Shown piece by piece: positions 1-64,000 of a stretch of DNA of 64,000 nt. The stretch spans positions 30,692,001 to 30,756,000 of the forward strand of contig CM097885.1 in assembly GCA_044892525.1 (NCBI GenBank). The letters are read 5' to 3'. The notes beneath the pieces were generated by a model that was not told the origin of the DNA, made no database searches, and saw nothing but the letters and a program-made list of their open reading frames with translations. A program made the translations under genes and the position numbers. Source of the DNA: Schmidtea polychroa. Lineage: Eukaryota. The number at the start of each line of letters is the position of its first letter. Within the stretch, counting starts at the first letter, position 1.

Positions 1-919
<919 letters not shown>

Positions 920-3254
920 TTTGTTTTTGAATAATTTTAATGAGGAACGTGAGTATTTATATTTTCTTTGTTATAAAAGTGTTGTCAGTCTTAACAACAG
1001 AAACTATATCTTTAAAACAATTTTCAATATTTATATTGATAAATGATATTATTGAAAATTTGTAAATATTGAAATTTTTTACACTAAACGATCGAAATAA
1101 TTTAAATAAATGTTTTATTTAATAAATGTTAATAAATTTATTTTTTGAGATTTTAGCAAATACAATAATTAAAAATAATGAATTAACATTTGGAAGCAAT
1201 TTTTGGTTTAATAAACTGAATATCGACGTTATGTGAAAGACATTCTATGGAATAACTTAATATGTGGACATTATTAATTATTTTATAAATTAAAATCAAA
1301 ATGAAATAATAAATAGGTCATCCGTGATCTGTTTTTTGAAATTTCTTTAAATTTCATTTTATTTAAAAAGTAACTCTAGAAAAAGGCAAAGTAGAAAATT
1401 TGTGTTAAGTTTAATAAAAAATATTTGATTTTTTGCTAAAATAAAAAATTTAAAACGAATTCTATTGATTCTATAAAGAACATTGATTAAGATAAAAAAA
1501 TGGTTTTTACAATAACATGATTTAAGAATTTTGTAAGACAAAAATAGGCAGTTTTTATTTTAAGGCCTGAGTTCTGGATCAATGAATTTTTCAGGTTATT
1601 TAACCTTCACTAAGGAGCGCCAAATGATTGTTGCTAGATTTGGAATCAACTCTTCACGCCTTTACGACTATTTTACTTTTTCTGCCTGTGCACCCATGTC
1701 AACGACCTTAATTGGTAATGTATAATGTGGCTGAAAATAAATGAGTAGGTGAGATCTATTCCTGAAACTACTCATTACACTTTCATTTTCGGGTTCATAA
1801 CTTCCAATTGCCTTATCGTTGCTAGATCATTACAAATTGCTTATATTTCTAATTCGAACCTAAATTGATTCTAATTACGAGAGGATTTTATAATACCACC
1901 TAAAAACTAAGTCTTCTCTATGTTTACTCAAAATCTACCTCCTTTTTATTATTACCAACCTAATTCGCTATACTCAATAAAAAGTTGTCAGTTGTTGACC
2001 AAATCGGCCCATACGAGCACTTCGCTGAATCTCTGCTGACAGACGTCTGAAACATTACCCCGTCCTTTGGGTAAGAGGATAGTTAGTCCCTTTTGCCCTT
2101 GACATGGCGTAATTCTCAATTCATCCAAAAATTCCTAAAATCATATTAAATCTACTCGAATAAAAATTAGAAATAGATAATAAAAAGAACAACAAAAAAA
2201 TAAATCGAATGTGAAAAATTTATTTACTTAAACATTATTGCATGAACAAAAATTAGTTTATACAAAATAAACCTACCACAGTTGCATAAAATTCATAGGA
2301 ACCGAAAACTGATAGCAATTAAAAAGTTTTTTTGTATCTTACCAAAGTTTAGTTAAGTTAAGTTTTTCAAATGAATTTTCCGTCAATATTTATACTGATT
2401 TTGATTGTACGCCTACGCATTCTCTGCCACTATATTCAATCGGAATGTGGGTGATTTTGAATCACTTTACACACACACATGATTTTATGCGTGCCATATT
2501 TAATTTAATTGATTGTTTTAAACAATCGAATTATTTATTTAAATAATTTTATTTTTTATTACTTTTTATTTCTTTATCAATTTTGATGGAAATTTTTAAT
2601 TTAAATTTTTTTAAAAAGTTATTTATTTATAAAATTTTTCTGTTCTTTTTGTTAAAGTATGCACTCTGCTATAGTTCCTTCTTGTGTAAATATGAGCCAT
2701 AACATCCCTAATTAATTTGATTATGGTCTTTCGTATGTAAATACGACCAATAATCATTCTTAATTTTTTTATATTATCAATTATTTATTTTGTTTATTAT
2801 TCTTTTATTTTCTAGTTGGCAGATTTTTTGAATGCGTTATTTCTCTCTTAACTGTGTTGGTTATTGCACATTCTTGCGTTTCTTTATTTTATTATACGTG
2901 CTTTATTTATTCTCAGTGTGTTGTGTACTTTAATTTGTATTATTTGGTGTATAATCATAGATTTTAATTCAACTTTGTGCGGTTTTTATGTTATATATTT
3001 ATATATATTAAAATAAACTCTCAATTCTCGGTTCTAGCCCAACAGACTAATTGTTATTAGAAATTTCAGAGGATATTTGATATTAGCATAATTACGAGGA
3101 CGCCCAAATATAAATTATATTTAATTTTCTTTGTTGACAAAAATCGGAATTAACCTAATTTAATCTTTCGTGAACTTAAGCAGATGAAACCAATGCTTGT
3201 ACACAGAATTTGACTCAGATTATCAGACAAAATCAATCTTAAAATAATTGAAGA

Positions 3255-3460
3255 AATGAACCCAATACATGTTCAGTCGTCTGTGACTGAAACTGGGATA
3301 ATTTTATTAACTCAGATAATTAAAATGCTTTATTTAAATAGTTTCAACATTTCAATGATAGTTCATTCACGGTCATCATAAATTAATTTTAATTATCTGA
3401 GTTAAAAAATTTAGTCGTGAGTTTCAGTTATGGACGAGTGCACATGTATTGGCTTCATTT
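3255..3460. repeat. imperfect inverted repeat / MITE-like foldback
   Basis: aatgaacccaatacatg...actgaaact...aactcagataattaaaa is mirrored by ttttaattatctgagtt...agtttcagt...catgtattggcttcatt; core gtctgtgactgaaact recurs near 60307. Confidence 0.5.
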
Positions 3461-4799
3461 GCCTCAGTTCAAGGAAGACTGATTACCACAAAGCCAATAC
3501 ATAACTTGACATGACAGTTTGTTGCACGCTTCAATAATCTTACAATCCCTATAAAAAAGGCTTTCAAAAATTAGTTATTTAGTTGCTGTCCGGCCTTGGC
3601 ATAGAGTTAATGGAATGTCCTTTTTGTACTGTTTACGGTTATAAAACGTTGATCAAAAACCTCTCTTGATATATCACCGAACATGGCTTCTAAGATGCCT
3701 TTGGTCTTCGAGAGACACCTCTGTTGAATCTCAAAGTTACCACTAGCTTTCCTCGACCACCATTATAGCTTATACCTTGGGAAGATATTCACGTATATCG
3801 GTAATGGACAATGCCCACCCTATATAGTGCACCGTTAAGGCTCTAACCATTCCCTTATTAGTTTTTTTCACCTATATACTCACTGTGTAGTACCACATCC
3901 AAGTTCATCTATAGGTGACATTGGAATTGAAAGAGCGTTAGCTCTTTACTGATCGCTAGGCAGATTCACATTCCACTCAATCTCTCTCGTACTTCTTTCT
4001 TCCAACCTTCCACCCTATATAATTTTTAGAGTATTCATAAATTCAGTTCACAAATTATCTAATGGAGATATGAATTTTTTTAGAAATTAAGATTTTAAAA
4101 TGCTTTTATTTCCTAGTAAATCTTTTGATAGCTAGCTAATAAAAATTCTAACTTAATTCACTTGTGTTAATTTCTTATTTATATAGTTTTAACAAGATAC
4201 GAGTATACTTATATCATCAAATGAAAAGTAATAACTACATTGGTTTTATGATGAATTTATTATTAAGAAAAAATTTTAGAAAGCAAAAAATAAAAATCCG
4301 TAAAACACATTCGTAAAAAGACTTCTAGTTTAAGGTAATTTATTTAACAAGAACACTGATGGCATACACGTGCAAATGCAATTGTTCTTGAAATTGGAGT
4401 TCACAATCACGCAGTTACTCATGGACAAGTTGAGATTTAAAGGTTTCGTGCTAACCTCAAAAGTAATGCTATGTATTTCCGACTCATTTAAACAAATTAT
4501 TAATTTTTGGTTCTAGCTTAACATTAGTGTATCGTTTGGTTAGTTCTCGCTATGAGCATATTCGTGAGAAAAAGTTTGATCATTTACTGAGATAGCATTT
4601 TTATTAACTATTCCGATAGGGTGCCGGATTTTAATCTTACATGAATTCTCATCATGGCTCCGTTATTCTTGAAACGACGCCCCCCCCCCCAAATCTCCAC
4701 ACCAAGGCAATAAAGAACTACGTTCTTTAGGCCTCATCTCATATTTTGGGCTGGATTTGTATTATGTAAATTAATTATATTATTTATTTTTATAAATTT

Positions 4800-5230
4800 C
4801 TTATTTATTATTAGAAATTTTTTCAATTTTCACCACTGATTTCTTTTCAGTTGACATTTATATATAATTTCATAAAGATATCGATGTTTTATTGATATTC
4901 ACGAATTTTCGGCACTGCCTTTTTCAAGTGATTTGGATTCATAGTCAAGTTTTTTAATGAAATAGAGAAATTTATTTATAGTCAAAATATTATACTTATT
5001 ATTATTATTTTCGAAAATCCTCGATAAACAGACATCTCGAACAATATCAACCAATCGAGGAAAGAAAAAATATTTCTATAAAAATCATAGCTAATGGAAA
5101 CATCCAAAAAAATGTCAGATTCAAAGAAGCAATTCTAATTATAAACAGACGGCCAAAAATCAACACTAAAGAAGAAATCAATGAAATCACTAATTTGATC
5201 TGTTGTCATTGACCTTGAGAATAACTGATA
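4800..5230. mobile_element. Penelope-like (GIY-YIG) retroelement remnant
   Basis: Plus-strand peptide IIANGNIQKNVRFKEAILIINRRPKINTKEE resembles a GIY-YIG C-terminus; the adjacent repeat is shared with 50070-50110 and 54950-55186. Confidence 0.45.
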
Positions 5231-5959
5231 ATATATAAAAAATATAATAAATTTAAAAAAGTAATAATTAAAATAATAAAGAAAATTTTAGGAAATATGC
5301 TTTCAAAAGGTAGGATTTAAAAATTAAAATTGACACATTTTATTGAAATATTTAAATCGCGTACATAAATAGTTATTGGAGGCTTTATTTTATATTTTAA
5401 AATATTTTGAAATATTTTATTAGGCTTCTAGGGGCTAATTATAGAATCTTTAAAAATTTTAGTTGGTGTCATTTTGACTTTTAAATGATATTTATTTTAT
5501 TTTAATTATAATTTTAAATAAAATTTTTAAAAATTCAAAGAAAGTATATCATTATATTATATTATATTTATAACCAATGAGAAGTAAGAAAAAGGGAATA
5601 AAAGGAAGATAGAAATGTATGTTCAGGAAAAAGATTGCTAAATTCCAGGAGATTGACAAGGACTATTTTATAGTCGAAAATTTTTTCAATAAATACATTA
5701 ATACATAATTCACAGCAAAAGGCTTAAATTATCACTTTATTGTTTTAAATAATAAATGCTGCTACCAATAAATCATCACTTTATTATTATTATTTGCAAA
5801 GTTCTTATTATTTTTTTATTTTCGAAAAGGGGGGGGGGAATATCATATTCCATAAAGAATAATGTCAAACTTTTTTTTTCACGATTTATATTTTAGAATG
5901 TCATTGATTTTTGTTAATTTTCTCCAAAATACAAAAGTAATGTAAGAAAGTGTTATATT

Positions 5960-6243
5960 CAGGTAGGGTTTTAAGCGTGGGCAACGCCGCAACTTTTCGA
6001 AGGCGGCATTTTCTAATTTTTTTGTCAATTCCAACAAGAAAATTTTTTATAAACAGAATTTTGTTTAATTTTTCGTATTAAAATACAAATATATGTATTA
6101 AGTTCAGATATTCTATTTTTCTATTTTTTTTCTATTTCTATTCTTTCTATTTTTCTTAAAATTAAAAATTAAAACATTTTGTATTTTTGTGGCGGCAAAT
6201 TTGCATCTCGCCTACACACAGAAAACTCCTAGAACCGGCACTG
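5960..6243. mobile_element. hAT-type MITE
   Basis: CAG...CTG termini with imperfect TIRs and a perfect 8-bp TSD GTTATATT at 5952-5959 and 6244-6251. Confidence 0.8.
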
Positions 6244-6773
6244 GTTATATTCGAAAACATAATATTATCGAGATAAGATGGAAAATATATTCAAGTAAAA
6301 CTCATAAGGGTAATTGGGTAATTTTTTTTAATTGTTTTAACATTTTATTTCTATAATTGAATTAATTTATTTTCGAAATTAATAAATTTGAAAATTTTTT
6401 ATTTATATTAAAATATTTTTTAGATATTACTCTATATAAAGTCAAAATTTAGCTAAAAATTCATCATTTTGTTGGGATTATGTAAAATTCTACATGAATA
6501 AAATTTAAATATAATATTATTTAGTTAGATTGAAAAATTAATTTAAACTCAAAAGATGGAAAATCAAAATATTTGAGCAAAATTTAATGAAAACTTTAAA
6601 AATTTTAAAATAAATATTTTTTGGAGAAAGGTAAAAACAAATAAATTAATTTAAATTTAATATGTCTCCTCAGAGTGCGTTATTGGGAAAATACAAATTA
6701 ATTAATTAGTGAATCAATCATTTATTTTAGGTAACAAAATTGCCAAATTTGACAATCTCGAAAGAGGCGATAT

Positions 6774-6998
6774 TCAATCTTGATCTGTAATTAACGGAGA
6801 AAATAAAATATTCCAATCTGGATCTTCCGATTGAATCGGAATCAGGCTGAAACCTTCTGATAGATCCAGATTGCTCACCACGAATGATGATATTTTATCG
6901 CCGGAATCTGTCGGATAAAGGAGACTTTCATTTTCACATGAAACATTTTGTTTGCGACAACAAATCCATTGAAATAACTGAGATAAACTTTTGAACAT
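6774..6998 (-). CDS. 74-aa hypothetical protein (copy 1 of 3)
   Basis: ORF intact in three copies downstream of the RING gene; N-terminal amphipathic segment ending in WICCRK. Confidence 0.4.
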   Translation of the reverse strand: MFKSLSQLFQWICCRKQNVSCENESLLYPTDSGDKISSFVVSNLDLSEGFSLIPIQSEDPDWNILFSPLITDQD

Positions 6999-7234
6999 TT
7001 CTTGAATATGATGGTAATTAATTAATAGATAAACAAATAAATTTGCGGATATAAAATATTATCATTATTACGCAACAGTTGTGGTATATGATTGGCCAAT
7101 TGCGGAAATGATTTATGCGCCACTACCGCACTAATTAATTGATGAATAAAACAAAGGACAAACATTATAAAATTATTAAAATATATTTAACAAAATATTG
7201 TATTATCTAATTCGACCTCTCATCAAAAACATAT

Positions 7235-7903
7235 TTACAACCCAATGTCGGATAATAATAGTTCAATGAGGTTTTCATAGCCTTTTGTGTAAAATGACAT
7301 GGTCAAATGGCGCATGTTTCCTTTCATATTCATTTGATAATTTGATCCGATAATATTTCTATGATATTTTTTCTTGAGAGACAGATTCCAATAACTATCT
7401 TTTGAAACTTTTAAGGACGTCATAGGTAATTTAATCAACTCATTCTTTTCAGCATCTATGTGGAGTGATTGGAATAAATTTTCGTGACAAACAATATTGA
7501 TGGTAGTCGAATCGAGGTCGGTTTCATAAGAGTGGACATTTGTACCGATATATTTCTCAAAAAGGAAATGACTGAATAGTAAAATGATTTGAAGGTCAGA
7601 CTTATACCAAAAGACTTCAGTTCGAATGATTTGATGTTTGTCGAGAATGTTGTAATATAAAAAGCTTCTAAACGGACACCTGTCCAACGGACATTTGACA
7701 TCAAAGAAATCGGAAGAAATCAGTTGTATCATACAATGATGGTGATAATAATGTTTATCACAGCACTCAGGTCTGACAATATTCGAAGAATAATCCAATT
7801 CTTCAAGACATATTGAGCACTCACCTTCGATTTCACAAACTTTATTTTCACTTAATGTGTAACCGTACTGGTCGGTCATGCATCGATTTTCAGTATCGAT
7901 CAT
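7235..7903 (-). CDS. intronless RING-H2 finger protein (copy 1 of 3)
   Basis: CSIC-x14-C...H..H..C...CPLD RING-H2-like pattern; TATATAA about 55 bp upstream. Confidence 0.75.
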   Translation of the reverse strand: MIDTENRCMTDQYGYTLSENKVCEIEGECSICLEELDYSSNIVRPECCDKHYYHHHCMIQLISSDFFDVKCPLDRCPFRSFLYYNILDKHQIIRTEVFWYKSDLQIILLFSHFLFEKYIGTNVHSYETDLDSTTINIVCHENLFQSLHIDAEKNELIKLPMTSLKVSKDSYWNLSLKKKYHRNIIGSNYQMNMKGNMRHLTMSFYTKGYENLIELLLSDIGL

Positions 7904-8363
7904 TGTTTTATATTGTTTTAATTGGATGTGAGTAATGATGATAAAGGGGAAAGCTTATATAGACCAGCTGTTGATTACGCAATCATAATATGGAAAATTA
8001 ATAAGGAAATTCCCATTCTGAGGAAAATTTTATTTTATTCAAACTGTCTTGATGCATTTATTCGATTTTTATTTTTTCTGTAGTCCATCGTACAATGGCA
8101 GTGGCGGATCCATATGGAGGTGATTGGGCGATCGCCCCCTTATATTACACCAAATACCACGTTCTCTATAGTGGTGGTTGGCGTGGAGAGCGATTTCTCT
8201 CACATATTCACTCACCGATTTACTCATCATCACATTTATTCATTTTTCATGAATTTGAAATTTATTTGGAAATTTATTTTAGTCATTTTACAAATGGCTT
8301 TCAAGTAATTTTTTTTATTTAAAGTAAATTTTAAGACTTGAATTCTGATCCATATGAAATATG

Positions 8364-9390
<1,027 letters not shown>

Positions 9391-9442
9391 GTGTTTTAAT
9401 AAAGTAAAAATATCATTATTATTATTACTTTTATTATTATGA

Positions 9443-9531
<89 letters not shown>

Positions 9532-9571
9532 GTCTAATAACTTCATTTACAACATTCACAAATATTCATCG

Positions 9572-10140
9572 ATGTCTTCAAACGATCCGCAGGTTTGATG
9601 TTATAATTATTTAGTAATTTAATTATTTTAAATAAGGTACAAGAATTGTCTATTGATTGGGATCATTCCATTTTAATAATAGATAAACTTCTAACAATAA
9701 ATGATGAAGATTATATATTCCTGGCCAAAATAAATAAATCTTTCAAACATCAAGTAATTCAAAATCTATTTGATAAGTTCGGCTTCAATATATCGATGTT
9801 GAAATTAACCAGCTGTATAATATCTATAAATAATATTAACCATACAGAAATTAACATGCTTAAGGTTTTCTGGATATGTATGGATTTCAGGTTCGGAAAA
9901 TATCGCGAGCTTATTGAAATCTTCCTTCTTAATGCATATAAACTTGGTATTAAAATACATAATTTACTGAATGAAGTCAGAAAACAGTTTATTACATGTT
10001 GTATATGTCGAATTCGAGAAGTTTCGATTCTATATCTGCCTTGTGGTCATATCATTATTTGTTCTTTATGTTTGAAAAACTGTAGTAGATGTCAGAGTTG
10101 TGGTGTCATAATCGATGAATCTCATTCAGTGTATTTTTGA
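9572..10140 (+). CDS. IAP/MDM2-type C3HC4 RING protein (exon 1 9572-9592, intron 9593-9636)
   Basis: C-terminal CCICRIREVSILYLPCGHIIICSLCLKNCSRCQSCGVIIDESHSVYF; splicing gives in-frame MSSNDPQ|VQELSIDW. Confidence 0.8.
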
Positions 10141-10163
10141 AATAAATGTTGTAAAACTCCTAC

Positions 10164-10245
<82 letters not shown>

Positions 10246-10452
10246 ATTTCAACTTTCTATCACAAATAACTAAAAACATAGTTGATTATTATAAAATTTT
10301 TAACACAAAAATTATACCATAAAAAGTTGACAAACAAAAATAACTAAATATTTACAAATTTTTTATTCGCCATCATATTTACAAATTTTTATTCAACATC
10401 GTATTTACACAAATATAATCACAATGTTAAATAATTGGCCCAAAATATAACT

Positions 10453-13400
10453 TTAAATTATTGAATTGAATATTTGATCGAATTGTTGATCTCGAAGGAC
10501 AGGATCCGTTTCAGGCATGACGATATTACCACTACCATCTAAGTCATCAACCCCTCTATAATGTCCATATGCAAAACTTGAGTTTTTCCCTACCCAAGCT
10601 CTCTTATCGTCGTGATTATTTAAAGCTATTTTTGAGTTTTTAAAAGTAAATAGCTGATGATTCCGGGTTCCTATTCTAGTTTGAGGAACCGACATGACTG
10701 TGTTGTTGTTATAGCAGTCTAAATAAGATTGATGTTTGGTGTCGGTCCCCGGTAATTTTACGCCCTTAGCCCTCATTGTTGACTTATTTCCTAATAGGCT
10801 GTAACATTTAGGACGTAAGAAAACCCATTCACTATATCCTAACCCTTTACTCTCATCCTTAAACTTGCCTATAACTGAGTCAAGTCGCCTGGAATATAAA
10901 GGATGAGAGGGATCGTAATTTGAAGTATCTAAAAGGTCATCCGAAATCATCGCTTGTAATAAGATATCTAATTTTAAATTTTTAACCTCTAAAAAGAAAG
11001 AGTCGGTATCACCCGCTACTAAATTAATTTCACAATTATAAATATCCCGATATCGTTGTAGCTCTATATACTGTAACTGATACATCCGTAGTTTGGATAG
11101 ATCCAGTACTGATTGTCCGATGTAGCTGGGTCTATCCAAACATATAGAGTCCTTATTGAGATGCGCGGCAAACAGATCATCAGCTATTTCAATTGTTTTT
11201 CTGAATGCCGGTTTTGACGAATATGTAATTAATTTTTCAGATGAATTACATAGTCGCAAATTCATCCTCTTTTTAAGGTTCTCTACGGATTTACCGTACA
11301 GGCTATTATTATATAATTTAATTAAATCTCTATATATTTCACTAACTGCATTAGCACGCAAGTTAGTGTTTTTATCGATATAATGTTTAAAGATATGATT
11401 TTGTTTATATTTTATAGCTCTGTGTATATTTACAACCTTAGCCCCAAGTGAAAGATAAAGCCTGAGAAGCCTCCAATGAAGAACATAGTTCTTCTTTGGA
11501 TAATGCGTGAGCATCAGCTTCTCAACTTTTGAGTTAGGTGGGCACATCTTTTCCGGTCCAATCGGAAAGTCATTTAAAAAATCATGGAAATCAATCGGAA
11601 TCTCGATATCAACTTCCATAGTATATCCATATGGAAGTGTTTCGATATCCGCAACATTCACACACTCATCCAAAACTTCATTCAAATAAATCACCATAGG
11701 GAAGACTTTGGCTAAGAGCCCAACCATACAGATTATTTATATCAATATAAAATAATTCTGTATCATCTGAAGCAGCCGTGTAATGTTTGTTAACAAATGT
11801 TAACCCACCCCGTATTCCTCCCTCGTAAAAATTGAACATTTCCATGTTCTGTAAAAGTTCTATGGGTTCCGTTAATGTCATAGGCGCTGAGGCTCATGAC
11901 ATACCGGGAATTCCATAGAAATTTAAAAGTTCCAATCCATTGTATGCAATGGCATTGGCCCGGAATTGTTGAAAGTAATCAGCGAGTAGGAATACATCGA
12001 GTTTGAGGTAGGTTAACATATAGTCACGCAAATTTATACAGTTTTGCTGCGTCCAGATTAGTTGTGCCTTAGCGTACTCATCTTCGCTAACACCAGACCA
12101 AATAGGAGGTAGTTCATATGTAGTCTCAAGAACATCAAATGAGGTAGCAAAATCATACGGAAAAATACCTTTACAGTCAACTATAGTACCTTGAAAGACA
12201 GACGAAGTTAAAGGAAGAGAAGTTAGTGTTTTCACAGCCTTAGCTAAAGAGCAATTAACAAATTGCATAGAATCTATAAATCTCACAGCCAATTTATTAA
12301 TATGTACAATTAACGAAATAAATTTTTCGGTTGAGGTAGGAATTATGTTCAAGTCCCAAGATGGAAAGCCATTGAGACCGTGTTTTAAAATATGGTGGAG
12401 GTCATAACCTCGTAAATTATGAAAGACAATAGGTAGTAGACGATAAATTCGACGAGCAACATTACATTTTCGGCAAGATGCCCCTAGATATTTACCAGAG
12501 AAATGACAGTGGTCTCTTACCGGATTTACTATAGGTTTTTTACATAAGTAGCAATTTCGACAAGATTTAAACTGACGTTCCTCAATGAAAGACATCGGTC
12601 CTATCAACTTATTACCTTCCATATCATAATACGGTATCACAACAGTAGTAGCAATTTCCTCAACTTTTTTAAGAAAATCAGTAATACAGTCAAGGCCATA
12701 AAATTCAAAATATTGTTTAGTATTTTTATAATTATTTATTAATAAAAGGCCTGCTGAACTAGGCATATGAATTTGATGATGACGAACATCAGGGGGTAAA
12801 ACCGACTCAAAATCGGCATAAATTACAAAAGGTGGTGTTATTGTTTTTGAAAAATTTTGAAATTCGAGATTTTTATTTGAGGGTAAAGTGTAAAGGGTTG
12901 TACCTGTCTGATTTTTGGCACATAATGCGACATGAATATTAAACGCGTTATCTAATCGGAACCCGTTAAGACAGTGTGGACACCATTGACATCTTATTTG
13001 AACGTTACAGTCCGGGTTCCGATGGCAGTTCATTAGTCTATTGATATTGGTCACAGCAGTATAATGATATCGATCCTTATTTTCTAATAATAACAAATAA
13101 ATTGGGTTTCCGTCAGTGACCTTAGATCGATGGATAAGACTTAAATGAGGATGGTGAAAGACATAATTATCAGGGGTTTCATCGTCATCAATTATTATAG
13201 TTGGAGTGTATGAAAGCACATTAATGGCTAATTTTAAATTTATGTTTTTCTTTTCAAATTTAGGAATGTTGATTAATTTCATGGGACAATCCGTGACTTC
13301 GTCATATTTTAATTCACTCAAAAATTCAGTATATTTAGATACTCTTTGAGGATTTTCACCTATTTGATCTTTCTTTAATAAGTAAAGAATGGAATACAGA

Positions 13401-14365
13401 AAGCATTTATCGTCGCTATTTTTGATGTTAAGTATAGCTTTCTTATTTTTCAATTCAGAAGGGGTTTTAATATATTGATGTCCTGCCAAGCGACTAATTG
13501 GTTCATATTTAGTGATAATAAAATGTATCTCAAGAATGTTGATAACGCGCCATCCACTGCCTAAATAAGTAAATTGTTCTATTTTTTCATTAAGTTTATG
13601 AACCCCTTCGTTTAAAAAGTCATCAGAAAATGTCGTTGCATTATTAGAAAAGTAATTGTCACGGATTTCACCATCTTTTTCAAATCGAATTAATATCGCA
13701 AATTGAATTTTGACGCTCCCCATTTTATTAATTTCTTTTATTAATTTCGTTTTGATTTTATCAGTTAAAATTATTTTAATTAATTGCGCATCTGATACAT
13801 CAAAACGTAAAGTCTTGATAGCGCCATTTAAATTTATTGTGATTAAGGGTTCATTCTCTAAGGAAGAACCTCCAAATTGAATCAACTCATTATTTATAAT
13901 ATCTACATTATTTATAATAGGTATAATTTCATTATCTACAATATTTTCATTATTTATAATTTCATTATTTATAATAGGTATAATAGGTATAATAGGTACA
14001 ATTTCATTATTTATAATAGGTATAATTTCGTTATTTACAATAGGTATAATTTCATTATTTACAATAGGTATAATTTCATTATTTACAATATTTATAGAGT
14101 CATCATCATCACTGATTTCAATGACTTCCTTTTTAATAATTTTATTAGGTATATTATTTTCTATATTTTCAGCAGGTCTTTTATTTTTTGATGTTTTATT
14201 TTTTGATGTTTTATTTTGTATAATGTTTAAAATATCACAGTTATTTTTATTAATTTCCCTAAATAGGTCTTTTTTATTTACTTTAAAAGAATTTAAATGA
14301 TTTGAATGTTGTTTAAAAAATTCTTTATATCTAACCCTCTGGGCATATAAAAAATTTGATGCCAT
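10453..14365 (-). pseudogene. protein-primed DNA polymerase B of outer Polinton, disrupted
   Basis: YADFES exonuclease, RDHCH..G...C..CN, YIDINNLYG, KLYNNSLYGK and GDTDS motifs; in-frame TGA at 11894 and frameshift near 11690. Confidence 0.95.
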
Positions 14366-14742
14366 TAAATTTATGCATGTAATATTTTTTCATGTTTTTA
14401 TAGCATGAAATACCATGACCGATTGACGACATGCAATATCTTGGGAAAAAAGAACCTGATAAAAAAAATATATATATATAAATTAATTTTTAAAAATTAA
14501 TTCATTAACATATAAATAATAATAAAAAATCAAATATCGCAATGTCGATATTTTGATGTTATTATCATTCATTATTATACAAGTCTTTGTAATGAAAACT
14601 TGTATAATAATAAATGTTAATACTTAACTATTTAAGGTCATGTCTTTGTTATAACTTGCACATGTATTGGATGAGCACTGCATTTTCAGCATAATATTTT
14701 CTTCATTTTCCTCATTTTCATTATTATTATTATTATTATTAC

Positions 14743-14849
<107 letters not shown>

Positions 14850-14973
14850 GAGAGAGATGTATCTGCATGCTGACTGCAGACTACTATGTAGCTGCATGCT
14901 TACTGCAAACTACTGTAGATGGGGTCTGATTATTATTTATATATTATTATGATTATTTTATTATTATTATTAC

Positions 14974-15016
<43 letters not shown>

Positions 15017-15315
15017 ATTATTATTATTTTAACTACTGTAGATGCACATTGCAAACTACAAGAATTATTTTATAACTATAGTTTCGTAATCACTTTTTTA
15101 AATATTTTTATATTAATTTCATTATCCTAATTTTCATCATAAATCATTTTCATCATAAATTCATAATTTTCGTCATATTTATTTTCAACATAATTTTCGT
15201 CATTTTCTTCATAAATCATTTTCATCATAATTTTTGTCATAAATCATTTTCTTCATAAATCATTTTCTTCATAAATTTTCTTCATAAATTCATCATAAGT
15301 TAATTACAAAAGTTT

Positions 15316-16048
15316 TTAAGAAAATAATGAAATTAATATGAAAATATTTAAAAAGTGCTTATAAAATTTTAAAGAAATATATAAAAATAAATAAGTCTTA
15401 CATTGCGATTCCATATCGGAATCAGAGTCCTCCTTAATAGAAGTGAGGGCATTATCCGGAACATTCATTTCATCGACTTCCTCAACAGAAGTGAGGGTAT
15501 TATCCGGAACATTCATTTCATCGACTTCCTCGGCATCCATATCAACATTAAACGCTAAAAAAAAAATTTTTTAAAAATAAAATACTAAAGTAAAATAAAT
15601 TTACTTTTTTCGTTGAAAACCTTGTTTTGCCCAACATCATTAACCGGGGCATTAATTTCTCCAATAAATATTACATCCTCGTCATTAAACGCTAAAAAAA
15701 AAATTTTTAAAAAATAAAATACTAAAGTAAAATAAATTTACTTTTTTCGTTGAAAACCTTGTTTTGCCCAACATTATTAACCGGGGCATTAATTTCTTCA
15801 ATAAATATTACATCCTCGTCATCGCTAATAATAATAGGTTCTAAAATATATAAAATTAATTTTAATAAAAATTAAAATGATAAATTTACCGAAGATATTT
15901 TCCACATTTAAAATCGAATCATCTTCGGTTACTTGGTACCAGTCGAATGGTTCTAAAAGAATAAAATAAAATATAATAAAATATAATAAAATAAATTACC
16001 TGTAGTCGTCAATAGATTTCTTAAAACGCGATTATTAGTGTTTTCCAT
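15316..16048 (-). CDS. multi-exon acidic protein with SIM-like motifs (3' end uncertain)
   Basis: ATG at 16048; four consecutive phase-1 GT-AG introns keep the frame: MENTNNRVLRNLLTTT|EPFDWYQV...|EPIIISDDEDVIFIEE...|TFNDEDVIFIGE...|TFNVDMDAEEV. Confidence 0.75.
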
Positions 16049-16455
16049 TTTAGATTAGAATTAGATTTTGAATTTTTAAAATTTTAAAATAATTGTGAGA
16101 AATTTTAGATTTGTCGATGTTTATAAAGAGAATGAATATTTTCCTGTCCCAGCCAATGAGAATATAGACACACACATATACACTGAATATTTTACTCTCT
16201 CAACCAATCACACGCATGCATGCATGTAATGTAAATCACTCAGAAATTACATGTGACTGCCTTTGTTAGTCATGCCTTTGTTAACTTGCACTGTGCATGC
16301 TTCAGGCATAGGTAGCCTTTATGTTACAAATAATAATATTTATTTGAATAATAATAAAATTAATTAAAAATAATAATATTTTTCACAATAATAATAATAA
16401 TAATATTAATAATAATATTAATAATAATAATATTAATAATATTAATAATAATAAT

Positions 16456-16516
<61 letters not shown>

Positions 16517-16590
16517 ATAATAACAATCACAACAACAAAGGAAAGGATACATTTATTAAACTTCAAATTTTATTAAACATTCATTTTTCT

Positions 16591-16933
16591 TTAAACATCA
16601 AATTTTTTGTACAATAACCAAGCTAAACAATGTTGACCACATGTTTGGGTCAATGGATTTTGAAACATAGTTTTATTATACACAATAGGTTTTCCCATTG
16701 TTTGTAGTTTTGATATCAACAAAGCAGGGTAATAAAAACCCATAGGATCGAACACGAATATATTACCAGGTTTCATATATATAGCTATCCAATGTTCTCC
16801 ACCAAGATGCGACGATTGAGTATTGACGATTATTGCTTGATTATTGCTCAAATATTGAATTTTATCAAGAGGAAAAACTCCAACAAATTCATTTCCCAAT
16901 ATCTGTTTTCCGATTTTATTGACCTGAACAGAA
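16591..16933 (-). CDS. adenain-like cysteine protease of outer Polinton, exon 2 (predicted exon 1 at 31426-31457)
   Basis: FVGVFPLD, GEHWIAI, FDPMG and Q...CGQHC catalytic motifs. Confidence 0.9.
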
Positions 16934-16940
16934 CTACTTA

Positions 16941-17928
16941 AGTAGTGTGTTTATATCCCTAACCAAAACAGCCCTCCCAAAAAAACATACCTCCATTACG
17001 CTTAAACCATTAGAAAAACAACCTAAAACTTATACTTTTATAGTATTTTAACCCTATATTTTGAAAACAACCACCCTTAATGGCTCTAACTGTTTTAATC
17101 TTTAAAGCCTCAAACTCAAAAGCTTCAAACTAAAAACATAAAGAGAATAGAAAAGAAAATGGTATTATGAAAAAGTTAGAGGGCTATTTTGGTTAGGGAT
17201 ATTAACACACTACTTGAGGATGTCAACTAGCAAGTTGCTATTTGACTAATTTATAATTTTATAAATCTTAATCTTGATGTCTTGAAGAATAAAAAATTTT
17301 ATGAAATAGTAAAACTGCTCTGAGAGGACAGTGGTATTTTTATTTTTTTTTTCACTGTCCTCTCAACAGTTTTTTTGATCCGGATCATTTTTTTATTCAA
17401 CCTCTTTCGTTTATCGAATCTCTTCCAATATACAAGCTGGCCAGACTCATACATCAGAATCAATTCGATAATAGCAGCACGCCTTATTATTCACTTCTCG
17501 CTCGAATACGATTTCATCGGCGTTTTAAGCGTGCTGCTCGAAAGTACAAATGAATTCGAAAGCGAATCCGAAAGAGGTCCGAAAACAACCAAGAAATAAA
17601 TGTGCACATTATGGGATCGATCCGGGGGTGTTCGAAAGACTGGTGGCGATAATTACCGGTTCGCCACCACACCCGTTTCAATAATTTTTTTTCATATTTA
17701 TGTTTAAAAAATAAAATAAATAAAAAAAAATAAAATATATAAAATAAAATAAAAATAAATAAAATAAAATATAAATCTAAGATACCTACACCATTTTCAA
17801 TATTATTTTCAAATTTTTAATATTATTTTATGTTGAAAAAAAACTAACCGTAGTTAGGATTTGAACCGCTATCTATTTGAACCACTGTGCCAGTCTAGCC
17901 CACTGCGCTATCTAGGTTTCAGATTTTT
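16941..17928 (+). repeat. left TIR of inner Polinton (~990 bp)
   Basis: Near-identical inverse of 30402-31389. Confidence 0.95.
17836..17917 (-). ncRNA. tRNA-like putative Pol III RNA gene (left TIR copy)
   Basis: Inverse copy of 30413-30494 with A box, B box and T-run. Confidence 0.55.
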
Positions 17929-17956
17929 TGTCATTTTTTAAATTTTTATTATAAAA

Positions 17957-19249
17957 ATGAATAATATAAATCTTAAAATTCAAGAAAAAAATAAATTAAA
18001 TCTTGATTATAATAAAGAATTTACTCATGAAATCAAGAAAAATGATGTACTTAAAATCTCGCCAACTTCAGGATCTATTGCAAACTTAAATCGTAGGGGT
18101 GATATAGTTTTTCAATCTCTTCAAACATCAAACCCTATAGATATTTGTAATGCTAAATTATATTATAAAATTGAATTAGAAATTGAAGCAAACAAAGATA
18201 TAACCCTAGAAAATAATTTCTTTCCAAATTTATTCAACAACATGAGATTAAAACTAGGATCATCAGAAATTGAAACTGTTTTATATCCAGGAGTATATTC
18301 TACAATGTTAAATTTTATTTTAACTGGTTGTGATTATAAAAATGAATATGGAGAATTATCAGGTTGGATTCCTGATGTTAATAAAGGTGATTTAGATAAA
18401 GATGGTTTAGATATAAATTATGGTTATTATAAAAGAGCTGAACTTTATAAATCTAAAAAATTTGAAGGTTATTTTGAATTAAAACACCTATTTGGATTCC
18501 TTCAAAACTATAACCGTATATTTCATAATGTTTTTATAGAATTAACCTGTAATAGAGTAGAAGGTGATAAAAGATTGTTCTATGGAGCTGCAGATACAAA
18601 AGCTAAATTAAAATTATCAACACTTGAATTGCATATACCTGAATGGACACTAAACCCACATTCTGAGATTAAACTCCTTGAAAGATTAAATTCCAACAAG
18701 TCTATAAATGTAAATTATTTAAATAGAATCTGTAGTGAATTTAGTATGACAGAGGGTTCAACATATTCTATAAAGGTGGCAAATTTAGCATACCGACCAA
18801 GATATATCTTGATTGGATTCAAAGAAACAGATCCATCATTTCAAAAAAATAACAATCTATTTATTCAAAAGATTGGAGATGATAATTTAAAAACAATCCA
18901 AATTCAATTAAATAGTTCTTATTATCCAATAAATAGAATGGAATTTAATATTGAAAATAATGAAAACATATTCTCATATCTAAATTATATTGAAACATGT
19001 TATGATTTCAAAGTTGAACCGCAATTAAGTTTAGAAGATTTCAAAAATTTATATTCTATATTTTGTATAAATGTTTCAGACCAAGATGATCGCCTAGCCA
19101 TAAATAATGTTGATGTTACACTTCATATAACAAAGGATTCTAATTTTAAAGCTAAAGTATATACATTAATATTAGAAGAAAAGAAAATAGAAATGAAATT
19201 ATATGGTGGAAAGATTTCAATTATTGAAAATGTTAGGGGAGATTCTTAA
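17957..19249 (+). CDS. major capsid protein (double jelly-roll) of inner Polinton
   Basis: 430 aa; NNFFPNLFNNMRLKLG..EIE, RPRYILIGF, LNSSYYP and YSIFCINVS segments typical of Polinton MCP. Confidence 0.8.
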   Translation: MNNINLKIQEKNKLNLDYNKEFTHEIKKNDVLKISPTSGSIANLNRRGDIVFQSLQTSNPIDICNAKLYYKIELEIEANKDITLENNFFPNLFNNMRLKLGSSEIETVLYPGVYSTMLNFILTGCDYKNEYGELSGWIPDVNKGDLDKDGLDINYGYYKRAELYKSKKFEGYFELKHLFGFLQNYNRIFHNVFIELTCNRVEGDKRLFYGAADTKAKLKLSTLELHIPEWTLNPHSEIKLLERLNSNKSINVNYLNRICSEFSMTEGSTYSIKVANLAYRPRYILIGFKETDPSFQKNNNLFIQKIGDDNLKTIQIQLNSSYYPINRMEFNIENNENIFSYLNYIETCYDFKVEPQLSLEDFKNLYSIFCINVSDQDDRLAINNVDVTLHITKDSNFKAKVYTLILEEKKIEMKLYGGKISIIENVRGDS

Positions 19250-19266
19250 TATTTTAACATTTTAAA

Positions 19267-20649
19267 ATGTCTTTAAATAAACCCTATTGGAGATGTGAAA
19301 CATGTAATTGTCAAGTTACAAGACATCATAAAGCAAGTCATTTAAAAACTAAAAAACATATAGGAGTCGATATTACACGAACAGGAGGTGACATGCAATC
19401 TTCAAAAACAACATCTTCAATATTAAAACCTTTTACTACAGAAAAATATCCAGGTGAAAGACATTTATTTAAACACAACTATACTGGACCAGGAACAAGA
19501 TTAGATATTAGATTAGATGAAAATAATAATCCTAAACAAGGAGAAGAACCAATAAATAGAATTGATCAAGCAGCTTTAAAACATGATATTGCTTACAACT
19601 CAGAAGATCTTAGAGATAGACATGTTGCAGATGTGAATTTAATACATGATTTAAATAGTATCCAAAATCCATCAACCCAAGAAAAGATTCAAAGTGCTCT
19701 AGTTAAATTAGCAATGAAAGGTAAAATCTTTTTTGGAGCCGGACTTCCTAGAATAGCAAAAGATGTTGCTAATAAAAAGATCCTCGAACAAGCAGACATT
19801 GAAAGATCCCTCGAGAATATATCCAAGACTAGTTTACAAACCCAAACAGAATCAGAAATAAAATATGCCAACGAATTGCACCATGAATTTAGAAAAAATA
19901 AAAAATATTTAAAAGTTCAAGTACATGAAAAAGATCAAACATGGTCTGCAGATTTAGTCTTTATGCCAACCAAATCATCAGACCCTGAAAAATATAAAAT
20001 AATTTTAACAGTAATAGATTTATATACAAGATTTGCTTTTGCAAGATGTTTAGAAAATAAAACAGGATATTCTATTACAGAAGCATTTGAAAATATATTT
20101 GAACAATATCAAAGAATTCCAAAATATTTATGGTGTGATAAAGGAACAGAATTTTATAACAAAGTTTTTACAAAGTTTTTAAATGAAAATGATATTAAAT
20201 TATATTCAACAGAAAACGAAGGAAAAGCAGTTGTGGTTGAAAGATTAAATAGAACATTAAAAAATAAAATGTGGAAATATTTTACTGCTATTGGAAAACA
20301 AAAATGGAACAATGAATTGTTACAAAAGATTGTAAATGAATATAATAATGATGTACATAGTTCTATAAAATCAACACCTTTAAATGCTTCCTTGAATCCT
20401 TTGGAACTCATGAATCCTGTTGAAAATGATGTTATTGAAAAACCAAAGTTTAAAATTGGTGAACGAGTAAGAATATTTAAATACAAAAATAAATTTGAAA
20501 AAGGATTCACAGCAAAATGGACAAATGAAATTTTTATTATAAATAAAATACATTATACAACTCCAATAACATATAGCATCATTGATTTAAATAATGAAAA
20601 AATATTAGGTAGATTTTATAATAATGAGTTACAGAAAACAGATTTTTAA
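19267..20649 (+). CDS. zinc finger - parvovirus-type PLA2 - retroviral-like integrase fusion
   Basis: CETC...H...H finger; NYTGPGT...RIDQAALKHDIAY PLA2 motif; WSADL, CDKGTEF and VERLNRTLK DDE motifs. Confidence 0.9.
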   Translation: MSLNKPYWRCETCNCQVTRHHKASHLKTKKHIGVDITRTGGDMQSSKTTSSILKPFTTEKYPGERHLFKHNYTGPGTRLDIRLDENNNPKQGEEPINRIDQAALKHDIAYNSEDLRDRHVADVNLIHDLNSIQNPSTQEKIQSALVKLAMKGKIFFGAGLPRIAKDVANKKILEQADIERSLENISKTSLQTQTESEIKYANELHHEFRKNKKYLKVQVHEKDQTWSADLVFMPTKSSDPEKYKIILTVIDLYTRFAFARCLENKTGYSITEAFENIFEQYQRIPKYLWCDKGTEFYNKVFTKFLNENDIKLYSTENEGKAVVVERLNRTLKNKMWKYFTAIGKQKWNNELLQKIVNEYNNDVHSSIKSTPLNASLNPLELMNPVENDVIEKPKFKIGERVRIFKYKNKFEKGFTAKWTNEIFIINKIHYTTPITYSIIDLNNEKILGRFYNNELQKTDF

Positions 20650-20660
20650 GTCGACAAGCC

Positions 20661-21455
20661 CTAAAACAAACTTTTCCATATTTCAGCTTCTTCTCTATCC
20701 AAATAAATATAATTATATTTTTCTCTCCAATGATTATCAACAAACATATCAAACATATTCTTATCAGGTTCAACATTTGAAAATAAATCATTATAAATCA
20801 TATTCTTATCACGGCGATCTAATTTAAAAAATATAAAACAATTGGAATTATTTTTTATTGAATTTTTATCTAAAGCATAATATGTTTGAGATATATAAAT
20901 AACATTACAATTATTATGTCTTCCTCTTGTAAAGTAACTCTTTTGGATCTCTTGATTTTTCATGTTGACAACATCATCAAATATAACTAGATTCTTTTTA
21001 TCTTTAGGAAGTAAATCACAATGTAAAACATCTTCAGGTTTATTAGAGAATAAAACTTGAATTGCTTGCCCCTCCCTCTCTTCACAAATATAATCATTTT
21101 TATTACTAATATCTGATTCTAAAATCATTTCCTTATACCAATCAACCATATCACAAGGTTGAAAAACTTCTTCAGGACATCTATGTTGATTTTTAAAAAT
21201 ATCAATTATTGCTTTTTTAGTTAATTTATTTTCAAATCCACATTTCAAAAGTTGTAATTCTGGTTGATTTATGGTTGTAGAGTAAAAGATTAAATTATTA
21301 TAATCTAAAAAATCATCTTCAAGCAACATCCTCAAAAGAAGTACATTCTTTCCACATCCAGAAGAACCAACAATTAATAATCTAAAATTATCAGGAAATA
21401 CTTTATTATTAAATTTACTCTTATGTCTATTTAAAATTGGTTTCCAAATATCCAT
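20661..21455 (-). CDS. A32/FtsK-like packaging ATPase of inner Polinton
   Basis: Walker A GSSGCGKN, Walker B LVIFDD, TRGRHNN...ISQTY. Confidence 0.92.
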   Translation of the reverse strand: MDIWKPILNRHKSKFNNKVFPDNFRLLIVGSSGCGKNVLLLRMLLEDDFLDYNNLIFYSTTINQPELQLLKCGFENKLTKKAIIDIFKNQHRCPEEVFQPCDMVDWYKEMILESDISNKNDYICEEREGQAIQVLFSNKPEDVLHCDLLPKDKKNLVIFDDVVNMKNQEIQKSYFTRGRHNNCNVIYISQTYYALDKNSIKNNSNCFIFFKLDRRDKNMIYNDLFSNVEPDKNMFDMFVDNHWREKYNYIYLDREEAEIWKSLF

Positions 21456-21470
21456 TTTATTTATTATAAA

Positions 21471-22013
21471 ATGACAACTGAAGAATCTTTGCAAGAATTA
21501 ATAAATTCAAATAAAAATAAATCAGTAGTAATTGATGGTAAAAAATATTTTATTGGAAAACATGTAAAAGAACAAGTTAAAGAACGTATTAGAGAAGGTG
21601 GCATTCTTCCATTAGCTGCTTTAATACCTGCAATCATTGCTGCTTTATCAGGTGCTGCTGGAATAGCTGGAGGAATTGCAACTACAGTTCAAAAAGCTAA
21701 AGAATCTCAAAAGACAGACCTTGAAAAAGAAAAACTACAAACTGAAATCGAGAAAATGAAGGTAGGGCAAGCTAAAGGAAAATGTCTTAATCCATATCAG
21801 GGCAAAGGTCTCTATCTTGATCCATATAAAGGCAGAGGTTTAAATGATTTTTTAAAAAATCAAATTTCAACATCTGAATCTTTATCATCAAAAGATAAAG
21901 ATGATTTTAAAAAAATATGTAAATCTTTAAAGAATGGGTGTATTTGTAAAATTGGAGGAACTCCACAGAATAGTGGTAAAGGATTGTATTTAAAACCTTG
22001 GAAGGAACAATGA
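21471..22013 (+). CDS. virion core/membrane-active precursor-like protein
   Basis: REGG|ILPLAALIPAIIAAL hydrophobic helix and repeated GKGLYL motifs resembling adenain sites. Confidence 0.6.
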   Translation: MTTEESLQELINSNKNKSVVIDGKKYFIGKHVKEQVKERIREGGILPLAALIPAIIAALSGAAGIAGGIATTVQKAKESQKTDLEKEKLQTEIEKMKVGQAKGKCLNPYQGKGLYLDPYKGRGLNDFLKNQISTSESLSSKDKDDFKKICKSLKNGCICKIGGTPQNSGKGLYLKPWKEQ

Positions 22014-22035
22014 TACCATTTTTAATACCATTAAA

Positions 22036-22875
22036 ATGGTATATGAAGAAAGATTAGCACTTTTAAAAAAATTACAATCAGAACAAAACAAGTATAATAA
22101 AAAAGATACAACTCAACAAACTGAATCTATAATATTAAATGAGGTAATCCAACAACAACAAGGACCAACAATTAAAGCTATAGAGAGACTTAAAACTATA
22201 GAAGCTCCTCTAACCCCCGAACATAAAGCTATAGAAGCCCCTAGAAAGGAATTACTAAGATTAGTAGGAAAAAAACGTAGAAATAATATTGATTTAGAAG
22301 AAGATGAATTTCTTTCAAGATTAACACCTCATAAGACTCCAATTAATTTTAAAATTAATACATCACTAGCTCCATCAATTATACCTACTATAGGTTATGA
22401 TCCTAGAGGTTTTCAAACAATAACAATTAATAATCAAAAATTTTATATATATTTAAATTCAGAAAATAATCCATCGATTATTTCAACAAATACTTTTATG
22501 AATAGAGAGCGTGTTGACATTGAACTTTCAGATGATTTTCATGGATTAATTTCTGGATATATTCCAGATGGTGTCAAGAATGAAGAAATTGATAAATATT
22601 TAAACTTAATAAAATTAATAAATGGTAGCCCTAAAGCAAAACATATTCAAGATTTAAAGAAATATAAAGATAGAGATAAAACAGGCCCTCAAATTCAAAT
22701 CATTGAAGGAGAAGGCCTCAACCCTATAAATCTTTTTATTGAATTAAGAAAACTATTAGCAGCTAAAAAAGCAGGACATAATAATTTAGATTCTGATATT
22801 TTAAAGATTTCTAAAGATTTGTTAAAACAAGGAATAATTTCAAAAGATAAATTTAATAAGTATACGAAGTTATAA
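22036..22875 (+). CDS. conserved Polinton hypothetical protein
   Basis: 279-aa ORF with GEGL and LLAAKKAGHNN C-terminal motif. Confidence 0.6.
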   Translation: MVYEERLALLKKLQSEQNKYNKKDTTQQTESIILNEVIQQQQGPTIKAIERLKTIEAPLTPEHKAIEAPRKELLRLVGKKRRNNIDLEEDEFLSRLTPHKTPINFKINTSLAPSIIPTIGYDPRGFQTITINNQKFYIYLNSENNPSIISTNTFMNRERVDIELSDDFHGLISGYIPDGVKNEEIDKYLNLIKLINGSPKAKHIQDLKKYKDRDKTGPQIQIIEGEGLNPINLFIELRKLLAAKKAGHNNLDSDILKISKDLLKQGIISKDKFNKYTKL

Positions 22876-22897
22876 ATACGAAGTTATAAAATACAAA

Positions 22898-23338
22898 ATG
22901 GCTTCAATATTAGATTTTTTAAAAACATTTGGAATAAATGCAAAAACAAATTTTGATTTAAAAGATTATGCAGATTATTTAAATTTAAAAATTAAAATAT
23001 TAATGAACGATGAATTATATAAAATTGGAGGTACTCCCCTTAGACGAAGTCCCCAGAATATAATAATCAATTATCAAAATTCAAATGAGAAAGGATCTCA
23101 TTGGGTTTGTATATATAATAAATCTATATACTTTGATTCTTTTGGGATTAAACCCACTAAAGAAGTTGAAGATTATCTCTCGGACTACACTTTTAATTCT
23201 TTACAAGTTCAACCTAATAATACTAAAATATGTGGTATTTTAAGCTTATATGTTTTGTATAGATTGAATAAATCTAAAGGAGAAGGTTTCACTTCCTTAA
23301 TCCAAGAAATTTATAATGATTTAAAATCTTTACTATGA
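22898..23338 (+). CDS. adenain-like cysteine protease of inner Polinton
   Basis: GSHWVC, YFDSFG and Q...CG motifs. Confidence 0.9.
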   Translation: MASILDFLKTFGINAKTNFDLKDYADYLNLKIKILMNDELYKIGGTPLRRSPQNIIINYQNSNEKGSHWVCIYNKSIYFDSFGIKPTKEVEDYLSDYTFNSLQVQPNNTKICGILSLYVLYRLNKSKGEGFTSLIQEIYNDLKSLL

Positions 23339-24167
23339 AAATGGAGCTTCGCAACCTTCCGGAAGATTATTTAAAAAAAATAGCAAACATAATGTCACAT
23401 AAATATTCAAGAAGTTTATTAATAAATTCAAAAGAATCAGATTTTACTATAAATTTTGAAGATTCAATAAATTTAGATCAAGATTTAAATTATGAATTAG
23501 GATTCTTGTGGTTTAGCTGTTTTAATACTATTTTTAATATAAATAATAATAATAATAAATTTATTATATTTAAGAGTGATAATAGAAACCCCCTTTTGTT
23601 TCATTTATTCTCCCTAGTATATTGGAAAATAGTGAATATGAAAAGATTACTTCTAAGGAATACACCATTATAACAATCGAACCAGGATCATATGAAATAA
23701 CAGATTTAGCTAAAACAATTTTAAAAGAAACAAATGGAGAAGTAGAAATAAAAGCAGATATTCAAACTTCAAAATGTATTACAACTTTAAAAAATGTTGG
23801 ACTTGGTGTTACTACTTCTAGTTTCTTTCATAATATTTTAGGTTTTGAAGTCAAAGAATATCCACCATCAACCATTAAATCTAAAAATATTATACAATTA
23901 ACAAATACAAATTCTATAAATATAGAGTGTGATTGTATAATGGGATCATACATTAATGGTAAACATGCAAATATTTTATATTCCTTTCCTTCTAATACCG
24001 TGCGAGTTGGATATAAAATAGTTGAAAGAATGAATCCCCCAAATTATTTACCTTTATGCAGAAAAAATATAATGGATATTAGTTTTAGAATTGTTGATGA
24101 AAATGGGGAATTAATTAATTTTAATGGAGAAAATATTTCAATGTGTTTACATTTGAAACAAGTCTAG
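23335..24167 (+). CDS. minor capsid (penton-like) protein, split into two frames near 23575-23620
   Basis: DFTINFEDSINL, IEPGSYEI, INIECDCI.GSYING and ISFRIVDENGELINFNGE motifs. Confidence 0.75.
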
Positions 24168-24190
24168 ATTTTATTTTTATTACTATAAAA

Positions 24191-25174
24191 ATGAATTATG
24201 CTAGTTATAATAAGTTTGGATTATATAATGATGGATTAAAAGATGAAGATGTTATATCTCTTACAGAAAAGAGATATGTCAATGAAAGAGGTGATTCAAT
24301 GAAAGGAGATTTAATTTTAAATGGACACAAGATAAAAGATTTATCTTTTCCAACTGATGATTCTGATGCAGTTAATAAAAAATATACTGATTTAACAACA
24401 ACAAGAATTGAAAGTTTATTAGCAACAAAAATTGATTCAATAGAATCAAAGCTTAATAATATCGAACAACGATTTAATGATAAATTTGACAAGTTACAAA
24501 GTCTGTTAACTGAACAAGTTGTAAAGTTAAATACTAGCATATTAAATTCTAAAGATAAACAAATTATGAATACTAAATTTAATACAATATATAATATAAT
24601 AAATGAGATGATTACATCATTTAATAAAAGAATTTCAAATTTAGAGTCTCATGGAACACACATTAACACCACACATAGTATTAGAAAAAGAGCTGCTGAA
24701 TTAGAACAAAATAAAACATTATTACCCCATACATATAAACATTTTATAGAACCAAGTTTAATAACAACAAACAGTAAAGAATGGGGTGTTTTTATGGTTG
24801 TAAAGATTATTGATCCTTATTTCTTTTTGTTTGATGATAATAATGAAAGAATGAAATGGTTTGTGAAATGTGATTATAATAGTAAGCTTGAAAAGGGTGA
24901 TGTTATAATGACTAGTTATGATTTACCACACGGAGATTGGTATGTTAATACTCATTCACATGGACTACATAAAGTTAAAAGTAAGAATATTATTTTTAAA
25001 AGCACACTTGTACAATATATAGATTTAATATTTTATGAAAAAAAGTTTGATGTTGATGAAGTTCGTAAAGCATTGAGAGAATTGTATAAAGATATCCTCT
25101 CAACAAGAGTTTCTTTTGATATCCGAGTATTGGTGCCAGATGGTGCTCAGAAGAATAAAGTCTTATTTTTTTAA
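24191..25174 (+). CDS. putative fibre/spike-like protein
   Basis: MKGDLILNGHKIKDL..P....DAVNKKY tail-fibre-like repeat followed by a coiled coil. Confidence 0.5.
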   Translation: MNYASYNKFGLYNDGLKDEDVISLTEKRYVNERGDSMKGDLILNGHKIKDLSFPTDDSDAVNKKYTDLTTTRIESLLATKIDSIESKLNNIEQRFNDKFDKLQSLLTEQVVKLNTSILNSKDKQIMNTKFNTIYNIINEMITSFNKRISNLESHGTHINTTHSIRKRAAELEQNKTLLPHTYKHFIEPSLITTNSKEWGVFMVVKIIDPYFFLFDDNNERMKWFVKCDYNSKLEKGDVIMTSYDLPHGDWYVNTHSHGLHKVKSKNIIFKSTLVQYIDLIFYEKKFDVDEVRKALRELYKDILSTRVSFDIRVLVPDGAQKNKVLFF

Positions 25175-25182
25175 TTATTAAA

Positions 25183-25812
25183 ATGGAAGAAGTAAGAGAA
25201 GAAAAAATTTACCCAGAATTGAGATCATCAGGATATTATTCTTCCAAGGCCTCGGCTCCCACAGAACTTGAAATTATGAGAGTAAAAGAATTTAAATCAG
25301 AAACCTTACATTTACAAGATTTATTAAAGCATTATAAAAAAATTAAAAATAGATGGAATAAAGGGAATACAGTTTTAAAAGTTATAGGTTATTCTTTAGG
25401 ATTTGCATCTGCAATATTAACAGTTATTTTACCCATAACTTTACCAGTTGTTACTCTTTATTTTTTTTTGCACCTGTAATACTTGGAAGTATTTCTGTAG
25501 CTGATGGTTTCTTAACTGAAATAGTTTCATTATCTTATACTTCTAAAAAGAAAAGTTTATATCGTGAAGTTTGTTTATCAATAGAATTAGGAATCTCTAA
25601 ATTATTTTTATTTCAATTAAAAGCTTTAGAAGATGGAATCTTAACTGATGATGAAATAATGAAATCAAATCAAATAATACAAGATATTAAAAATGAGGTT
25701 ATAAGATTAAAAAGTGCTAATGTTATAAGTAATGAATATTCTAAAAAAATTAAACGAGAAAAATGGTTAAAGAATTCTTACTTATAAAATGGATGAATTT
25801 TTAAAAAAGTAG
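25183..25812 (+). pseudogene. Polinton transmembrane protein, frameshifted near 25465
   Basis: IYPEL...HYKKIKNRW then hydrophobic helices; reading continues in another frame after a T-run. Confidence 0.5.
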
Positions 25813-25881
25813 ATCAAGTTGCTATAGTTGCTTAAATTAATTGTCGACATTTTATTATTAAAAAATTAAATATCGTTGGTT

Positions 25882-28800
25882 TCAGTTATGGTTGAAAGCC
25901 AACCTATGAATCATTAATTTATGATCTTTAAATTCTTTATCACTTAGACCTTTTATATATTCAGGATCAGTATTAAAATATTTAAGTTCTAAACATATAG
26001 GATTAAAAACTTGAGAATATAAAGGTTTCTCGATTTGTCTCTCGGGATAAATAATTTCAACATTATAAATATCAAGATCAGTAATCTTTGTATCATATAA
26101 CTTATTCAAACTAGCAAGATTTTTTATTATCGGTATTAAATTATTTCCTATAGGAAGAGTTGTCTTTAAATCACTTAGTATGAATCTTTTATCATCATAA
26201 TTTGATAATGATACTTTTTGGGATTCTATCAAGTAAATATCATGGTTTTCACTTTTAAGTTGATGTATTTCATCAATTTTATCTTTATGACCTGGGTTTA
26301 ATGTATCTATATAATCTTGATGAGAAAGATTCTTTGCAACTGATCTCTGTATTCCTTTACATCTGTTATCCTTTACAGGTTTTTCCTCTTGTCCCTCAGG
26401 TCCTTTAGGGAATATAGGATATTTATATGAAATAATTTCCTCTTTTTCTGGGGTTTAAATATAATTTCTCGAGTTTCAAATTTAGGATTTGTAAATGTTT
26501 CGTATGAATATTGTTTAGCACGAATAAATATTCCATTTTCTATAGGAGTAAAAGGTTTTTCATCTTTAAATGAAAATAGTTCTCCAGATGAATTTATTAA
26601 ATTTGAAAGTATAGGATTTTCAGTCATATCTCTTTGTAAATCATGAGTTCTTATTGTTAAAAACATTGAATCTGTATCCATTGCATGCATTGATATATTA
26701 GAACCATATATAGGTTGTAAGATGTTATAATATGTTTCATACATTTGTAATTTTGAAAGTTCTAAAATTGTAAACCCTATAAATATTGGTTTATTGTATG
26801 TTTTCTCAAAATTCTTTAGTTCTATTGCAGTAAGATTTTCAGAAAATACTTGTGCGTTTTTAAATGTAGGCTTTCCTAGCATACGATTATAACGCTTAAT
26901 GTCTTTGGTAGTATTTGTTAGGAGTTCAATATGAATATATTTATCAACATTCTCCATTGTCTTCCCAAAGACTGAATTATTTAAAAGTTTATAATTATTG
27001 TCTTTAAAAAGGTTACCTTCTCTTTTTGCAATGTTTCGACACCTAATGTTCTCCTCGATAAAAGCCTTCATGAATGGTCTCTGTTTAAATCTTATGACAC
27101 TATGAACTTTTTTTAATATCATACCTCGTGAAAGATAAAACTGTAAAAGTCTATAGTGACAAAGATAAAACCTTCGATCTTTTTGATCACAAAGAAGTTT
27201 CATTGTTGGAGGTTTATCTTGTGAGATTTGCCATTCAGAAAGTTCGTTGATATCAATCTTTCTTCTTACAGGAGCTAAAGGGAAATATCTTGTTCCTGAT
27301 TTTATATCATCTGGATATAATAAGTCACATTCTACAAAGTAACCTATTGGAGAATCTTTAGGAGTTGAAAGTATTTCTTTCATAAGGTCTTTTAAGGATT
27401 CTTCTGAGGAATCTTCAGAGTATATTTCATGAAAGTCACTCATTGGTAAATATTGAGTCATAATTCCTGAATATAAAGCTGTTGCATCTATATAAAGTAT
27501 AAATATAGGATTTTTCATTGTTTCTAATAATTCTTTTAATTCCTCATTGTTAATTTTCATATATGGATCATCAGGGTGTTTAGAGAGTCTTCGGCTAGTA
27601 GTTATTGCATTTCTAGCTTTTATTTCTCTATTCCCCATTACTGAAGAGACTCCTCCTCTAATGTTTGTTTTAATTTGGTTAAACATATCGAGGTTAGTTA
27701 AAAGATCTATAATTTTATCACCTTCTTCTATATTTGAAGTCCAAATGGTATATAATAAAGTATCCCAAGCTAAAGAGGGTGCTGTTATATAATTGTAAGG
27801 TTTAAGAACAAAAGATTTTGTAAATTCTTCAAAGCAATCTGCTAGAATATAAACATCCAAGGATAAATACATACTTGTATATTCTCCTAAAGTTTTACAC
27901 TTGAATAATTCCCACATTTTATTTGCTCGAGAATATTCTTGATCTGTAATATGATATTTTTGAAGTTGTGAAGAGAAATCTTCTTGGCTAGGAAGACTTG
28001 TTTCATTATATTTTTCAAACGAGTCAACATAGTCATAAGGATATATTCCTTTTGCTAAGCATGTAGGATATTCTTCTGGAGGAATATTATTTTTTTCCAA
28101 GAATTCTCGAGTGATTTTAAAATTTTCTGGTTTCATTGTTTTTGCTACTGCATCTAGAGACATTTGGAGAAAGTTTAACGAGTCTATAAATTTTAATTTT
28201 CCATATTCAACTGATTTATATTTTTCCTTTGTAAGTCCTATAACTTTGAAAGAGTTTTTAGCATTTTCTGCTAAATGTTTAATAAATAGATGTATGTCAT
28301 AACCAAAACGATTATGAAATATAACAGGTACAAATTTAGGAGTATGGCAATTAAGATTGCAATTTTTATGAGCTGCTCCTCGATAATTATTTTCCTTTTT
28401 TAAATGATCATGATCGGGGACTTTTATGTTTGAAGATTGTCTTTCATGAAACATTCTTTGTTCTTCTTCTTCAATAGTTTCATTATTTGGAGGTTCCTCA
28501 TGGAGTTGATCCTCAAATGGTTGTTTACACATCCACCAATTTGAAGAATTTTCATATTCTTCCCATTGTTCGGTTGAAAGGTTTATTTCATATTTTGTTT
28601 TTAATACTTTAAATATTTCATGTTCTAGATCATTTATACTTTTAGTAAAATGATTTAAAACATCTTCTGAAGTTCCTTGAAATGTATATTCTCTAGATTC
28701 TATGAGTTCAGGATAATTACTTTTAAATAATAGTTTATAAGCAGAAGGTAATTGTTTAGTTTTTTTAACACTATTAGGTTTATTTCTTTTTCTTAGAAAG

Positions 28801-30332
28801 GCTTTCATCCTCTCTGGTTTCATCTTCTCTCCTGAGGAGTTCCATGAATCCATGAGTTTATTTTTTTCTATTATTTTTAAATATTGGTTAACCAAATCTT
28901 GTTTACGATTTATAGATTCAAAGTCTCCATAAACCACTCCTACTGTTTGTAGTAAATTTGAAAAGTTTTTAAAATTCATCTTGGGATCTGTAGGCATGTC
29001 AATTAAAGCTGGTTCATCTTTTTCACAAAATCTTGTATGTTTAATCATAGAGTTTTTAGTTGTTGAATAATGAAGACATCTTTTACATGTTCCTCCTCCA
29101 CTAGTTGGATTCTCTGGTGATGTAAAAGCTTGAAAGTTTTTTATTAAAACATAATGTTGATTATTTTTTTGTTCCAAGATTAAAAGATATATTTCTCTAG
29201 GGTTTTCGTTATCTTGTACTTCGTTATCCTTGGTTCCACTATCAGAAATGTAAATTGGAATAATTTCTCTACTTTTAATATTTTCCCCTTTAACCCGTTC
29301 ATAAATATTAATTTTAAGATTATTTAAACTTTTAAATTTTGGAATGTCTTCTAGTTTCATTGGATGTTTGAATTCTTTGGGAAATATTAATTCATTTTCA
29401 TATTGTTTGTATTTTGAAACTCTTTGAGGGTTTGATTCTTGAGGGTGTAAATGTGCAAGTATTGACCAGATGAAACATTTGTTATCATTATTCTGTACGT
29501 TTATAACATTTTTAGATGTAAAGGGTGTAGGAATATAAGATTTAGGATTAGGTGGTAATCCTCTCCAATAATCAATCACTAAAGTTTGGAAAGAGTTGAA
29601 TACTAAGTTTGAATCTCCTAATTCATTTTCTACTTCCTCTTGTTTTGCTTCTGCTGCTTTAATTATTTCTTTGATGGTTTTATCAAATCCTTTAGTTGAA
29701 AATAAATATTTAAAGGGTATTCCAATTTCAATATCTAAAGGAGTTGTCTTTTCTTCTGCTCCTCGCCAGTATTTTGCTTTGATTATAATTTTATATTTTA
29801 TAACATTATACCTTGTCAGTTTATAATTTTTTAAAGCTTCAGTGAAAGCATTTTTAATATTTTTTTTATTTTTATTTATATATTCTCCAGGAGTTGCAGG
29901 TCCATTAATTTTTAATTGAAATTCATCTATATGATAAAAATTATCCCAGTTATATTTTTCTCTTTCAACATGATCAGGTTCTCCTTCTGAATGACATTCC
30001 TCATCGTCAGAATTTTGTTTTTTATTTTTACATTCTTTTATATGTTCTAAATAATAGAAATTTAGTTTTGTTGAAAAGTTACAATGAGGACAATATATTT
30101 CTCTATTTTTCCCAATACAATTTTCAAAATGTTTATTATATCCAGAATGTAGAAATCTTCCTTTACATTTAGGACAAAGTTTTGAATTTGTATCATTAAG
30201 ATTATTTTCTTTTAATAAATGAGCTTTCGATTTTAAGTCAGAAATTAATCCAGTTTTATTTTTAAAAACTTTATTACAAATATTACAATTCATTTTTAGA
30301 AAAAATTTTTTTATTGGATACCCTGTTTTCAT
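25882..30332 (-). CDS. protein-primed DNA polymerase B of inner Polinton with N-terminal zinc fingers; one frameshift near 26375-26450
   Basis: YGDFES, YIDATALYS, KLLNNSVFGK and MDTDS motifs; C-terminal CKGI...DDKR lies in a second frame. Confidence 0.95.
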
Positions 30333-30401
30333 TTTATTTTTTAAATTTATATATTATTCATTTTCATAATGTGACAGTCTAATTTTTAGAATTTTATAAA
30401 T

Positions 30402-31389
30402 AAAAATCTGAAACCTAGATAGCGCAGTGGGCTAGACTGGCACAGTGGTTCAAATAGATAGCGGTTCAAATCCTAACTACGGTTAGTTTTTTTTCAACAT
30501 AAAATAATATTAAAAATTTGAAAATAATATTGAAAATGGTGTGGGTATCTTAGATGTATATTTTATTTTATTTATTTTTATTTTATTTTATATATTTTAT
30601 TTTTTTTTATTTATTTTATTTTTTAAACATAAATATGAAAAAAAAATTATTGAAACGGGTGTGGTGGCGAACCGGTAATTATCGCCACCAGTCTTTCGAA
30701 CACCCCCGGATCGATCCCATAATGTGCACATTTATTTCTTGGTTGTTTTCGGACCTCTTTCGGATTCGCTTTCGAATTCATTTGTACTTTCGAGCAGCAC
30801 GCTTAAAACGCCGATGAAATCGTATTCGAGCGAGAAGCGAATAATAAGGCGTGCTGCTATTATCGAATTGATTCTGATGTATGAGTCTGGCCAGCTTGTA
30901 TATTGGAAGAGATTCGATAAACGAAAGAGGTTGAATAAAAAAATGATCCGGATCAAAAAAACTGTTGAGAGGACAGTGAAAAAAAAAATAAAAATACCAC
31001 TGTCCTCTCAGAGCAGTTTTACTATTTCATAAAATTTTTTATTCTTCAAGACATCAAGATTAAGATTTATAAAATTATAAATTAGTCAAATAGCAACTTG
31101 CTAGTTGACATCCTCAAGTAGTGTGTTTATATCCCTAACCAAAATAGCCCTCTAACTTTTTCATAATACCATTTTCTTTTCTATTCTCTTTATGTTTTTA
31201 GTTTGAAGCTTTTGAGTTTGAGGCTTTAAAGATTAAAACAGTTAGAGCCATTAAGGGTGGTTGTTTTCAAAATATAGGGTTAAAATACTATAAAAGTATA
31301 AGTTTTAGGTTGTTTTCTAATGGTTTAAGCGTAATGGAGGTATGTTTTGTTGGGAGGGCTGTTTTGGTTAGGGATATAAACACACTACT
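30402..31389 (-). repeat. right TIR of inner Polinton
   Basis: Inverse of 16941-17928. Confidence 0.95.
30413..30494 (+). ncRNA. tRNA-like putative Pol III RNA gene (right TIR copy)
   Basis: A box TAGCGCAGTGGG 30420-30431, B box GGTTCAAATCC 30463-30473, T8 terminator 30487-30494; ACCTAG/CTAcGGT acceptor-like stem. Confidence 0.55.
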
Positions 31390-31457
31390 TACTTAAATAA
31401 ATCCAGAGTATAAAAAACAACTTACTCCATGACAACGTTTTGTGTTTCAATATACAT

Positions 31458-32678
31458 TTATACCAACACAGTTCTATTTGCAGTAATTTGAACTTCATTT
31501 TCAAATACTCAATATATTATAACATGTACTGGTTCAGTAATAGCTTTTGCAAACTTTATATCCAGTCGTAAATTTCCATTTTGAGGTAATTGACTTTGAT
31601 TTCAATCAAAATCAGGGGCTAAAACAAATTTAAAAAATGGGTATTTGCTTTTAAAATCTTTTAGAGTTATTCCGCAATTCAAATTTTTATCTAAATAACC
31701 CAGATTTCTAACAATACTCTGCATATATGTCGCACAGTAATTGTCATTCTCGAAATCTTGAATATATGTTTCTCTATAATCAGTATTTTTCGACAAAGTC
31801 AATGATGTAACAACAAAGGTTTTGAAAATTGAGCTGGACGCAGTATATGATCCATTATATTGTGTTTCACTTTGAAATGTTATCAGAATAAAATTAGGCA
31901 TTCTTCTGTCACCAAATATTTGTTCTTTATAGAATGATGAAGCACCTTTAGCAATAGCAAATTGTACAATTTCCTTTGTTTTTAATGGATAAATTGCATG
32001 TTTTGAATTAAGACCCAATTGATGACCTGCTAATACTGAGGGGTCTACTCGTACTCTTCTCACCAATAAATTTGCATCAACTAATTGACATATTGGTGCA
32101 CCAGTTGCACTAGTAAGAGATAATGCAGAATCAGACCTTTTCAGTCTAATATGTACATTAACTCCCGGTAGTAAATATTTCGGTTGATCCATAAAATCAA
32201 GTTGTAATGATGAGCACATGGTGAAAACCTTTGAGCCTTTTGCCCACTTTTTTATTTCATCATCACTGCCATAACCCATAGGAGTAAGACATGTATTTTT
32301 AGTATCAGAATTGTAATTTAAAATAGTTTCTATTAATGCCTTGTGAATGAATGTATTATTTCCGCCCTCAATCTTGATATTATTAAATCCCAACACTGCA
32401 TCTTTAAAAAGAGTATGAAACAGGAAATTGTTCGGTATTACATCTGCATTGGCATCCAAAACTTTTCTATCTTTATCTACAACCTTAATCTGAACAGTCA
32501 ATAAAGTATCGTTCAAATCTAAATATTCGGTTTGCGAACCATTAATATAAAACTCGATATCATTTCTACTATCGGTAATTGAATTCATAGGAAAAACTTC
32601 CTCAAATGCCCCAAATTCTATTACAGCCTGGGGCGACGGTCTATCAAATATACATAATTCAGATTTACCACAAATCAT
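31458..32678 (-). pseudogene. major capsid protein of outer Polinton, two in-frame TGA stops near the C-terminus
   Basis: KSELCIF, IEFYING..EYLDLNDTLL, QPKYLLPGV; the frame continues past the stops to GNLRLDIKFA...ENEVQITANRTVLV. Confidence 0.9.
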
Positions 32679-33043
32679 TTTGCAAATATAGTTCCATGTC
32701 CTTTCATTCGTTTGTTTATACGTGATATTCCATGTCTTTTACGTTTTGGAGCATGAGCTGGAGCTGGAGGTTTTTCTTTTTGAAACATACCTGCAACCCC
32801 GGGTAAAACTTTCCCTAATTCTGCTAAAGCATTTGTTTTTAGAGATGGTAATATTTTCTGTTCATTCATAATAACATCTTTTGCAGTTTTCATACCAAAA
32901 CTACCAATACGTTTAAGAATAGGCAGGGCAAATCTACCAATTGTTCTCAACCATCCTGATCCGTACTGTTTACCAATAAAATATGGTAATTCACCACCAG
33001 ATTGGCTACCACTATACATACTAATAATATCAGAATTAGCCAT
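32675..33043 (-). CDS. basic core protein precursor-like
   Basis: QSGG, QYGSG|WLRTIGRFALPILK amphipathic helix, basic tail; lies between penton and MCP. Confidence 0.7.
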   Translation of the reverse strand: MANSDIISMYSGSQSGGELPYFIGKQYGSGWLRTIGRFALPILKRIGSFGMKTAKDVIMNEQKILPSLKTNALAELGKVLPGVAGMFQKEKPPAPAHAPKRKRHGISRINKRMKGHGTIFAK

Positions 33044-34048
33044 TTATTTTACGAAAATGTAATGTCAAATGAGTTTTTGAACCTTTTGGAAATTCGATTA
33101 ATTGACCAGAATCATCTCTTATATTTATTTCTATATTGTTTATACAAGATGTTGAAACAGGTAAATACATGGGATTTTCTACATTGATTTGTACAACTTC
33201 ATCTTGATCATGTTTTTCAATCCATATAGATTTCATTAAAGGAACACTAGAATCGCCAAAAATAACTGGTTCCACGATATTACTGTAAATGAACTTTTGC
33301 TGATGATGTTTAAGGATTTTCGGTTTGTTTGTTCCTTCACAAATTTGTTCATTTTGTGTACATATTGGTTTAGTCAATCCTAATGTTTTTGTCAAATTTG
33401 AGTCAAATTTAACTTGACTAAGATTAGAATTTATACTAAATCTAAATACTTTATCTTTTTGAAGCTCGAAAACTGTTAAAATCTCACTACAATTGTCAGC
33501 TAAAAAGGTTTGTAATTGTTCGAGGTCTGTAATATATAAATTATCTTTAAAAGTATATGCATGCTCAGTTATTTCAATGTATGATAGCTTAAATTTGAAT
33601 TCCACTAAATTATTAGTTTTTGGAAGTGTAGAGAGATTTATTTTGACTGTATCATTAAATACATTACGTAAATCAGTAAATCCAAGACGTTTAGCATCAG
33701 CCATTGTAGAAAATAAAATTTCGAATGGCTTATTCAAGCAATTCATGTATAAATATTGACCATCATCATAAATTATAGGTTTCCTTGATTTCGATGAACT
33801 CGTCAAGTTATAACTATCTTTATCAATAAGAACATTAATATATTCCGTTACTGCTACTTTCTTATTATATTCAATAACAGATTTGCTATAGATTGGGAAT
33901 AAATTGTATACAAATGTAAAATCCAACAGAGCAACTTCCCAGTCATTATCCAAATAGATAGGGTTTTGGAGTTCGATGATGAATTTGCTTGCTTGATTGT
34001 CTGGATGAATTAATGGACAACTATTGCTCGGCAAAATAGTATAAAAAT

Positions 34049-35215
<1,167 letters not shown>

Positions 35216-35276
35216 TACAACAAGAAGATTTAAAATTAAATTTAATGTCGGGCAATGAAGGATTAGCACCCATTGT

Positions 35277-35810
35277 TTATGATTGATTTCCTACAACTCC
35301 ACCTAATAATGATAATGCCAGAGGTATCAATGCACCAATAAATCCACCTTGTTGTTTATATATAATTTTCCTCATTTGCTTACGATTTTTATTATTTACT
35401 AAAGATAACAATGGTTTCCTATGTTTGCTCAATAAATGCTTTTTTGATTTACTGATTTTAATTTTGCCTTTGACTACTTTAAGTATAATATTGAGTAAAT
35501 CATCGACAACAAAATTTGGGAATTATTGCAATATATTCATTCTTTTCATACTCGGGGCCTTTAACAATGCATTAAAAAATGGAAAACTGCGATGATTTTT
35601 AACTACTTTTTTACTGGTTTTACGGGTTTTACGGGTTTTACGTTTAGGTTTAGGATTTTTAGAAATAAGATTCATTGCAGAGAAATTTTCAGTTACAAGT
35701 TTTTTAGACGGTGTATAACTAGTTGTTGGTGGAACTTTTGGAACTTTAATACTCTTTCTAATACTTTTTCTTAATTTCCTAATATTTTTCACCCTTGCTT
35801 TTAGAAACAT
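35277..35810 (-). pseudogene. basic core/pX-like protein with one premature stop (35523)
   Basis: Lys/Arg-rich N-terminus; the frame continues past TAA to KQQGG|FIGALIPLALSLLGG. Confidence 0.65.
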
Positions 35811-35832
35811 TATTCATTATTCATAGAGGTTT

Positions 35833-36460
35833 TCAACTTTGTTTATAAACCATGGCACCTTTTGGGTTGAAAATATCTGTTTTTACTCGTAAATCATCGG
35901 GACATTGTTGTGTAAAATCAAGAAATATATATCCATGAGGTATTTTTGTAGCATCTTGAAATGCACTGATAAGAAAATTACGATTGTTAGGGTATGCTTG
36001 GCGTGCAAGAAAATCAATCACTGTTGCATCTCTAGGATTCTTGAAAATAACTAAATATTGTACATTTAAATTACGTGTTCGATGTGCCCCACCTTGATGA
36101 AATAGATTTTGTGTTATGAAAATAACTGTTACACCGACATGTCTGCTGATCTTTGTAAATAAATTATTAAAATCTTTTTTCTTTATTAGCTTCTTGATAC
36201 AAATCATCGATAATAATGACATCACCTTTCTTTAATCGGCTGGAACAGTTTTTATCAAATCCCTTTACTATTTTCATGTTTTTTAATTTACAGAAACTTG
36301 ATTGAGTTAATCCATGTTCTTCATCAGCACCCCTATGCCAATAAATCCTGTTGAATTTTGATTTGAATAAATTTGATTTTAGTAATTTACAAACAAATAA
36401 TGTTTTTCCACTACCACTCGGACCAACGATTTGGTATACTGCATCATTTCTTAATTCCAT
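35833..36460 (-). pseudogene. A32/FtsK-like packaging ATPase of outer Polinton, frameshifted near 36180
   Basis: GPSGSGKT, IIIDDL, SRH...ITQNLF and FKNPRD motifs across two frames. Confidence 0.92.
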
Positions 36461-36559
36461 TTCAAAAATTTTATAAATGTGTATTTGTTTATATTCGATG
36501 ATTTAATGAACTCGTGCTCAATTTATATATAAAGACTAATTTTCATAAATGATTTAATA

Positions 36560-36997
36560 ATGTTAGCAAATATAAATTATCGAGGAAATTTTGATGTATC
36601 AAATATGAGGTTCCCACCAGGGAAACCCCAGCAAATTATCGATAGAAGCGGGAAATATCCGATAATATTTTTCAAGACTGGTAAATGTCGAATCATGGGA
36701 TGTAAGAAATCTTTGGATATTAATAAATTACAATATCGAATAAATAATATTATAATCCAATCAATTACCGTTACTATGGATATGGGACATAGTATCAATC
36801 TATATAACATGTCGAAAAAATGTGATTGTATGTTTGAATCGGAATTGTTTCCGGCACTAAGACTATTAAAATATAACCCTATATGTGTCAACGTGTTTGC
36901 TAGTGGAAAGGTTGTCATGTTGGGGTTGAGAAATTTGGAGTATAGAGAATTTGTTGACAATGTTCGAAATGAGATAATTTCATTGGTCGATTTCTAA
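36560..36997 (+). CDS. TATA-binding-protein-like protein
   Basis: Two TBP-like repeats: IFFKTGKCRIMG and FESELFPALRL...VNVFASGKVVMLG. Confidence 0.8.
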   Translation: MLANINYRGNFDVSNMRFPPGKPQQIIDRSGKYPIIFFKTGKCRIMGCKKSLDINKLQYRINNIIIQSITVTMDMGHSINLYNMSKKCDCMFESELFPALRLLKYNPICVNVFASGKVVMLGLRNLEYREFVDNVRNEIISLVDF

Positions 36998-37068
36998 TTG
37001 GTTAATTTCTAATTGGTTATTGATTGATTTAAACAAACGGTTTTTTGTTTAGGATTCATTTATTTCAC

Positions 37069-37472
37069 TATGTACAAAATACCAAGCGCCGCGAATTTAA
37101 TAAAAGAAATAGATGATTATGGTAAATTTTTATTTTTTGTTTACAAATTTAAATATTATATTTTTCAGAAGAATATGCTGCAGTCATGCTAAAGAAGTTA
37201 GCATTCTATTATCCGGAAATCAATGCAGCAGTATACAACAAGCCTGCAGAATTAATCCCCGATTTGGTGTTCAATGCGACGGGGATAAGGATGTTGGAGA
37301 TTTTCATCAATTTATGTGGGAGGTGAAGATAAATCGATCAATTAAACATGTGGATCCAGAATATTTATGTTACAATAGCTGTTCCTGCTGCAAAGCTAGA
37401 TATCAGCGATATGTAGAATGGGTTTTGGTTAAAACTCTTCGGGATTTCCACCATATCAAGAACGCATTTTGA
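37069..37472 (+). CDS. small spliced hypothetical gene, structure uncertain
   Basis: ATG at 37069, GTAAAT...TTTCAG intron ~37122-37168, Cys-rich C-terminal frame. Confidence 0.35.
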
Positions 37473-37561
37473 ATGTTTTTAACAAATAAATGTTATTTAA
37501 TTTTCGTTATTTAGTTTTTGATATTTTATATATTTTGATAATAGTAATAATAATAGTAATA

Positions 37562-37622
<61 letters not shown>

Positions 37623-37885
37623 TAATAGTAAAAAACATTAATAATAGTAAAAACATTAATAATAATGAAACACATTAATAATAAATCTGTAAATAGAACA
37701 TGTAATAATTAAAACACATAAATAATAAATCTGTAAATAGAACATATAACAAAACATGTGACAATGCAACATCAATGCATTTTGAATGCAATTTAAACAA
37801 AGACATGCTATAATCTGATTGGTTGATAGGCATGAGTCAATGGTATAAAAAACCCTGTAACATTTTAATTTATTCATTATTCACG

Positions 37886-38296
37886 ATGACCAAGAAAATT
37901 TCAATCACCGAAAAACCTAAAGAAATGGTACAACCAGCTCAAATGTTCCACAACTACAAAATGTATTTTTTGAAAGAAGAAATCAATATGAAATTGGTTG
38001 CACCAGTCAAGCTAATTCCAACTAAATTTCAATTCTTATCCGGCACGCTTTCAATGATTGATGTCAAAACAATTGATGATGTTTTTAAACGGATAGATTC
38101 GAATCTATCGTGTAATCAACATGCGTGGTTCAACAATAGATATGCAAGATTTTATGATGCTTTTGATGAAATCAGTTTCAAAGAAAATGAAAATTGGTAT
38201 ATAACAATTGCAATCCAGGGATATAAAGTTGATAATAATGATGTATATTCTCCTATTTGGAAAATTATGTCTGCTAGACTTTCACAAATATTTTAA
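37886..38296 (+). CDS. hypothetical protein, possibly OB-fold ssDNA-binding
   Basis: 136-aa ORF after a CCAAT/TATA promoter; C-terminal ITIAIQGYKV...PIWKIMSARL beta-strand pattern. Confidence 0.55.
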   Translation: MTKKISITEKPKEMVQPAQMFHNYKMYFLKEEINMKLVAPVKLIPTKFQFLSGTLSMIDVKTIDDVFKRIDSNLSCNQHAWFNNRYARFYDAFDEISFKENENWYITIAIQGYKVDNNDVYSPIWKIMSARLSQIF

Positions 38297-38424
38297 TGTT
38301 ATATTTAATAAATGTATTAGTCAGATTTGTTTTTTTTTCTTTATTAATTGCAACATAAATGCAAATGACATGCAAATTTAACAAAGAAAATCTATAAACA
38401 AACTTATAATTTAGTTTTAAAGTG

Positions 38425-38795
38425 ATGAAAATGACTGCAGAAAAAGGTTAACATGATTAATTAATTACCGACTTATTTATTATTTAGAATTTTTAATCAA
38501 CTTTTTGTTGGAAAAGTTAGCAGAAATATCTGGTGTGAAAATTGAGGACATATTATCTGTTACAAATGCCTTAAATATCGGCTGGTTAGTTGAGAGTGAA
38601 GATACAGGATTTGATGATGAGGAAGAAACTGAAGAAATTGATGAGGAAATCTATGAACCTATAGATGAACCTATAGAGGAACCTATAGAGAAACCTAAAG
38701 ATGAATCTAAAGATAATATTACGAATGATTGTATTGATCATGTCGTTGAAAATATAATGAAATGTGGAGATGACGACTGCGAATGTGTTAATTAA
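38425..38795 (+). CDS. small acidic protein (exon 1 38425-38446, intron 38447-38487)
   Basis: Splice restores the frame MKMTAEK|EFLINFLLEKLAE...; D/E-rich with EPI repeats and a Cys-containing tail. Confidence 0.6.
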
Positions 38796-38872
38796 TAAAT
38801 CTTAGTTAATTAGTGTTTGTAAATTTATTTAAAATTTTATTTAAAAATCAAACAAAATAACTATATTAATTT

Positions 38873-39387
38873 TTATTTAAAAAATCGCGATAAAGCATAC
38901 AAAATAGCAACACCTGTTGCAAGTTTTATATAGTTTTTAAATTTTCTTTTCTGATCATCTATTTCCTTCGCATTTCTGGCGAGTTGATTCAGTACGCCCC
39001 ATCCGCCATTGGCTTCAATCCATGGTTGAAACTTTGACTTGATTATCTAGAAAATAAATATTAATAAAATATAGATTATAAAAGTATTACTTCTTGAGAC
39101 CACTGATAATAATGTTCAGAGTCCCATAGACTTCTTTCGATTATAATCTTCATATAAGCGAACCCTACTAGTATTCGGGTCCACTTCATCTCCTCGTCGC
39201 ATAGGCAGTTAAAAATCCTATGAAAATAAAATTTTTTCGTTTCGAGGCAATCGGAATTGAGCACATCCTCATAATCAATATGATTTCCTTCTATGATCTT
39301 TTCGGTCCGATCGACCAGGAAACTTAGACTTTCCATAATATTCTTGTTGACGAGTTCGCTTAAAAGATTTTCCATAAAATGAGACAT
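38873..39387 (-). CDS. Bcl-2 family protein (exon 1 39091-39387, intron 39047-39090, exon 2 38873-39046)
   Basis: BH1-like EMKWTRILVGFAY, BH2-like PWIEANGGW and C-terminal anchor IKLATGVAILYALSRFFK. Confidence 0.85.
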
Positions 39388-39492
39388 TTTTACAATAATT
39401 AAAAATATGATGTTTTATTTATACTAATACTGTATGATTTTGATTGGTTGATAGACTATAAATGTAAAAGAAAGGTTTTGATTTGATACACC

Positions 39493-39993
39493 ATGAAAAC
39501 TATATTCATATTGCTAATTATTATAACGAGTGTGTGCTCACACAATACAACAATAACAGTGGAGCCTTTTAATAAATCAATATGTGTTTGTCCGAATACA
39601 GCCAAGTTGATGGATATTTTATATATTCTCGATAAACCAAAATGGTCAAAGCATCCAGGAAAAAGAATATCTCAAAGATTGGAGAATTTAGAAAACAGTT
39701 ATGAACTAACATTTGAATATATACAAAATATAAAAATTAAATTGATTGATCATATTGAAGTTTTCAATAACTCTATTGCTGAAAATAAAAATAATATGAA
39801 AATTATTGATAAGAAGCATGATTATTTGTTAAAAAAGATTGAATTATTATTAAGAGAAATTCAAACAATCAAAGGATCAATAGAATATCTGAAAATCAAT
39901 TCAACGTTACCAATTTCAAACAATATTGCAGCGAATAGTAGTACATCAATATTTAGTTTACCTTTGTTAATTTTACATTATTTTATTGTTTAA
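39493..39993 (+). CDS. secreted or GPI-anchored coiled-coil protein
   Basis: Signal-peptide-like MKTIFILLIIITSVCS, heptad-rich middle, hydrophobic C-terminus after NSS. Confidence 0.65.
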   Translation: MKTIFILLIIITSVCSHNTTITVEPFNKSICVCPNTAKLMDILYILDKPKWSKHPGKRISQRLENLENSYELTFEYIQNIKIKLIDHIEVFNNSIAENKNNMKIIDKKHDYLLKKIELLLREIQTIKGSIEYLKINSTLPISNNIAANSSTSIFSLPLLILHYFIV

Positions 39994-40111
39994 ATAAATG
40001 TATGTTTTGTTGATTTGTTGATTTGTGAGTTGTTGAGCGTGACAGTACCCTAGTGAGCATTACCCATAGGGGGACAAAATATTTTGTCGGATAGACTCGG
40101 AGTATATAGAT

Positions 40112-40972
<861 letters not shown>

Positions 40973-41945
40973 GATATGAGAGTTCTTAAATATTACTTTT
41001 AATCAACAGTATAATTATAAATTATTTTTAATTAATTTTCAGGGTCTTTTTACGAATTTTATGACATTTATCTTGGAATTATTTCGACAAAATGTGAGTC
41101 CGATATATTTTTAATTATAATTAATTAAATAAATCAATCACCAAAAATATGTATTTTGTTAAAACATTTTGGGAAAACTCGCTGATTAAAATAATTTTTT
41201 TTCTGAGCTCAATATGAGGAGATTCTTTCTAGAAATCAAAAATGGATTGAAAAGATATTGAACCAAATTCATCTGCTCTTGATATTTTCATTAAAAATAT
41301 AATTTTAAAAATTTTCAACGATCTTTTTTTTCTAAAAATTGTCTAAACTAAAGTTATTATAGAAAGAAACGTATCTCATCGTTACATTTCTACGAATCAA
41401 AAGTTTGTATGTATTTTTAGTATGTGTTGCGTTTGTGTGCAGTTATTAATTTTCTTCCACTTTTCAGATTTCTATAGTATAAGATGTATCTCACTGAGCT
41501 ATAAATGAGAACATCAACGTGAAATCAAAGTAAGTATGTATGTTTCTATAATGTAAGATTATTGATTTTTTTTGTTATATTATAGGAAACGGTTCTCAGT
41601 GGTGTTTGGTGTATTTAGAAAGAAATTTCTTTAGCGATTTTTAATTGGCTTTTGCAGCACTTTATAAAGAAAGTATGTAATGTCAACAAAAATTTTCAAA
41701 TTTTAATGTAGATATACACTGTTGTAAATTGAATTTTGAAGTAATTTGATGAAGACTAGAGTTTAGTTGTTACACTAGTAACGTACATAAAACCTTGATT
41801 TGTTAATTATTTTAACAATTTATAACACAAAATCTAGTTTACAATTTCCCGTCTTCGCAAAATGCTCAATCACATTTTCAACATTTACTGCAATGTCTCT
41901 GTGTACATTAAGTATGGCTAATCCGACTAGTCTGTTTTCTGTCAT
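40973..41945. repeat. inner part of left arm of large inverted duplication
   Basis: Inverse of 42227-43232 apart from a ~30-bp indel. Confidence 0.95.
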
Positions 41946-42214
41946 GGTATGGTTAAATTTTATTACAGATTTATAATGGCATCATTTTATAATAAGTTAA
42001 GAGGAAAAGGAACCATCGTACAGGGTGGATTCAGACCTTCTAGTAAGGAGGGCCGATTTTTAGGTTTTAGTGGTAACCACAGGCAAACCCACAAATCGTA
42101 AAACTTGTTTACTTTTTTTTTCTTTGAGATTCATTATTATTGATTATAGAAACAACCTATAATACTTTTTATTATAAACTGATATTAAGACAGTAGAAGA
42201 ATGATGCTCAAACT

Positions 42215-42352
42215 TTGAGAACGCGAATGACAGAAAACAGACTAGTCGGATTAGCCATACTTAATGTACACAGAGACATTACAGTAAATGTTGAAAATGT
42301 GATTGAGCGTTTTGTGAAGTCGGGCAATTGTAAACTAGATTTTGTGTTATAA
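42215..42352 (+). pseudogene. hAT transposase dimerisation-domain fragment
   Basis: LRTRMTENRLVGLAILNVHRDITVNVENVIERF translated manually. Confidence 0.7.
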
Positions 42353-43686
42353 ATTGTTAAAATAATTAACAAATCAAGGTTTTATGTACGATACTAGTGT
42401 AACAACTAAACTCTCTAGTCTCCATCAAATGATTGTATTTCAAATTTTTTTAATTATTAATTACTTCAAAATTCAATTTACAACAGTGTATATCTACATT
42501 AAAATTTGAAAATTTTTGTTGACATTACATACTTTCTTTATAAAGTGCTGCAAAAGCCAATTAAAAATCGCTAAAGAAATTTCTTTCTAAATACACCAAA
42601 CACCACTGAGAACCGTTTCCTATAATATAACAAAAAAAATCAATAATCTTACATTATAGAAACATACATACTTACTTTGATTTCACGTTGATGTTCTCAT
42701 TTATAGCTCAGTGAGATACATCTTATACTATAGAAATCTGAAAAGTGGAAGAAAATTAATAACTGCACACAAACGCAACACATACTAAAAATACATACAA
42801 ACTTTTGATTCGTAGAAATGTAACGATGAGATACGTTTCTTTCTATAATAACTTTAGTTTAGACAATTTTTAGAAAAAAAAGATCGTTGAAAATTTTTAA
42901 AATTATATTTTTAATGAAAATATCAAGAGCAGATGAATTTGGTTCAATATCTTTTCAATCCATTTTTGATTTCTAGAAAGAATCTCCTCATATTGAGCTC
43001 AGAAAAAAAATTATTTTAATCAGCGATTTTTCCCAAAATGTTTTAAAAAAATACATATTTTTGGTGATTGATTTATTTAATTAATTATAATTAAAAATAT
43101 ATCGGACTCACATTTTGTCGAAATAATTCCAAGATAAATGTCATAAAATTCGTAAAAAGACCCTGAAAATTAATTAAAAATAATTTATAATTATACTGTT
43201 GATTAAAAGTAATATTTAAGAACTCTCATATCTCATATGGATCAGAATTCAAGTCTTAAAATTTACTTTAAATAAAAAAAATTACTTGAAAGCCATTTGT
43301 AAAATGACTAAAATAAATTTCCAAATAAATTTCAAATTCATGAAAAATGAATAAATGTGATGATGAGTAAATCGGTGAGTGAATAGGTGAGAGAAATTGC
43401 TCTACACGCCAACTACCACTATAGAGAACGTGGTATTTGGTGTAATATAAGGGGGCGATCGCCCAATCACCTCCATATTGATCCGCCACTGCCATTGTAC
43501 GATGGACTACAGAAAAAATAAAAATCGAATAAATGCATCAAGACAGTTTGAATAAAATAAAATTTTCCTCAGAATGGGAATTTCCTTATTAATTTTCCAT
43601 ATTATGATTGCGTAATTAACAGCTAGTCTATATAAGCTTTCCCCTTTATCATCATTACTCACATCCAATTAAAACAATAAATAACA

Positions 43687-44355
43687 ATGATCCATTCTGA
43701 AAATTTATGGGTGACCGACCAGCACGGTTACACATTAAGTGAAAATAAAGTTTGTGAAATTGAAGGTGAGTGCTCAATATGTCTTGAAGAATTGGATTAT
43801 TCTTCGAATATTGTCAGACCTGAGTGCTGTGATAAACATTATTATCACCATCATTGTATGATACAATTGATTTCTTCCGATTTCTTTGATGTCAAATGTC
43901 CGTTGGACAGGTGTCCGTTTAGAAGCTTTTTATATTACAACATTCTCGACAAACATCAAATCATTCGAACTGAAGTCTTTTGGTATAAGTCTGACCTTCA
44001 AATCATTTTACTATTCAGTCATTTCCTTTTTGAGAAATATATCGGTACAAATGTCCACTCTTATGAAACCGACCTCGATTCGACTACCATCAATATTGTT
44101 TGTCACAAAAATTTATTCCAATCACTCCACATAGATGCTGAAAAGAATGAGTTGATTAAATTACCTATGGCGTCCTTAAAAGTTTCAAAAGATAGTTATT
44201 GGAATCTGTCTCTCAAGAAAAAATATCATAGAAATATTATCGGATCAAATTATCAAATGAATATGACAGGAAATATGCGCCATTTGACCATGTCATTTTA
44301 CACAAAAGGCTATGAAAACCTCATTGAACTATTATTATCTGACATTGGGTTGTAA
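43687..44355 (+). CDS. intronless RING-H2 finger protein (copy 2)
   Basis: Near-identical to 7235-7903. Confidence 0.75.
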   Translation: MIHSENLWVTDQHGYTLSENKVCEIEGECSICLEELDYSSNIVRPECCDKHYYHHHCMIQLISSDFFDVKCPLDRCPFRSFLYYNILDKHQIIRTEVFWYKSDLQIILLFSHFLFEKYIGTNVHSYETDLDSTTINIVCHKNLFQSLHIDAEKNELIKLPMASLKVSKDSYWNLSLKKKYHRNIIGSNYQMNMTGNMRHLTMSFYTKGYENLIELLLSDIGL

Positions 44356-44591
44356 ATATGTTTTTGATGAGAGGTCGAATTAGATAATACAATATTTTGT
44401 TAAATATATTTTAATAATTTTATAATGTTTGTCCTTTGTTTTATTCATCAATTAATTAGTGCGGTAGTGGCGCATAAATCATTTCCGCAATTGGCCAATC
44501 ATATTCCACAACTGTTGCGTAATAATGATAATATTTTATATCCGCAAATTTATTTGTTTATCTATTAATTAATTACCATCATATTCAAGAA

Positions 44592-44816
44592 ATGTTCAAA
44601 AGTTTATCTCAGTTATTTCAATGGATTTGTTGTCGCAAACAAAATGTTTCATGTGAAAATGAAAGTCTCCTTTATCCGACAGATTCCAGCAATAAAATAT
44701 CATCATTCGTGGTGAGCAATCTGGATCTATCAGAAGGTTTCAGCCTGATTCCGATTCAATCGGAAGATCCAGATTGGAATATTTTATTTTCTCCGTTAAT
44801 TACAGATCAAGATTGA
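44592..44816 (+). CDS. 74-aa hypothetical protein (copy 2)
   Basis: Near-identical to 6774-6998. Confidence 0.4.
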   Translation: MFKSLSQLFQWICCRKQNVSCENESLLYPTDSSNKISSFVVSNLDLSEGFSLIPIQSEDPDWNILFSPLITDQD

Positions 44817-45112
44817 ATATCGCCTCTTTCGAGATTGTCAAATTTGGCAATTTTGTTACCTAAAATAAATGATTGATTCACTAATTAATTAATTTGTATT
44901 TTCCCAATAACGCACTCTGAGGAGACATATTAAATTTAAATTAATTTATTTGTTTTTACCTTTCTCCAAAAAATATTTATTTTAAAATTTTAAAGTTTTC
45001 ATTAAATTTTGCTCAAATATTTTGATTTTCCATCTTTTGAGTTTAAATTAATCAATCTAAACTTTAATTTTTAAAATTTTCAATTTAAAAATTTCTTCAT
45101 CATAAAACTTCC

Positions 45113-48100
45113 TCATATCCCCCTTCTTAAGAAATTTTTAAGTTTTTCCACATTTCTTTCGATCCTTTTTCCATCTTCATTTCTTAAGATGTATCGTCTG
45201 TCATGCATTTTCTCTATCACTTTGTACGGACCTTCATACCTGTCCTGGGCTTTGTGGCGTGTTTCTACTTTTACTAATACTTCTTCTCCTACATTGAATT
45301 TTCTCCTTGTTTGTTCTTCTAGTTCTTCCTTTATCGGTATTTCTTTGGACCCGTACCATTTTTCCCTGCTAATCTTTTTACCAAAAACTATCTCTGCCGG
45401 GCTTTTCCCTGTCGTTTTTTGTTTGGTTGCATTTAAAGTGAATTCGACTTCTGGTAATATCTCTGCCCAATCCGTCTTCTTTCTATCCTGTAAAGTAGCA
45501 TTTATCAAATCCCGTATTGTCCTGAATTGTCTTTCTATCTGACCGTTTGTTTGGTGATGGTATGGACTCGAAAAACATAATTTAATATCTAGCATCTTTG
45601 TGAATTCTCTCATCATTCCTGATTCAAACGCCTTTCCGCAATCAACTCTTATCTCCTTTGGGCATCCAAATCTTAAAATCCACTTTTCTAAAATCGTTTT
45701 CTTTATTGTTTCTTCGTCTTGTTTTGTTATCGCTGTCAAGACTTGATACTTACTATACTGATCTATTATGCCCAATATATACTTCTTACGTCCTTTTGTT
45801 TCTGTCAACGGTCCACATATATCCACGAATATAATTTCGAACATTTCCTTCGAATCTTGTCTTTTTACTGGTTCTTTCGTTGTTATTGTTAAAGCCTTGG
45901 TTTTTTGACAAATCTCACAACTTCGAACAATCTCCTGAATCTTACTCCACAGGTGTTTTCCAACATATCTATCTTTCATATAATCGGCTATCTTCTCGAC
46001 TCCAGCATGACACAATAGTCTATGTATTTCCTTTATTGTTTCTTGTAACTCATTTTCAGGTATCATCGTTTTCTTTCGTGCTTCTTCCTTCTTCTCTGAT
46101 CGAGTCTAGTAATCTGGTTTTTATCTTTCCTTTCTTAGCTTCTTCGTGGGACATTTGACATTGAACACACGTGTCACATTTAGTTCTCGAAACCATGTCT
46201 GCATTTTGGTGATTAATACCCTTTCTGTATTCTACTCTTATATCTAAACTGCTCAAATAATTGATCCATGTTTGGAATTGTGAAGTAATCGGCTTCTTGG
46301 TTGTCATCATAAACGTGATTGCCTTGTGGTCTGTCCTGAGCGTGAATCTTCTTCCGTAGAGATAGTGCTTAAAATGAATGCAAAAATAATATACCGCCAA
46401 TAGTTCCTTTCTTGTAATACAATATCCTTTCTCGTGGCTCGTCATCGAGTGTGATCCATACGCAATTACTCTTTCCTTTCCATCTTTATCTCTTTGTGAA
46501 AGTACTGCTCCAATGGTATCGAAACTAGCGTCGGTATCTAAAATGAACTCCTTTTTCAGATCCGGAAAACATAAGATTGGCGCCGTCGTGAGTGCTAATT
46601 TCAATCCCTCAAACACGCTATTCGTTCCTTCACTCCATTCTAATTTTTTGTTACTTGGTCCGCTACATAATTGTTCTAACATCCTTGCCTTCTTTGCATA
46701 ATCACTGATGAATCTTCTATAATAATTGCAAATACCTAAAAAGCTTCGGAGTTTCTTTACGCAATTAGGCTTCCCAAAGTTCTGTATGGCCTGAATTTTA
46801 GATGGATCTGTCTGTACTCCTTCCTTGCTGATTATGTGTCCTAAGAATCTGATTTCTTCCTTTATTATTTGGCATTTTTCTGGATTAATCCTTAGGCCTG
46901 CTTCCTCAATCGCCTTTAACACTTCTCCGAGCATTGTATAGTGTTTATCTTTACTGCTTGAATAAATCAAGATGTCGTCCAAATACACCATTGCTCCCTT
47001 TATTTTGCCTAATACTTTTGTCATCATTTCTTGGAACGTACCTGGTGCTGCTGCAATTCCAAACGGCATTCTGTTGAAACAATATTGTCCGTTCTTTGTT
47101 GAGAAAGCTGTTTTCTCCCGTGATTCTTCTTCTAGTTCCACTTGGTAATATGCATTATCTAGATCGATTGAACTGAAAAAGACGGATTCTCCTAACAAAT
47201 CCAACATCTCGTCTATGTTTGGCATTGGAAATGCCTGCCTCTCTGTTACCGCGTTCAGCTGTCTAAAGTCCAAGCATAGTCTAATATCCTTTTTCTCCTT
47301 TTTCCATACACATATTAGCGGTGTATTCCATGGAGAGTTACATTTCCGTATAATTCCATTTTCGTACAAATTTTGTATTGCTTCTTCAATCTTTGATTCC
47401 AAATTTAGTGGTTGGCGATATGGTTTTATGTTTATCGGCTCACCTCTTGTAACTATCTTGTGTTTTACCAAATGTGTGCGACCCACATCCAATTTATCTG
47501 CCATAAACACGTTTCCACTGTTTGTTATAATTTCCTTTAATTTGCTATCTTCATTGATCTTTAACTGTTCCAACTCTCGTATCAATCGTTCTTCATCCTT
47601 TATTTTTCTGCCAAATTTTGCTTCAATGTTACAAATATAGTTCTTGTCTTTTTCACTAGCCTCGATATCTTTAATTTTTAACAGTCTAAATCCAAATGTT
47701 TCTTGTAATTCGATTCCTCCAATCACGTCTGGTGTCCCTTTCTCCGCCACAACGAATATAACTTCCTTCGAAACATTTCCAATGGTTACTTGCACCTTCG
47801 TTTTTCCTATTGTCTCGATCGTACTCTCGTTTGCGCATCGTAACTTATCGTCACTTTTCGTCAATTGTTGTCCTCGTAGCTTGTTGAAACAGTTCACACT
47901 CATTACATTGATTCTTGCCACAGTGTCTAATAAACAGTCGAAATTTTCCCCATTCATCCTTACTGTTATATTAGGCCTTCATTGCATTCTGTTATACAAA
48001 ATTTCAACAACCTGCTCCGTTTCAATGGTTCCAATTCTTTCCACTTCCTCTTCAAACATTTCTCTCTTTAGGAACCTGTATATTTTCTCGCTTACCCTTC

Positions 48101-48150
48101 CAACATTCTCCCACTTTTCTGCCCCTTGAGGATATCCCATCAAATTTTCT
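45113..48150 (-). pseudogene. Gypsy pol (PR-RT-RH-IN), frameshifted near 46060
   Basis: LLDTVA, YLDDILI, DTDAS, HHCC region and GQIERQF motifs. Confidence 0.92.
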
Positions 48151-48151
48151 G

Positions 48152-49198
48152 TTAGAATATGGCTCCAACCAACTCCTCTACTGGTGGAGCCCTGTTGTTT
48201 GGGTACGTCTTCCTAAAATTATCTTCATTTGTCACTACACACGATTCCCTTTCTTCTTCTTCCTCGATACCATTTATCCGACTGTATCTGTTTCCCGTGA
48301 ATCTTTGTCTCTCCGTCGCTCTCCCGTACCTCATCTTTGTATAACACTCCTCGGATCTATGACCATTTCTGCTACATCTTTCACAACGTATTTCCTGACA
48401 CAATCTTCTTATATGACCTTCTTTCCCACACCCAAAACATCTTGGAGCTTTTTTATCTGGACAGTTTCTACTTATATGTCCGCTTCTATGACATGTCCAG
48501 CATTCTATTTTACCTTTTATTGGACAATCAATTTTCGTGTGTCCTATTTTGTGGCATAACCAGCATTCTGGCATTTCTCTTCGGATACTTTCTTCTCTCT
48601 GTTCTTTCTTCTTGTATTGTACTCTTCCCTGTGGTTCCTGATAGACCACTCTGGCGTAACTTTTCATACTGTTTATCTGCTCTCTTTGCTTGTCTACTTT
48701 GTCCATCAGAGTTAGTGTTTCCTTTATTTCTTCTGTGCTTTTTATCTTCCGTAGTATCACTTCTTTCTCAACTTCATTATTCTCCGCACATACTATTAAC
48801 ATCCTTGCTGTTAATTTCTCTTTGGTAAATTCTTTATTTTCGAACAACCTATCAACAAGGTCCTCCACCTTTTTAAAATACGTTTCTAGTTCTTCACCCT
48901 TCCGCTTGTAATTCAACAAGTTTTGTAGATCCTTTGAAACATCTCTTTCACGATCGAATGCCAATCGCAACCTAGCCTGGAATCCTTCGGCTTTTTTCAG
49001 TGTTTTGGCGTACACTTCCAGGAGATCCTCATCAATCATGCAAGATGTTAATCTTTCCTGGTCTTTCTTCTGCGTGATTCCCTTGGCGTCGAAATAAATT
49101 TCGCATCTTTTAATGAACTTTTCCAAATCGTCCCCTTGGCAGAATACCTTTGGTAGCAATCTTTCGGTGATTGCGTCCGTGTTTACCGCTGCCACCAT
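48152..49198 (-). CDS. Gypsy gag with four CCHC zinc knuckles
   Basis: CWLCHKIGHTKIDC, CWTCHRSGHISRNC, CFGCGKEGHIRRLC, CERCSRNGHRSEEC. Confidence 0.92.
   Translation of the reverse strand: MVAAVNTDAITERLLPKVFCQGDDLEKFIKRCEIYFDAKGITQKKDQERLTSCMIDEDLLEVYAKTLKKAEGFQARLRLAFDRERDVSKDLQNLLNYKRKGEELETYFKKVEDLVDRLFENKEFTKEKLTARMLIVCAENNEVEKEVILRKIKSTEEIKETLTLMDKVDKQREQINSMKSYARVVYQEPQGRVQYKKKEQREESIRREMPECWLCHKIGHTKIDCPIKGKIECWTCHRSGHISRNCPDKKAPRCFGCGKEGHIRRLCQEIRCERCSRNGHRSEECYTKMRYGRATERQRFTGNRYSRINGIEEEEERESCVVTNEDNFRKTYPNNRAPPVEELVGAIF
49185..49197 (-). promoter_or_regulatory. primer binding site, tRNA-Leu-like
   Basis: TGGTGGCAGCGGT is complementary to the typical metazoan tRNA-Leu 3' end ACCGCTGCCACCA. 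Confidence 0.7.
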
Positions 49199-50151
49199 AT
49201 TAGGAGGTTCATCCTGTAAAACATTAAAATCAGTTTTTGTTTCCATAAATTTTATTTCAATAAATATCAAAATCAAATTATATCTTCTTTAAACTTCCTT
49301 ATTTAAACAAATTTTCTACGAAGATATTTTTAATTAAAATATCTTCTTATTTTGTTTTTTTAAAAATCAATCTAAACTTTAATTTTTAAAATTTTCAATT
49401 TAAAAATTTCTTCATCATAAAACTTCCTCATAGTGCTATTACTTCAGTTTAATATAAATTGTGATACAAGTTTAGATAGAGGACAACAAAAAATATGAAT
49501 AGTTTTTTAGATTTTAAATCTGGTACTGAGAAATGTGTGTACTAAAAGAAAACAAAAATTTGTTTTGACAACACTATTGTTCACTCATTGCGTGGTAACA
49601 AGGAACAAAAATAGAGTGTTTCTTAACCTTTACGAGATACTTCTTAAAATTCAAAAGTTATTAACCATAACGTTAATTTACTTTCATTTTGGGTTTCAAT
49701 TTTATTTAATTTCACCCGTCCACAGGAATCAGCGATTCTTTTGTTGATTTAACTGCATTGGAAATAAAATTCAAAAGAGATCAAATTGCGAAACATTAGA
49801 ACAAACTGGTTCTAAGCGATCGGCCAAAATCCGGGTATTCACACAAGTGTCCTATCTAATTCTATCAGCGCTGAGGTAACCACTAAGTCCCAGCGTGTGA
49901 CATCTTAACCATCTAAAGACGGTTTGAACAACCGATTTCTATCTTAGATCAAGTGGCATTTTTGGTACACTTACTTTGTAAAACTCATTATATAACTTAA
50001 ATTATTTATTCATAAACACTCTTTGGACTTATTCATTTAAAAATATATTTACATCTATACATTTATATTTATTATAAGAACTTTTTTTCCAATTTCACCA
50101 CTGATTTTTTTTCCATTTTATTTTATTTATTTAAAAATTATAAAATATATA

Positions 50152-51283
50152 CAGTAGCGCAACCAGGGGGGTGCGAGGATGCGGACCGCACCAGGTGACA
50201 CCAAAATACAAAATATCACTGTCAATGATTCTATGTCCATGAAATTAGAATGGCGGCGATGACGCGCACATTTTCCAGAGGTCCGCTTTGGCGTGCCTAT
50301 CCCGGTGCAACCTCTTCTTTTGGTGTGATGTTAAGTTAATCTTATACAGCTTTAGACTCTTGACAAGGTGGTGATAAAGCTAGAGACGCTAAGAAATTTT
50401 ATGTACGAGCAGTGTAATCATCTTGCGGAGCAGATAATTGAATAAGCGCCTTGAAAATCAGACCAATATGGAATGTCAGGTCCAAGAAGAGGATGACAGG
50501 CGAGAAGACAAGAGATGCTGGACTAACTCTGCAAGATCATATCAAGAATCTTCAAGGAACTAGCAGCCGTGCTTAAGGCTGTTCAAACCAAGAGTTTGAT
50601 ATTTGACACCGAAGAAGAGTTACTGGTGTCTATTCCAAAATTGACCACTTTCTATGATGTTATCAGAGGAAAAGCTTTTATTAGAAATACCAAGGCTGGC
50701 AAGGCACATGAAGGAAGCAGAGATTGATCTCGAAGAAGCCAAAGACTGGTCAATACTTGAAGTTTTGAAATTCAAAGCTGAATGGGACTTCCTAGAATTT
50801 CTCCAATATCTCTCAGTGAGCCTACAATTATTTCTTAAGATCTGTGTGTGTGTGGCTTCATGTGAGAGGAATTTTTCAGATAAAGTTTATAAATAATTAT
50901 TTGCGATCTACCATGGTACAGTCAAGGCTTTCTGATCTTGCAATATTATCAATTGAAAGTGATTTGGCGAAAGAGGTTGATTTCGATGAAGTAATTGACA
51001 AGTTTGCAGCTCTAAAGGCCAGGAAATGAAATTCCTAGTTTAGCCAAGATTTAATATGACATAAAATTAACTTCTTACAGTCTTTTACCAACCGACCTTG
51101 AATTAAATTTTTCTTCTATTGACTTTGTAAATATAGGACCTATATTTATAAACGTTACTAAGAATTCTGTATGTTTCCGTTATTTGCCACTGGCGGACTC
51201 GGAGGAGGTCTAAAGGATGTCGTGAAGGGGGTTGACACCATGAGTTACCGCACTGGGTGACACCAACCCTAGTGACGCCAGTG
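50152..51283 (+). mobile_element. degenerate hAT element with transposase C-terminal remnant
   Basis: Imperfect TIRs CAGTAGCGCAACCAGGG / CCCTAGTGACGCCAGTG; VASCERNFS and LRSTMVQSRLSDLAILSIE motifs; no clear TSD. Confidence 0.75.
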
Positions 51284-51514
51284 TTCATAATACTTGGTTT
51301 TCTCACAACTTCAATAAAGTGAACTTTACTGAAAGAGAATTAGTTTTAGACAAAATGAGTTAGAAATATTTTTCCTAAAAATTTAAATTTCCTTATTTGT
51401 ATGAGTTTCCATGCTCAATATACAGAAATTGCCGATTGCATAATCAACAGCTAGTCTATATAAGCTTTCCCCTTTATCATCATTACTCACATCCAATTAA
51501 AACAATATATAACA

Positions 51515-52102
51515 ATGATCCATACTGAAAATCCATGCATGACCGACCAGTACGGTTACACATTAAGTGAAAATGAAGTTTGTGAAATCGAAGGTGAGTG
51601 CTCAATATGTCTTGAAGAATTGGATTATTCCTCGAATATTGTCAGACCTGGGTGCTGTGATAAACATTATTATCACCATCATTGTATGATAAAACTGATT
51701 TCTTCCGATTTCTTTGATGTCAAATGTCCGTTGGACAGGTGTCCGTTTAGAAGCTATTTGTATTACAACATTCTCGACAAACATCAAATCATTCGAACTG
51801 AAGTCTTTTGGTATAAGTCTGACCTTCAAATCATTCTACTATTCAGTCATTTCCTCTCTAAGAAATATATCGGTACAAATGTTCATTCTTATGAAACCGA
51901 CCTCGATTCGACTACCATCAATATTGTTTGTCACAAAAATTTATTCCAATCACTGTCTCTCAAGAAAAAATATCATAGAAATATTATCGGATCAAATTAT
52001 CAAATGAATATGACAGGAAACATGCGCCATTTGACCATGTCATTTTACACAAATGGCTATGAAAACCTCATTGAACTATTATTATCTGACATTGGGTTGT
52101 AA
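51515..52102 (+). CDS. RING-H2 finger protein (copy 3, 81-bp in-frame deletion)
   Basis: Same as copies 1 and 2 minus 27 aa. Confidence 0.7.
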   Translation: MIHTENPCMTDQYGYTLSENEVCEIEGECSICLEELDYSSNIVRPGCCDKHYYHHHCMIKLISSDFFDVKCPLDRCPFRSYLYYNILDKHQIIRTEVFWYKSDLQIILLFSHFLSKKYIGTNVHSYETDLDSTTINIVCHKNLFQSLSLKKKYHRNIIGSNYQMNMTGNMRHLTMSFYTNGYENLIELLLSDIGL

Positions 52103-52338
52103 ATATGTTTTTGATGAGAGGTCGAATTAGATAATACAATATTTTGTTAAATATATTTTAATAATTTTATAATGTTTGTCCTTTGTTTTATTCATCAATT
52201 AATTAGTGCGGTAGTGGCGCATAAATCATTTCCGCAATTGGCCAATCATATTCCACAACTGTTGCGTAATAATGATAATATTTTATATCCGCAAATTTAT
52301 TTGTTTATCTATTAATTAATTACCATCATATTCAAGAA

Positions 52339-52563
52339 ATGTTCAAAAGTTTATCTCAGTTATTTCAATGGATTTGTTGTCGCAAACAAAATGTTTCATG
52401 TGAAAATGAAAGTCTCCTTTATCCGACAGATTCCAGCAATAAAATATCATCATTCGTGGTGAGCAATCTGGATCTATCAGAAGGTTTCAGCCTGATTCCG
52501 ATTCAATCGGAAGATCCAGATTGGAATATTTTATTTTCTCCGCTGATTAAAGATCAAGATTGA
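52339..52563 (+). CDS. 74-aa hypothetical protein (copy 3)
   Basis: Near-identical to the other copies. Confidence 0.4.
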   Translation: MFKSLSQLFQWICCRKQNVSCENESLLYPTDSSNKISSFVVSNLDLSEGFSLIPIQSEDPDWNILFSPLIKDQD

Positions 52564-52731
52564 ATCTCGTTTAATAAAATAAATAAATAATATATAAATA
52601 TTTTTTTACAAATGTACCTCGGATAACGGTTTATTTCACCTAGCAGTCACAACCATTGCCTGAGGTGCAAGTGCGCAGGGACTAGGAAAAGATTATTTCT
52701 GGCCCGTTATCGTAATATTCTTAGATAATGT

Positions 52732-52826
<95 letters not shown>

Positions 52827-53064
52827 TTAATTTCTTTCAAAAGTTTGGTTTCCAAATATTTCTACTCAGTTTCTAAATCAAAAAAAATAATTTTCATTAT
52901 TTCACCATAAAAATACATGATAAATATTTCATTTTATAATTATTTCGCTGGATAAATAAAGCCTTCAAAAATTTAAACAAAAATAGATGCATTCCTTATG
53001 ACAATTGTTTAGAATTTACTGTATATTGTTACTGTATATATTACTGTATATTAAATATATATAT

Positions 53065-54893
53065 CAGGGACCGCGGAGCCGGGGGGCTGGGGGGCTTTAG
53101 CCCCCCCACTTATCTTGCCACAGAAAAAAATTTGGACCCTTCCTTTCAGTCACTAAATCTTGTGAACATAGCACAGCGATATTTGGCAGTGTATGGTATG
53201 CCAGTATGTTCCTATGATTTTAAAGAAGCATATTGAAAATTATTAAGAATTAAAGACTTGCTGGTTTTATCAATCGTACTGCATAATTTCATTTGACTTT
53301 ATTCAATTTATATATTTTATAACTGACTTCTTAATTGTTTTATCGCACTACTAACTTACTACTACGCGTTTTGAATTCATTTATTTATTCGAGTATTAAC
53401 AATGACAGGTGAGCACTGAATCATTATTTCAATTAATAATGTATGATAATCAGTTTTTTATTATGAATGTACCGATTGCTTTGACGTGAAGTTCTTGAAT
53501 TAAAAACCGCAATTTATTATTTAAAAAATGGATTTTTAATTCTGAGGATATTTATTGTAAGCCTGCTTCACAACCAAATTTTCAAGAATTGTGATCTATT
53601 TAATTTTCACGTATTTTCATATTCCCATTTTGTGCAATTCTTAAATATAATAAAAAGTAGCATCCCTATATGGGTTGGATTTTGTCCTTCTGTGCTTCGG
53701 GAACATGAAAATTTCAAAAGCTACGGTATCGTTTTTAGTTATTTAAATGCTATCGGTTCGTTCAATCACTGAGTGTTAAGATAAATTTATGGATGCTGGT
53801 TAGCTAATTACTTGTTTGATTCGTGCCTCGACTGCTCCCAGGACAAGTCTACGTAAGTTTGTACGCCTGCTATCCTACCATATACTTTTTAGCGTAAAAC
53901 CGAAACAAAAAGGAAGTAATAATATAAATTTTGACATATTATTAGGAATTAGAATTCATATTTTATAAATGTTCAAACATAACTGTTTTATCTTTACAGA
54001 TCCTCCTCCCAAGAAAAGAAGGCAGTCCACACTCGATATTTTTGTTTCCAAATTTACTCCGCTTCAAACAACCAGCACTGTGGAGATTAACGAGGAAAGT
54101 CATATGATAACGTTACCACAAGAAGTTATTGAAAAAGAAATAGTACCAAGTTCTGATTCATGTTCAGAAAGAAATCATCCTGAGAAAAGCAATAAACTTA
54201 TTGAATTAACCAGTACTACTCAACAACCCAACATGGAATTATTCCAACCAATGAATATTGAATTTCCGAAAAGAAATTTTGGAGAGCAGAATCGGTCATT
54301 TCAGAGCTGTTGGTTTCGTGAGTTCCCGTGGTTACACTATCGGATTGAAAGTGATACTGTTGTCTGTTTCATGTGCAAGAAACAAAATTCACTTATGAAC
54401 TTGGATTCAGCTAGAAATAAAGAAAATGCATTCATTTCTGACGGATTTTCAAATTGGAAGAAGGCTACAATGCGATTTCGAGAACATCAGTTATCTGAAT
54501 GTCATAAAACTGCCATAAATTTTGAAGTAACAATTCCAAGCACACATCGTCCCATTATGGAAATGTTCTCAGAGAGTATGAAGAAAGATCGGGAGGATAA
54601 TCGTCGATGCCTTATAAAGCTAATTGAAAATGTACAGTACCTTGGGAGACAAGGACAAGCCATTCAAGGAGATACAGATGAAGAATCAAACTTTCAGCTG
54701 ATTAAACTCAGAGCTCGAGACAATGCGGCACTAACCCAATGGATTAAACGAAGAGGGAGTAAATACACCAGCCACGAAATACAGAATTACATACAATTGC
54801 CCTTCCTCTTCTCTAGATAGAGGTCTATCGAACTTTACGACTTGCTGATATTAGCCCCCCCCCCCCAGCTCAAAAACTGTTCTGCGGTCACTG
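53065..54893 (+). mobile_element. internally deleted hAT (ZMYM1/TTF-type) element
   Basis: TIRs CAGGGACCGCGGAGC / GTTCTGCGGTCACTG; ORF 53969-54820 with RSFQSCWFREFPWLHY, GFSNWKKA...H..SECH and KYTSHEIQN motifs. Confidence 0.88.
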
Positions 54894-54997
54894 TCTATAT
54901 ATATATTTTATTTTTATATTTTTATATTTTATTTATATATATATTTTGATTATAAGAACGTTTATTTCTTCCAATTTCACCACTTATTATTTTATCC

Positions 54998-55186
54998 ATT
55001 GAATTAAAAAGAGAGTTTGAAGACTATAAATCAGTAATATATCAATGTTTGTTGATAATCACGAATTTTCGGTACTGCCTTTTTTTGAAAATTCTCTTGA
55101 AAAAGGCAGTGCCGAAAATTCGTGAGTATCAACAAACATCGATATATTACTGATTTATAGTCTTCAAACTCTCTTTTTAATTCAAT
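54998..55186. repeat. near-perfect palindrome (~87-bp arms), Penelope pLTR-like
   Basis: Arms are reverse complements with 3 mismatches; related to 4880-4930. Confidence 0.8.
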
Positions 55187-56970
55187 ATATATTTTTATTT
55201 ATATTATTTTTAGTTTTACAGGGGTACTTAGACATTTTATTTAACATGTCATAAATATGAATTCTTTCACAATTTCCTTTTCTGGCACCTAACTTATTAT
55301 CATGAACAGCAATAAATATGAAGAACAAAATGAGTGACCTTTCTTTTCACAAATTTTACATCTTTGATTGACATTCTTGTTGGTTGACCTTCAATTGAAA
55401 CATGAAAGGATCATGACACCTTTTATACACTCTTTTGTATATTTAAGTTCTTTTTGATATATAAATCAAATCAACTGCATTACAACGCGATGAAAATAGA
55501 CTTTTACAACGTCATATATAGCTAAGAAGGAGGAATCAAGAGATATAACCATCACTATAGATTCCTCATGCCGGATTTCACCCGAAGAAAGTTTTGATAT
55601 ACATTGTGATATTGAAATTCAATTAAATTCCACATTTATTTCTTATTCTATTATCTTTATTGTTGCGAGTAGATGGTAGAATGTAAGGGCAATGTGACAA
55701 TGTTTAGGATATTAGCTTAATGGGGGAGGATATCAGTATGACATTTTTTATTAAAAATTGCATGTTAGAGAAGAATTTTCACTATAATTACTTTTCTCAT
55801 TATTAATTATAATATTTTGATAAACATTTATTATTGAGTTTACACAGTGCTTCTCAGTCAGCTGTGTGGCCTCTGCAAAATAAACATTGCAAATTTACTA
55901 ATTTCAAATTGGATTTTAAAATACGCAACAGTAGATGGATATGTCCCTTCCACACCATGTTCCATTCACACCACTATCCCCCTGGAGATTATCCAGGCCA
56001 ACTCGTAATTTTATAACGAATACGAAAATATATAGTCTTTTGTAGAGAAAAAATGCATAGTTTCCATGGAAATGAGCTCCAAAGTCTTTAATTTACGCCA
56101 TAATTTAACAACTTCTATATATTATTCTTCTATATTATGACTTCTATATATTATCACACCAGTCTTATATTATAGAATTAAAATCGTATACTTCAAAACA
56201 CGAGACAGTGAATAACATCAGCATCAAATGTCATAATGTAACATCATTCATATATTATCAAACATAGAAAATCTTATATTATAAAAATAAAATCATATTC
56301 TTCAACACACGGTGGGACAATGAGCAAAAGCTTTAATAAAATACTTAGAAATTTTTTTTTTAAAATATGAAAGTACTTTAAAGTGAAGGTCACACCACTT
56401 GACTTGAAATTTTGAAAAATAAAAATGACTGGATAAATTTTGGAAAGTTTAGACTTAGAAATTTATATATAAAAATACTGGGGAAAAATCAACAAATTAC
56501 TAATAAAAAAATCGAATAGGATATTTACAAAATATTTCCAAATCAAAAAATCCTCAAAATAAATTTCCCAAAATTTAAAAAGTCCCAAAATTATTTTCCC
56601 CAAATTTTAAAAAGCCCCAAAAAACAAATTTCACAAAATTTCACAAATCAAAATTTAAAAAAAGGTCCAAGAAACTAAAGTCTAATTTTTTAAATCAAAC
56701 ACAAAACTCACATTCCAAGTTATTCAAATAAAAGATTAAAATCATCAACCTACAAACCCACCAATCGCCGCCCGAAGGGGAAAGCGCGGTAGTTAGTAAA
56801 TTAAAATAATAAATAAATGAATAAATAAATAAATAAAAAAATTAAAGATTGAAAAATATTTTTAAAGATATATATTAAACCATTCATCTAATTACACACA
56901 CACACACACACACACACAAATCTGTAAATATTTCAATCATTTTGAATTTCTCGAACTGTTTCTTGCTTCA

Positions 56971-59460
56971 TCATATCACTTTCATGTCATCAAGTTCATC
57001 GCTACCTAAATAATACCCAAATGCAAGACTAGTATTTTTCTCTACCCATAATCGCTTATCATCATTGTTTGACAAGGCGATTTTTATATTTTTAAATGTG
57101 TAAAGTTGATAGTTAAGCAACCATATCCTAGATTGTGGTACTGAAAATATCTCATTAGTGCCATAACAATCGAGATATGATTGCTGACTAATTTTAGTTC
57201 CCACTAAATTAACTCCTTTTCCTTTCATACGAGTCTTAGTGCCTAAGATTTTGGTCTCAAGAAAACCAGTTCACTATATCCAAGTCCCTTACTCTCATTC
57301 TTAAACTTGCCGATAACAGAATCGAGTTTTCTATAATATAAAGGATGTGAAGGATCATAATTGGATGTGTCAAGCAGATTATCTCTAATCATTGCCGGTA
57401 TTAATACATCTAATTTACAGTCTTTATCTCCGACAACAATATTTATTTTACAATTAAACTTGCACCTATACTAGTCCAATTCAATATATTGAAGTTGATG
57501 CATGCGCAGTTTAGACAGATCTAGTACAGACTGCTCAATATAGTTGGATCTATCTAAACAGATTTGATCCTTATTCAACTAAATCACGAGCAATTGTGAT
57601 AGATTTTCTAAATTGAGGTTTTGATGCATATGTAATAAGCTTTTCGGCGGAGTTCATGCGCCTTTTTAAATTTTCGACTGATTTACCATATAGGCTATTA
57701 TTATAAAGCTTAAATAAATCTCTATAAAGCTAGCTAGTAGAAGTCGCATGTAATTGCGTGTTTTCATCAATATATGTTTTAAAGATTGATGCTTGTTTAA
57801 ATTTAATTGCACGATGAACATTTACAACGACTGCTCCCAATTCAATATAAAATTTAAAAAGTCTCCAATAAAGAACATGGTTCTTTTTGGGCGAATGCGT
57901 GAGCATCAACTTTTCAACTTTAGAACCGGGTGGACACATCTTTTCCGGAGCAAGAGGAAGATCGTTCAAATAATCATGCAACAGATTAGGGATATTTATA
58001 TCGACTTCCATAGTTACTATGGCATAGTTTAACCATATGAAAGTGTTTCAATATCCGAATTTATCCACTCATGCAATATAGATTCAAGATTATTATAAAC
58101 CCAAGTAAAATCGGCATACGGAAGTTTTTGGCTAAGAGCCCAACCATACAGATTATCTGTATTCTCTGAAGTTGAAACATGATGCTTGTTAACAAATGTC
58201 AAACCACCTCGTGTTCCTACATCATAAAAATTGAACATTTCCATATGTTGCAAAAGTTCGATCGGCTCTTGTAACATCATGATTGCTGATGCCCATGACA
58301 TACCAGGAATGCCATAGAAATTCAGAGGTTCAAGACCATTGTTGGAAATAATCAGCCAAGAGAAATACATCTAATTTAAGATAAGTTGACATGTAGTCCA
58401 AAAGATTATTACAATTCTGCCGAGTCCAAATTTGTTGGGTAGTAGCATATTCATCTGCCGTGACACCATCCAAAATTGGTGGCAATTCAAGAGTAGATTC
58501 TAGAATTTCTAATGAAGTAGCAAAATTATAAGTGAAAATGCCTTTACAAGTCATAATAGAACCTTCAAAAGCAGATGATGTCAAAGGAAGATCCGACAGA
58601 GTTTTTACAGCCTTTGCCAAAAAACAATTAACAAATTGCATACTATCGATAAAACGAATAGCCAATTTTTTGATATAAGAGATTGATGATATAAATTTTT
58701 CAGTCCTAGTAGATATAATATTCAACTCCCACGATGGAAAATTATCAGGACCAAATTTCAAAATATGATGAAGGTCATACTCCCTCAAGTTATGAGAGAC
58801 TACAGGAAGCTGTTTTTGAATTCGTCGAGAAATATTACATTTACTACAAGCAGCACCAAGAATAATAGATAATAAAAGAATAATAGATAATAAGCGAATA
58901 ATAGATTTTTACAAAGATAACAGGTTTTAGAAAAACTGAAAGCACGATTTTCGGCCCAAGTCATAGTTTTTAAAGGTGTTTTGCTATGAATTTCATAATA
59001 AGGGATAACTATTGTGTCAGCAATCTCTTCAATCTTACACAAAAATCCCCAAACACAATCAGTACCAATAAAATTATAATATGATTTTGGATTTGTGTAG
59101 TTGTTAATTAGTAAAAGGATAATATTGGATAATGTATTTGATGATGTATTAGATCTTTAAGTAAAACCGATTCGAAATCGGCATAAATTACAAATGGTGA
59201 CGTAATTGTTTTTGCAAAATTTTCGAATTGCAAGTTTTTATTTGTAGGAAGAGTGTAAAGAGTCGTTCCTATCTGATTTTTACTACACAATGTAACATGT
59301 CTATCATAAGCATGTTGTAATCGAAATCCATTAAGGCAATGAGGGCACCAATTAACTCTTATTCTTATCGAGCAATCTATATTAGGATGACAATTCATTA
59401 AACGCTGCGAGTTGATAATGGCCGTATTATGATAGTTATCAATATCAATAGTTATTAATA
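56971..59460 (-). pseudogene. heavily decayed pPolB of a third Polinton related to the outer element
   Basis: Fragments colinear with 10453-13080 (FVIYADFESVL, LAPEKMCPPGSKVEKLMLTH, NDDKRLWV). Confidence 0.92.
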
Positions 59461-59662
59461 AAAGTAATAATCATTGCTTGACTAACTTAGAACAGCTCTT
59501 ACCAGCTTGAAATAATCGCCATTCCGATAATAAGAAGACAGTATTATAGTGAACAAATCACTAGAACTGGTCGATAAAATTACATGCAGAACAGGGAGAG
59601 AGATTTCCCACACCTAAATGTATTTGTATCATGTTGTCATCAGTATCAATAGACATACCACT

Positions 59663-59885
59663 AGAGTAGGTGGATGTGGGCTCCCCAGATCAGATGCCCT
59701 CTGCATCACATATACCCCCTCCCCCCGGGAAAATTTTTTTTAAAAATAAAAGGTCAAGGTCATTTTTTTTAAATTGATCCAGAGGGCCCTTACTTTTTTT
59801 CATCCCAAAAATTAATGTTCCCGCCAACAGATTTTATTGGACGATACCTCATCTTAAAGCTCAGTGCAAGACCTTTAAGATGTGC
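59663..59885 (+). repeat. degenerate Polinton TIR-like end
   Basis: AGTAGGTGGATGTG...CCCCCGGG AAAATTTTTT...AAGGTCA and TTAAAGCTCAGTGCAAGACCTTT resemble outer TIR segments. Confidence 0.5.
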
Positions 59886-61492
59886 TAGGATTAAAATTTA
59901 TAGGAAAATCACCTAAATTTTATCTTAAATTCAAACCAAAATTATCATTTATTTTCATTTGTCATTAGTAGACAATTTTCAGGGATAAAAAATATCATAA
60001 ATTATTAAATATATTTATAAAAAATCAGCCAGCGCCAGTAGTATAAATTATAGGTCGAAGAGATAAAAAATATTCACGTCCCTATGCACTGTAACCATTT
60101 ATTAAGCTCCCTCACTGATATCTTTCTCATTTGAAGATAAAAAATACAAACAGTTCAGTGTATTATTTAAACCCTATTTTCATGAACTTGTTTAACTGGC
60201 GTCATCTGGGTTCATCACATCCTTAGCATCCCGGTACTATACGTTATTATATTAATTAAAATACTTTAAAATAACTTAATTATACATTTTCTCATATTAA
60301 GTAATTGTCTGTGACTGAAACTAAGAATTTGAATGTCGGAAACTAATATAAAATTAAGATGAAATAAGTTCTCACCGAGACAATAAAAACGACTTTTAGA
60401 TGACATTTAAGAACATAAAAATTGAGTATTGTAAAACACGCCTTAAACAAATAATTAATACGCGTGCTAATATTAATATTATTACTAATATCGTTCTAAT
60501 ATCGGTGCTTATGATTGTAATTGATCTCAGATTTTCTAAAAAAAATCAATATTGCATCGGTCAACAACCAATCATTTTGCTTCTCTATGTATGCGCATGT
60601 GTGCGTGTACGCGTGTATATGATTATCGGTAATTGTAATGATTTTATTGTACAACTCAGCCAGAATTACATGTCAATCGGTTCGGAATATTTCTCGGAAA
60701 ACAGAAGATTTTCGATTTTCAATGTCAATCAACAAAGCGATTTTAACAAAATCAAAGAAGAAGCCGTTAAACAGGTTAATAATATCTATTTGATAATTTT
60801 AATTAATTAATTTGATATTCAAATAATTTACATAGAAAATTAATTTTACTTTATTACTGTTGCTTCAGAAAAAATGTCTGGAAGAAAGTTGTTTTTAACC
60901 TTTCTCAAGTAGCATTTTTTATAAATAAACTGCTTGATTTTTTTTATATAATTCCCATTTCAGGGACTAAAATGAGTGTTAATTTAAAATTGAATATATC
61001 TGATGTTAACATAGAATATCCAATGATGCGAGTTATGATAGGAATACTTTTTCCTTCATCCCAATGGAGTATTTCTATTTATTTCGTCGCTTTCTATTAA
61101 AGTAATTTGTAAATCGACATGGTTATCTTTCAAGGTCTCGCCAATTATGTCAGGAATCCACAATATTATGCATATAAAATTCATGATTTTTCATTCTTTC
61201 GGTTTGTCCATCTGTAACGCTGTTAATGAAATATTTAAATTTGTCAAAAAATTCGCATCAATATTTAGCTTTAATTTTAATTTCGTTGATTTTGTTTACC
61301 ACAAAAATTATTACGGAAATTTCTGTGAAAATAATTATTATACACCCGTCAAAAATCACAGAAAACAAATAATGAATAGATTTCAAAAAGGATTTCATTT
61401 ATTTGTTACAACTGAAATGCGATTTGATTGGATTATCTATTCAATAGATTCTATTGGATTGTCTTGACAGATCGACATGTATGTCAAAGAAA

Positions 61493-61534
<42 letters not shown>

Positions 61535-61547
61535 GATTATTATTATG

Positions 61548-61579
<32 letters not shown>

Positions 61580-61610
61580 ACAAAAAAAATATAATATAAG
61601 CCTTTTCATG

Positions 61611-61713
<103 letters not shown>

Positions 61714-61802
61714 TATAAATTATTCCTGATATACTTACTATGCAATATTCTTGATAATAATATCATTTTTAAAGAAATTATAATTTCAATTATTTATTCT
61801 AG

Positions 61803-62501
61803 ATGGAACAATTAGTTGCTTCAACTCAAAAAATTCACGAATTAGAAGATGTAAATTATTTTTTACAAAAAGAAAATGCTGGTCTTTCAAAGGACATTGA
61901 AAATTTAAAAAAAGAATTAATCAGAAAAGATTTAATGGAAAGTGAATTACTCCAAAGAAATGAAGATTTAGCAAGAAAAGTTACATTATTAAATATTAAT
62001 AAAGAAAATAGAAAATTTGAAGAATTATCTGAGCAACTTTTACATTTTGATCCGGTTTCAAAAAATCTAAGAGAAAAGGAATTGTTGAGTAAATTTCGTC
62101 ATTGTCAATATGAAATTGAAGCATTGAAAGAGAAAATAAATGATTTAAATAAACAAATCAAGTCACGAAATGAAGAAATAAAAATTATTTCTTTTGAATT
62201 GAAAAGATTAAAAGTCTACAATGTAGAATTACAATCTCATGCCGAAGTCGCCACTGATAATCGGACGAAATCAGAATTATTGGCGATTTTAAGATCTCGA
62301 ATTGAAGAGAAAATCCACTGGGAAACATACGCAGAAACTCTTTTGAGAATGATTTTAGTTAAATGTCCTGATATACTTGAAGTTACTGCTATTAAACGGT
62401 ATTGTGAAATTAGTTCAAGTGAGCTCGTCGACATGTGGAACTTCCACATCAATAAGGTCATTAATGAGTGTGAACTTGTTTCCAAATATAATACTTCGTG
62501 A
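61803..62501 (+). CDS. host coiled-coil protein, terminal exon, with Rab11-FIP RBD-like motif
   Basis: Long coiled coil followed by YAETLLRMILVKCPDILEV; splice acceptor TTCTAG at 61802. Confidence 0.6.
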   Translation: MEQLVASTQKIHELEDVNYFLQKENAGLSKDIENLKKELIRKDLMESELLQRNEDLARKVTLLNINKENRKFEELSEQLLHFDPVSKNLREKELLSKFRHCQYEIEALKEKINDLNKQIKSRNEEIKIISFELKRLKVYNVELQSHAEVATDNRTKSELLAILRSRIEEKIHWETYAETLLRMILVKCPDILEVTAIKRYCEISSSELVDMWNFHINKVINECELVSKYNTS

Positions 62502-63339
62502 AATGATTTTCCTGCTCCCCTAATGGAGATTGAGATTTCACTTTTATTTATTTCAGTAAGAGAAAAAGTTTTTTTTGAACTTTTTTTCAAATTATTTACG
62601 ATAAAAATTATCATTTATTCTTCCAAATCCGGCTTGTAGATTTGATTAATTTTTTTAACAGTTTATTTTAATTAATTTTCGCTTTGGATTTCTCATGTTT
62701 ATTTTGTACAATTTGTTTTGTATTTATTTTTTATCAAAATTTTTTTTATTTTATTATTAAGAAACTGTTGAGAGCATATTTATTGAAAATTGGAATATCA
62801 CTATTGTTTTAATATTTAAAATATTATTATTGGTGGGTTACAGGTTACCAAAATTACACCCTTCTGAGCTGCTTTCAGTGTAATCCAGAATACAATGTTT
62901 CCCTGCTACTAGACAACCGTTAAATAAGCAACTTTGGTCATGTGTCAAATGGCGAATGTTAGTAATAAGATAGCTCACTCTGGTGAACTATAATTAGCTA
63001 AAAATTCTTATGGTCCAATTTAGTTTAAGGTCCCTGCTGTCGTTTAGCGCTCAATGGAAAGTAAAAGAATTGTAAAAATCTAGACCTACATAATTCATTT
63101 AAATTTATATTACACAAAGACTAATTTTTTATCGCAAATTTAATCGACTTGAAAATGGACATAAATTATTTCCCATTTCAGACTAGGACTCTGAATTTCA
63201 TCATTGACCAAATGTTTTGGATCTATGAAAAAAAACTCTCCATGGGCAGTTTTTTATCATAGGTTTTAAAATAAATAAATAATGTCTACAGTATTCATAT
63301 TATAAATGCTGGATCCATAAAACATTTTTATGTCGTTAA

Positions 63340-63523
63340 CCGTTTGCGGACGGAATTAATTTTAATAAGTAGTATTTTTTAGCATAATTTTTTTCAATAT
63401 ACGAATACCCGATATCGTTGTATGATTTTTTAATGTTTGCCCAGTACAGCTGGCCATTATACATTGTAGAACGTCTGGAACAAAATTCGTGGCCAGCAGT
63501 GCTGGCCTAACGTCCGCAAACGG
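63340..63523. mobile_element. piggyBac-like MITE
   Basis: 13-bp perfect TIR CCGTTTGCGGACG flanked by TTAA on both sides. Confidence 0.85.
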
Positions 63524-63552
63524 TTAAAATGAAACTAGAATAATTCGAAGAG

Positions 63553-64000
63553 ATGATCATAAGAATGAATGACGAGGAACTAAACAATTATCTTTTTAAA
63601 AATAAGTTGTTGCATTGTGAAATTACGTGTTCTGTAAAATGTATAGCTTCTTTAAGTTACGAAAAGTGTTCAAGTTTTACCGACTCCTTTTGCTTCAGAT
63701 GTTGTACTGCATCGTGCAACCAGTATAGAAAGAGAATTTCGATCCGGGCATGATCTTTTTATAAAAACATTGCTAAGGATATAAGAACGGTCTGAAAAGT
63801 CTTACTAAAATGGAGTACCGGACAAAGCCAATCCTTAATACTACAATGCATCTACTTATCATAAAATTATGAAACTCTTAATTACTAAGATGGATGTCGA
63901 TAATAAAAATGGAAGAAAACTTGGAGGACCCGGAACGATTATACAAGTTGATGAAACAATGCTCAACATTAAATGTAATAGTCATCGGGGTCGTTCCCCA
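63553..64000 (+). pseudogene. Merlin/ISXO2-like transposase fragment
   Basis: Zinc-ribbon-like FCFRC....C..YRKRISIR and KLGGPGTIIQVDETML...SHRGR. Confidence 0.75.

Follow-up and report, generated by a model that had tools for sequence, protein, structure and literature searches.

The window analyzed here, a stretch of 64,000 nucleotides, contains one Polinton inside another, and the nest quite probably arose by untargeted insertion of a Polinton with a PLA2-integrase into the protease gene of a Polinton with a chromodomain-integrase. As a structure, the nest exceeds chance, and the insertion order was Gypsy LTR, outer Polinton, inner Polinton. All coordinates refer to the window, with + and − denoting the strands.

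The inner Polinton comprises 14,449 bp (16941..31389), starts with AGTAGT at 16941 and ends with ACTACT at 31389. It is flanked by two copies of the 6-bp TSD TACTTA (16935..16940, + and 31390..31395, +), which is present once per site in sister copies. Its TIRs of about 989 bp (left, 16941..17929, +; right, 30402..31389, −) are 0.5% diverged (five mismatches and two gaps over 987 aligned bases). Both the ends and the empty sites described below agree with the original prediction of a 14.4-kb element with near-identical TIRs and a perfect TACTTA duplication inside another Polinton. Perfect 6-bp TSDs were also found at eight of nine paired ends of the inner family, all with different hexamers. 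Within the left TIR, the terminal 36 bp recur in inverted orientation at 17179-17214. Solo 274-bp tip elements were considered as a miniature family and rejected, as 27 of 30 tips continue into the TIR interior.

The inner element encodes a double-jelly-roll major capsid protein (MCP; 17957..19249, +; 430 aa, open; PF21738, E 5e-27), supported by its predicted structure (pLDDT 90) and by fold search matches, followed by an open frame of 460 aa (19267..20649, +), in which Pfam places a PLA2-like domain (PF08398) fused to an rve integrase (PF00665, E 2e-12) and found no chromodomain. Next come an A32-type packaging ATPase (20661..21455, −; 264 aa, open; PF04665), a pX-like core protein of 180 aa (21471..22013, +; Adeno_PX, E 4e-4, under the curated cut-off) and an unknown ORF of 279 aa with no Pfam match (22036..22875, +). 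A putative cysteine protease (22898..23338, +) was named from its likeness to the outer protease (31%, E 7e-7), while Pfam and PDB searches gave no match of its own. The adjoining putative minor capsid protein (penton; 23335..24167, +), frameshifted between about 23520 and 23670, matches the outer penton weakly (E 1.5e-5) and has no Pfam or PDB match. An unknown coiled-coil-rich ORF of 327 aa (24191..25174, +), a small hydrophobic, putative membrane protein (25183..25790, +; frameshift near 25460) and a protein-primed DNA polymerase B (pPolB) of the Endonuclease_7-insert class (25885..30332, −; PF03175, E 1e-13; 1319-aa ORF, frameshift near 26440) complete the set. Lesions were called by placing natural ORFs of sister copies on the window sequence; the inner element has three frameshifts, in the penton, the small membrane protein and the pPolB C-terminus.

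The outer Polinton spans 8364..40972, about 18.2 kb without the insert, with AGTAGT at 8364 and ACTACT at 40972. Its TSD matches at five of six bases (AATATG, 8358-8363; GATATG, 40973-40978), and its family has perfect TSDs in several sister pairs, among them L067/L068, L070/L071, L072/L073 and L083/L084. The left TIR (8364..9345, +) contains 20 TGA(C/G)TCA motifs in tandem repeats and the right TIR (40112..40972, −) contains 15; they differ at 43 of 821 aligned bases, a value inflated by the tandem repeats, and at 4 of 104 in the unique part. From the left, a RING-finger ORF (9796..10140, +; zf-C3HC4_3) and a pPolB of the same class as in the inner element (10453..14477, −; frameshifted near 14340 and again near 11690, with a stop near 11895) precede the main part of a C5 (adenain-like) protease gene (16594..16938, −; PF00770, E 1.6e-6). 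The 5′ end of the latter sits just right of 31395, and thus the gene is split by the inner element.

Beyond the insert follow a double-jelly-roll MCP with two internal stops (31458..32678, −), an ORF of 122 aa in the interval between penton and MCP (32675..33043, −) and an open ORF of 355 aa (33036..34103, −), a putative minor capsid protein; neither ORF has a Pfam match. By its position, the longer one is a candidate penton, and the shorter one may be PW/cupiennin-like, a name likewise given from position. The rve integrase with a C-terminal chromodomain (34049..35215, −; Pfam) holds a 153-nt GT...AG insert of ATT repeats at 34675-34827. Such an insert of 66-228 nt was found in 24 of 25 loci, its length being no multiple of 3 in one of the 24, and it measures 40 nt in one divergent copy; judged by its sequence, it is likely an intron. 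The packaging ATPase (35833..36460, −) gives weak Pfam matches because the gene is split by a frameshift near 36175, and a TBP-like ORF (36560..36997, +; PF00352, E 1.6e-13) follows. Seven point lesions were counted in addition to the split protease: two frameshifts and one stop in pPolB, two stops in the MCP, the ATPase frameshift, and one stop in a basic ORF neighboring the ATPase. The claim of fewer lesions in the inner element was therefore correct (three frameshifts vs. seven point lesions and a split protease). Both elements had also been called complete, which holds for their ends and gene sets, but not for intactness, as genes of both carry lesions.

Animal Polintons/Mavericks are characterized by TIRs with (AGT)2//(ACT)2 ends and a 6-bp TSD (PMC8097293, Barreat and Katzourakis 2021), a definition that also admits (AG)3 ends (PMC8097293). 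The inner element has long (AGT)2//(ACT)2-ended TIRs and the 6-bp TSD, and the outer element has TIRs, (AGT)2 ends and the 6-bp TSD, here with 5/6 bases. The corresponding gene set of pPolB, rve integrase, ATPase, protease and major and minor capsid proteins (PMC8097293) is represented in both, with protease and penton only putative in the inner element: pPolB, rve integrase, double-jelly-roll MCP and A32 ATPase in the inner element, and pPolB, rve integrase, protease, double-jelly-roll MCP and P-loop ATPase in the outer one. The outer run of protease, MCP, small ORF, penton and integrase also matches the vertebrate gene set (PMC8097293). Vertebrate Polintons are described as intronless, a trend outside the core definition (PMC8097293), whereas the outer integrase likely contains an intron. 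Compared with described animal Polintons, the outer element adds a TBP-like gene; in the inner element, PLA2 is fused to the integrase and the MCP belongs to an unrelated family.

The outer Polinton resides in a Gypsy LTR, of which the left part (6525..8363, +) differs by 1.42% and the right part with the CA end (40973..41944, +) by 0.93% from an uninterrupted sister LTR (42228..45115, −). The sister is the 3′ LTR of a Gypsy with its gag-pol at 45113-49246, and it displays, within the window, the unoccupied site of the outer element with a single GATATG. The inverted repeat around the outer element was also considered as a giant palindromic element; this was ruled out in favor of two facing Gypsy LTRs, based on the polypurine tract, the TG...CA ends and the adjacent gag-pol. 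Of 24 further outer copies, 23 have an empty site where the inner element sits here, their flanks overlapping by exactly 6 bp, and the 24th copy has a deletion there; no inner tip was found at this site in any of the 24.

An assembly chimera, joining two high-copy repeats, is an extremely improbable source of the nest. Near-identical copies by the hundreds in both families would favor such an artifact. Also, Logan short-read contigs were inspected in four runs per junction (left X1, X2, X19 and X20; right X1, X19, X21 and X22; 6 of 22 runs), possibly from other individuals, and none crossed either junction among the matches listed, a minority of the records, while at the left junction loose ends fitting the empty site were seen in all four runs. 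A chimera, however, is not expected to produce an exact duplication of 6 bp that are single in sister copies. Moreover, the outer element is colinear on both sides of the insert, its 5-of-6 TSD agrees with the empty site inside the window, and an inner-in-outer nest with a perfect TSD recurs at another locus.

Regarding age, the original prediction of a younger element in an older one stands for the order at this locus, but the outer element is hardly old, with dozens of copies 99% identical to it. All 39 other listed matches of its MCP gene are at 99%, and the listed matches of the inner MCP gene are at 96-98%. Both insertions appear to be recent and close in time, while the divergence between the outer TIRs suggests more change than expected for a very recent insertion.

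Sequence comparisons support two distinct lineages. The capsids gave no significant match to each other in BLASTP, the integrases share 29% identity, and the polymerases are 26-29% identical and fall into separate subclades. Gene order, capsid and integrase architecture differ as originally described, with PLA2 plus rve in the inner and rve plus chromodomain in the outer element according to Pfam. The two pPolBs nevertheless align colinearly over most of their length and have a zinc/Endonuclease_7-like insert in common; their pair of Pfam matches recurs in Atlas neighbors, and in an unrooted tree the outer lineage falls among homologues retrieved by the inner query. The two pPolBs belong to one class and are not one alpha and one beta type. 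The outcome named beforehand as refuting the original reading, both polymerases in one clade, therefore holds at class level but not at subclade level.

The proposed labels, a beta element inside an alpha element, were not upheld. PLA2 with pX is the hallmark of Alpha virion modules, while Beta modules have Cupiennin/GasderminX (PMC8502044, Starrett et al. 2021). The inner element carries PLA2 and a pX-like domain, so that these hallmarks would, if anything, call for swapping the two labels. It resembles the Alpha (Mayetiola-class) adintovirus module in having a parvovirus-type PLA2 domain and a pX-like domain, but PLA2X is a single gene in the published module (PMC8502044), whereas here PLA2 sits on the integrase and the pX-like stretch in an ORF of its own. 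A Beta virion module lacks PLA2, which the inner element has. The outer element resembles the Beta (Terrapene-class) module (PMC8502044) in its small ORF amid the order integrase, penton, small ORF, hexon and protease and gave no PLA2 match; its 122-aa ORF in the matching position has no Pfam match, and no GasderminX was identified. Adintovirus hybrids of an Alpha PolB and a Beta virion module have been published (PMC8502044), and the outer element similarly pairs the pPolB class of the inner element with a Beta-like gene order. It may be a polymerase/capsid hybrid; in its family, pPolB regions are far more diverged than capsid regions (70% vs. 89% in L181). Fold searches with both capsids gave generic double-jelly-roll capsids, with no Mayetiola or Terrapene exemplar among the best 50. 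As a root, the other Polinton polymerase class was sought by IMG/VR searches with both capsid alignments, which gave nothing, and among the best 30 of 91 PF03175 loci, where the top matches examined were only relatives of the outer polymerase. Passages of PMC3671162, PMC4028283, PMC11161782 and PMC11131425 gave no useful group definitions.

The AGTAGT tips common to both elements were confirmed, but for six bases only; from base 7 on, the tips are unrelated. Cross-mobilization through these tips had been suggested. In this reading, either integrase could move its partner element or the whole composite of 32.6 kb, making the nest a functional unit or a step in module exchange. Both families do end in (AGT)2 and make 6-bp TSDs, polymerase/capsid module hybrids have been published for adintoviruses (PMC8502044) and for nematode Polintons (PMC10748475), and the outer element may itself be a hybrid, as the values for L181 illustrate. 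We nevertheless regard this proposal as very improbable, because the match is short and (AGT)2 is generic, being the commonest Maverick end motif (PMC8097293), and enrichment in outer copies was not found. Furthermore, no composite copy exists among 24 sister loci, the insertion broke the outer protease, both polymerases are frameshifted, and in a non-systematic look we noticed no element with one tip from each family.

The untargeted insertion that we prefer was weighed against genome-wide counts. Background DNA was taken as 60 stretches spaced evenly over C1 and C2 (595 kb), of which 5.2% was outer-like and 5.7% inner-like, together about 11%; for the main rule, the 95% interval of this background is 1.7-8.5%. 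With the present locus left out, 58 sites of inner ends were counted. By the main rule, 4 of these adjoin outer-family DNA compared with 2.7 expected (P=0.30), and with outer DNA at ≥85% identity 2/58 do so (1.1 expected, P=0.29); the enrichment of inner insertions in outer copies that had been proposed for testing was not observed. When outer-like DNA up to 200 bp away was allowed, as in the loosest rule, the count was 7/58 compared with 3.3 expected (P=0.08), and a two- to three-fold preference for outer DNA may exist. The other nests include a complete inner element with the TSD ACCATT at G000:C1:96.45-96.48 Mb (about position 39010 of the outer element) and one at C3:17.02-17.03 Mb (about 34200), and further ones lie at about 38774 and in the outer TIR. 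Inner-in-inner nests numbered 0/58 (2.4 expected) and outer-in-inner nests 0/62 (2.6 expected), and outer ends in either family 1/62 (5.5-7.0 expected; P=0.05-0.02, post hoc).

Several independent nests, the lack of self-nesting, the loosest count and the asymmetry between inner-in-outer (4/58) and outer-in-inner (0/62; Fisher P=0.05) could be read as a preference of the inner family for other Polintons. It would then act as a hyperparasite on the outer family, much as Ngaro retrotransposons do in endogenous virophages, perhaps entering replicating extrachromosomal copies or following a shared chromatin state. This we consider unlikely. Ngaro retrotransposons in Cafeteria EMALE virophages are likewise mobile elements within endogenous DNA viruses (PMC8547959), but there targeting is real, EMALEs hosting 91% of the type 1 Ngaros (PMC8547959), while inner ends lie in outer-like DNA at about 7-12%, near background, and no fewer than 51 of the 58 sites fall outside it. 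Most insertions of the inner family are hence not in the supposed host element, the main and strict rules are non-significant (P about 0.3), and inner insertions have no common site or target motif. Insertion into replicating copies would also be expected to leave repeated composites, and none was found among the 24 sister loci. Since each family makes up about 5% of the DNA and nests occur near the chance rate, ordinary piling-up is likely, not partnership. In the untargeted insertion, the rve integrase of the inner family would have made a 6-bp staggered cut with no target consensus, and the 14.4-kb element would have landed in the outer protease gene. The insertion would have persisted because landing in a repeat copy that is dead or dispensable does no harm, and the composite would be a dead end and no functional unit.

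In the protist Halocafeteria seosinensis, DNA-virus elements of different lineages are nested within each other and in host transposons (bioRxiv 10.64898/2026.07.28.741278), including 5 PLVs and 9 virophages (bioRxiv 10.64898/2026.07.28.741278). That case concerns virophages and PLVs of a protist (bioRxiv 10.64898/2026.07.28.741278), whereas two animal Polinton families are involved here. A literature search that passed over most subscription journals found no report of Polinton-in-Polinton nests in animals.

With families jointly covering about 11% of the sampled DNA, nests are expected and a single locus has little weight. The locus is, however, a clean record of insertion order, from Gypsy LTR to chromodomain-type and PLA2-type Polinton. 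It indicates that, within a single animal germ line, two lineages that share a polymerase class but have unrelated capsids moved at roughly the same time, as is required for module swaps of the kind published for adintoviruses. Whether the chromodomain steers target choice could be tested with the insertions of the whole genome rather than with this locus. A rather doubtful idea is that the chromodomain family avoids Polinton DNA, and that the PLA2-integrase family, devoid of a chromodomain, enters the other family at chance frequency or more often but never itself. If true, integrating DNA viruses would encode target choice, including self-avoidance, in their integrases, and the hundreds of dated insertions per family would make the role of the Polinton chromodomain directly testable here.

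The window with the nested elements (G000:C1:30692001-30756000 of the 781-Mb genome) has a GC content of 28% and long ATT and AT microsatellites. The inner Polinton (16941-31389) begins with AGTAGT, ends with ACTACT, and is flanked on either side by TACTTA; its terminal inverted repeats (TIRs) are near-identical as predicted (5 differences in 987 aligned bases, plus 2 gaps). The outer Polinton occupies 8364-40972 (~18.2 kb without the insert) and is bordered by AATATG and GATATG and the two halves of a 2.9-kb Gypsy LTR; its empty site, with a single GATATG, is visible in the uninterrupted sister LTR at 42228-45115. Since the outer element separates two LTR halves, the sister LTR retains the empty site, and the inner element lies within the outer one, the order of insertion was LTR, outer, inner. 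The inner element interrupts the outer C5 protease gene at its 5′ end. A genome search for the empty site of the inner element used the 301-base sequence on the left side of the junction, and 25 loci including the window locus were taken from 40 scored matches. In 23 of the 24 other loci, the separately aligned left and right flanks overlap by exactly 6 bp; the remaining one has a deletion at the junction site, and the inner tip is absent from the corresponding outer site in all 24. Thus, the insertion of the inner into the outer element, with its TACTTA duplication, is genuine.

Copies or parts of the 2.9-kb Gypsy LTR occupy 6525-8363, 40973-41944, 42228-45115, and 51434-52569, two copies facing each other with ~280 bp between them; an antisense ORF of this LTR encodes a 222-aa RING-finger protein (7235-7903 and 43687-44355). 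A decayed third pPolB (protein-primed DNA polymerase B) gene of the outer lineage is located at ~57000-59500 (67% DNA identity to the outer pPolB), and another element may terminate at the ACTACT motifs at 53352 and 53363. A 283-aa ORF at 53969-54820 has a weak zinc-finger match (PF25431) and presumably resembles the N-terminus of a hAT-type transposase.

From left to right, the inner element encodes the major capsid protein (MCP, PF21738), a PLA2 plus rve integrase, an A32 ATPase (reverse), a pX-like protein, an unknown ORF, a protease, a penton, another unknown ORF, a small hydrophobic protein, and pPolB (reverse). Read on the minus strand, the outer element carries accessory ORFs, a TBP-like gene (plus strand), an ATPase, a basic ORF, an rve integrase with chromodomain, a penton, a 122-aa ORF, MCP, protease, pPolB, and a RING ORF. 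Both penton names and that of the inner protease are putative, based on position and weak matches. The gene for the TBP-like protein (PF00352, E 1.6e-13; 36560-36997) and the ATPase-integrase-capsid block are arranged head to head. As predicted, the inner element bears fewer lesions, namely three frameshifts versus seven point lesions and a split protease in the outer one; the integrase ORFs are open in both. The outer integrase is interrupted in its catalytic core by a GT...AG insert of ATT repeats (34675-34827, minus strand). Of 25 loci, 24 have the insert, with lengths of 66-228 nt, in one of the 24 not a multiple of three; a divergent copy has 40 nt of non-repeat sequence instead. The insert is likely a spliceosomal intron and not a lesion; a literature search found no such integrase intron for animals.

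The two MCPs show no significant BLASTP match (E 0.26) and retrieve separate homologue sets (41 proteins for the inner, 150 with 120 listed for the outer); a double jelly roll fold is predicted for both. Identity is 29% between the integrases and 26% and 29% over two ORFs between the pPolBs, which share common motifs and a zinc-binding Endonuclease_7-like insert and whose Atlas neighbours bear the same two Pfam families. A rapid, unrooted tree covered the C-terminal part of pPolB in 54 rows, made up of both proteins from the window, five copies from the genome, and 47 of the 120 listed homologues. In it, the inner pPolB falls in a clade of four (SH-aLRT 99) and the outer one in a clade of six (SH-aLRT 100) on a long branch beside a crinoid protein; coral, insect, and mollusc proteins separate the two clades. 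Judged from these sequences, the elements belong to distinct families, as the predicted difference in lineage implied, but their polymerases to a single class. The genome holds many pPolB ORFs of 1,200-1,480 codons, with 55-65% identity to the outer polymerase where checked, some of them as inverted pairs ~10 kb apart. Two outer-family copies (L181, L288) look mosaic: identity to the window copy is 89-90% in the blocks for capsid and integrase but ~70% in the L181 pPolB. Polymerase swapping between co-resident Polintons has been described in nematodes (PMC10748475).

A beta-type inner and alpha-type outer element had been proposed; published marks point the opposite way. Starrett et al. (PMC8502044) describe PLA2 with pX as marking Alpha virion modules and Cupiennin with GasderminX as marking Beta modules, some elements combining an Alpha PolB with a Beta module. 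By these marker genes, the inner element leans Alpha-like and the outer capsid block Beta-like; neither was placed in a genus.

Regarding age, the original prediction of a younger element inside an older one holds for the order at this locus, which is certain, but the outer element itself appears young in relative terms. All 39 other listed matches of its MCP gene are 99% identical, and over 301 bases of its integrase the scores of 31 other copies fall short of the self match by roughly one mismatch; the inner element has its 39 other listed matches at 96-98%. Divergence between the host LTR and its sister is 1.42% for the left part and 0.93% for the right part. Against a young outer element, its TIRs are more diverged than the inner ones.

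Nesting frequency was assessed on loci from the first 100 exact tip matches of each family (at least 300 outer, at least 162 inner). After removal of 11 second ends and duplicated flanks, 70 inner tip loci gave 59 sites, or 58 without the window locus; of ~10 further listed inner ends outside this count, the eight examined have no adjacent outer DNA. The background consisted of 60 stretches spaced regularly on C1 and C2 (595 kb), with coverage of 5.2% outer-like and 5.7% inner-like DNA; tips and 595 background tiles were scored by the identical rule. Inner ends adjoin outer-like DNA in 4/58 cases versus 2.7 expected (P=0.30), at ≥85% identity in 2/58 versus 1.1 (P=0.29), and have it within 200 bp in 7/58 versus 3.3 (P=0.08); inner-in-inner cases number 0/58 versus 2.4 (P=0.15). 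Enrichment of inner insertions in outer copies was not found at the 58 sampled sites. The other nests occupy differing outer positions; one is complete (G000:C1:96446227-96479054, L290-L293; 32.8 kb), at outer position ~39010 with a perfect ACCATT duplication. At another locus (L297, G000:C1:118098000-118104000), outer-family DNA runs directly into an inner-family MCP gene at about its midpoint, with a fused frame open across the join, likely by a deletion inside another nest. For the outer family, 70 loci minus 8 left 62 ends, none in inner DNA and one in outer-like DNA; 1/62 in either family versus 5.5 or 7.0 expected (P=0.05, 0.02) is a lead only, the test being post hoc and one of twelve.

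The idea that shared tips might allow cross-mobilisation found no support in these sequences: the tips are identical for six bases and unrelated afterwards, (AGT)2//(ACT)2 is described as the most frequent end motif among vertebrate Mavericks (PMC8097293), and none of 24 sister loci holds the composite. Each inner TIR (16941-17214, 31116-31389) repeats its terminal 36 bp in inverted orientation at positions 239-274, which would let the tip form a stem-loop of 274 nt, possibly a replication-origin or end structure; the inverted copy occurs in most inner-family copies (19/30 tips by a strict pattern). The outer TIRs contain TGA(C/G)TCA, an AP-1-type site, 20 times (8364-9050) and 15 times (40430-40972) in tandem repeats, with seven in the rest of the window; these clusters are a possible host-responsive enhancer.

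Nesting has been described for endogenous virophages and PLVs in Halocafeteria (bioRxiv 10.64898/2026.07.28.741278), as targeted nesting of Ngaro elements in EMALEs (PMC8547959), and for retrotransposons in cryptophyte PLVs (PMC12220804). Our literature search found no report of an animal Polinton within another.

The nest is confirmed, and the interpretation originally attached to it is partly supported. Integrases of the rve type make staggered cuts whose repair yields a target duplication. The site of the inner insertion is unremarkable and duplicated over 6 bp, and targets vary across inner-family copies. The inner element would have landed untargeted in a repeat copy, whose nature as a repeat would explain why the insertion was tolerated, and the composite would be inert. 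The nest is real and tidy, yet expected.

Follow-up and report, generated by a model that had tools for sequence, protein, structure and literature searches.

The window analysed here, a 64,000-nt stretch of Schmidtea polychroa contig CM097885.1, contains a 14,449-bp element at 16941-31389, with TACTTA on both sides and terminal inverted repeats (TIRs) of approximately 985 bp. By every core test, 16941-31389 is a Polinton/Maverick: it encodes a protein-primed family B polymerase (pPolB), a retroviral-like (rve) integrase, a double jelly-roll (DJR) capsid protein and an ATPase, and it has a 6-bp target-site duplication (TSD) and TIRs with AGT-AGT ends. Two papers give a 6-bp TSD, TIRs of 100-1000 bp and a terminal tandem repeat of 1-3 bp as hallmarks of Polintons/Mavericks (PMC4196379, PMC4028283). 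The 14.4-kb length, the TSD, the TIR length, the 3-bp terminal tandem repeat and the gene set (pPolB, rve integrase, ATPase, capsid and probable protease) are all shared with these elements; what differs is that the full terminal 36 bp are present in inverted orientation within each TIR. Each TIR thereby begins with a short cassette bounded by an outer and an inner tip. The features are as follows.

16935-16940: left TSD, TACTTA; empty site found in 4 of 4 runs
16941-16976, plus strand: left outer tip, the working end, with the AGT-AGT terminus and C at tip position 29; faces inward
16977-17178: cassette interior, 202 nt, non-palindromic, with two AAAACAACC motifs (17015, 17064)
17179-17214, minus strand: inner tip of the left end, embedded and inverted; outward-facing, position 29 is T
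17215-17925: left TIR remainder, with hairpins at 17318-17366 and 17400-17730 and a third AAAACAACC at 17582
17957-19249, plus strand: double jelly-roll major capsid protein (PF21738, E 5e-27; 41 homologues)
19267-20649, plus strand: retroviral-like integrase with an N-terminal PLA2-like domain (PF00665, E 2.3e-12; PF08398, E 5e-9)
20661-21455, minus strand: A32-like packaging ATPase (PF04665, E 3e-8)
22898-23338, plus strand: probable adenain-like cysteine protease (Atlas feature score 0.96-0.97)
23335-24167, plus strand: probable gene for the minor capsid protein, split here between two frames; no profile match
25882-30332, minus strand: protein-primed family B polymerase, pPolB (PF03175, E 1.3e-13)
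26373-30332, minus strand: long ORF of pPolB; a further open stretch lies in another frame at 25882-26454
30405-31116: right TIR remainder, from the TIR alignment
31117-31152, plus strand: inner tip of the right end, embedded; outward-facing, position 29 is T
31354-31389, minus strand: right outer tip, the working end, C at position 29, from the tip search
31390-31395: right TSD, TACTTA, matching the left TSD
8364-40972: outer Polinton-like host element with AGTAGT termini and an imperfect 6-bp TSD

The candidate at 22898-23338 has no Pfam or PDB match and resembles Atlas clusters in which Peptidase_C5 occurs on 19% and 62% of the members; it is probably an adenain-like protease. From its position and from the gene sets of Polintons, we take 23335-24167 to be a probable minor capsid gene. 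Several frames are broken in the window copy, including the C-terminus of pPolB and the probable minor capsid gene. The whole element is inserted within the outer Polinton-like element at 8364-40972, which has its own pPolB, integrase and AGTAGT ends.

Anatomy and folding of the embedded tip

The left outer tip is the 36-mer at 16941-16976, and its inverted copy at 17179-17214 is identical at 34 of 36 positions, the mismatches being at tip positions 12 and 29. At the other end of the element the arrangement is mirrored, with an inner tip at 31117-31152 and an outer tip at 31354-31389 that are 35/36 identical and mismatched at position 29. The inner tip thus occupies TIR positions 239-274, some 240 letters inside each end. 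The original prediction of a 274-bp cassette bounded by inverted 36-bp tips is borne out on both sides, the right cassette measuring 273 bp. In dinucleotide-shuffled TIRs (n = 300) the best inverted match was 22/36 and the mean 18.3, compared with the observed 34. When the first 24 tip bases were searched with up to 5 mismatches allowed, only these four copies were found in the 64-kb window, with no additional solo tip or cassette. Neither cassette contains an ORF of at least 70 aa from ATG.

The inverted arms end abruptly at 36 bp. Just past the arm, 12 of 30 positions match in register (p about 0.1), and the 202-nt interior is not a palindrome, with 24 of 101 in-register matches overall (p 0.91); an origin from a decayed palindrome is rejected on these figures. 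Position 29 is C in both outer tips and T in both inner tips, which indicates that the arms are not freely exchanged, and one further change, at 17203, is private to the left inner tip of the window copy. Outer and inner tips have 28 exact bases in common. The TIR pair shows 7 differences across 986 columns, and because both cassettes belong to this one pair, they represent one event rather than two. A motif chosen post hoc, AAAACAACC, is a variant of tip positions 25-33; all 6 of its matches in the window lie inside the two TIRs (0.78 expected in the whole window), and its orientation is identical in the cassette interior and the TIR body.

In terms of strand, the left outer tip and the right inner tip are on plus, the left inner tip and the right outer tip on minus. 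The body between the cassettes begins with non-tip sequence and has no tip of its own. No TSD surrounds either cassette, and the sequences beside each cassette's two sides differ. The proposal that the inner tips supply an integrase site or a second origin directed inward is not upheld, in that they face outward and the TSD is found at the outer tips only; because of this orientation, initiation at an inner tip would copy 274 nt and then stop. Retroviral-like integrases are not known to cleave at internal sites. The right inner tip repeats the left outer tip in direct orientation at a distance of 14,176 bp, and the left inner and right outer tips form a second such pair; both window cassettes have the same orientation, with the outer-type tip outside (2 of 2 ends unflipped). 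Given this geometry, inversion of a cassette or its excision as a mini-Polinton, both suggested originally, would be feasible.

Fold-back of each end, also part of the original prediction, agrees with computed stems of about -36 to -40 kcal/mol. As a single strand the cassette folds at -39.9 kcal/mol (z -6.93), and 0 of 200 shuffles folded equally well. In the computed structure, the 3' end can pair with the internal copy in a stem of 35/36 bp at -40.5 kcal/mol, which would offer a primer. The full TIR panhandle, at about -1173 kcal/mol, is far more stable than the local stem; the 36-bp stem would be expected to lose to it at equilibrium and could form earlier.

The embedded tip in family members and relatives

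Contigs from 4 of 22 public runs (three studies; one of the four runs may be the source sample) were aligned to 16669-17688 at 88% likeness. The empty site, in which the left flank, TACTTA and the right flank are continuous, is present in 22, 6, 4 and 2 contigs across the four runs. This empty site, together with a TSD confined to the outer tips, identifies these as the integrated ends of the element. A different flank precedes 16941 in one contig of run X3, indicating another insertion. At 17203, the base that restores pairing is found in 37, 17, 37 and 2 contigs and accounts for nearly all depth, so that the usual inner tip matches at 35/36, bearing in mind that some of these contigs may be derived from the outer tip (41, 15, 34 and 0 contigs fit two places).

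Among the 32 pieces listed (of 24,770), four contigs from two runs and two studies cross the junction 17214/17215 between the inner tip and the TIR body. They cover 17080-17219 (8 other letters, 3 gaps) and 17146-17238 (10 other letters) in run X1, and 17134-17221 and 17207-17339 in run X3; they extend 5, 24, 7 and 125 letters beyond the junction, and all four continue into the TIR body. Bin coverage is 30/30 in three runs and 29/30 in the fourth. Since the junction also occurs in copies approximately 90% identical to the window, the trait is neither recent nor private. The original prediction had been staked on the inner tip not being absent from other family members; it is present there, joined to the TIR body, and these results confirm the embedded inverted tip as real and family-level.

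The several frame breaks in the window copy can reflect sequencing error, and none of the contigs listed attains a formal bridge, defined as 31 letters on each side of 17214/17215; both points would be compatible with an assembly artefact or a change private to the window copy. We nevertheless regard this explanation as highly improbable, and it is largely refuted by the presence of the structure at both ends with consistent outer and inner diagnostic bases, by the four junction-crossing contigs from two runs and two studies, and by the near-complete bin coverage in all four runs.

Three single contigs read as losses from the inner tip, of 26 bp in run X20, of 15 bp in run X3 and of the entire tip through a 179-bp skip in run X19. 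Loose ends at 16974 and 16981 mark diverged outer-end variants; the loose ends listed are 24 of 417, and there the flanks of other insertions are nearly absent even at the outer tip. The markers of a flipped cassette (16969 C>T and 17186 A>G) are absent from the 40 of 65 variant rows listed, in which flip junctions would be barely visible: with 28 shared bases and assuming 31-letter words, a flip junction would form a contig of about 32 letters with the marker at its edge. X1 and X3 have less contig depth over the cassette than over the TIR body, and X19 and X20 give a mixed picture, depth not being equivalent to copy number. In a diverged variant, an X19 contig with a joint from 17062 back to 16982 contains a tip-like stretch directly repeated in the cassette, and from this joint the end sequences of the family seem prone to duplication.

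Searches for relatives were made in sequence collections and in the literature. The tip pattern gave 0 matches in IMG/VR, the JGI metagenomes and GTDB. A generic cassette pattern gave three matches in IMG/VR, all of which cover only 9-mers and were discarded as chance. Capsid-related loci numbered 0 in IMG/VR and 15 in metagenomes; the 15 loci showed no BLAST similarity to the TIR and no tip-plus-inverted-tip arrangement (inverted repeats were viewed in 4 of 15), and most of them are short and probably without ends, hence uninformative on relatives. We found no description of an inverted terminal copy inside Polinton TIRs in a literature search that left subscription papers and Repbase mostly outside, so that this negative result is weak; the accessible parts of PMC6431247, 10.1101/2025.02.07.637071, PMC4150772, PMC11131425, PMC12220804 and PMC11296320 do not mention such an end structure.

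Origin and consequences of the embedded tip

We infer, with about an even chance of being right, that the embedded tip arose in an old copy-back accident, reached both ends through homogenisation of the TIRs and is now mostly a passenger. In an ancestor replicating by protein-primed strand displacement, the newly made strand would have folded back approximately 238 nt from the end and copied its own first 36 nt until the template ended at the terminal base, after which it would have rejoined the TIR. Panhandle-based TIR homogenisation would then have placed the new end on both sides; the panhandle is the standard homology-restoration model in protein-primed genomes, for which direct evidence is said to be lacking (PMC11886824). 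The present cost would be low, since the outward origin yields nothing beyond a by-product of 274 bp and the outer tip remains functional; for the latter reason the family could have spread while carrying the embedded tip. Side products predicted at low frequency are hairpins forming transiently on each displaced end, mini-replicons of 274 bp and, after recombination between the 36-bp direct repeats, solo cassettes with the original TSD. Haj-Ahmad and Graham reportedly described in 1986 a viable adenovirus 5 mutant with embedded ITRs, whose extra end was copied by panhandle repair. That mutant, a linear protein-primed genome in which an additional piece at the terminus places ITRs internally, is reported to be an unstable laboratory variant; the present case is a natural, integrated and fixed multi-copy family.

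In keeping with copy-back, the inverted copy stops precisely at the terminal base, the expected template end, and has exactly the size of the tip; the orientation of AAAACAACC shared by cassette and body agrees with a single ancestral TIR split by an insertion of 36 bp. Counting for it as well are the cassettes without a TSD of their own, the TSD lying at the outer tips only, and the three single contigs with partial or whole loss of the inner tip, which may be dead copies. The TIRs of the neighbouring outer Polinton contain no inverted tip (best match 14-15/30), so not all Polintons of this genome need one. Against copy-back, two template switches are needed, the ancestral form without the insert was not seen among the contigs examined, and the inner tip is still 35/36 although contigs of approximately 90% identity (X1) share the junction. 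At 10% neutral divergence, one difference or fewer has p 0.11, a weak hint of maintenance of the inner tip. Terminal palindromes are also fixed in whole subtypes of related elements, and a function has been proposed for them (10.64898/2026.07.28.741278).

A functional inner tip, which we think rather unlikely, would act either by fold-back of the 3' end that self-primes the second strand in a parvovirus-like manner or by looping out a circle between the 36-bp repeats, and either route predicts body-cassette-body molecules and flipped cassettes. The stem that either end can form, at -36 to -40 kcal/mol, and the fixation of the tip in the family at 35/36 are in keeping with this possibility, and the local hairpin, with its 202-nt loop, could precede displacement of the far TIR. 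Weighing on the other side are the far stabler panhandle, the unflipped state of both window cassettes and the 15 joints listed (of 42), none of which changes strand in a joint table that is largely blind to flips. Moreover, with a pPolB of its own and slide-back ends of the AGT-AGT type, the element needs no hairpin primer. In parvoviruses and AAV, the 3' end of a terminal hairpin folds back as a primer and flip/flop isomers follow; here, by comparison, the loop is long and unpaired, the polymerase is protein-primed, the window ends are unflipped and no Rep/HUH gene was found, there being no Pfam match to a Rep/HUH nickase at E<=0.01 in the 11 scanned ORFs of the element, 5 of which have no match at all. 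Nor does the end form a short-loop terminal palindrome of the hairpin-primed type, its loop being 202 nt and non-palindromic.

The closest precedent for the end structure is provided by Halocafeteria seosinensis, where a 2026 bioRxiv preprint describes palindromes at the TIR ends of four virophage subtypes and one PLV subtype (subtype 4), with a 52-nt palindrome in subtype 5 and mostly non-pPolB replication (10.64898/2026.07.28.741278). The two readings offered there are hairpin priming, proposed for both the virophage and the PLV palindromes, and accident; the preferential association of the palindromes with non-pPolB elements speaks against the former in our pPolB-encoding element (10.64898/2026.07.28.741278). 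Both cases share a fold-back at the very end of the TIR, beside the TSD, that is fixed in the whole subtype or family, and they differ in that the arms here are of 36 bp with a 202-nt loop in a pPolB Polinton. A screen of that type would miss the present case because its gap limit is 10, compared with the loop of 202 nt, and short-loop terminal-palindrome screens would overlook long-loop versions.

It is also conceivable, if unlikely, that the cassette is a non-autonomous mini-Polinton that was captured in the parent TIR, became its end and was copied to the other side. Such an element would be an internal deletion derivative with 36-bp TIRs, and solo copies would still move. The cassette alone does have the anatomy of a miniature element, with complete tips on both sides of a short non-coding unit and a unique interior, and Polintons here insert into Polintons, as the nesting of the inner within the outer element demonstrates. 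On the other hand, AAAACAACC has the same orientation in the cassette interior and the TIR body, all four contigs listed past 17214 enter the TIR body, and no older tip remnant was detected behind the cassette above chance (alignment to the outer element's tip, p 0.26-0.50); the missing TSD around either cassette is a weak objection, loss being expected under capture. In composite transposons such as Tn10 and Tn5, a core lies between a pair of terminal modules in inverted orientation, and each module has both an outer and an inner end. Capture would make the present element a composite in the manner of Tn10 with its IS10 modules, the difference being that the modules here are of 274 bp, non-coding and without a transposase of their own.

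How Polintons exit the chromosome and are converted to double strands is still a matter of models, including the racket model, and not of observation (PMC4196379, PMC11131425). There is a small chance, in our estimation, that the embedded tips provide a working exit route by which the Polinton, through the 36-bp direct repeats or the 3' fold-back, leaves as a circular or hairpin molecule whose junction contains one cassette. This would leave a solo cassette with the original TSD, much like the solo LTR of an LTR element: recombination between the direct repeats would retain the cassette at the site and free a circle with one cassette. Embedded origins could also release 274-bp mini-elements. 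A solo cassette with a TSD is by itself no proof of a mobile mini-element, since tip recombination would leave the same product; the check originally suggested, a search for solo copies with TSDs, did not separate the two.

A four-tip family with one diagnostic base predicts distinct products for each exit route, namely flipped cassettes, body-cassette-body junctions, solo cassettes with the old TSD and solo cassettes with a new TSD. The base at position 29 types every product as derived from an outer or an inner tip, and counts of these products in the assembly could test exit models without bench work. If the embedded tips do serve for exit, this base records each event and excision becomes readable from the assembly alone. 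If none of the predicted products exist, the structure is a frozen replication accident of modest significance.

Other features of the TIRs and the surrounding DNA

A Pol III-like unit lies at the inner end of each TIR and points outward, at 30420-30496 on the plus strand with its mirror at about 17835-17910 on the minus strand. From their consensus we take two of its motifs to be A-box-like and B-box-like; they are 43 nt apart, with a run of T after them. Matches to the exact B-box pattern in the window are confined to those two places (0.1 expected). ARAGORN found no tRNA and no Rfam family was matched in the unit, and the right TIR gave 7 Rfam matches, all far below gathering scores. The unit may represent either a gene of VA-RNA type or a site for TFIIIC. 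The TIR body hairpins at 17318-17366 and 17400-17730, with their mirrors in the right TIR, include a GC-richer multi-branch fold, and the fold of the whole TIR has z about -10, partly owing to the cassette.

The TIRs of the outer element consist of degenerate repeats rich in TGACTCA together with a long microsatellite of TAA/TAT, and in the aligned contigs this element is present at high copy without the inner insertion. It also contains a short TBP-like ORF at 36560-36997 (PF00352, E 1.6e-13). It sits in one arm of a fold-back-like repeat (6525-8363, 40973-45060), giving three levels of nesting; the fold-back arms are 6580-8365/43225-45010 and 40973-41945/42227-43232, with a RING-finger ORF. 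Further along the window, Gypsy-like RT/RNase H/integrase and gag ORFs occupy 45061-51433 on the minus strand, a degraded third pPolB, 67% identical to that of the outer element, is found at 57010-59363, and a near-perfect short fold-back of about 190 bp (93%) lies at 54998-55186.

What the first reader, a model, noticed from the sequence alone, without database searches (positions are those of the whole stretch)
30413..30494. tRNA-like Pol III gene inside each inner-Polinton TIR (VA-RNA analogue?)
Seen: A box TAGCGCAGTGGG at tRNA-like position +8, consensus B box GGTTCAAATCC, a second GGTTCAAAT upstream, an ACCTAG/CTAcGGT closing stem and an immediate T8 terminator; mirrored at 17836-17917 at the inner border of each TIR. 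The cloverleaf is not canonical. Established: adenoviruses use A/B-box Pol III VA RNAs, and TFIIIC sites act as chromatin barriers. Inference: a ~75-nt viral small RNA or an insulator bracketing the coding region.
Basis: partly seen in the sequence, partly recalled or inferred. Interest (0 to 1): 0.82.

Follow-up and report, generated by a model that had tools for sequence, protein, structure and literature searches.

The report
tRNA-relic promoter in Polinton ends
A virus-like jumping gene with thousands of copies in this animal genome carries, at the inner edge of both of its ends, a worn-down tRNA relic whose RNA-polymerase-III promoter boxes are conserved while its fold is not, so it likely serves as a landing pad for host transcription machinery rather than as an adenovirus-style decoy RNA.

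Summary
An identical 74-nt unit (A box, two B boxes, T8) lies at the inner edge of both ~990-bp TIRs of a 14.4-kb Polinton. It is not a SINE: 2,875 units against 2,729 TIR anchors genome-wide, and all 40 units traced sit in Polinton ends. Across copies the boxes behave like second codon positions (0 of 21 columns with a shared box-breaking change), the rest like synonymous sites (16 of 44 vs 9 of 31), and the RNA folds no better than shuffles. So the promoter is selected, not a VA-like structure. Many copies add two sister units 91-96% identical to the host rDNA intergenic spacer; one is a tRNA-Cys relic. Sister lineages with 86-96% identical capsids lack the unit, so it is accessory. A separate, strand-specific RNA fold with a pre-miRNA-like hairpin lies 160-440 bp downstream and is the better small-RNA candidate. 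No RNA evidence was obtained. Best reading: a TFIIIC/Pol III landing pad that likely keeps the element's inner ends open (0.5). The scan noted this system before on other copies in this genome.

The parts
30413..30494 (+). U1: tRNA-relic type-2 Pol III unit (74 nt + T8), pointing outward, right TIR
17836..17917 (-). U1 mirror copy, left TIR, identical
30420..30430 (+). A box; the only shared variant is A/G at the purine position, which the consensus allows
30438..30448 (+). second A-box match inside the unit; not conserved (three polymorphic columns)
30447..30455 (+). upstream B-box duplicate (16-nt tandem duplication; 2 boxes in 79, 3 in 3, 1 in 1 of 83 units)
30463..30472 (+). B box at tRNA spacing; 0 of 10 columns with a shared variant
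30487..30494 (+). T8 Pol III terminator-like run
30650..30935 (+). conserved, strand-specific RNA-like fold downstream of U1 (z -5.6); mirrored at about 17396-17681 on the minus strand
30860..30920 (+). pre-miRNA-like hairpin, 25 pairs, 100% of cells paired in 44 copies; z -6.8 on +, -1.2 on -
30402..31389 (.). right TIR (~990 bp) of the inner Polinton
16941..17928 (.). left TIR of the inner Polinton
17957..19249 (+). double-jelly-roll major capsid ORF; ATG 40 bp from the left U1, head to head
26373..30332 (-). protein-primed-type DNA polymerase B ORF; ATG 81 bp from the right U1, head to head
16941..31389 (.). inner Polinton, 14.4 kb (capsid, integrase with PLA2-like domain, A32 ATPase, protein-X-like, PolB), TSD TACTTA at 16935-16940 and 31390-31395

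Best explanation
The unit is a tRNA-derived type-2 RNA polymerase III promoter, reduced to its A and B boxes and terminator and kept by selection in both TIRs of one high-copy Polinton lineage, where it likely recruits host TFIIIC, TFIIIB and Pol III and would keep the inner edge of each TIR open next to the divergent capsid and polymerase genes. Shown: sequence, copy number, TIR-only location, selection on the boxes, no conserved fold, box and unit duplications, sister units shared with the host rDNA spacer. Inferred: factor binding, a ~75-nt by-product RNA, and a barrier or nucleosome-clearing effect, by analogy with tRNA-gene and TFIIIC barriers in yeasts (PMC4131230, passages). Inferred history: the lineage took tRNA relics from the host rDNA spacer, probably more than once; U1 is an older, more diverged member of that set.
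For: In the 50 capsid-side copies: non-box 16 of 44, capsid four-fold sites 9 of 31, capsid second positions 1 of 109, A box 1 of 11, B box 0 of 10. Fold no better than shuffles. B box duplicated, a second A box present, whole unit duplicated in at least 12 of 91 ends. 28 of 50 capsid ends and 0 of 30 polymerase ends add units U3 and U2; U2 passes the Rfam tRNA cut-off (32.4 vs 29 bits) and matches host tRNA-Cys over 30 nt at 83%. The U3-U2 block is 91-96% identical to the type-A rDNA spacer, where such units occur in 30 of 30 repeats examined. A unit always starts 40-110 bp from the capsid or polymerase ATG, head to head.
Against: No binding, chromatin or RNA data. Seven sister ends with 86-96% identical capsids have short ~240-bp TIRs and no unit, and the outer Polinton of the window has none, so the unit is dispensable for spread. 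The boxes are no more conserved than the downstream folded block (1 of 21 vs 23 of 241, p 0.70). In the planarian S. mediterranea Polintons are silenced by piRNA-guided SMEDWI-2 acting on the element itself (PMC8532177, passages), which a barrier against spreading from the flanks would not obviously stop. A short terminal stem survives in most haplotypes, which is also what a selected RNA would show. U1 itself is in neither rDNA spacer type examined.
Confidence: 0.5

Rival explanations
1. The TIR is a small-RNA cassette, like the gammaherpesvirus TMERs or adenovirus VA genes: Pol III makes RNAs that matter as RNAs, either the ~75-nt U1 transcript (decoy for La, tRNA-processing or piRNA factors) or the folded block downstream, which would yield a microRNA or dsRNA decoy, with U1 as its promoter or enhancer.
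For: The block at 30650-30935 folds on the same strand as U1 (z -5.6 vs -2.6 on the other strand). Its 25-pair hairpin is 100% paired in 44 copies, with 10 columns varying on one side and none breaking; 6 of 8 pairs with shared variants keep pairing on + and 1 of 8 on -. The block is constrained (19 of 242 columns vs 9 of 31 four-fold sites). U1 length stays 73-78 nt in 80 of 83 units.
Against: U1 has no conserved fold. T8 and a T-rich 150-bp spacer separate U1 from the block, so one Pol III transcript is unlikely. The block has only weak box look-alikes and no Rfam match. Only 1 of 81 pairs shows a change on both sides, and the structure was derived from one of the copies. It could belong to a Pol II transcript.
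Confidence: 0.27
2. Neutral passenger: tRNA relics came in with captured host DNA and were carried up by a successful lineage; TIR homogenisation and recombination among paralogous units keep the shared boxes alike.
For: Close sister lineages lack the unit. The window copy lacks U2 and U3 yet has intact ends. Some U1 alleles resemble U3 (19 of 21 nt in L219), so paralog exchange could vary non-box columns only.
Against: Box columns are as fixed as second codon positions while neighbours vary like synonymous sites. Most U1 alleles are not found in U2 or U3. Boxes and whole units were duplicated repeatedly, in one orientation.
Confidence: 0.1
3. The conserved words act in DNA for something other than Pol III: part of the shared Pol II promoter of the capsid and polymerase genes, or a site for an element-encoded protein.
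For: The unit lies 40 and 81 bp from the two ATGs; GGTTCAAAT is repeated at 16-nt spacing.
Against: The conserved columns are exactly the A box, the B box and a T-run in tRNA geometry, and the sister unit is a recognisable tRNA-Cys relic.
Confidence: 0.1
4. A dispersed tRNA-derived SINE that happens to sit in this Polinton.
For: A tRNA-like head with broken cloverleaf is typical of SINEs (established knowledge); 1,754 first-look candidates genome-wide.
Against: 30 of 30 top hits and 10 of 10 units lacking an exact TIR anchor lie in Polinton ends; unit and anchor counts match (2,875 vs 2,729); no LINE-like tail or own target-site duplication seen.
Confidence: 0.02

Closest known systems
Cassandra, Helenus and Ajax TRIMs (TRIMp3; PMC10886601, passages)
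   Same: A small-RNA-gene relic (5S or tRNA) in both terminal repeats of a mobile element, with Pol III promoter and terminator conserved; Helenus copies inflate tRNA-gene predictions.
   Different: Those are non-autonomous LTR retroelements; in Cassandra Pol III makes the transposition RNA. Here the host element is an autonomous, capsid-coding DNA Polinton, the unit points outward and ends after 74 nt, so it cannot transcribe the element.
Murine gammaherpesvirus 68 TMERs (PMC8223928, passages)
   Same: Viral tRNA-like type-2 Pol III units, clustered, with repeated A boxes; a pre-miRNA-like hairpin lies downstream on the same strand here.
   Different: U1 has lost the cloverleaf; a T8 and 150 bp of T-rich spacer part it from the hairpin; no RNA shown.
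Adenovirus VA RNA genes (type-2 promoter per PMC8223928; structure and PKR role recalled)
   Same: Internal A and B boxes and a T-run in a linear dsDNA, protein-primed, jelly-roll virus relative.
   Different: VA RNAs are ~160 nt, strongly folded and internal to the genome; U1 is 74 nt, unfolded, duplicated in the TIRs and traceable to host tRNA relics.
tRNA genes of polinton-like viruses, virophages and MELD viruses (PMC12220804, PMC8502044, passages)
   Same: tRNA-derived sequence carried by Polinton relatives.
   Different: Those were found as intact tRNAs by ARAGORN or Rfam and read as codon compensation; U1 is invisible to both and cannot decode.
Pokey transposon with rDNA-IGS-derived repeats (PMC10946416, passages)
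   Same: A DNA mobile element carrying captured rDNA intergenic spacer.
   Different: Here the captured piece carries tRNA-relic Pol III units.
tRNA-gene and TFIIIC chromatin barriers of yeasts (PMC4131230, passages)
   Same: A/B-box units as DNA elements whose job would be factor binding, not the RNA.
   Different: Known as host boundaries, not as parts of a mobile element; barrier activity untested here.

Membership tests
Type-2 Pol III gene | A box and B box at tRNA spacing | tested here: met
Type-2 Pol III gene | oligo-T terminator shortly after the B box | tested here: met
   T8 at 30487
Type-2 Pol III gene | boxes under purifying selection | tested here: met
Type-2 Pol III gene | bound by TFIIIC and transcribed by Pol III | not testable with these tools
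   no ChIP data; no reads were laid
Functional tRNA gene | cloverleaf with anticodon arm and T stem | tested here: not met
Adenovirus VA RNA | stable, conserved fold of about 160 nt (recalled) | tested here: not met
   74 nt, z +0.8; 1 of 44 haplotypes below z -2; no Rfam match
Adenovirus VA RNA | abundant RNA that blocks host dsRNA or RNAi defence (recalled) | not testable with these tools
   no RNA or binding data
TMER-type tRNA-miRNA gene | tRNA-like promoter joined to a pre-miRNA hairpin in one transcript | tested here: inconclusive
   hairpin on the same strand but beyond T8 and a T-rich spacer
tRNA-derived SINE | dispersed copies independent of other elements | tested here: not met
   40 of 40 traced places in Polinton ends; counts
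TRIMp3 (Cassandra, Helenus, Ajax) | non-autonomous LTR retroelement with PBS and PPT | tested here: not met
   inverted repeats, AGTAGT ends, 6-bp TSD, PolB, integrase and capsid ORFs
TFIIIC/tDNA chromatin barrier | blocks spread of silent chromatin in an assay | not testable with these tools
   none
Polinton/Maverick (the host element) | PolB, rve integrase, A32 ATPase, jelly-roll capsid, long TIRs, 6-bp TSD | tested here: met

The most novel reading that the evidence does not exclude
An animal Polinton has built a Pol III cassette into its TIRs from tRNA relics taken out of the host rDNA spacer, and uses it both to hold its ends open against piRNA silencing and to make its own structured small RNA or microRNA: the first virus-encoded small-RNA system in a Polinton, a convergent counterpart of adenovirus VA genes, and with some 5,000 dispersed units a major share of the TFIIIC sites of its host genome.
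Probability: 0.2. Interest if true: 0.85.

Novelty: new variant of a known kind. Interest (0 to 1): 0.6.

Why it matters
Polintons are read as the relatives of adenoviruses and other dsDNA viruses, but their non-coding parts are almost unstudied. A selected Pol III promoter in both TIRs would be a cis-acting device that standard tRNA and Rfam scans miss, and it marks the lineage that holds about 2,700 TIR ends in this genome while close sisters go without, which gives a natural comparison. It also shows tRNA relics inside a host 45S rDNA spacer and their transfer to a virus-like element. Thousands of dispersed A/B-box sites could compete with host tRNA arrays for TFIIIC and shape chromatin. 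Each point can be tested with ChIP and small-RNA data.

Tried and rejected
RNA evidence: the look-up of sequencing runs gave 'no RNA holder listed'; no reads were laid, so expression is open. Relatives outside this genome: capsid single-query scans of viral and metagenome contigs gave no locus; an alignment query gave 19 metagenome loci (38 kb, mostly short contigs without ends) with no A..B pair in 19 of 19 and no tRNA in 6 of 6 scanned, which is too little end sequence to count; the U1 pattern found nothing in viral contigs. Exact protein look-ups 0 of 6; 41 unnamed capsid homologues. Parent isotype of U1: not assignable among the three host tRNAs compared (scores Cys 36, Lys 39, Arg 41; U2 50, U3 42.5). 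A UACG-tetraloop hairpin at the 3' end of the window copy is not conserved. My first idea that the GC-rich block is read on the minus strand, convergent with U1 (note), was dropped: the fold is better and better kept on plus. The generic A..B..T count (3,573 forward) mixes Polinton, rDNA and possibly host tRNA arrays and is not used as a copy number. Unit labels and the tallies, and the U1 multiplicities, come from loose patterns that double-count the inner A box; they are not used. The outer-TIR control (104 of 240) is inflated by indels and not relied on. Literature: ten searches showed no paper on Pol III boxes in Polinton TIRs or tRNA relics in planarian rDNA spacers; the library lacks most subscription papers and Repbase reports. 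U1, U2 and U3 words are absent from the held supplements of PMC7962491 (one file not searched). Supplements S11 and S12 of PMC12220804, which list ncRNAs in PLVs, were not read and could hold a TIR-borne case.

Full report
1. The observation. The stretch 30413-30494 and its mirror 17836-17917 are identical. They begin about 10 bp inside the inner borders of the two ~990-bp TIRs of a 14.4-kb Polinton (16941-31389, AGTAGT ends, TSD TACTTA) that codes for a jelly-roll capsid, an rve integrase with a PLA2-like domain, an A32 ATPase and PolB. Each unit points outward and starts head to head with an ORF: 40 bp from the capsid ATG, 81 bp from the PolB ATG. The A box is at +8, the B box 44 nt further on, as in tRNA genes, and T8 follows 14 nt after it. 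The strict pattern occurs twice in the window against 3.4e-5 expected. There is a second B box at 30447 and a second A-box match at 30438. ARAGORN and Rfam do not see the unit.

2. Not a SINE. The own genome (781 Mb, four large contigs) holds 2,875 exact matches to a U1 pattern and 2,729 to an unrelated TIR hairpin 250 bp away; reversed-pattern controls gave 0. All 30 top DNA hits extend into Polinton TIR sequence. Among the first 100 U1 places, the 10 I picked out as lacking an exact anchor nearby were fetched, and 10 of 10 are Polinton ends, several truncated.

3. What selection keeps. I took 91 TIR ends chosen by the anchor alone, in genome order (90 of the first 100 places). Three lack the unit near the anchor and one has lost its A box; 87 were aligned. 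Shared variants (3 or more copies) fall in 21 of 44 non-box columns, in 1 of 11 A-box columns (A/G at the purine position, allowed by the consensus) and in 0 of 10 B-box columns (p 5.5e-4). On the 50 capsid-side ends the yardsticks are: capsid four-fold sites 9 of 31, second codon positions 1 of 109, U1 non-box 16 of 44, A box 1 of 11, B box 0 of 10. So the body drifts like neutral sequence and the boxes do not. The RNA folds no better than shuffles (z +0.8 for the window copy, against -3.2 for host tRNA-Lys); over 44 haplotypes mean z is +0.1 and one is below -2. A short terminal stem persists in most haplotypes but its two sides do not covary. The B box is present twice in 79, three times in 3 and once in 1 of 83 units, and the whole unit is doubled in at least 12 of 91 ends (ten listed and two more printed). 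Against my reading: the boxes are not more conserved than the folded block downstream (p 0.70), and recombination among paralogous units could add to the contrast.

4. Sister units and their source. The window copy is a short form. In 28 of 50 capsid ends, and 0 of 30 polymerase ends, a ~750-bp block lies between capsid and U1, with two more outward units, U3 and U2, and an 89-codon ORF whose stop codon overlaps the start of U1. U2 passes the Rfam tRNA cut-off (32.4 vs 29 bits) with GCA at the anticodon position and broken acceptor and anticodon stems, and matches the host tRNA-Cys, which lies in a tandem array (982 pattern matches), over 30 nt at 83%. The U3-U2 block is 91-96% identical to the intergenic spacer of the host's main rDNA type, about 3 kb upstream of 18S and antisense to it, where units U0, U3 and one to three U2 occur in 30 of 30 repeats examined. 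The genome has 860 18S starts; a second rDNA type, about 90% identical in 28S, showed no such unit in 3 of 3 stretches. The rDNA is the likely donor: Polinton subfamilies hold spacer pieces with different end points, no TIR sequence was found in the spacer, and 80-85% diverged spacer copies run on beyond the Polinton block. The reverse direction is not excluded, since the second rDNA type lacks the units. U1 is in neither spacer, but one natural allele matches U3 at 19 of 21 nt and U1 aligns better to U2 and U3 than to the three host tRNAs tried. Two rDNA types, low GC and four large chromosomes point to a dugesiid planarian (recalled); the host tRNA-Cys body also appears in the S. mediterranea tRNA table. 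This is a taxon-level inference.

5. Accessory, not universal. Of 30 capsid loci, 18 have units and 12 do not. I read 11 of the 12: seven have intact ~240-bp TIRs close to the capsid ATG and no unit, with capsids 86-96% identical to the window's; one has a different end, one is masked, two are truncated. The outer Polinton of the window has no A..B pair. Metagenome relatives were too short to judge.

6. A better RNA candidate next door. The block 30650-30935 folds at z -5.6 on the U1 strand and -2.6 on the other. Its hairpin 30860-30920 has z -6.8 on plus and -1.2 on minus. In 44 natural copies (43 of 57 diverse haplotypes plus the window copy) the hairpin's 25 pairs are 100% paired, 10 vary on one side and none breaks; only 1 of 81 pairs in the whole structure changes on both sides. 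Of 8 pairs with shared variants, 6 keep pairing on plus and 1 on minus, where 58% of random transitions would keep it. G-U asymmetry of this kind points to RNA. It has no Rfam match, only weak box look-alikes, and T8 plus a T-rich spacer part it from U1, so how it is transcribed is open.

7. Mechanism. Shown: a box-only type-2 promoter under purifying selection, duplicated repeatedly, always at the seam between TIR and first gene. Established: A and B boxes bind TFIIIC, which places TFIIIB upstream of the start (recalled), here on the AT-rich stretch before the capsid and polymerase ATGs; tRNA genes and TFIIIC sites act as barriers in yeasts (PMC4131230, passages); planarian Polintons are piRNA targets (PMC8532177, passages). 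Inferred: the unit recruits this machinery and keeps both inner ends open; a ~75-nt RNA would be a by-product (0.5). Rivals: a small-RNA cassette (0.27), neutral passenger (0.1), non-Pol III DNA site (0.1), SINE (0.02). No RNA evidence was obtained: no RNA holder was listed and no reads were laid.

8. Comparison. It works like the Pol III relics in the LTRs of Cassandra, Helenus and Ajax (PMC10886601, passages) and like tDNA barriers, but belongs to neither. It shares promoter type with adenovirus VA genes and MHV68 TMERs (PMC8223928, passages) and fails the VA fold test. Intact tRNA genes are known in polinton-like and MELD viruses (PMC12220804, PMC8502044, passages), and rDNA-spacer capture in Pokey (PMC10946416, passages). 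Ten searches (listings only unless named above) showed no report of Pol III boxes in Polinton TIRs. PMC7962491 (passages and held supplements) reports expressed pseudo-tRNAs in S. mediterranea but holds none of three unit-specific words. The scan's earlier notes on other copies in this genome describe the same cluster, the folded block and the spacer link; I had found these before the look-up, and they are not independent support.

9. Verdict. Real, selected, lineage-specific, and not the VA analogue proposed; a new variant of a known kind. Interest 0.6; the RNA-cassette reading would be worth 0.85 if shown.

Noticed in passing
G000:C1:12240-13300 (L212) and L221-L250: The host's main 45S rDNA spacer carries a tandem set of tRNA-relic A/B-box units (U0, U3, one to three U2 at 243-bp period), antisense to the rRNA and about 3 kb upstream of 18S; the second rDNA type lacks them.
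   Followed up: partly
window 30958-31021 (and mirror): A second strong hairpin in the TIR, about 20 bp of stem around an A-rich loop, stable on both strands (z -9.9 and -6.5), with a paired change in L054; could be a DNA cruciform or a palindromic binding site.
   Followed up: partly
window 36560-36997: The outer Polinton (about 8364-40972) codes for a small TBP-family protein (Pfam PF00352, E 1.6e-13).
   Followed up: no
window 8420-9000 and 40445-40880: The outer Polinton's TIRs are packed with TGACTCA/TGAGTCA words, the AP-1 site by recall.
   Followed up: no
L054:1575-1830 (minus strand): An 89-codon charged, coiled-coil-like ORF between U2 and U1 in many family copies, transcribed outward; absent from the window.
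   Followed up: partly
window 31116-31152 and 31354-31389: The outer ~270 bp of the TIR has its own inner inverted copy of the terminus, and equals in layout the whole short TIR of sister lineages; the long TIR looks like that core plus a ~750-bp insert of unknown origin.
   Followed up: partly
L187, L189/L219, L204/L220: In some subfamilies the U3-U2 block lies outside the folded block, towards the terminus, with a longer piece of rDNA spacer: a second capture or a rearrangement.
   Followed up: partly
G000:C1:269.25 Mb, C4:76.66 Mb, C140, C333, C474, C536: Host tRNA genes (Cys, Lys, Arg) lie in long single-isotype tandem arrays with periods of about 280-425 bp.
   Followed up: no
G000:C3:144.55-144.61 Mb, C240: A second rDNA type with an 11.6-kb period and 28S about 90% identical to the main type.
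   Followed up: partly
window 45113-49246: A Ty3/gypsy-type retroelement (gag zinc knuckle, protease, RT, RNase H, integrase) inside another repeat; RING-finger ORFs at 7235-7903 and 43687-44355 lie in a 1.8-kb inverted pair.
   Followed up: no

Follow-up and report, generated by a model that had tools for sequence, protein, structure and literature searches.

A Bcl-2-like gene with a predicted 44-nt intron in a Polinton of Schmidtea polychroa

Bcl-2 cargo in Polintons and intron-bearing cargo in Mavericks have both been published already (PMC8502044; 10.1101/2022.07.12.499685). Starrett et al. 2021 state that adintoviruses have homologues of Bcl2 and of IAP, and Bcl2 is labelled three times in the text of their Supplementary Fig S2 (PMC8502044). 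The gene reported here is comparable by description, as a Bcl2-like accessory gene lying beside pPolB, an rve integrase, a packaging ATPase, a protease and a capsid; the main text of that study describes no intron for the adintovirus genes. Nematode Mavericks carry the cargo genes wasp and krma, which have introns, and the core genes are called intronless in the available text of Widen et al. (10.1101/2022.07.12.499685). The likeness lies in intron-bearing accessory genes near the end of the element, but the nematode cargo is a protease or a kinase, whereas in the present element the core integrase also has a candidate intron. Planarian Burro LTR retrotransposons carry a BCL2-like domain (PMC6431247). 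Burro is thus a further case of an apoptosis-regulator domain on a mobile element, likened here by description; its domain, however, sits within a retrotransposon polyprotein, whereas ours is a free gene that is predicted to be spliced.

With the viral Bcl-2 proteins, such as adenovirus E1B-19K, EBV BHRF1 and vaccinia F1L, the gene shares its shortness, its divergence and its virus-like carriage. An ESM Atlas cluster with Adeno_E1B_19K members is reached by the first exon at 0.86, which is a lead only, and no significant alignment of E1B-19K, BHRF1 or F1L with the element's gene was obtained. Unlike it, BHRF1 retains the GR pair of the BH1 motif (PMC9609553), and the functions of the viral proteins are experimental whereas that of the element's gene is proposed. 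The cellular Bcl-2 family has BH1- and BH2-like motifs in the same order, a C-terminal hydrophobic tail and two coding exons in common with the gene; the element's gene differs in a BH1 threonine in place of glycine, in Pfam scores for its first exon that fall below the cut-off, and in an intron that lies away from the conserved position. In the open-access literature, judged by titles and by passages of text that include those of PMC11071296, 10.1101/2023.08.22.554363, PMC12220804 and 10.64898/2026.10.13.758929, we found no account of a Polinton Bcl-2 gene that is spliced.

The outer Polinton and its surroundings

The window, by which we mean the whole stretch of 64,000 nucleotides that was analysed (assembly GCA_044892525.1, contig CM097885.1, positions 30,692,001 to 30,756,000 of the forward strand), contains two Polintons, one inside the other (Table 1). 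The outer one begins and ends with the (AGT)2//(ACT)2 motif described for Polinton ends (PMC8097293). Its terminal inverted repeats match at 717 of 765 aligned bases, its target duplication is 6 bp long with five of six bases matching, and without the nested element it measures about 18.2 kb. It has genes for pPolB, an rve integrase with a chromodomain, an A32-like ATPase, an adenovirus-type protease, a TBP-like protein and a RING protein. A sequence-only reading of this DNA had placed the Bcl-2-like gene in a Polinton, and the ends, repeats, target duplication and core genes now bear this out. Pfam models matched among the genes of the outer and nested Polintons are PF03175, PF00665 (with chromodomain), PF04665 (weak, E 0.0036) and PF00770; the outer capsid ORFs have no match in Pfam, and we take them to be capsid genes by position and likeness.

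The nested Polinton interrupts the protease gene of the outer one, and 16941-31389 holds no copy of the Bcl-2-like gene. The outer copy is damaged elsewhere too: pPolB is spread across three ORFs, the ATPase occupies two frames that overlap, and in-frame stops occur close to the end of the major-capsid ORF. Both exons of the Bcl-2-like gene are open, but given the damage to several core genes this copy of it may be silent. A search of sequencing runs with the stretch listed 13 runs, seven with all or part of it and four with at least half of its words; no RNA run was listed among the carriers, and the search is silent on expression.

The surroundings are themselves layered. A Polinton with PLA2-like and pX-like genes lies inside the protease gene of another Polinton, which lies within one arm of a palindromic element, in the manner of a Russian doll. 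Each arm of the palindrome has a RING-H2 gene (7235-7903 and 43687-44355), and the uninterrupted arm represents the empty target site of the outer Polinton. Bounds of 6580-45010 for the outer element were rejected, the arms belonging to the palindromic element into which the Polinton inserted. Both terminal repeats of the Polinton contain subterminal short-repeat arrays (8418-8995 and 40455-40896) rich in TGACTCA/AGGTCA-like words, similar to our eye to the half-sites of AP-1 and nuclear receptors. At 57010-59363 lies a second, diverged pPolB fragment that shares 67% identity with the outer polymerase region over about 2.4 kb, and ORFs for an LTR-retrotransposon-type gag, protease-RT-RNase H and integrase occupy 45113-49246 on the minus strand.

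The Bcl-2-like gene is head-to-head with an ORF on the plus strand, and in the spacer that separates them each ATG is preceded, at a distance of 36 nt, by TATAAAT, with a single CCAAT at the centre. TATAAA occurs at a comparable place in 6% of the element's AT-rich windows, and we regard the spacer as a candidate compact two-way promoter. Upstream of the ORFs for the ATPase, the capsid and the acidic protein the box reads TATAAAC or ATAAAC rather than TATAAAT; this difference hints that the Bcl-2-like gene may belong to a different, perhaps early, class. The neighbouring ORF (39493-39993) would encode 166 residues with hydrophobic N- and C-termini and a coiled-coil middle, possibly a secreted or membrane protein, and no family was found for it.

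Table 1. Features of the outer Polinton, the Bcl-2-like gene and adjoining elements (positions in the window).
Feature	Position	Strand	Remarks
Large palindromic element	about 6580-8363 + 40973-45010		arms 95-99% alike; centre near 41945-42227
Outer Polinton/Maverick	8364..40972		ends AGTAGTAG...CTACTACT, AGTAGT/ACTACT; Bcl-2-like gene near right end
Nested Polinton	16941..31389		14,449 bp; perfect TACTTA target duplication; DJR capsid, PLA2-like/integrase, pX-like, ATPase, pPolB
Candidate RING-gene intron	9593..9636	+	44 nt, GT-AG; gene 9572-10140
Candidate integrase intron	34675..34827	-	153 nt, GT-AG, 99% AT, TAT microsatellite, in frame
TBP-like gene	36560-36997	+	145 aa; Pfam TBP E 1.6e-13; head-to-head with ATPase
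Candidate small accessory ORF intron	37122..37168	+	47 nt, GT-AG; ORF 37113-37472, frame tentative
Candidate acidic-ORF intron	38447..38487	+	41 nt, GT-AG; ORF 38431-38795, adjoins Bcl-2-like gene
Exon 2, Bcl-2-like gene	38873..39046	-	57 codons + stop; stop ends at 38873
Predicted tail anchor	38929-38879	-	hydropathy and basic flanks
BH2-like WIEANGGW	39022-38999, exon-2 residues 9-16	-	from sequence
Predicted intron	39047..39090	-	44 nt, GT-AG, phase 0, 89% AT, GTAATA start, TTCTAG end
Exon 1, Bcl-2-like gene	39091..39387	-	99 codons from ATG at 39387; predicted helices 1-6 (start)
BH1-like KWTR	39186-39175, residues 68-71 of exon 1	-	from sequence
Degenerate BH3-like segment	exon 1, near residues 24-29	-	Pfam register
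Head-to-head spacer	39388..39492		105 nt between Bcl-2-like gene and ORF 39493-39993(+)

Gene structure and kinship with the Bcl-2 family

Removal of the predicted intron (39090-39047) joins the two exons into a predicted product of 156 aa. The interval has a T-rich 3′ end and a branch-like TTAA at −18, contains stop codons in all three frames, and ends in the TAG of the acceptor, which itself bounds the exon-2 frame upstream. None of the 385 windows of 44 nt within the two exons is as AT-rich (maximum 0.84, mean 0.63). Fifteen GT/GC-AG pairs would restore a single open frame, and this pair gives the longest product; the other 14 were dropped because all of their products are shorter, and most cut into BH1 or helix 5. 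The interval is likely to be removed as a spliceosomal intron, putatively of the U2 type. Intron lengths in planarian genes have a peak at 45-85 nt according to the available text of PMC13594981, which the 44 nt would fit roughly. The coordinates, the strand, the GTAATA...TTCTAG interval and the length of about 156 aa given in the sequence-only reading agree exactly with the sequence, and the KWTR and WIEANGGW motifs and the tail helix with basic flanks that it named are all there. Its statement that the gene is hidden from the ORF track holds for exon 2, which is absent from the ORF list, but not for exon 1, which is visible there as a 103-aa ORF.

Exon 1 has seven relatives, all unnamed proteins and 63-91% identical to it, two of which came from a protein search, four from cluster listing and one from a HMMER scan that covered 1.84 billion representative proteins. 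That same scan returned no cellular Bcl-2 protein at E ≤ 0.001. Protein searches with exon 2 gave no relative at near lengths and none among 55 longer candidates at E ≤ 10, and exon 2 has no usable match in the ESM Atlas. Locus scans of viral contigs and metagenome contigs found no relative of the gene; the lone exon-2 match in them, L001, was rejected as a chance 11-residue match within an unrelated ORF. Residues W69, T70 and R71, with the helix that follows them, are invariant in all eight exon-1 sequences, down to 63% identity, and 13 of the 19 positions at residues 81-99 are invariant, the high conservation reaching the last exon-1 codon.

Does so divergent a gene belong to the Bcl-2 family? 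Tested separately, the window's own exon 1 and exon 2 match no Bcl-2 model in Pfam. Against the PDB (177,635 sequences, E ≤ 10), exon 1 has only two matches, both over BH1 (E 0.8 and 1.1) and both to Bcl-2 proteins, which we take to be those of schistosomes. PF00452 is the best Pfam family for all seven relatives of exon 1 (E 0.0008-0.02, profile positions about 6-69), with scores of 15.9-20.4 bits that all lie below the curated cut-off of 31.4 bits, exon 1 representing about two-thirds of the model. Searched against the PDB, a profile of the eight exon-1 sequences gave 15 matches, of which 11 are Bcl-2 family members and four are falcipain; the top six are A1/BFL-1, a pro-survival member (best E 0.043). 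In the ESM Atlas the top match of exon 1 is a Bcl-2 cluster at 0.93 with 212 shared features, and all ten of the ten best family matches agree, with a recognition value of 2056 that is under the 2300 mark. For exon 2, all 45 PDB matches are Bcl-xL, aligned at exon-2 residues 5-32 over BH2 (best E 0.068). The two exons pick the same family independently and in the right order, and they are therefore convincing together though each is weak alone; the Bcl-2 kinship proposed from the letters is upheld by these separate matches to Pfam (through the relatives), the PDB and the ESM Atlas. Two structure models of exon 1 are all-helical and of low confidence (pLDDT 56 and 62). Fold searches with them gave no match at E ≤ 0.001 in the PDB or BFVD; the best VIA-align Z was 5.9, and Bcl-2 appears only in weak rows (A1, in the PDB fold search, E 4.9).

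W69 and R71 align with the BH1 of A1 and of the schistosome Bcl-2, and the glycine of the GR pair is replaced by threonine in eight of eight sequences. This glycine is very strongly conserved, and the arginine beside it is the hallmark BH3-binding residue in pro-survival complexes (PMC9609553). Loss of the glycine in other members has been read as a sign of a groove that is likely non-functional or altered; since accepted members such as Trichoplax Bcl-2L4 and mouse Boo also lack it (PMC8998228), the threonine bears on ligand binding more than on membership. Downstream of BH1, if the predicted splice is made, comes the BH2 motif W...GGW. Between BH1 and BH2 the predicted spliced product is short by about 5 residues when set against the Pfam model, on our assumption as to where the Bcl-2 model ends. 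In Pfam register, the segment that we take to hold the BH3 position reads L-x-x-R-T-E and is without the Gly-Asp that killers have there. The C-terminus has a hydrophobic 15-17-mer with basic flanks (best Kyte-Doolittle 15-mer 1.56, 19-mer mean 1.0), with seven K/R and one D/E in the last 27 residues; it is predicted to form a membrane anchor of moderate hydropathy. Function aside, we consider Bcl-2 kinship together with splicing to be highly probable.

Proposed function and rival readings

The explanation that we favour, with reasonable though far from complete confidence, is that the gene is a Polinton accessory of the Bcl-2 family, likely spliced, whose tail-anchored product of 156 residues would soak up the death proteins of the host, as a pro-survival sink. 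Its starting point is a pair of reading frames, in N-to-C order and each Bcl-2-like, inside an element with Polinton ends. With the TATA/CCAAT spacer as promoter, the gene would be transcribed by host Pol II, and its intron would be excised by the spliceosome of the host. As in the family at large, the product would fold as a Bcl-2 helical bundle, with its C-terminal helix inserted into the mitochondrial outer membrane or the ER. The BH1 arginine would then pair with the aspartate in the BH3 motifs of host proteins, whether Bak/Bax-like or BH3-only, with the threonine in place of glycine narrowing the range of ligands that fit. Apoptosis triggered by replication of the element and by integrase cuts would thereby be blunted, so that carrier cells survive and the element spreads.

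The invariant change of the BH1 glycine to threonine makes ordinary BH3 binding less certain, and it opens the way to an alternative that we judge unlikely but worth weighing, in which the gene is spliced and has a Bcl-2 fold that binds no BH3 motif of the death pathway, serving instead as a membrane-tethered scaffold that modulates innate-immune signalling or autophagy. Some poxvirus Bcl-2-fold proteins do act on these processes, and one ESM Atlas cluster matched by exon 1, at 0.91, combines Bcl-2 and Poxv_Bcl-2-like members. The same glycine loss in Trichoplax Bcl-2L4 was read as indicating a possible alternative function (PMC8998228). Vaccinia F1L, however, has a divergent BH1 and still blocks apoptosis (PMC9609553; PMC2836074), and the element's gene retains the BH1 tryptophan and arginine, a near-canonical BH2 and a predicted tail anchor. 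A pro-survival BH3 sink of narrowed specificity is the most likely role.

A second alternative, which we hold to be improbable, denies the splice altogether: the 44 bases would stem from the insertion or decay of AT-rich sequence, by which a gene that was once continuous became broken, and either the 103-aa exon-1 product or nothing would be made. No spliced form of the gene is present in the protein collection searched, other genes of the same copy are broken, and vertebrate Mavericks are reported to be intronless (PMC8097293). The relatives in the collection are, however, ORF calls from short contigs, which are unable to show splicing, and the interval has canonical GT-AG ends and a T-rich end between two stop-free exons. 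In all seven relatives, moreover, either the alignment ends or a stop falls within 14 codons of the same point. Five close relatives have the window's read-through tail or a variant of it. Another, P0002 (69% identical), can be aligned up to the last exon-1 codon and then has an unrelated tail of 13 residues, which begins with Val and ends Phe-Arg-stop, where the window's read-through begins with Val and ends Ser-Arg-stop; judged from the protein, this tail would fit a 38-nt intron of the same phase. The last exon-1 codon is followed in P0007 by Gly-Ile-Tyr-stop, with Gly instead of the Val expected at the donor codon, so that its donor site differs or is shifted; this counts against a fixed donor site, and it speaks for the broken gene.

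Against that reading stand also the four similar candidate introns in the same element (Table 1), to be compared with about 0.29 intron-like sites per kb, by loose criteria, across 31317-40000. The integrase interval, translated in the ORF list as a stretch of Ile residues, is a candidate for an intron in a core Polinton gene; the candidate introns of the RING gene, the acidic ORF and the small ORF all lie near gene starts. The intron proposed in the sequence-only reading is thus supported by its canonical ends, its composition, the relatives and these further candidates, with the splice as such predicted.

Least probable of all, and in our view very doubtful, is a pro-death protein, Bax/Bak-like or a dominant-negative of a host survival protein, used for particle release or as a selfish toxin: three of the 15 profile matches are BAK core fragments (E 0.84-1.9) and nematode Mavericks carry the precursor of a selfish toxin (10.1101/2022.07.12.499685), but the conserved killer BH3 core is missing, its Gly-Asp replaced by Thr-Glu, which makes a Bax/Bak-like killer unlikely, the best matches are A1 and Bcl-xL, and the gene is retained in a resident element and has several sequence variants.

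Origin of the intron and significance

Where did the gene and its intron come from? In cellular Bcl-2 genes an exon boundary directly after GGW is kept from sponges to mice (PMC8998228). The junction predicted here lies 16 codons upstream of that site, and the bases after the GGW codon in the element's gene begin with GG and offer no GT, leaving the post-GGW site empty. The sequence-only reading had called the gene captured. Capture is plausible, given that PMC8998228 describes the Bcl-2 family as metazoan. The intron, however, is off the conserved site, and neither the HMMER scan with exon 1 nor the exon-2 search of longer candidates retrieved a host gene or donor. The intron may derive from a host paralogue that has this other intron, or the ancestral intron may have been lost and a new one gained in the element.

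A broader proposal, which we offer as speculative and consider unlikely, is that Polintons of this lineage acquire spliceosomal introns of host type during their residence in the genome. The Bcl-2-like gene would have been captured without the post-GGW intron and would then have gained one at a private site; introns would likewise have arisen in the core integrase and in three or more accessory genes. As the new intron separates BH1 from BH2 and from the anchor, its retention would give the anchor-less 103-aa form, so that the element's control of cell death could be switched by host splicing.

As judged from its sequence, the gene extends the known accessory repertoire of an animal Polinton by a divergent anti-death gene that is probably functional. 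Neither ORF calling nor Pfam picks up such genes once a tiny intron divides them, and their number is therefore probably underestimated. The natural variant in which the BH1 glycine is threonine is a useful case for testing how much the BH3 groove can be altered. Most deserving of attention are the non-ancestral intron and the intron in the integrase; if both are real, the family would offer a tractable way to study how introns are gained by virus-like elements, which are usually held to be intronless.
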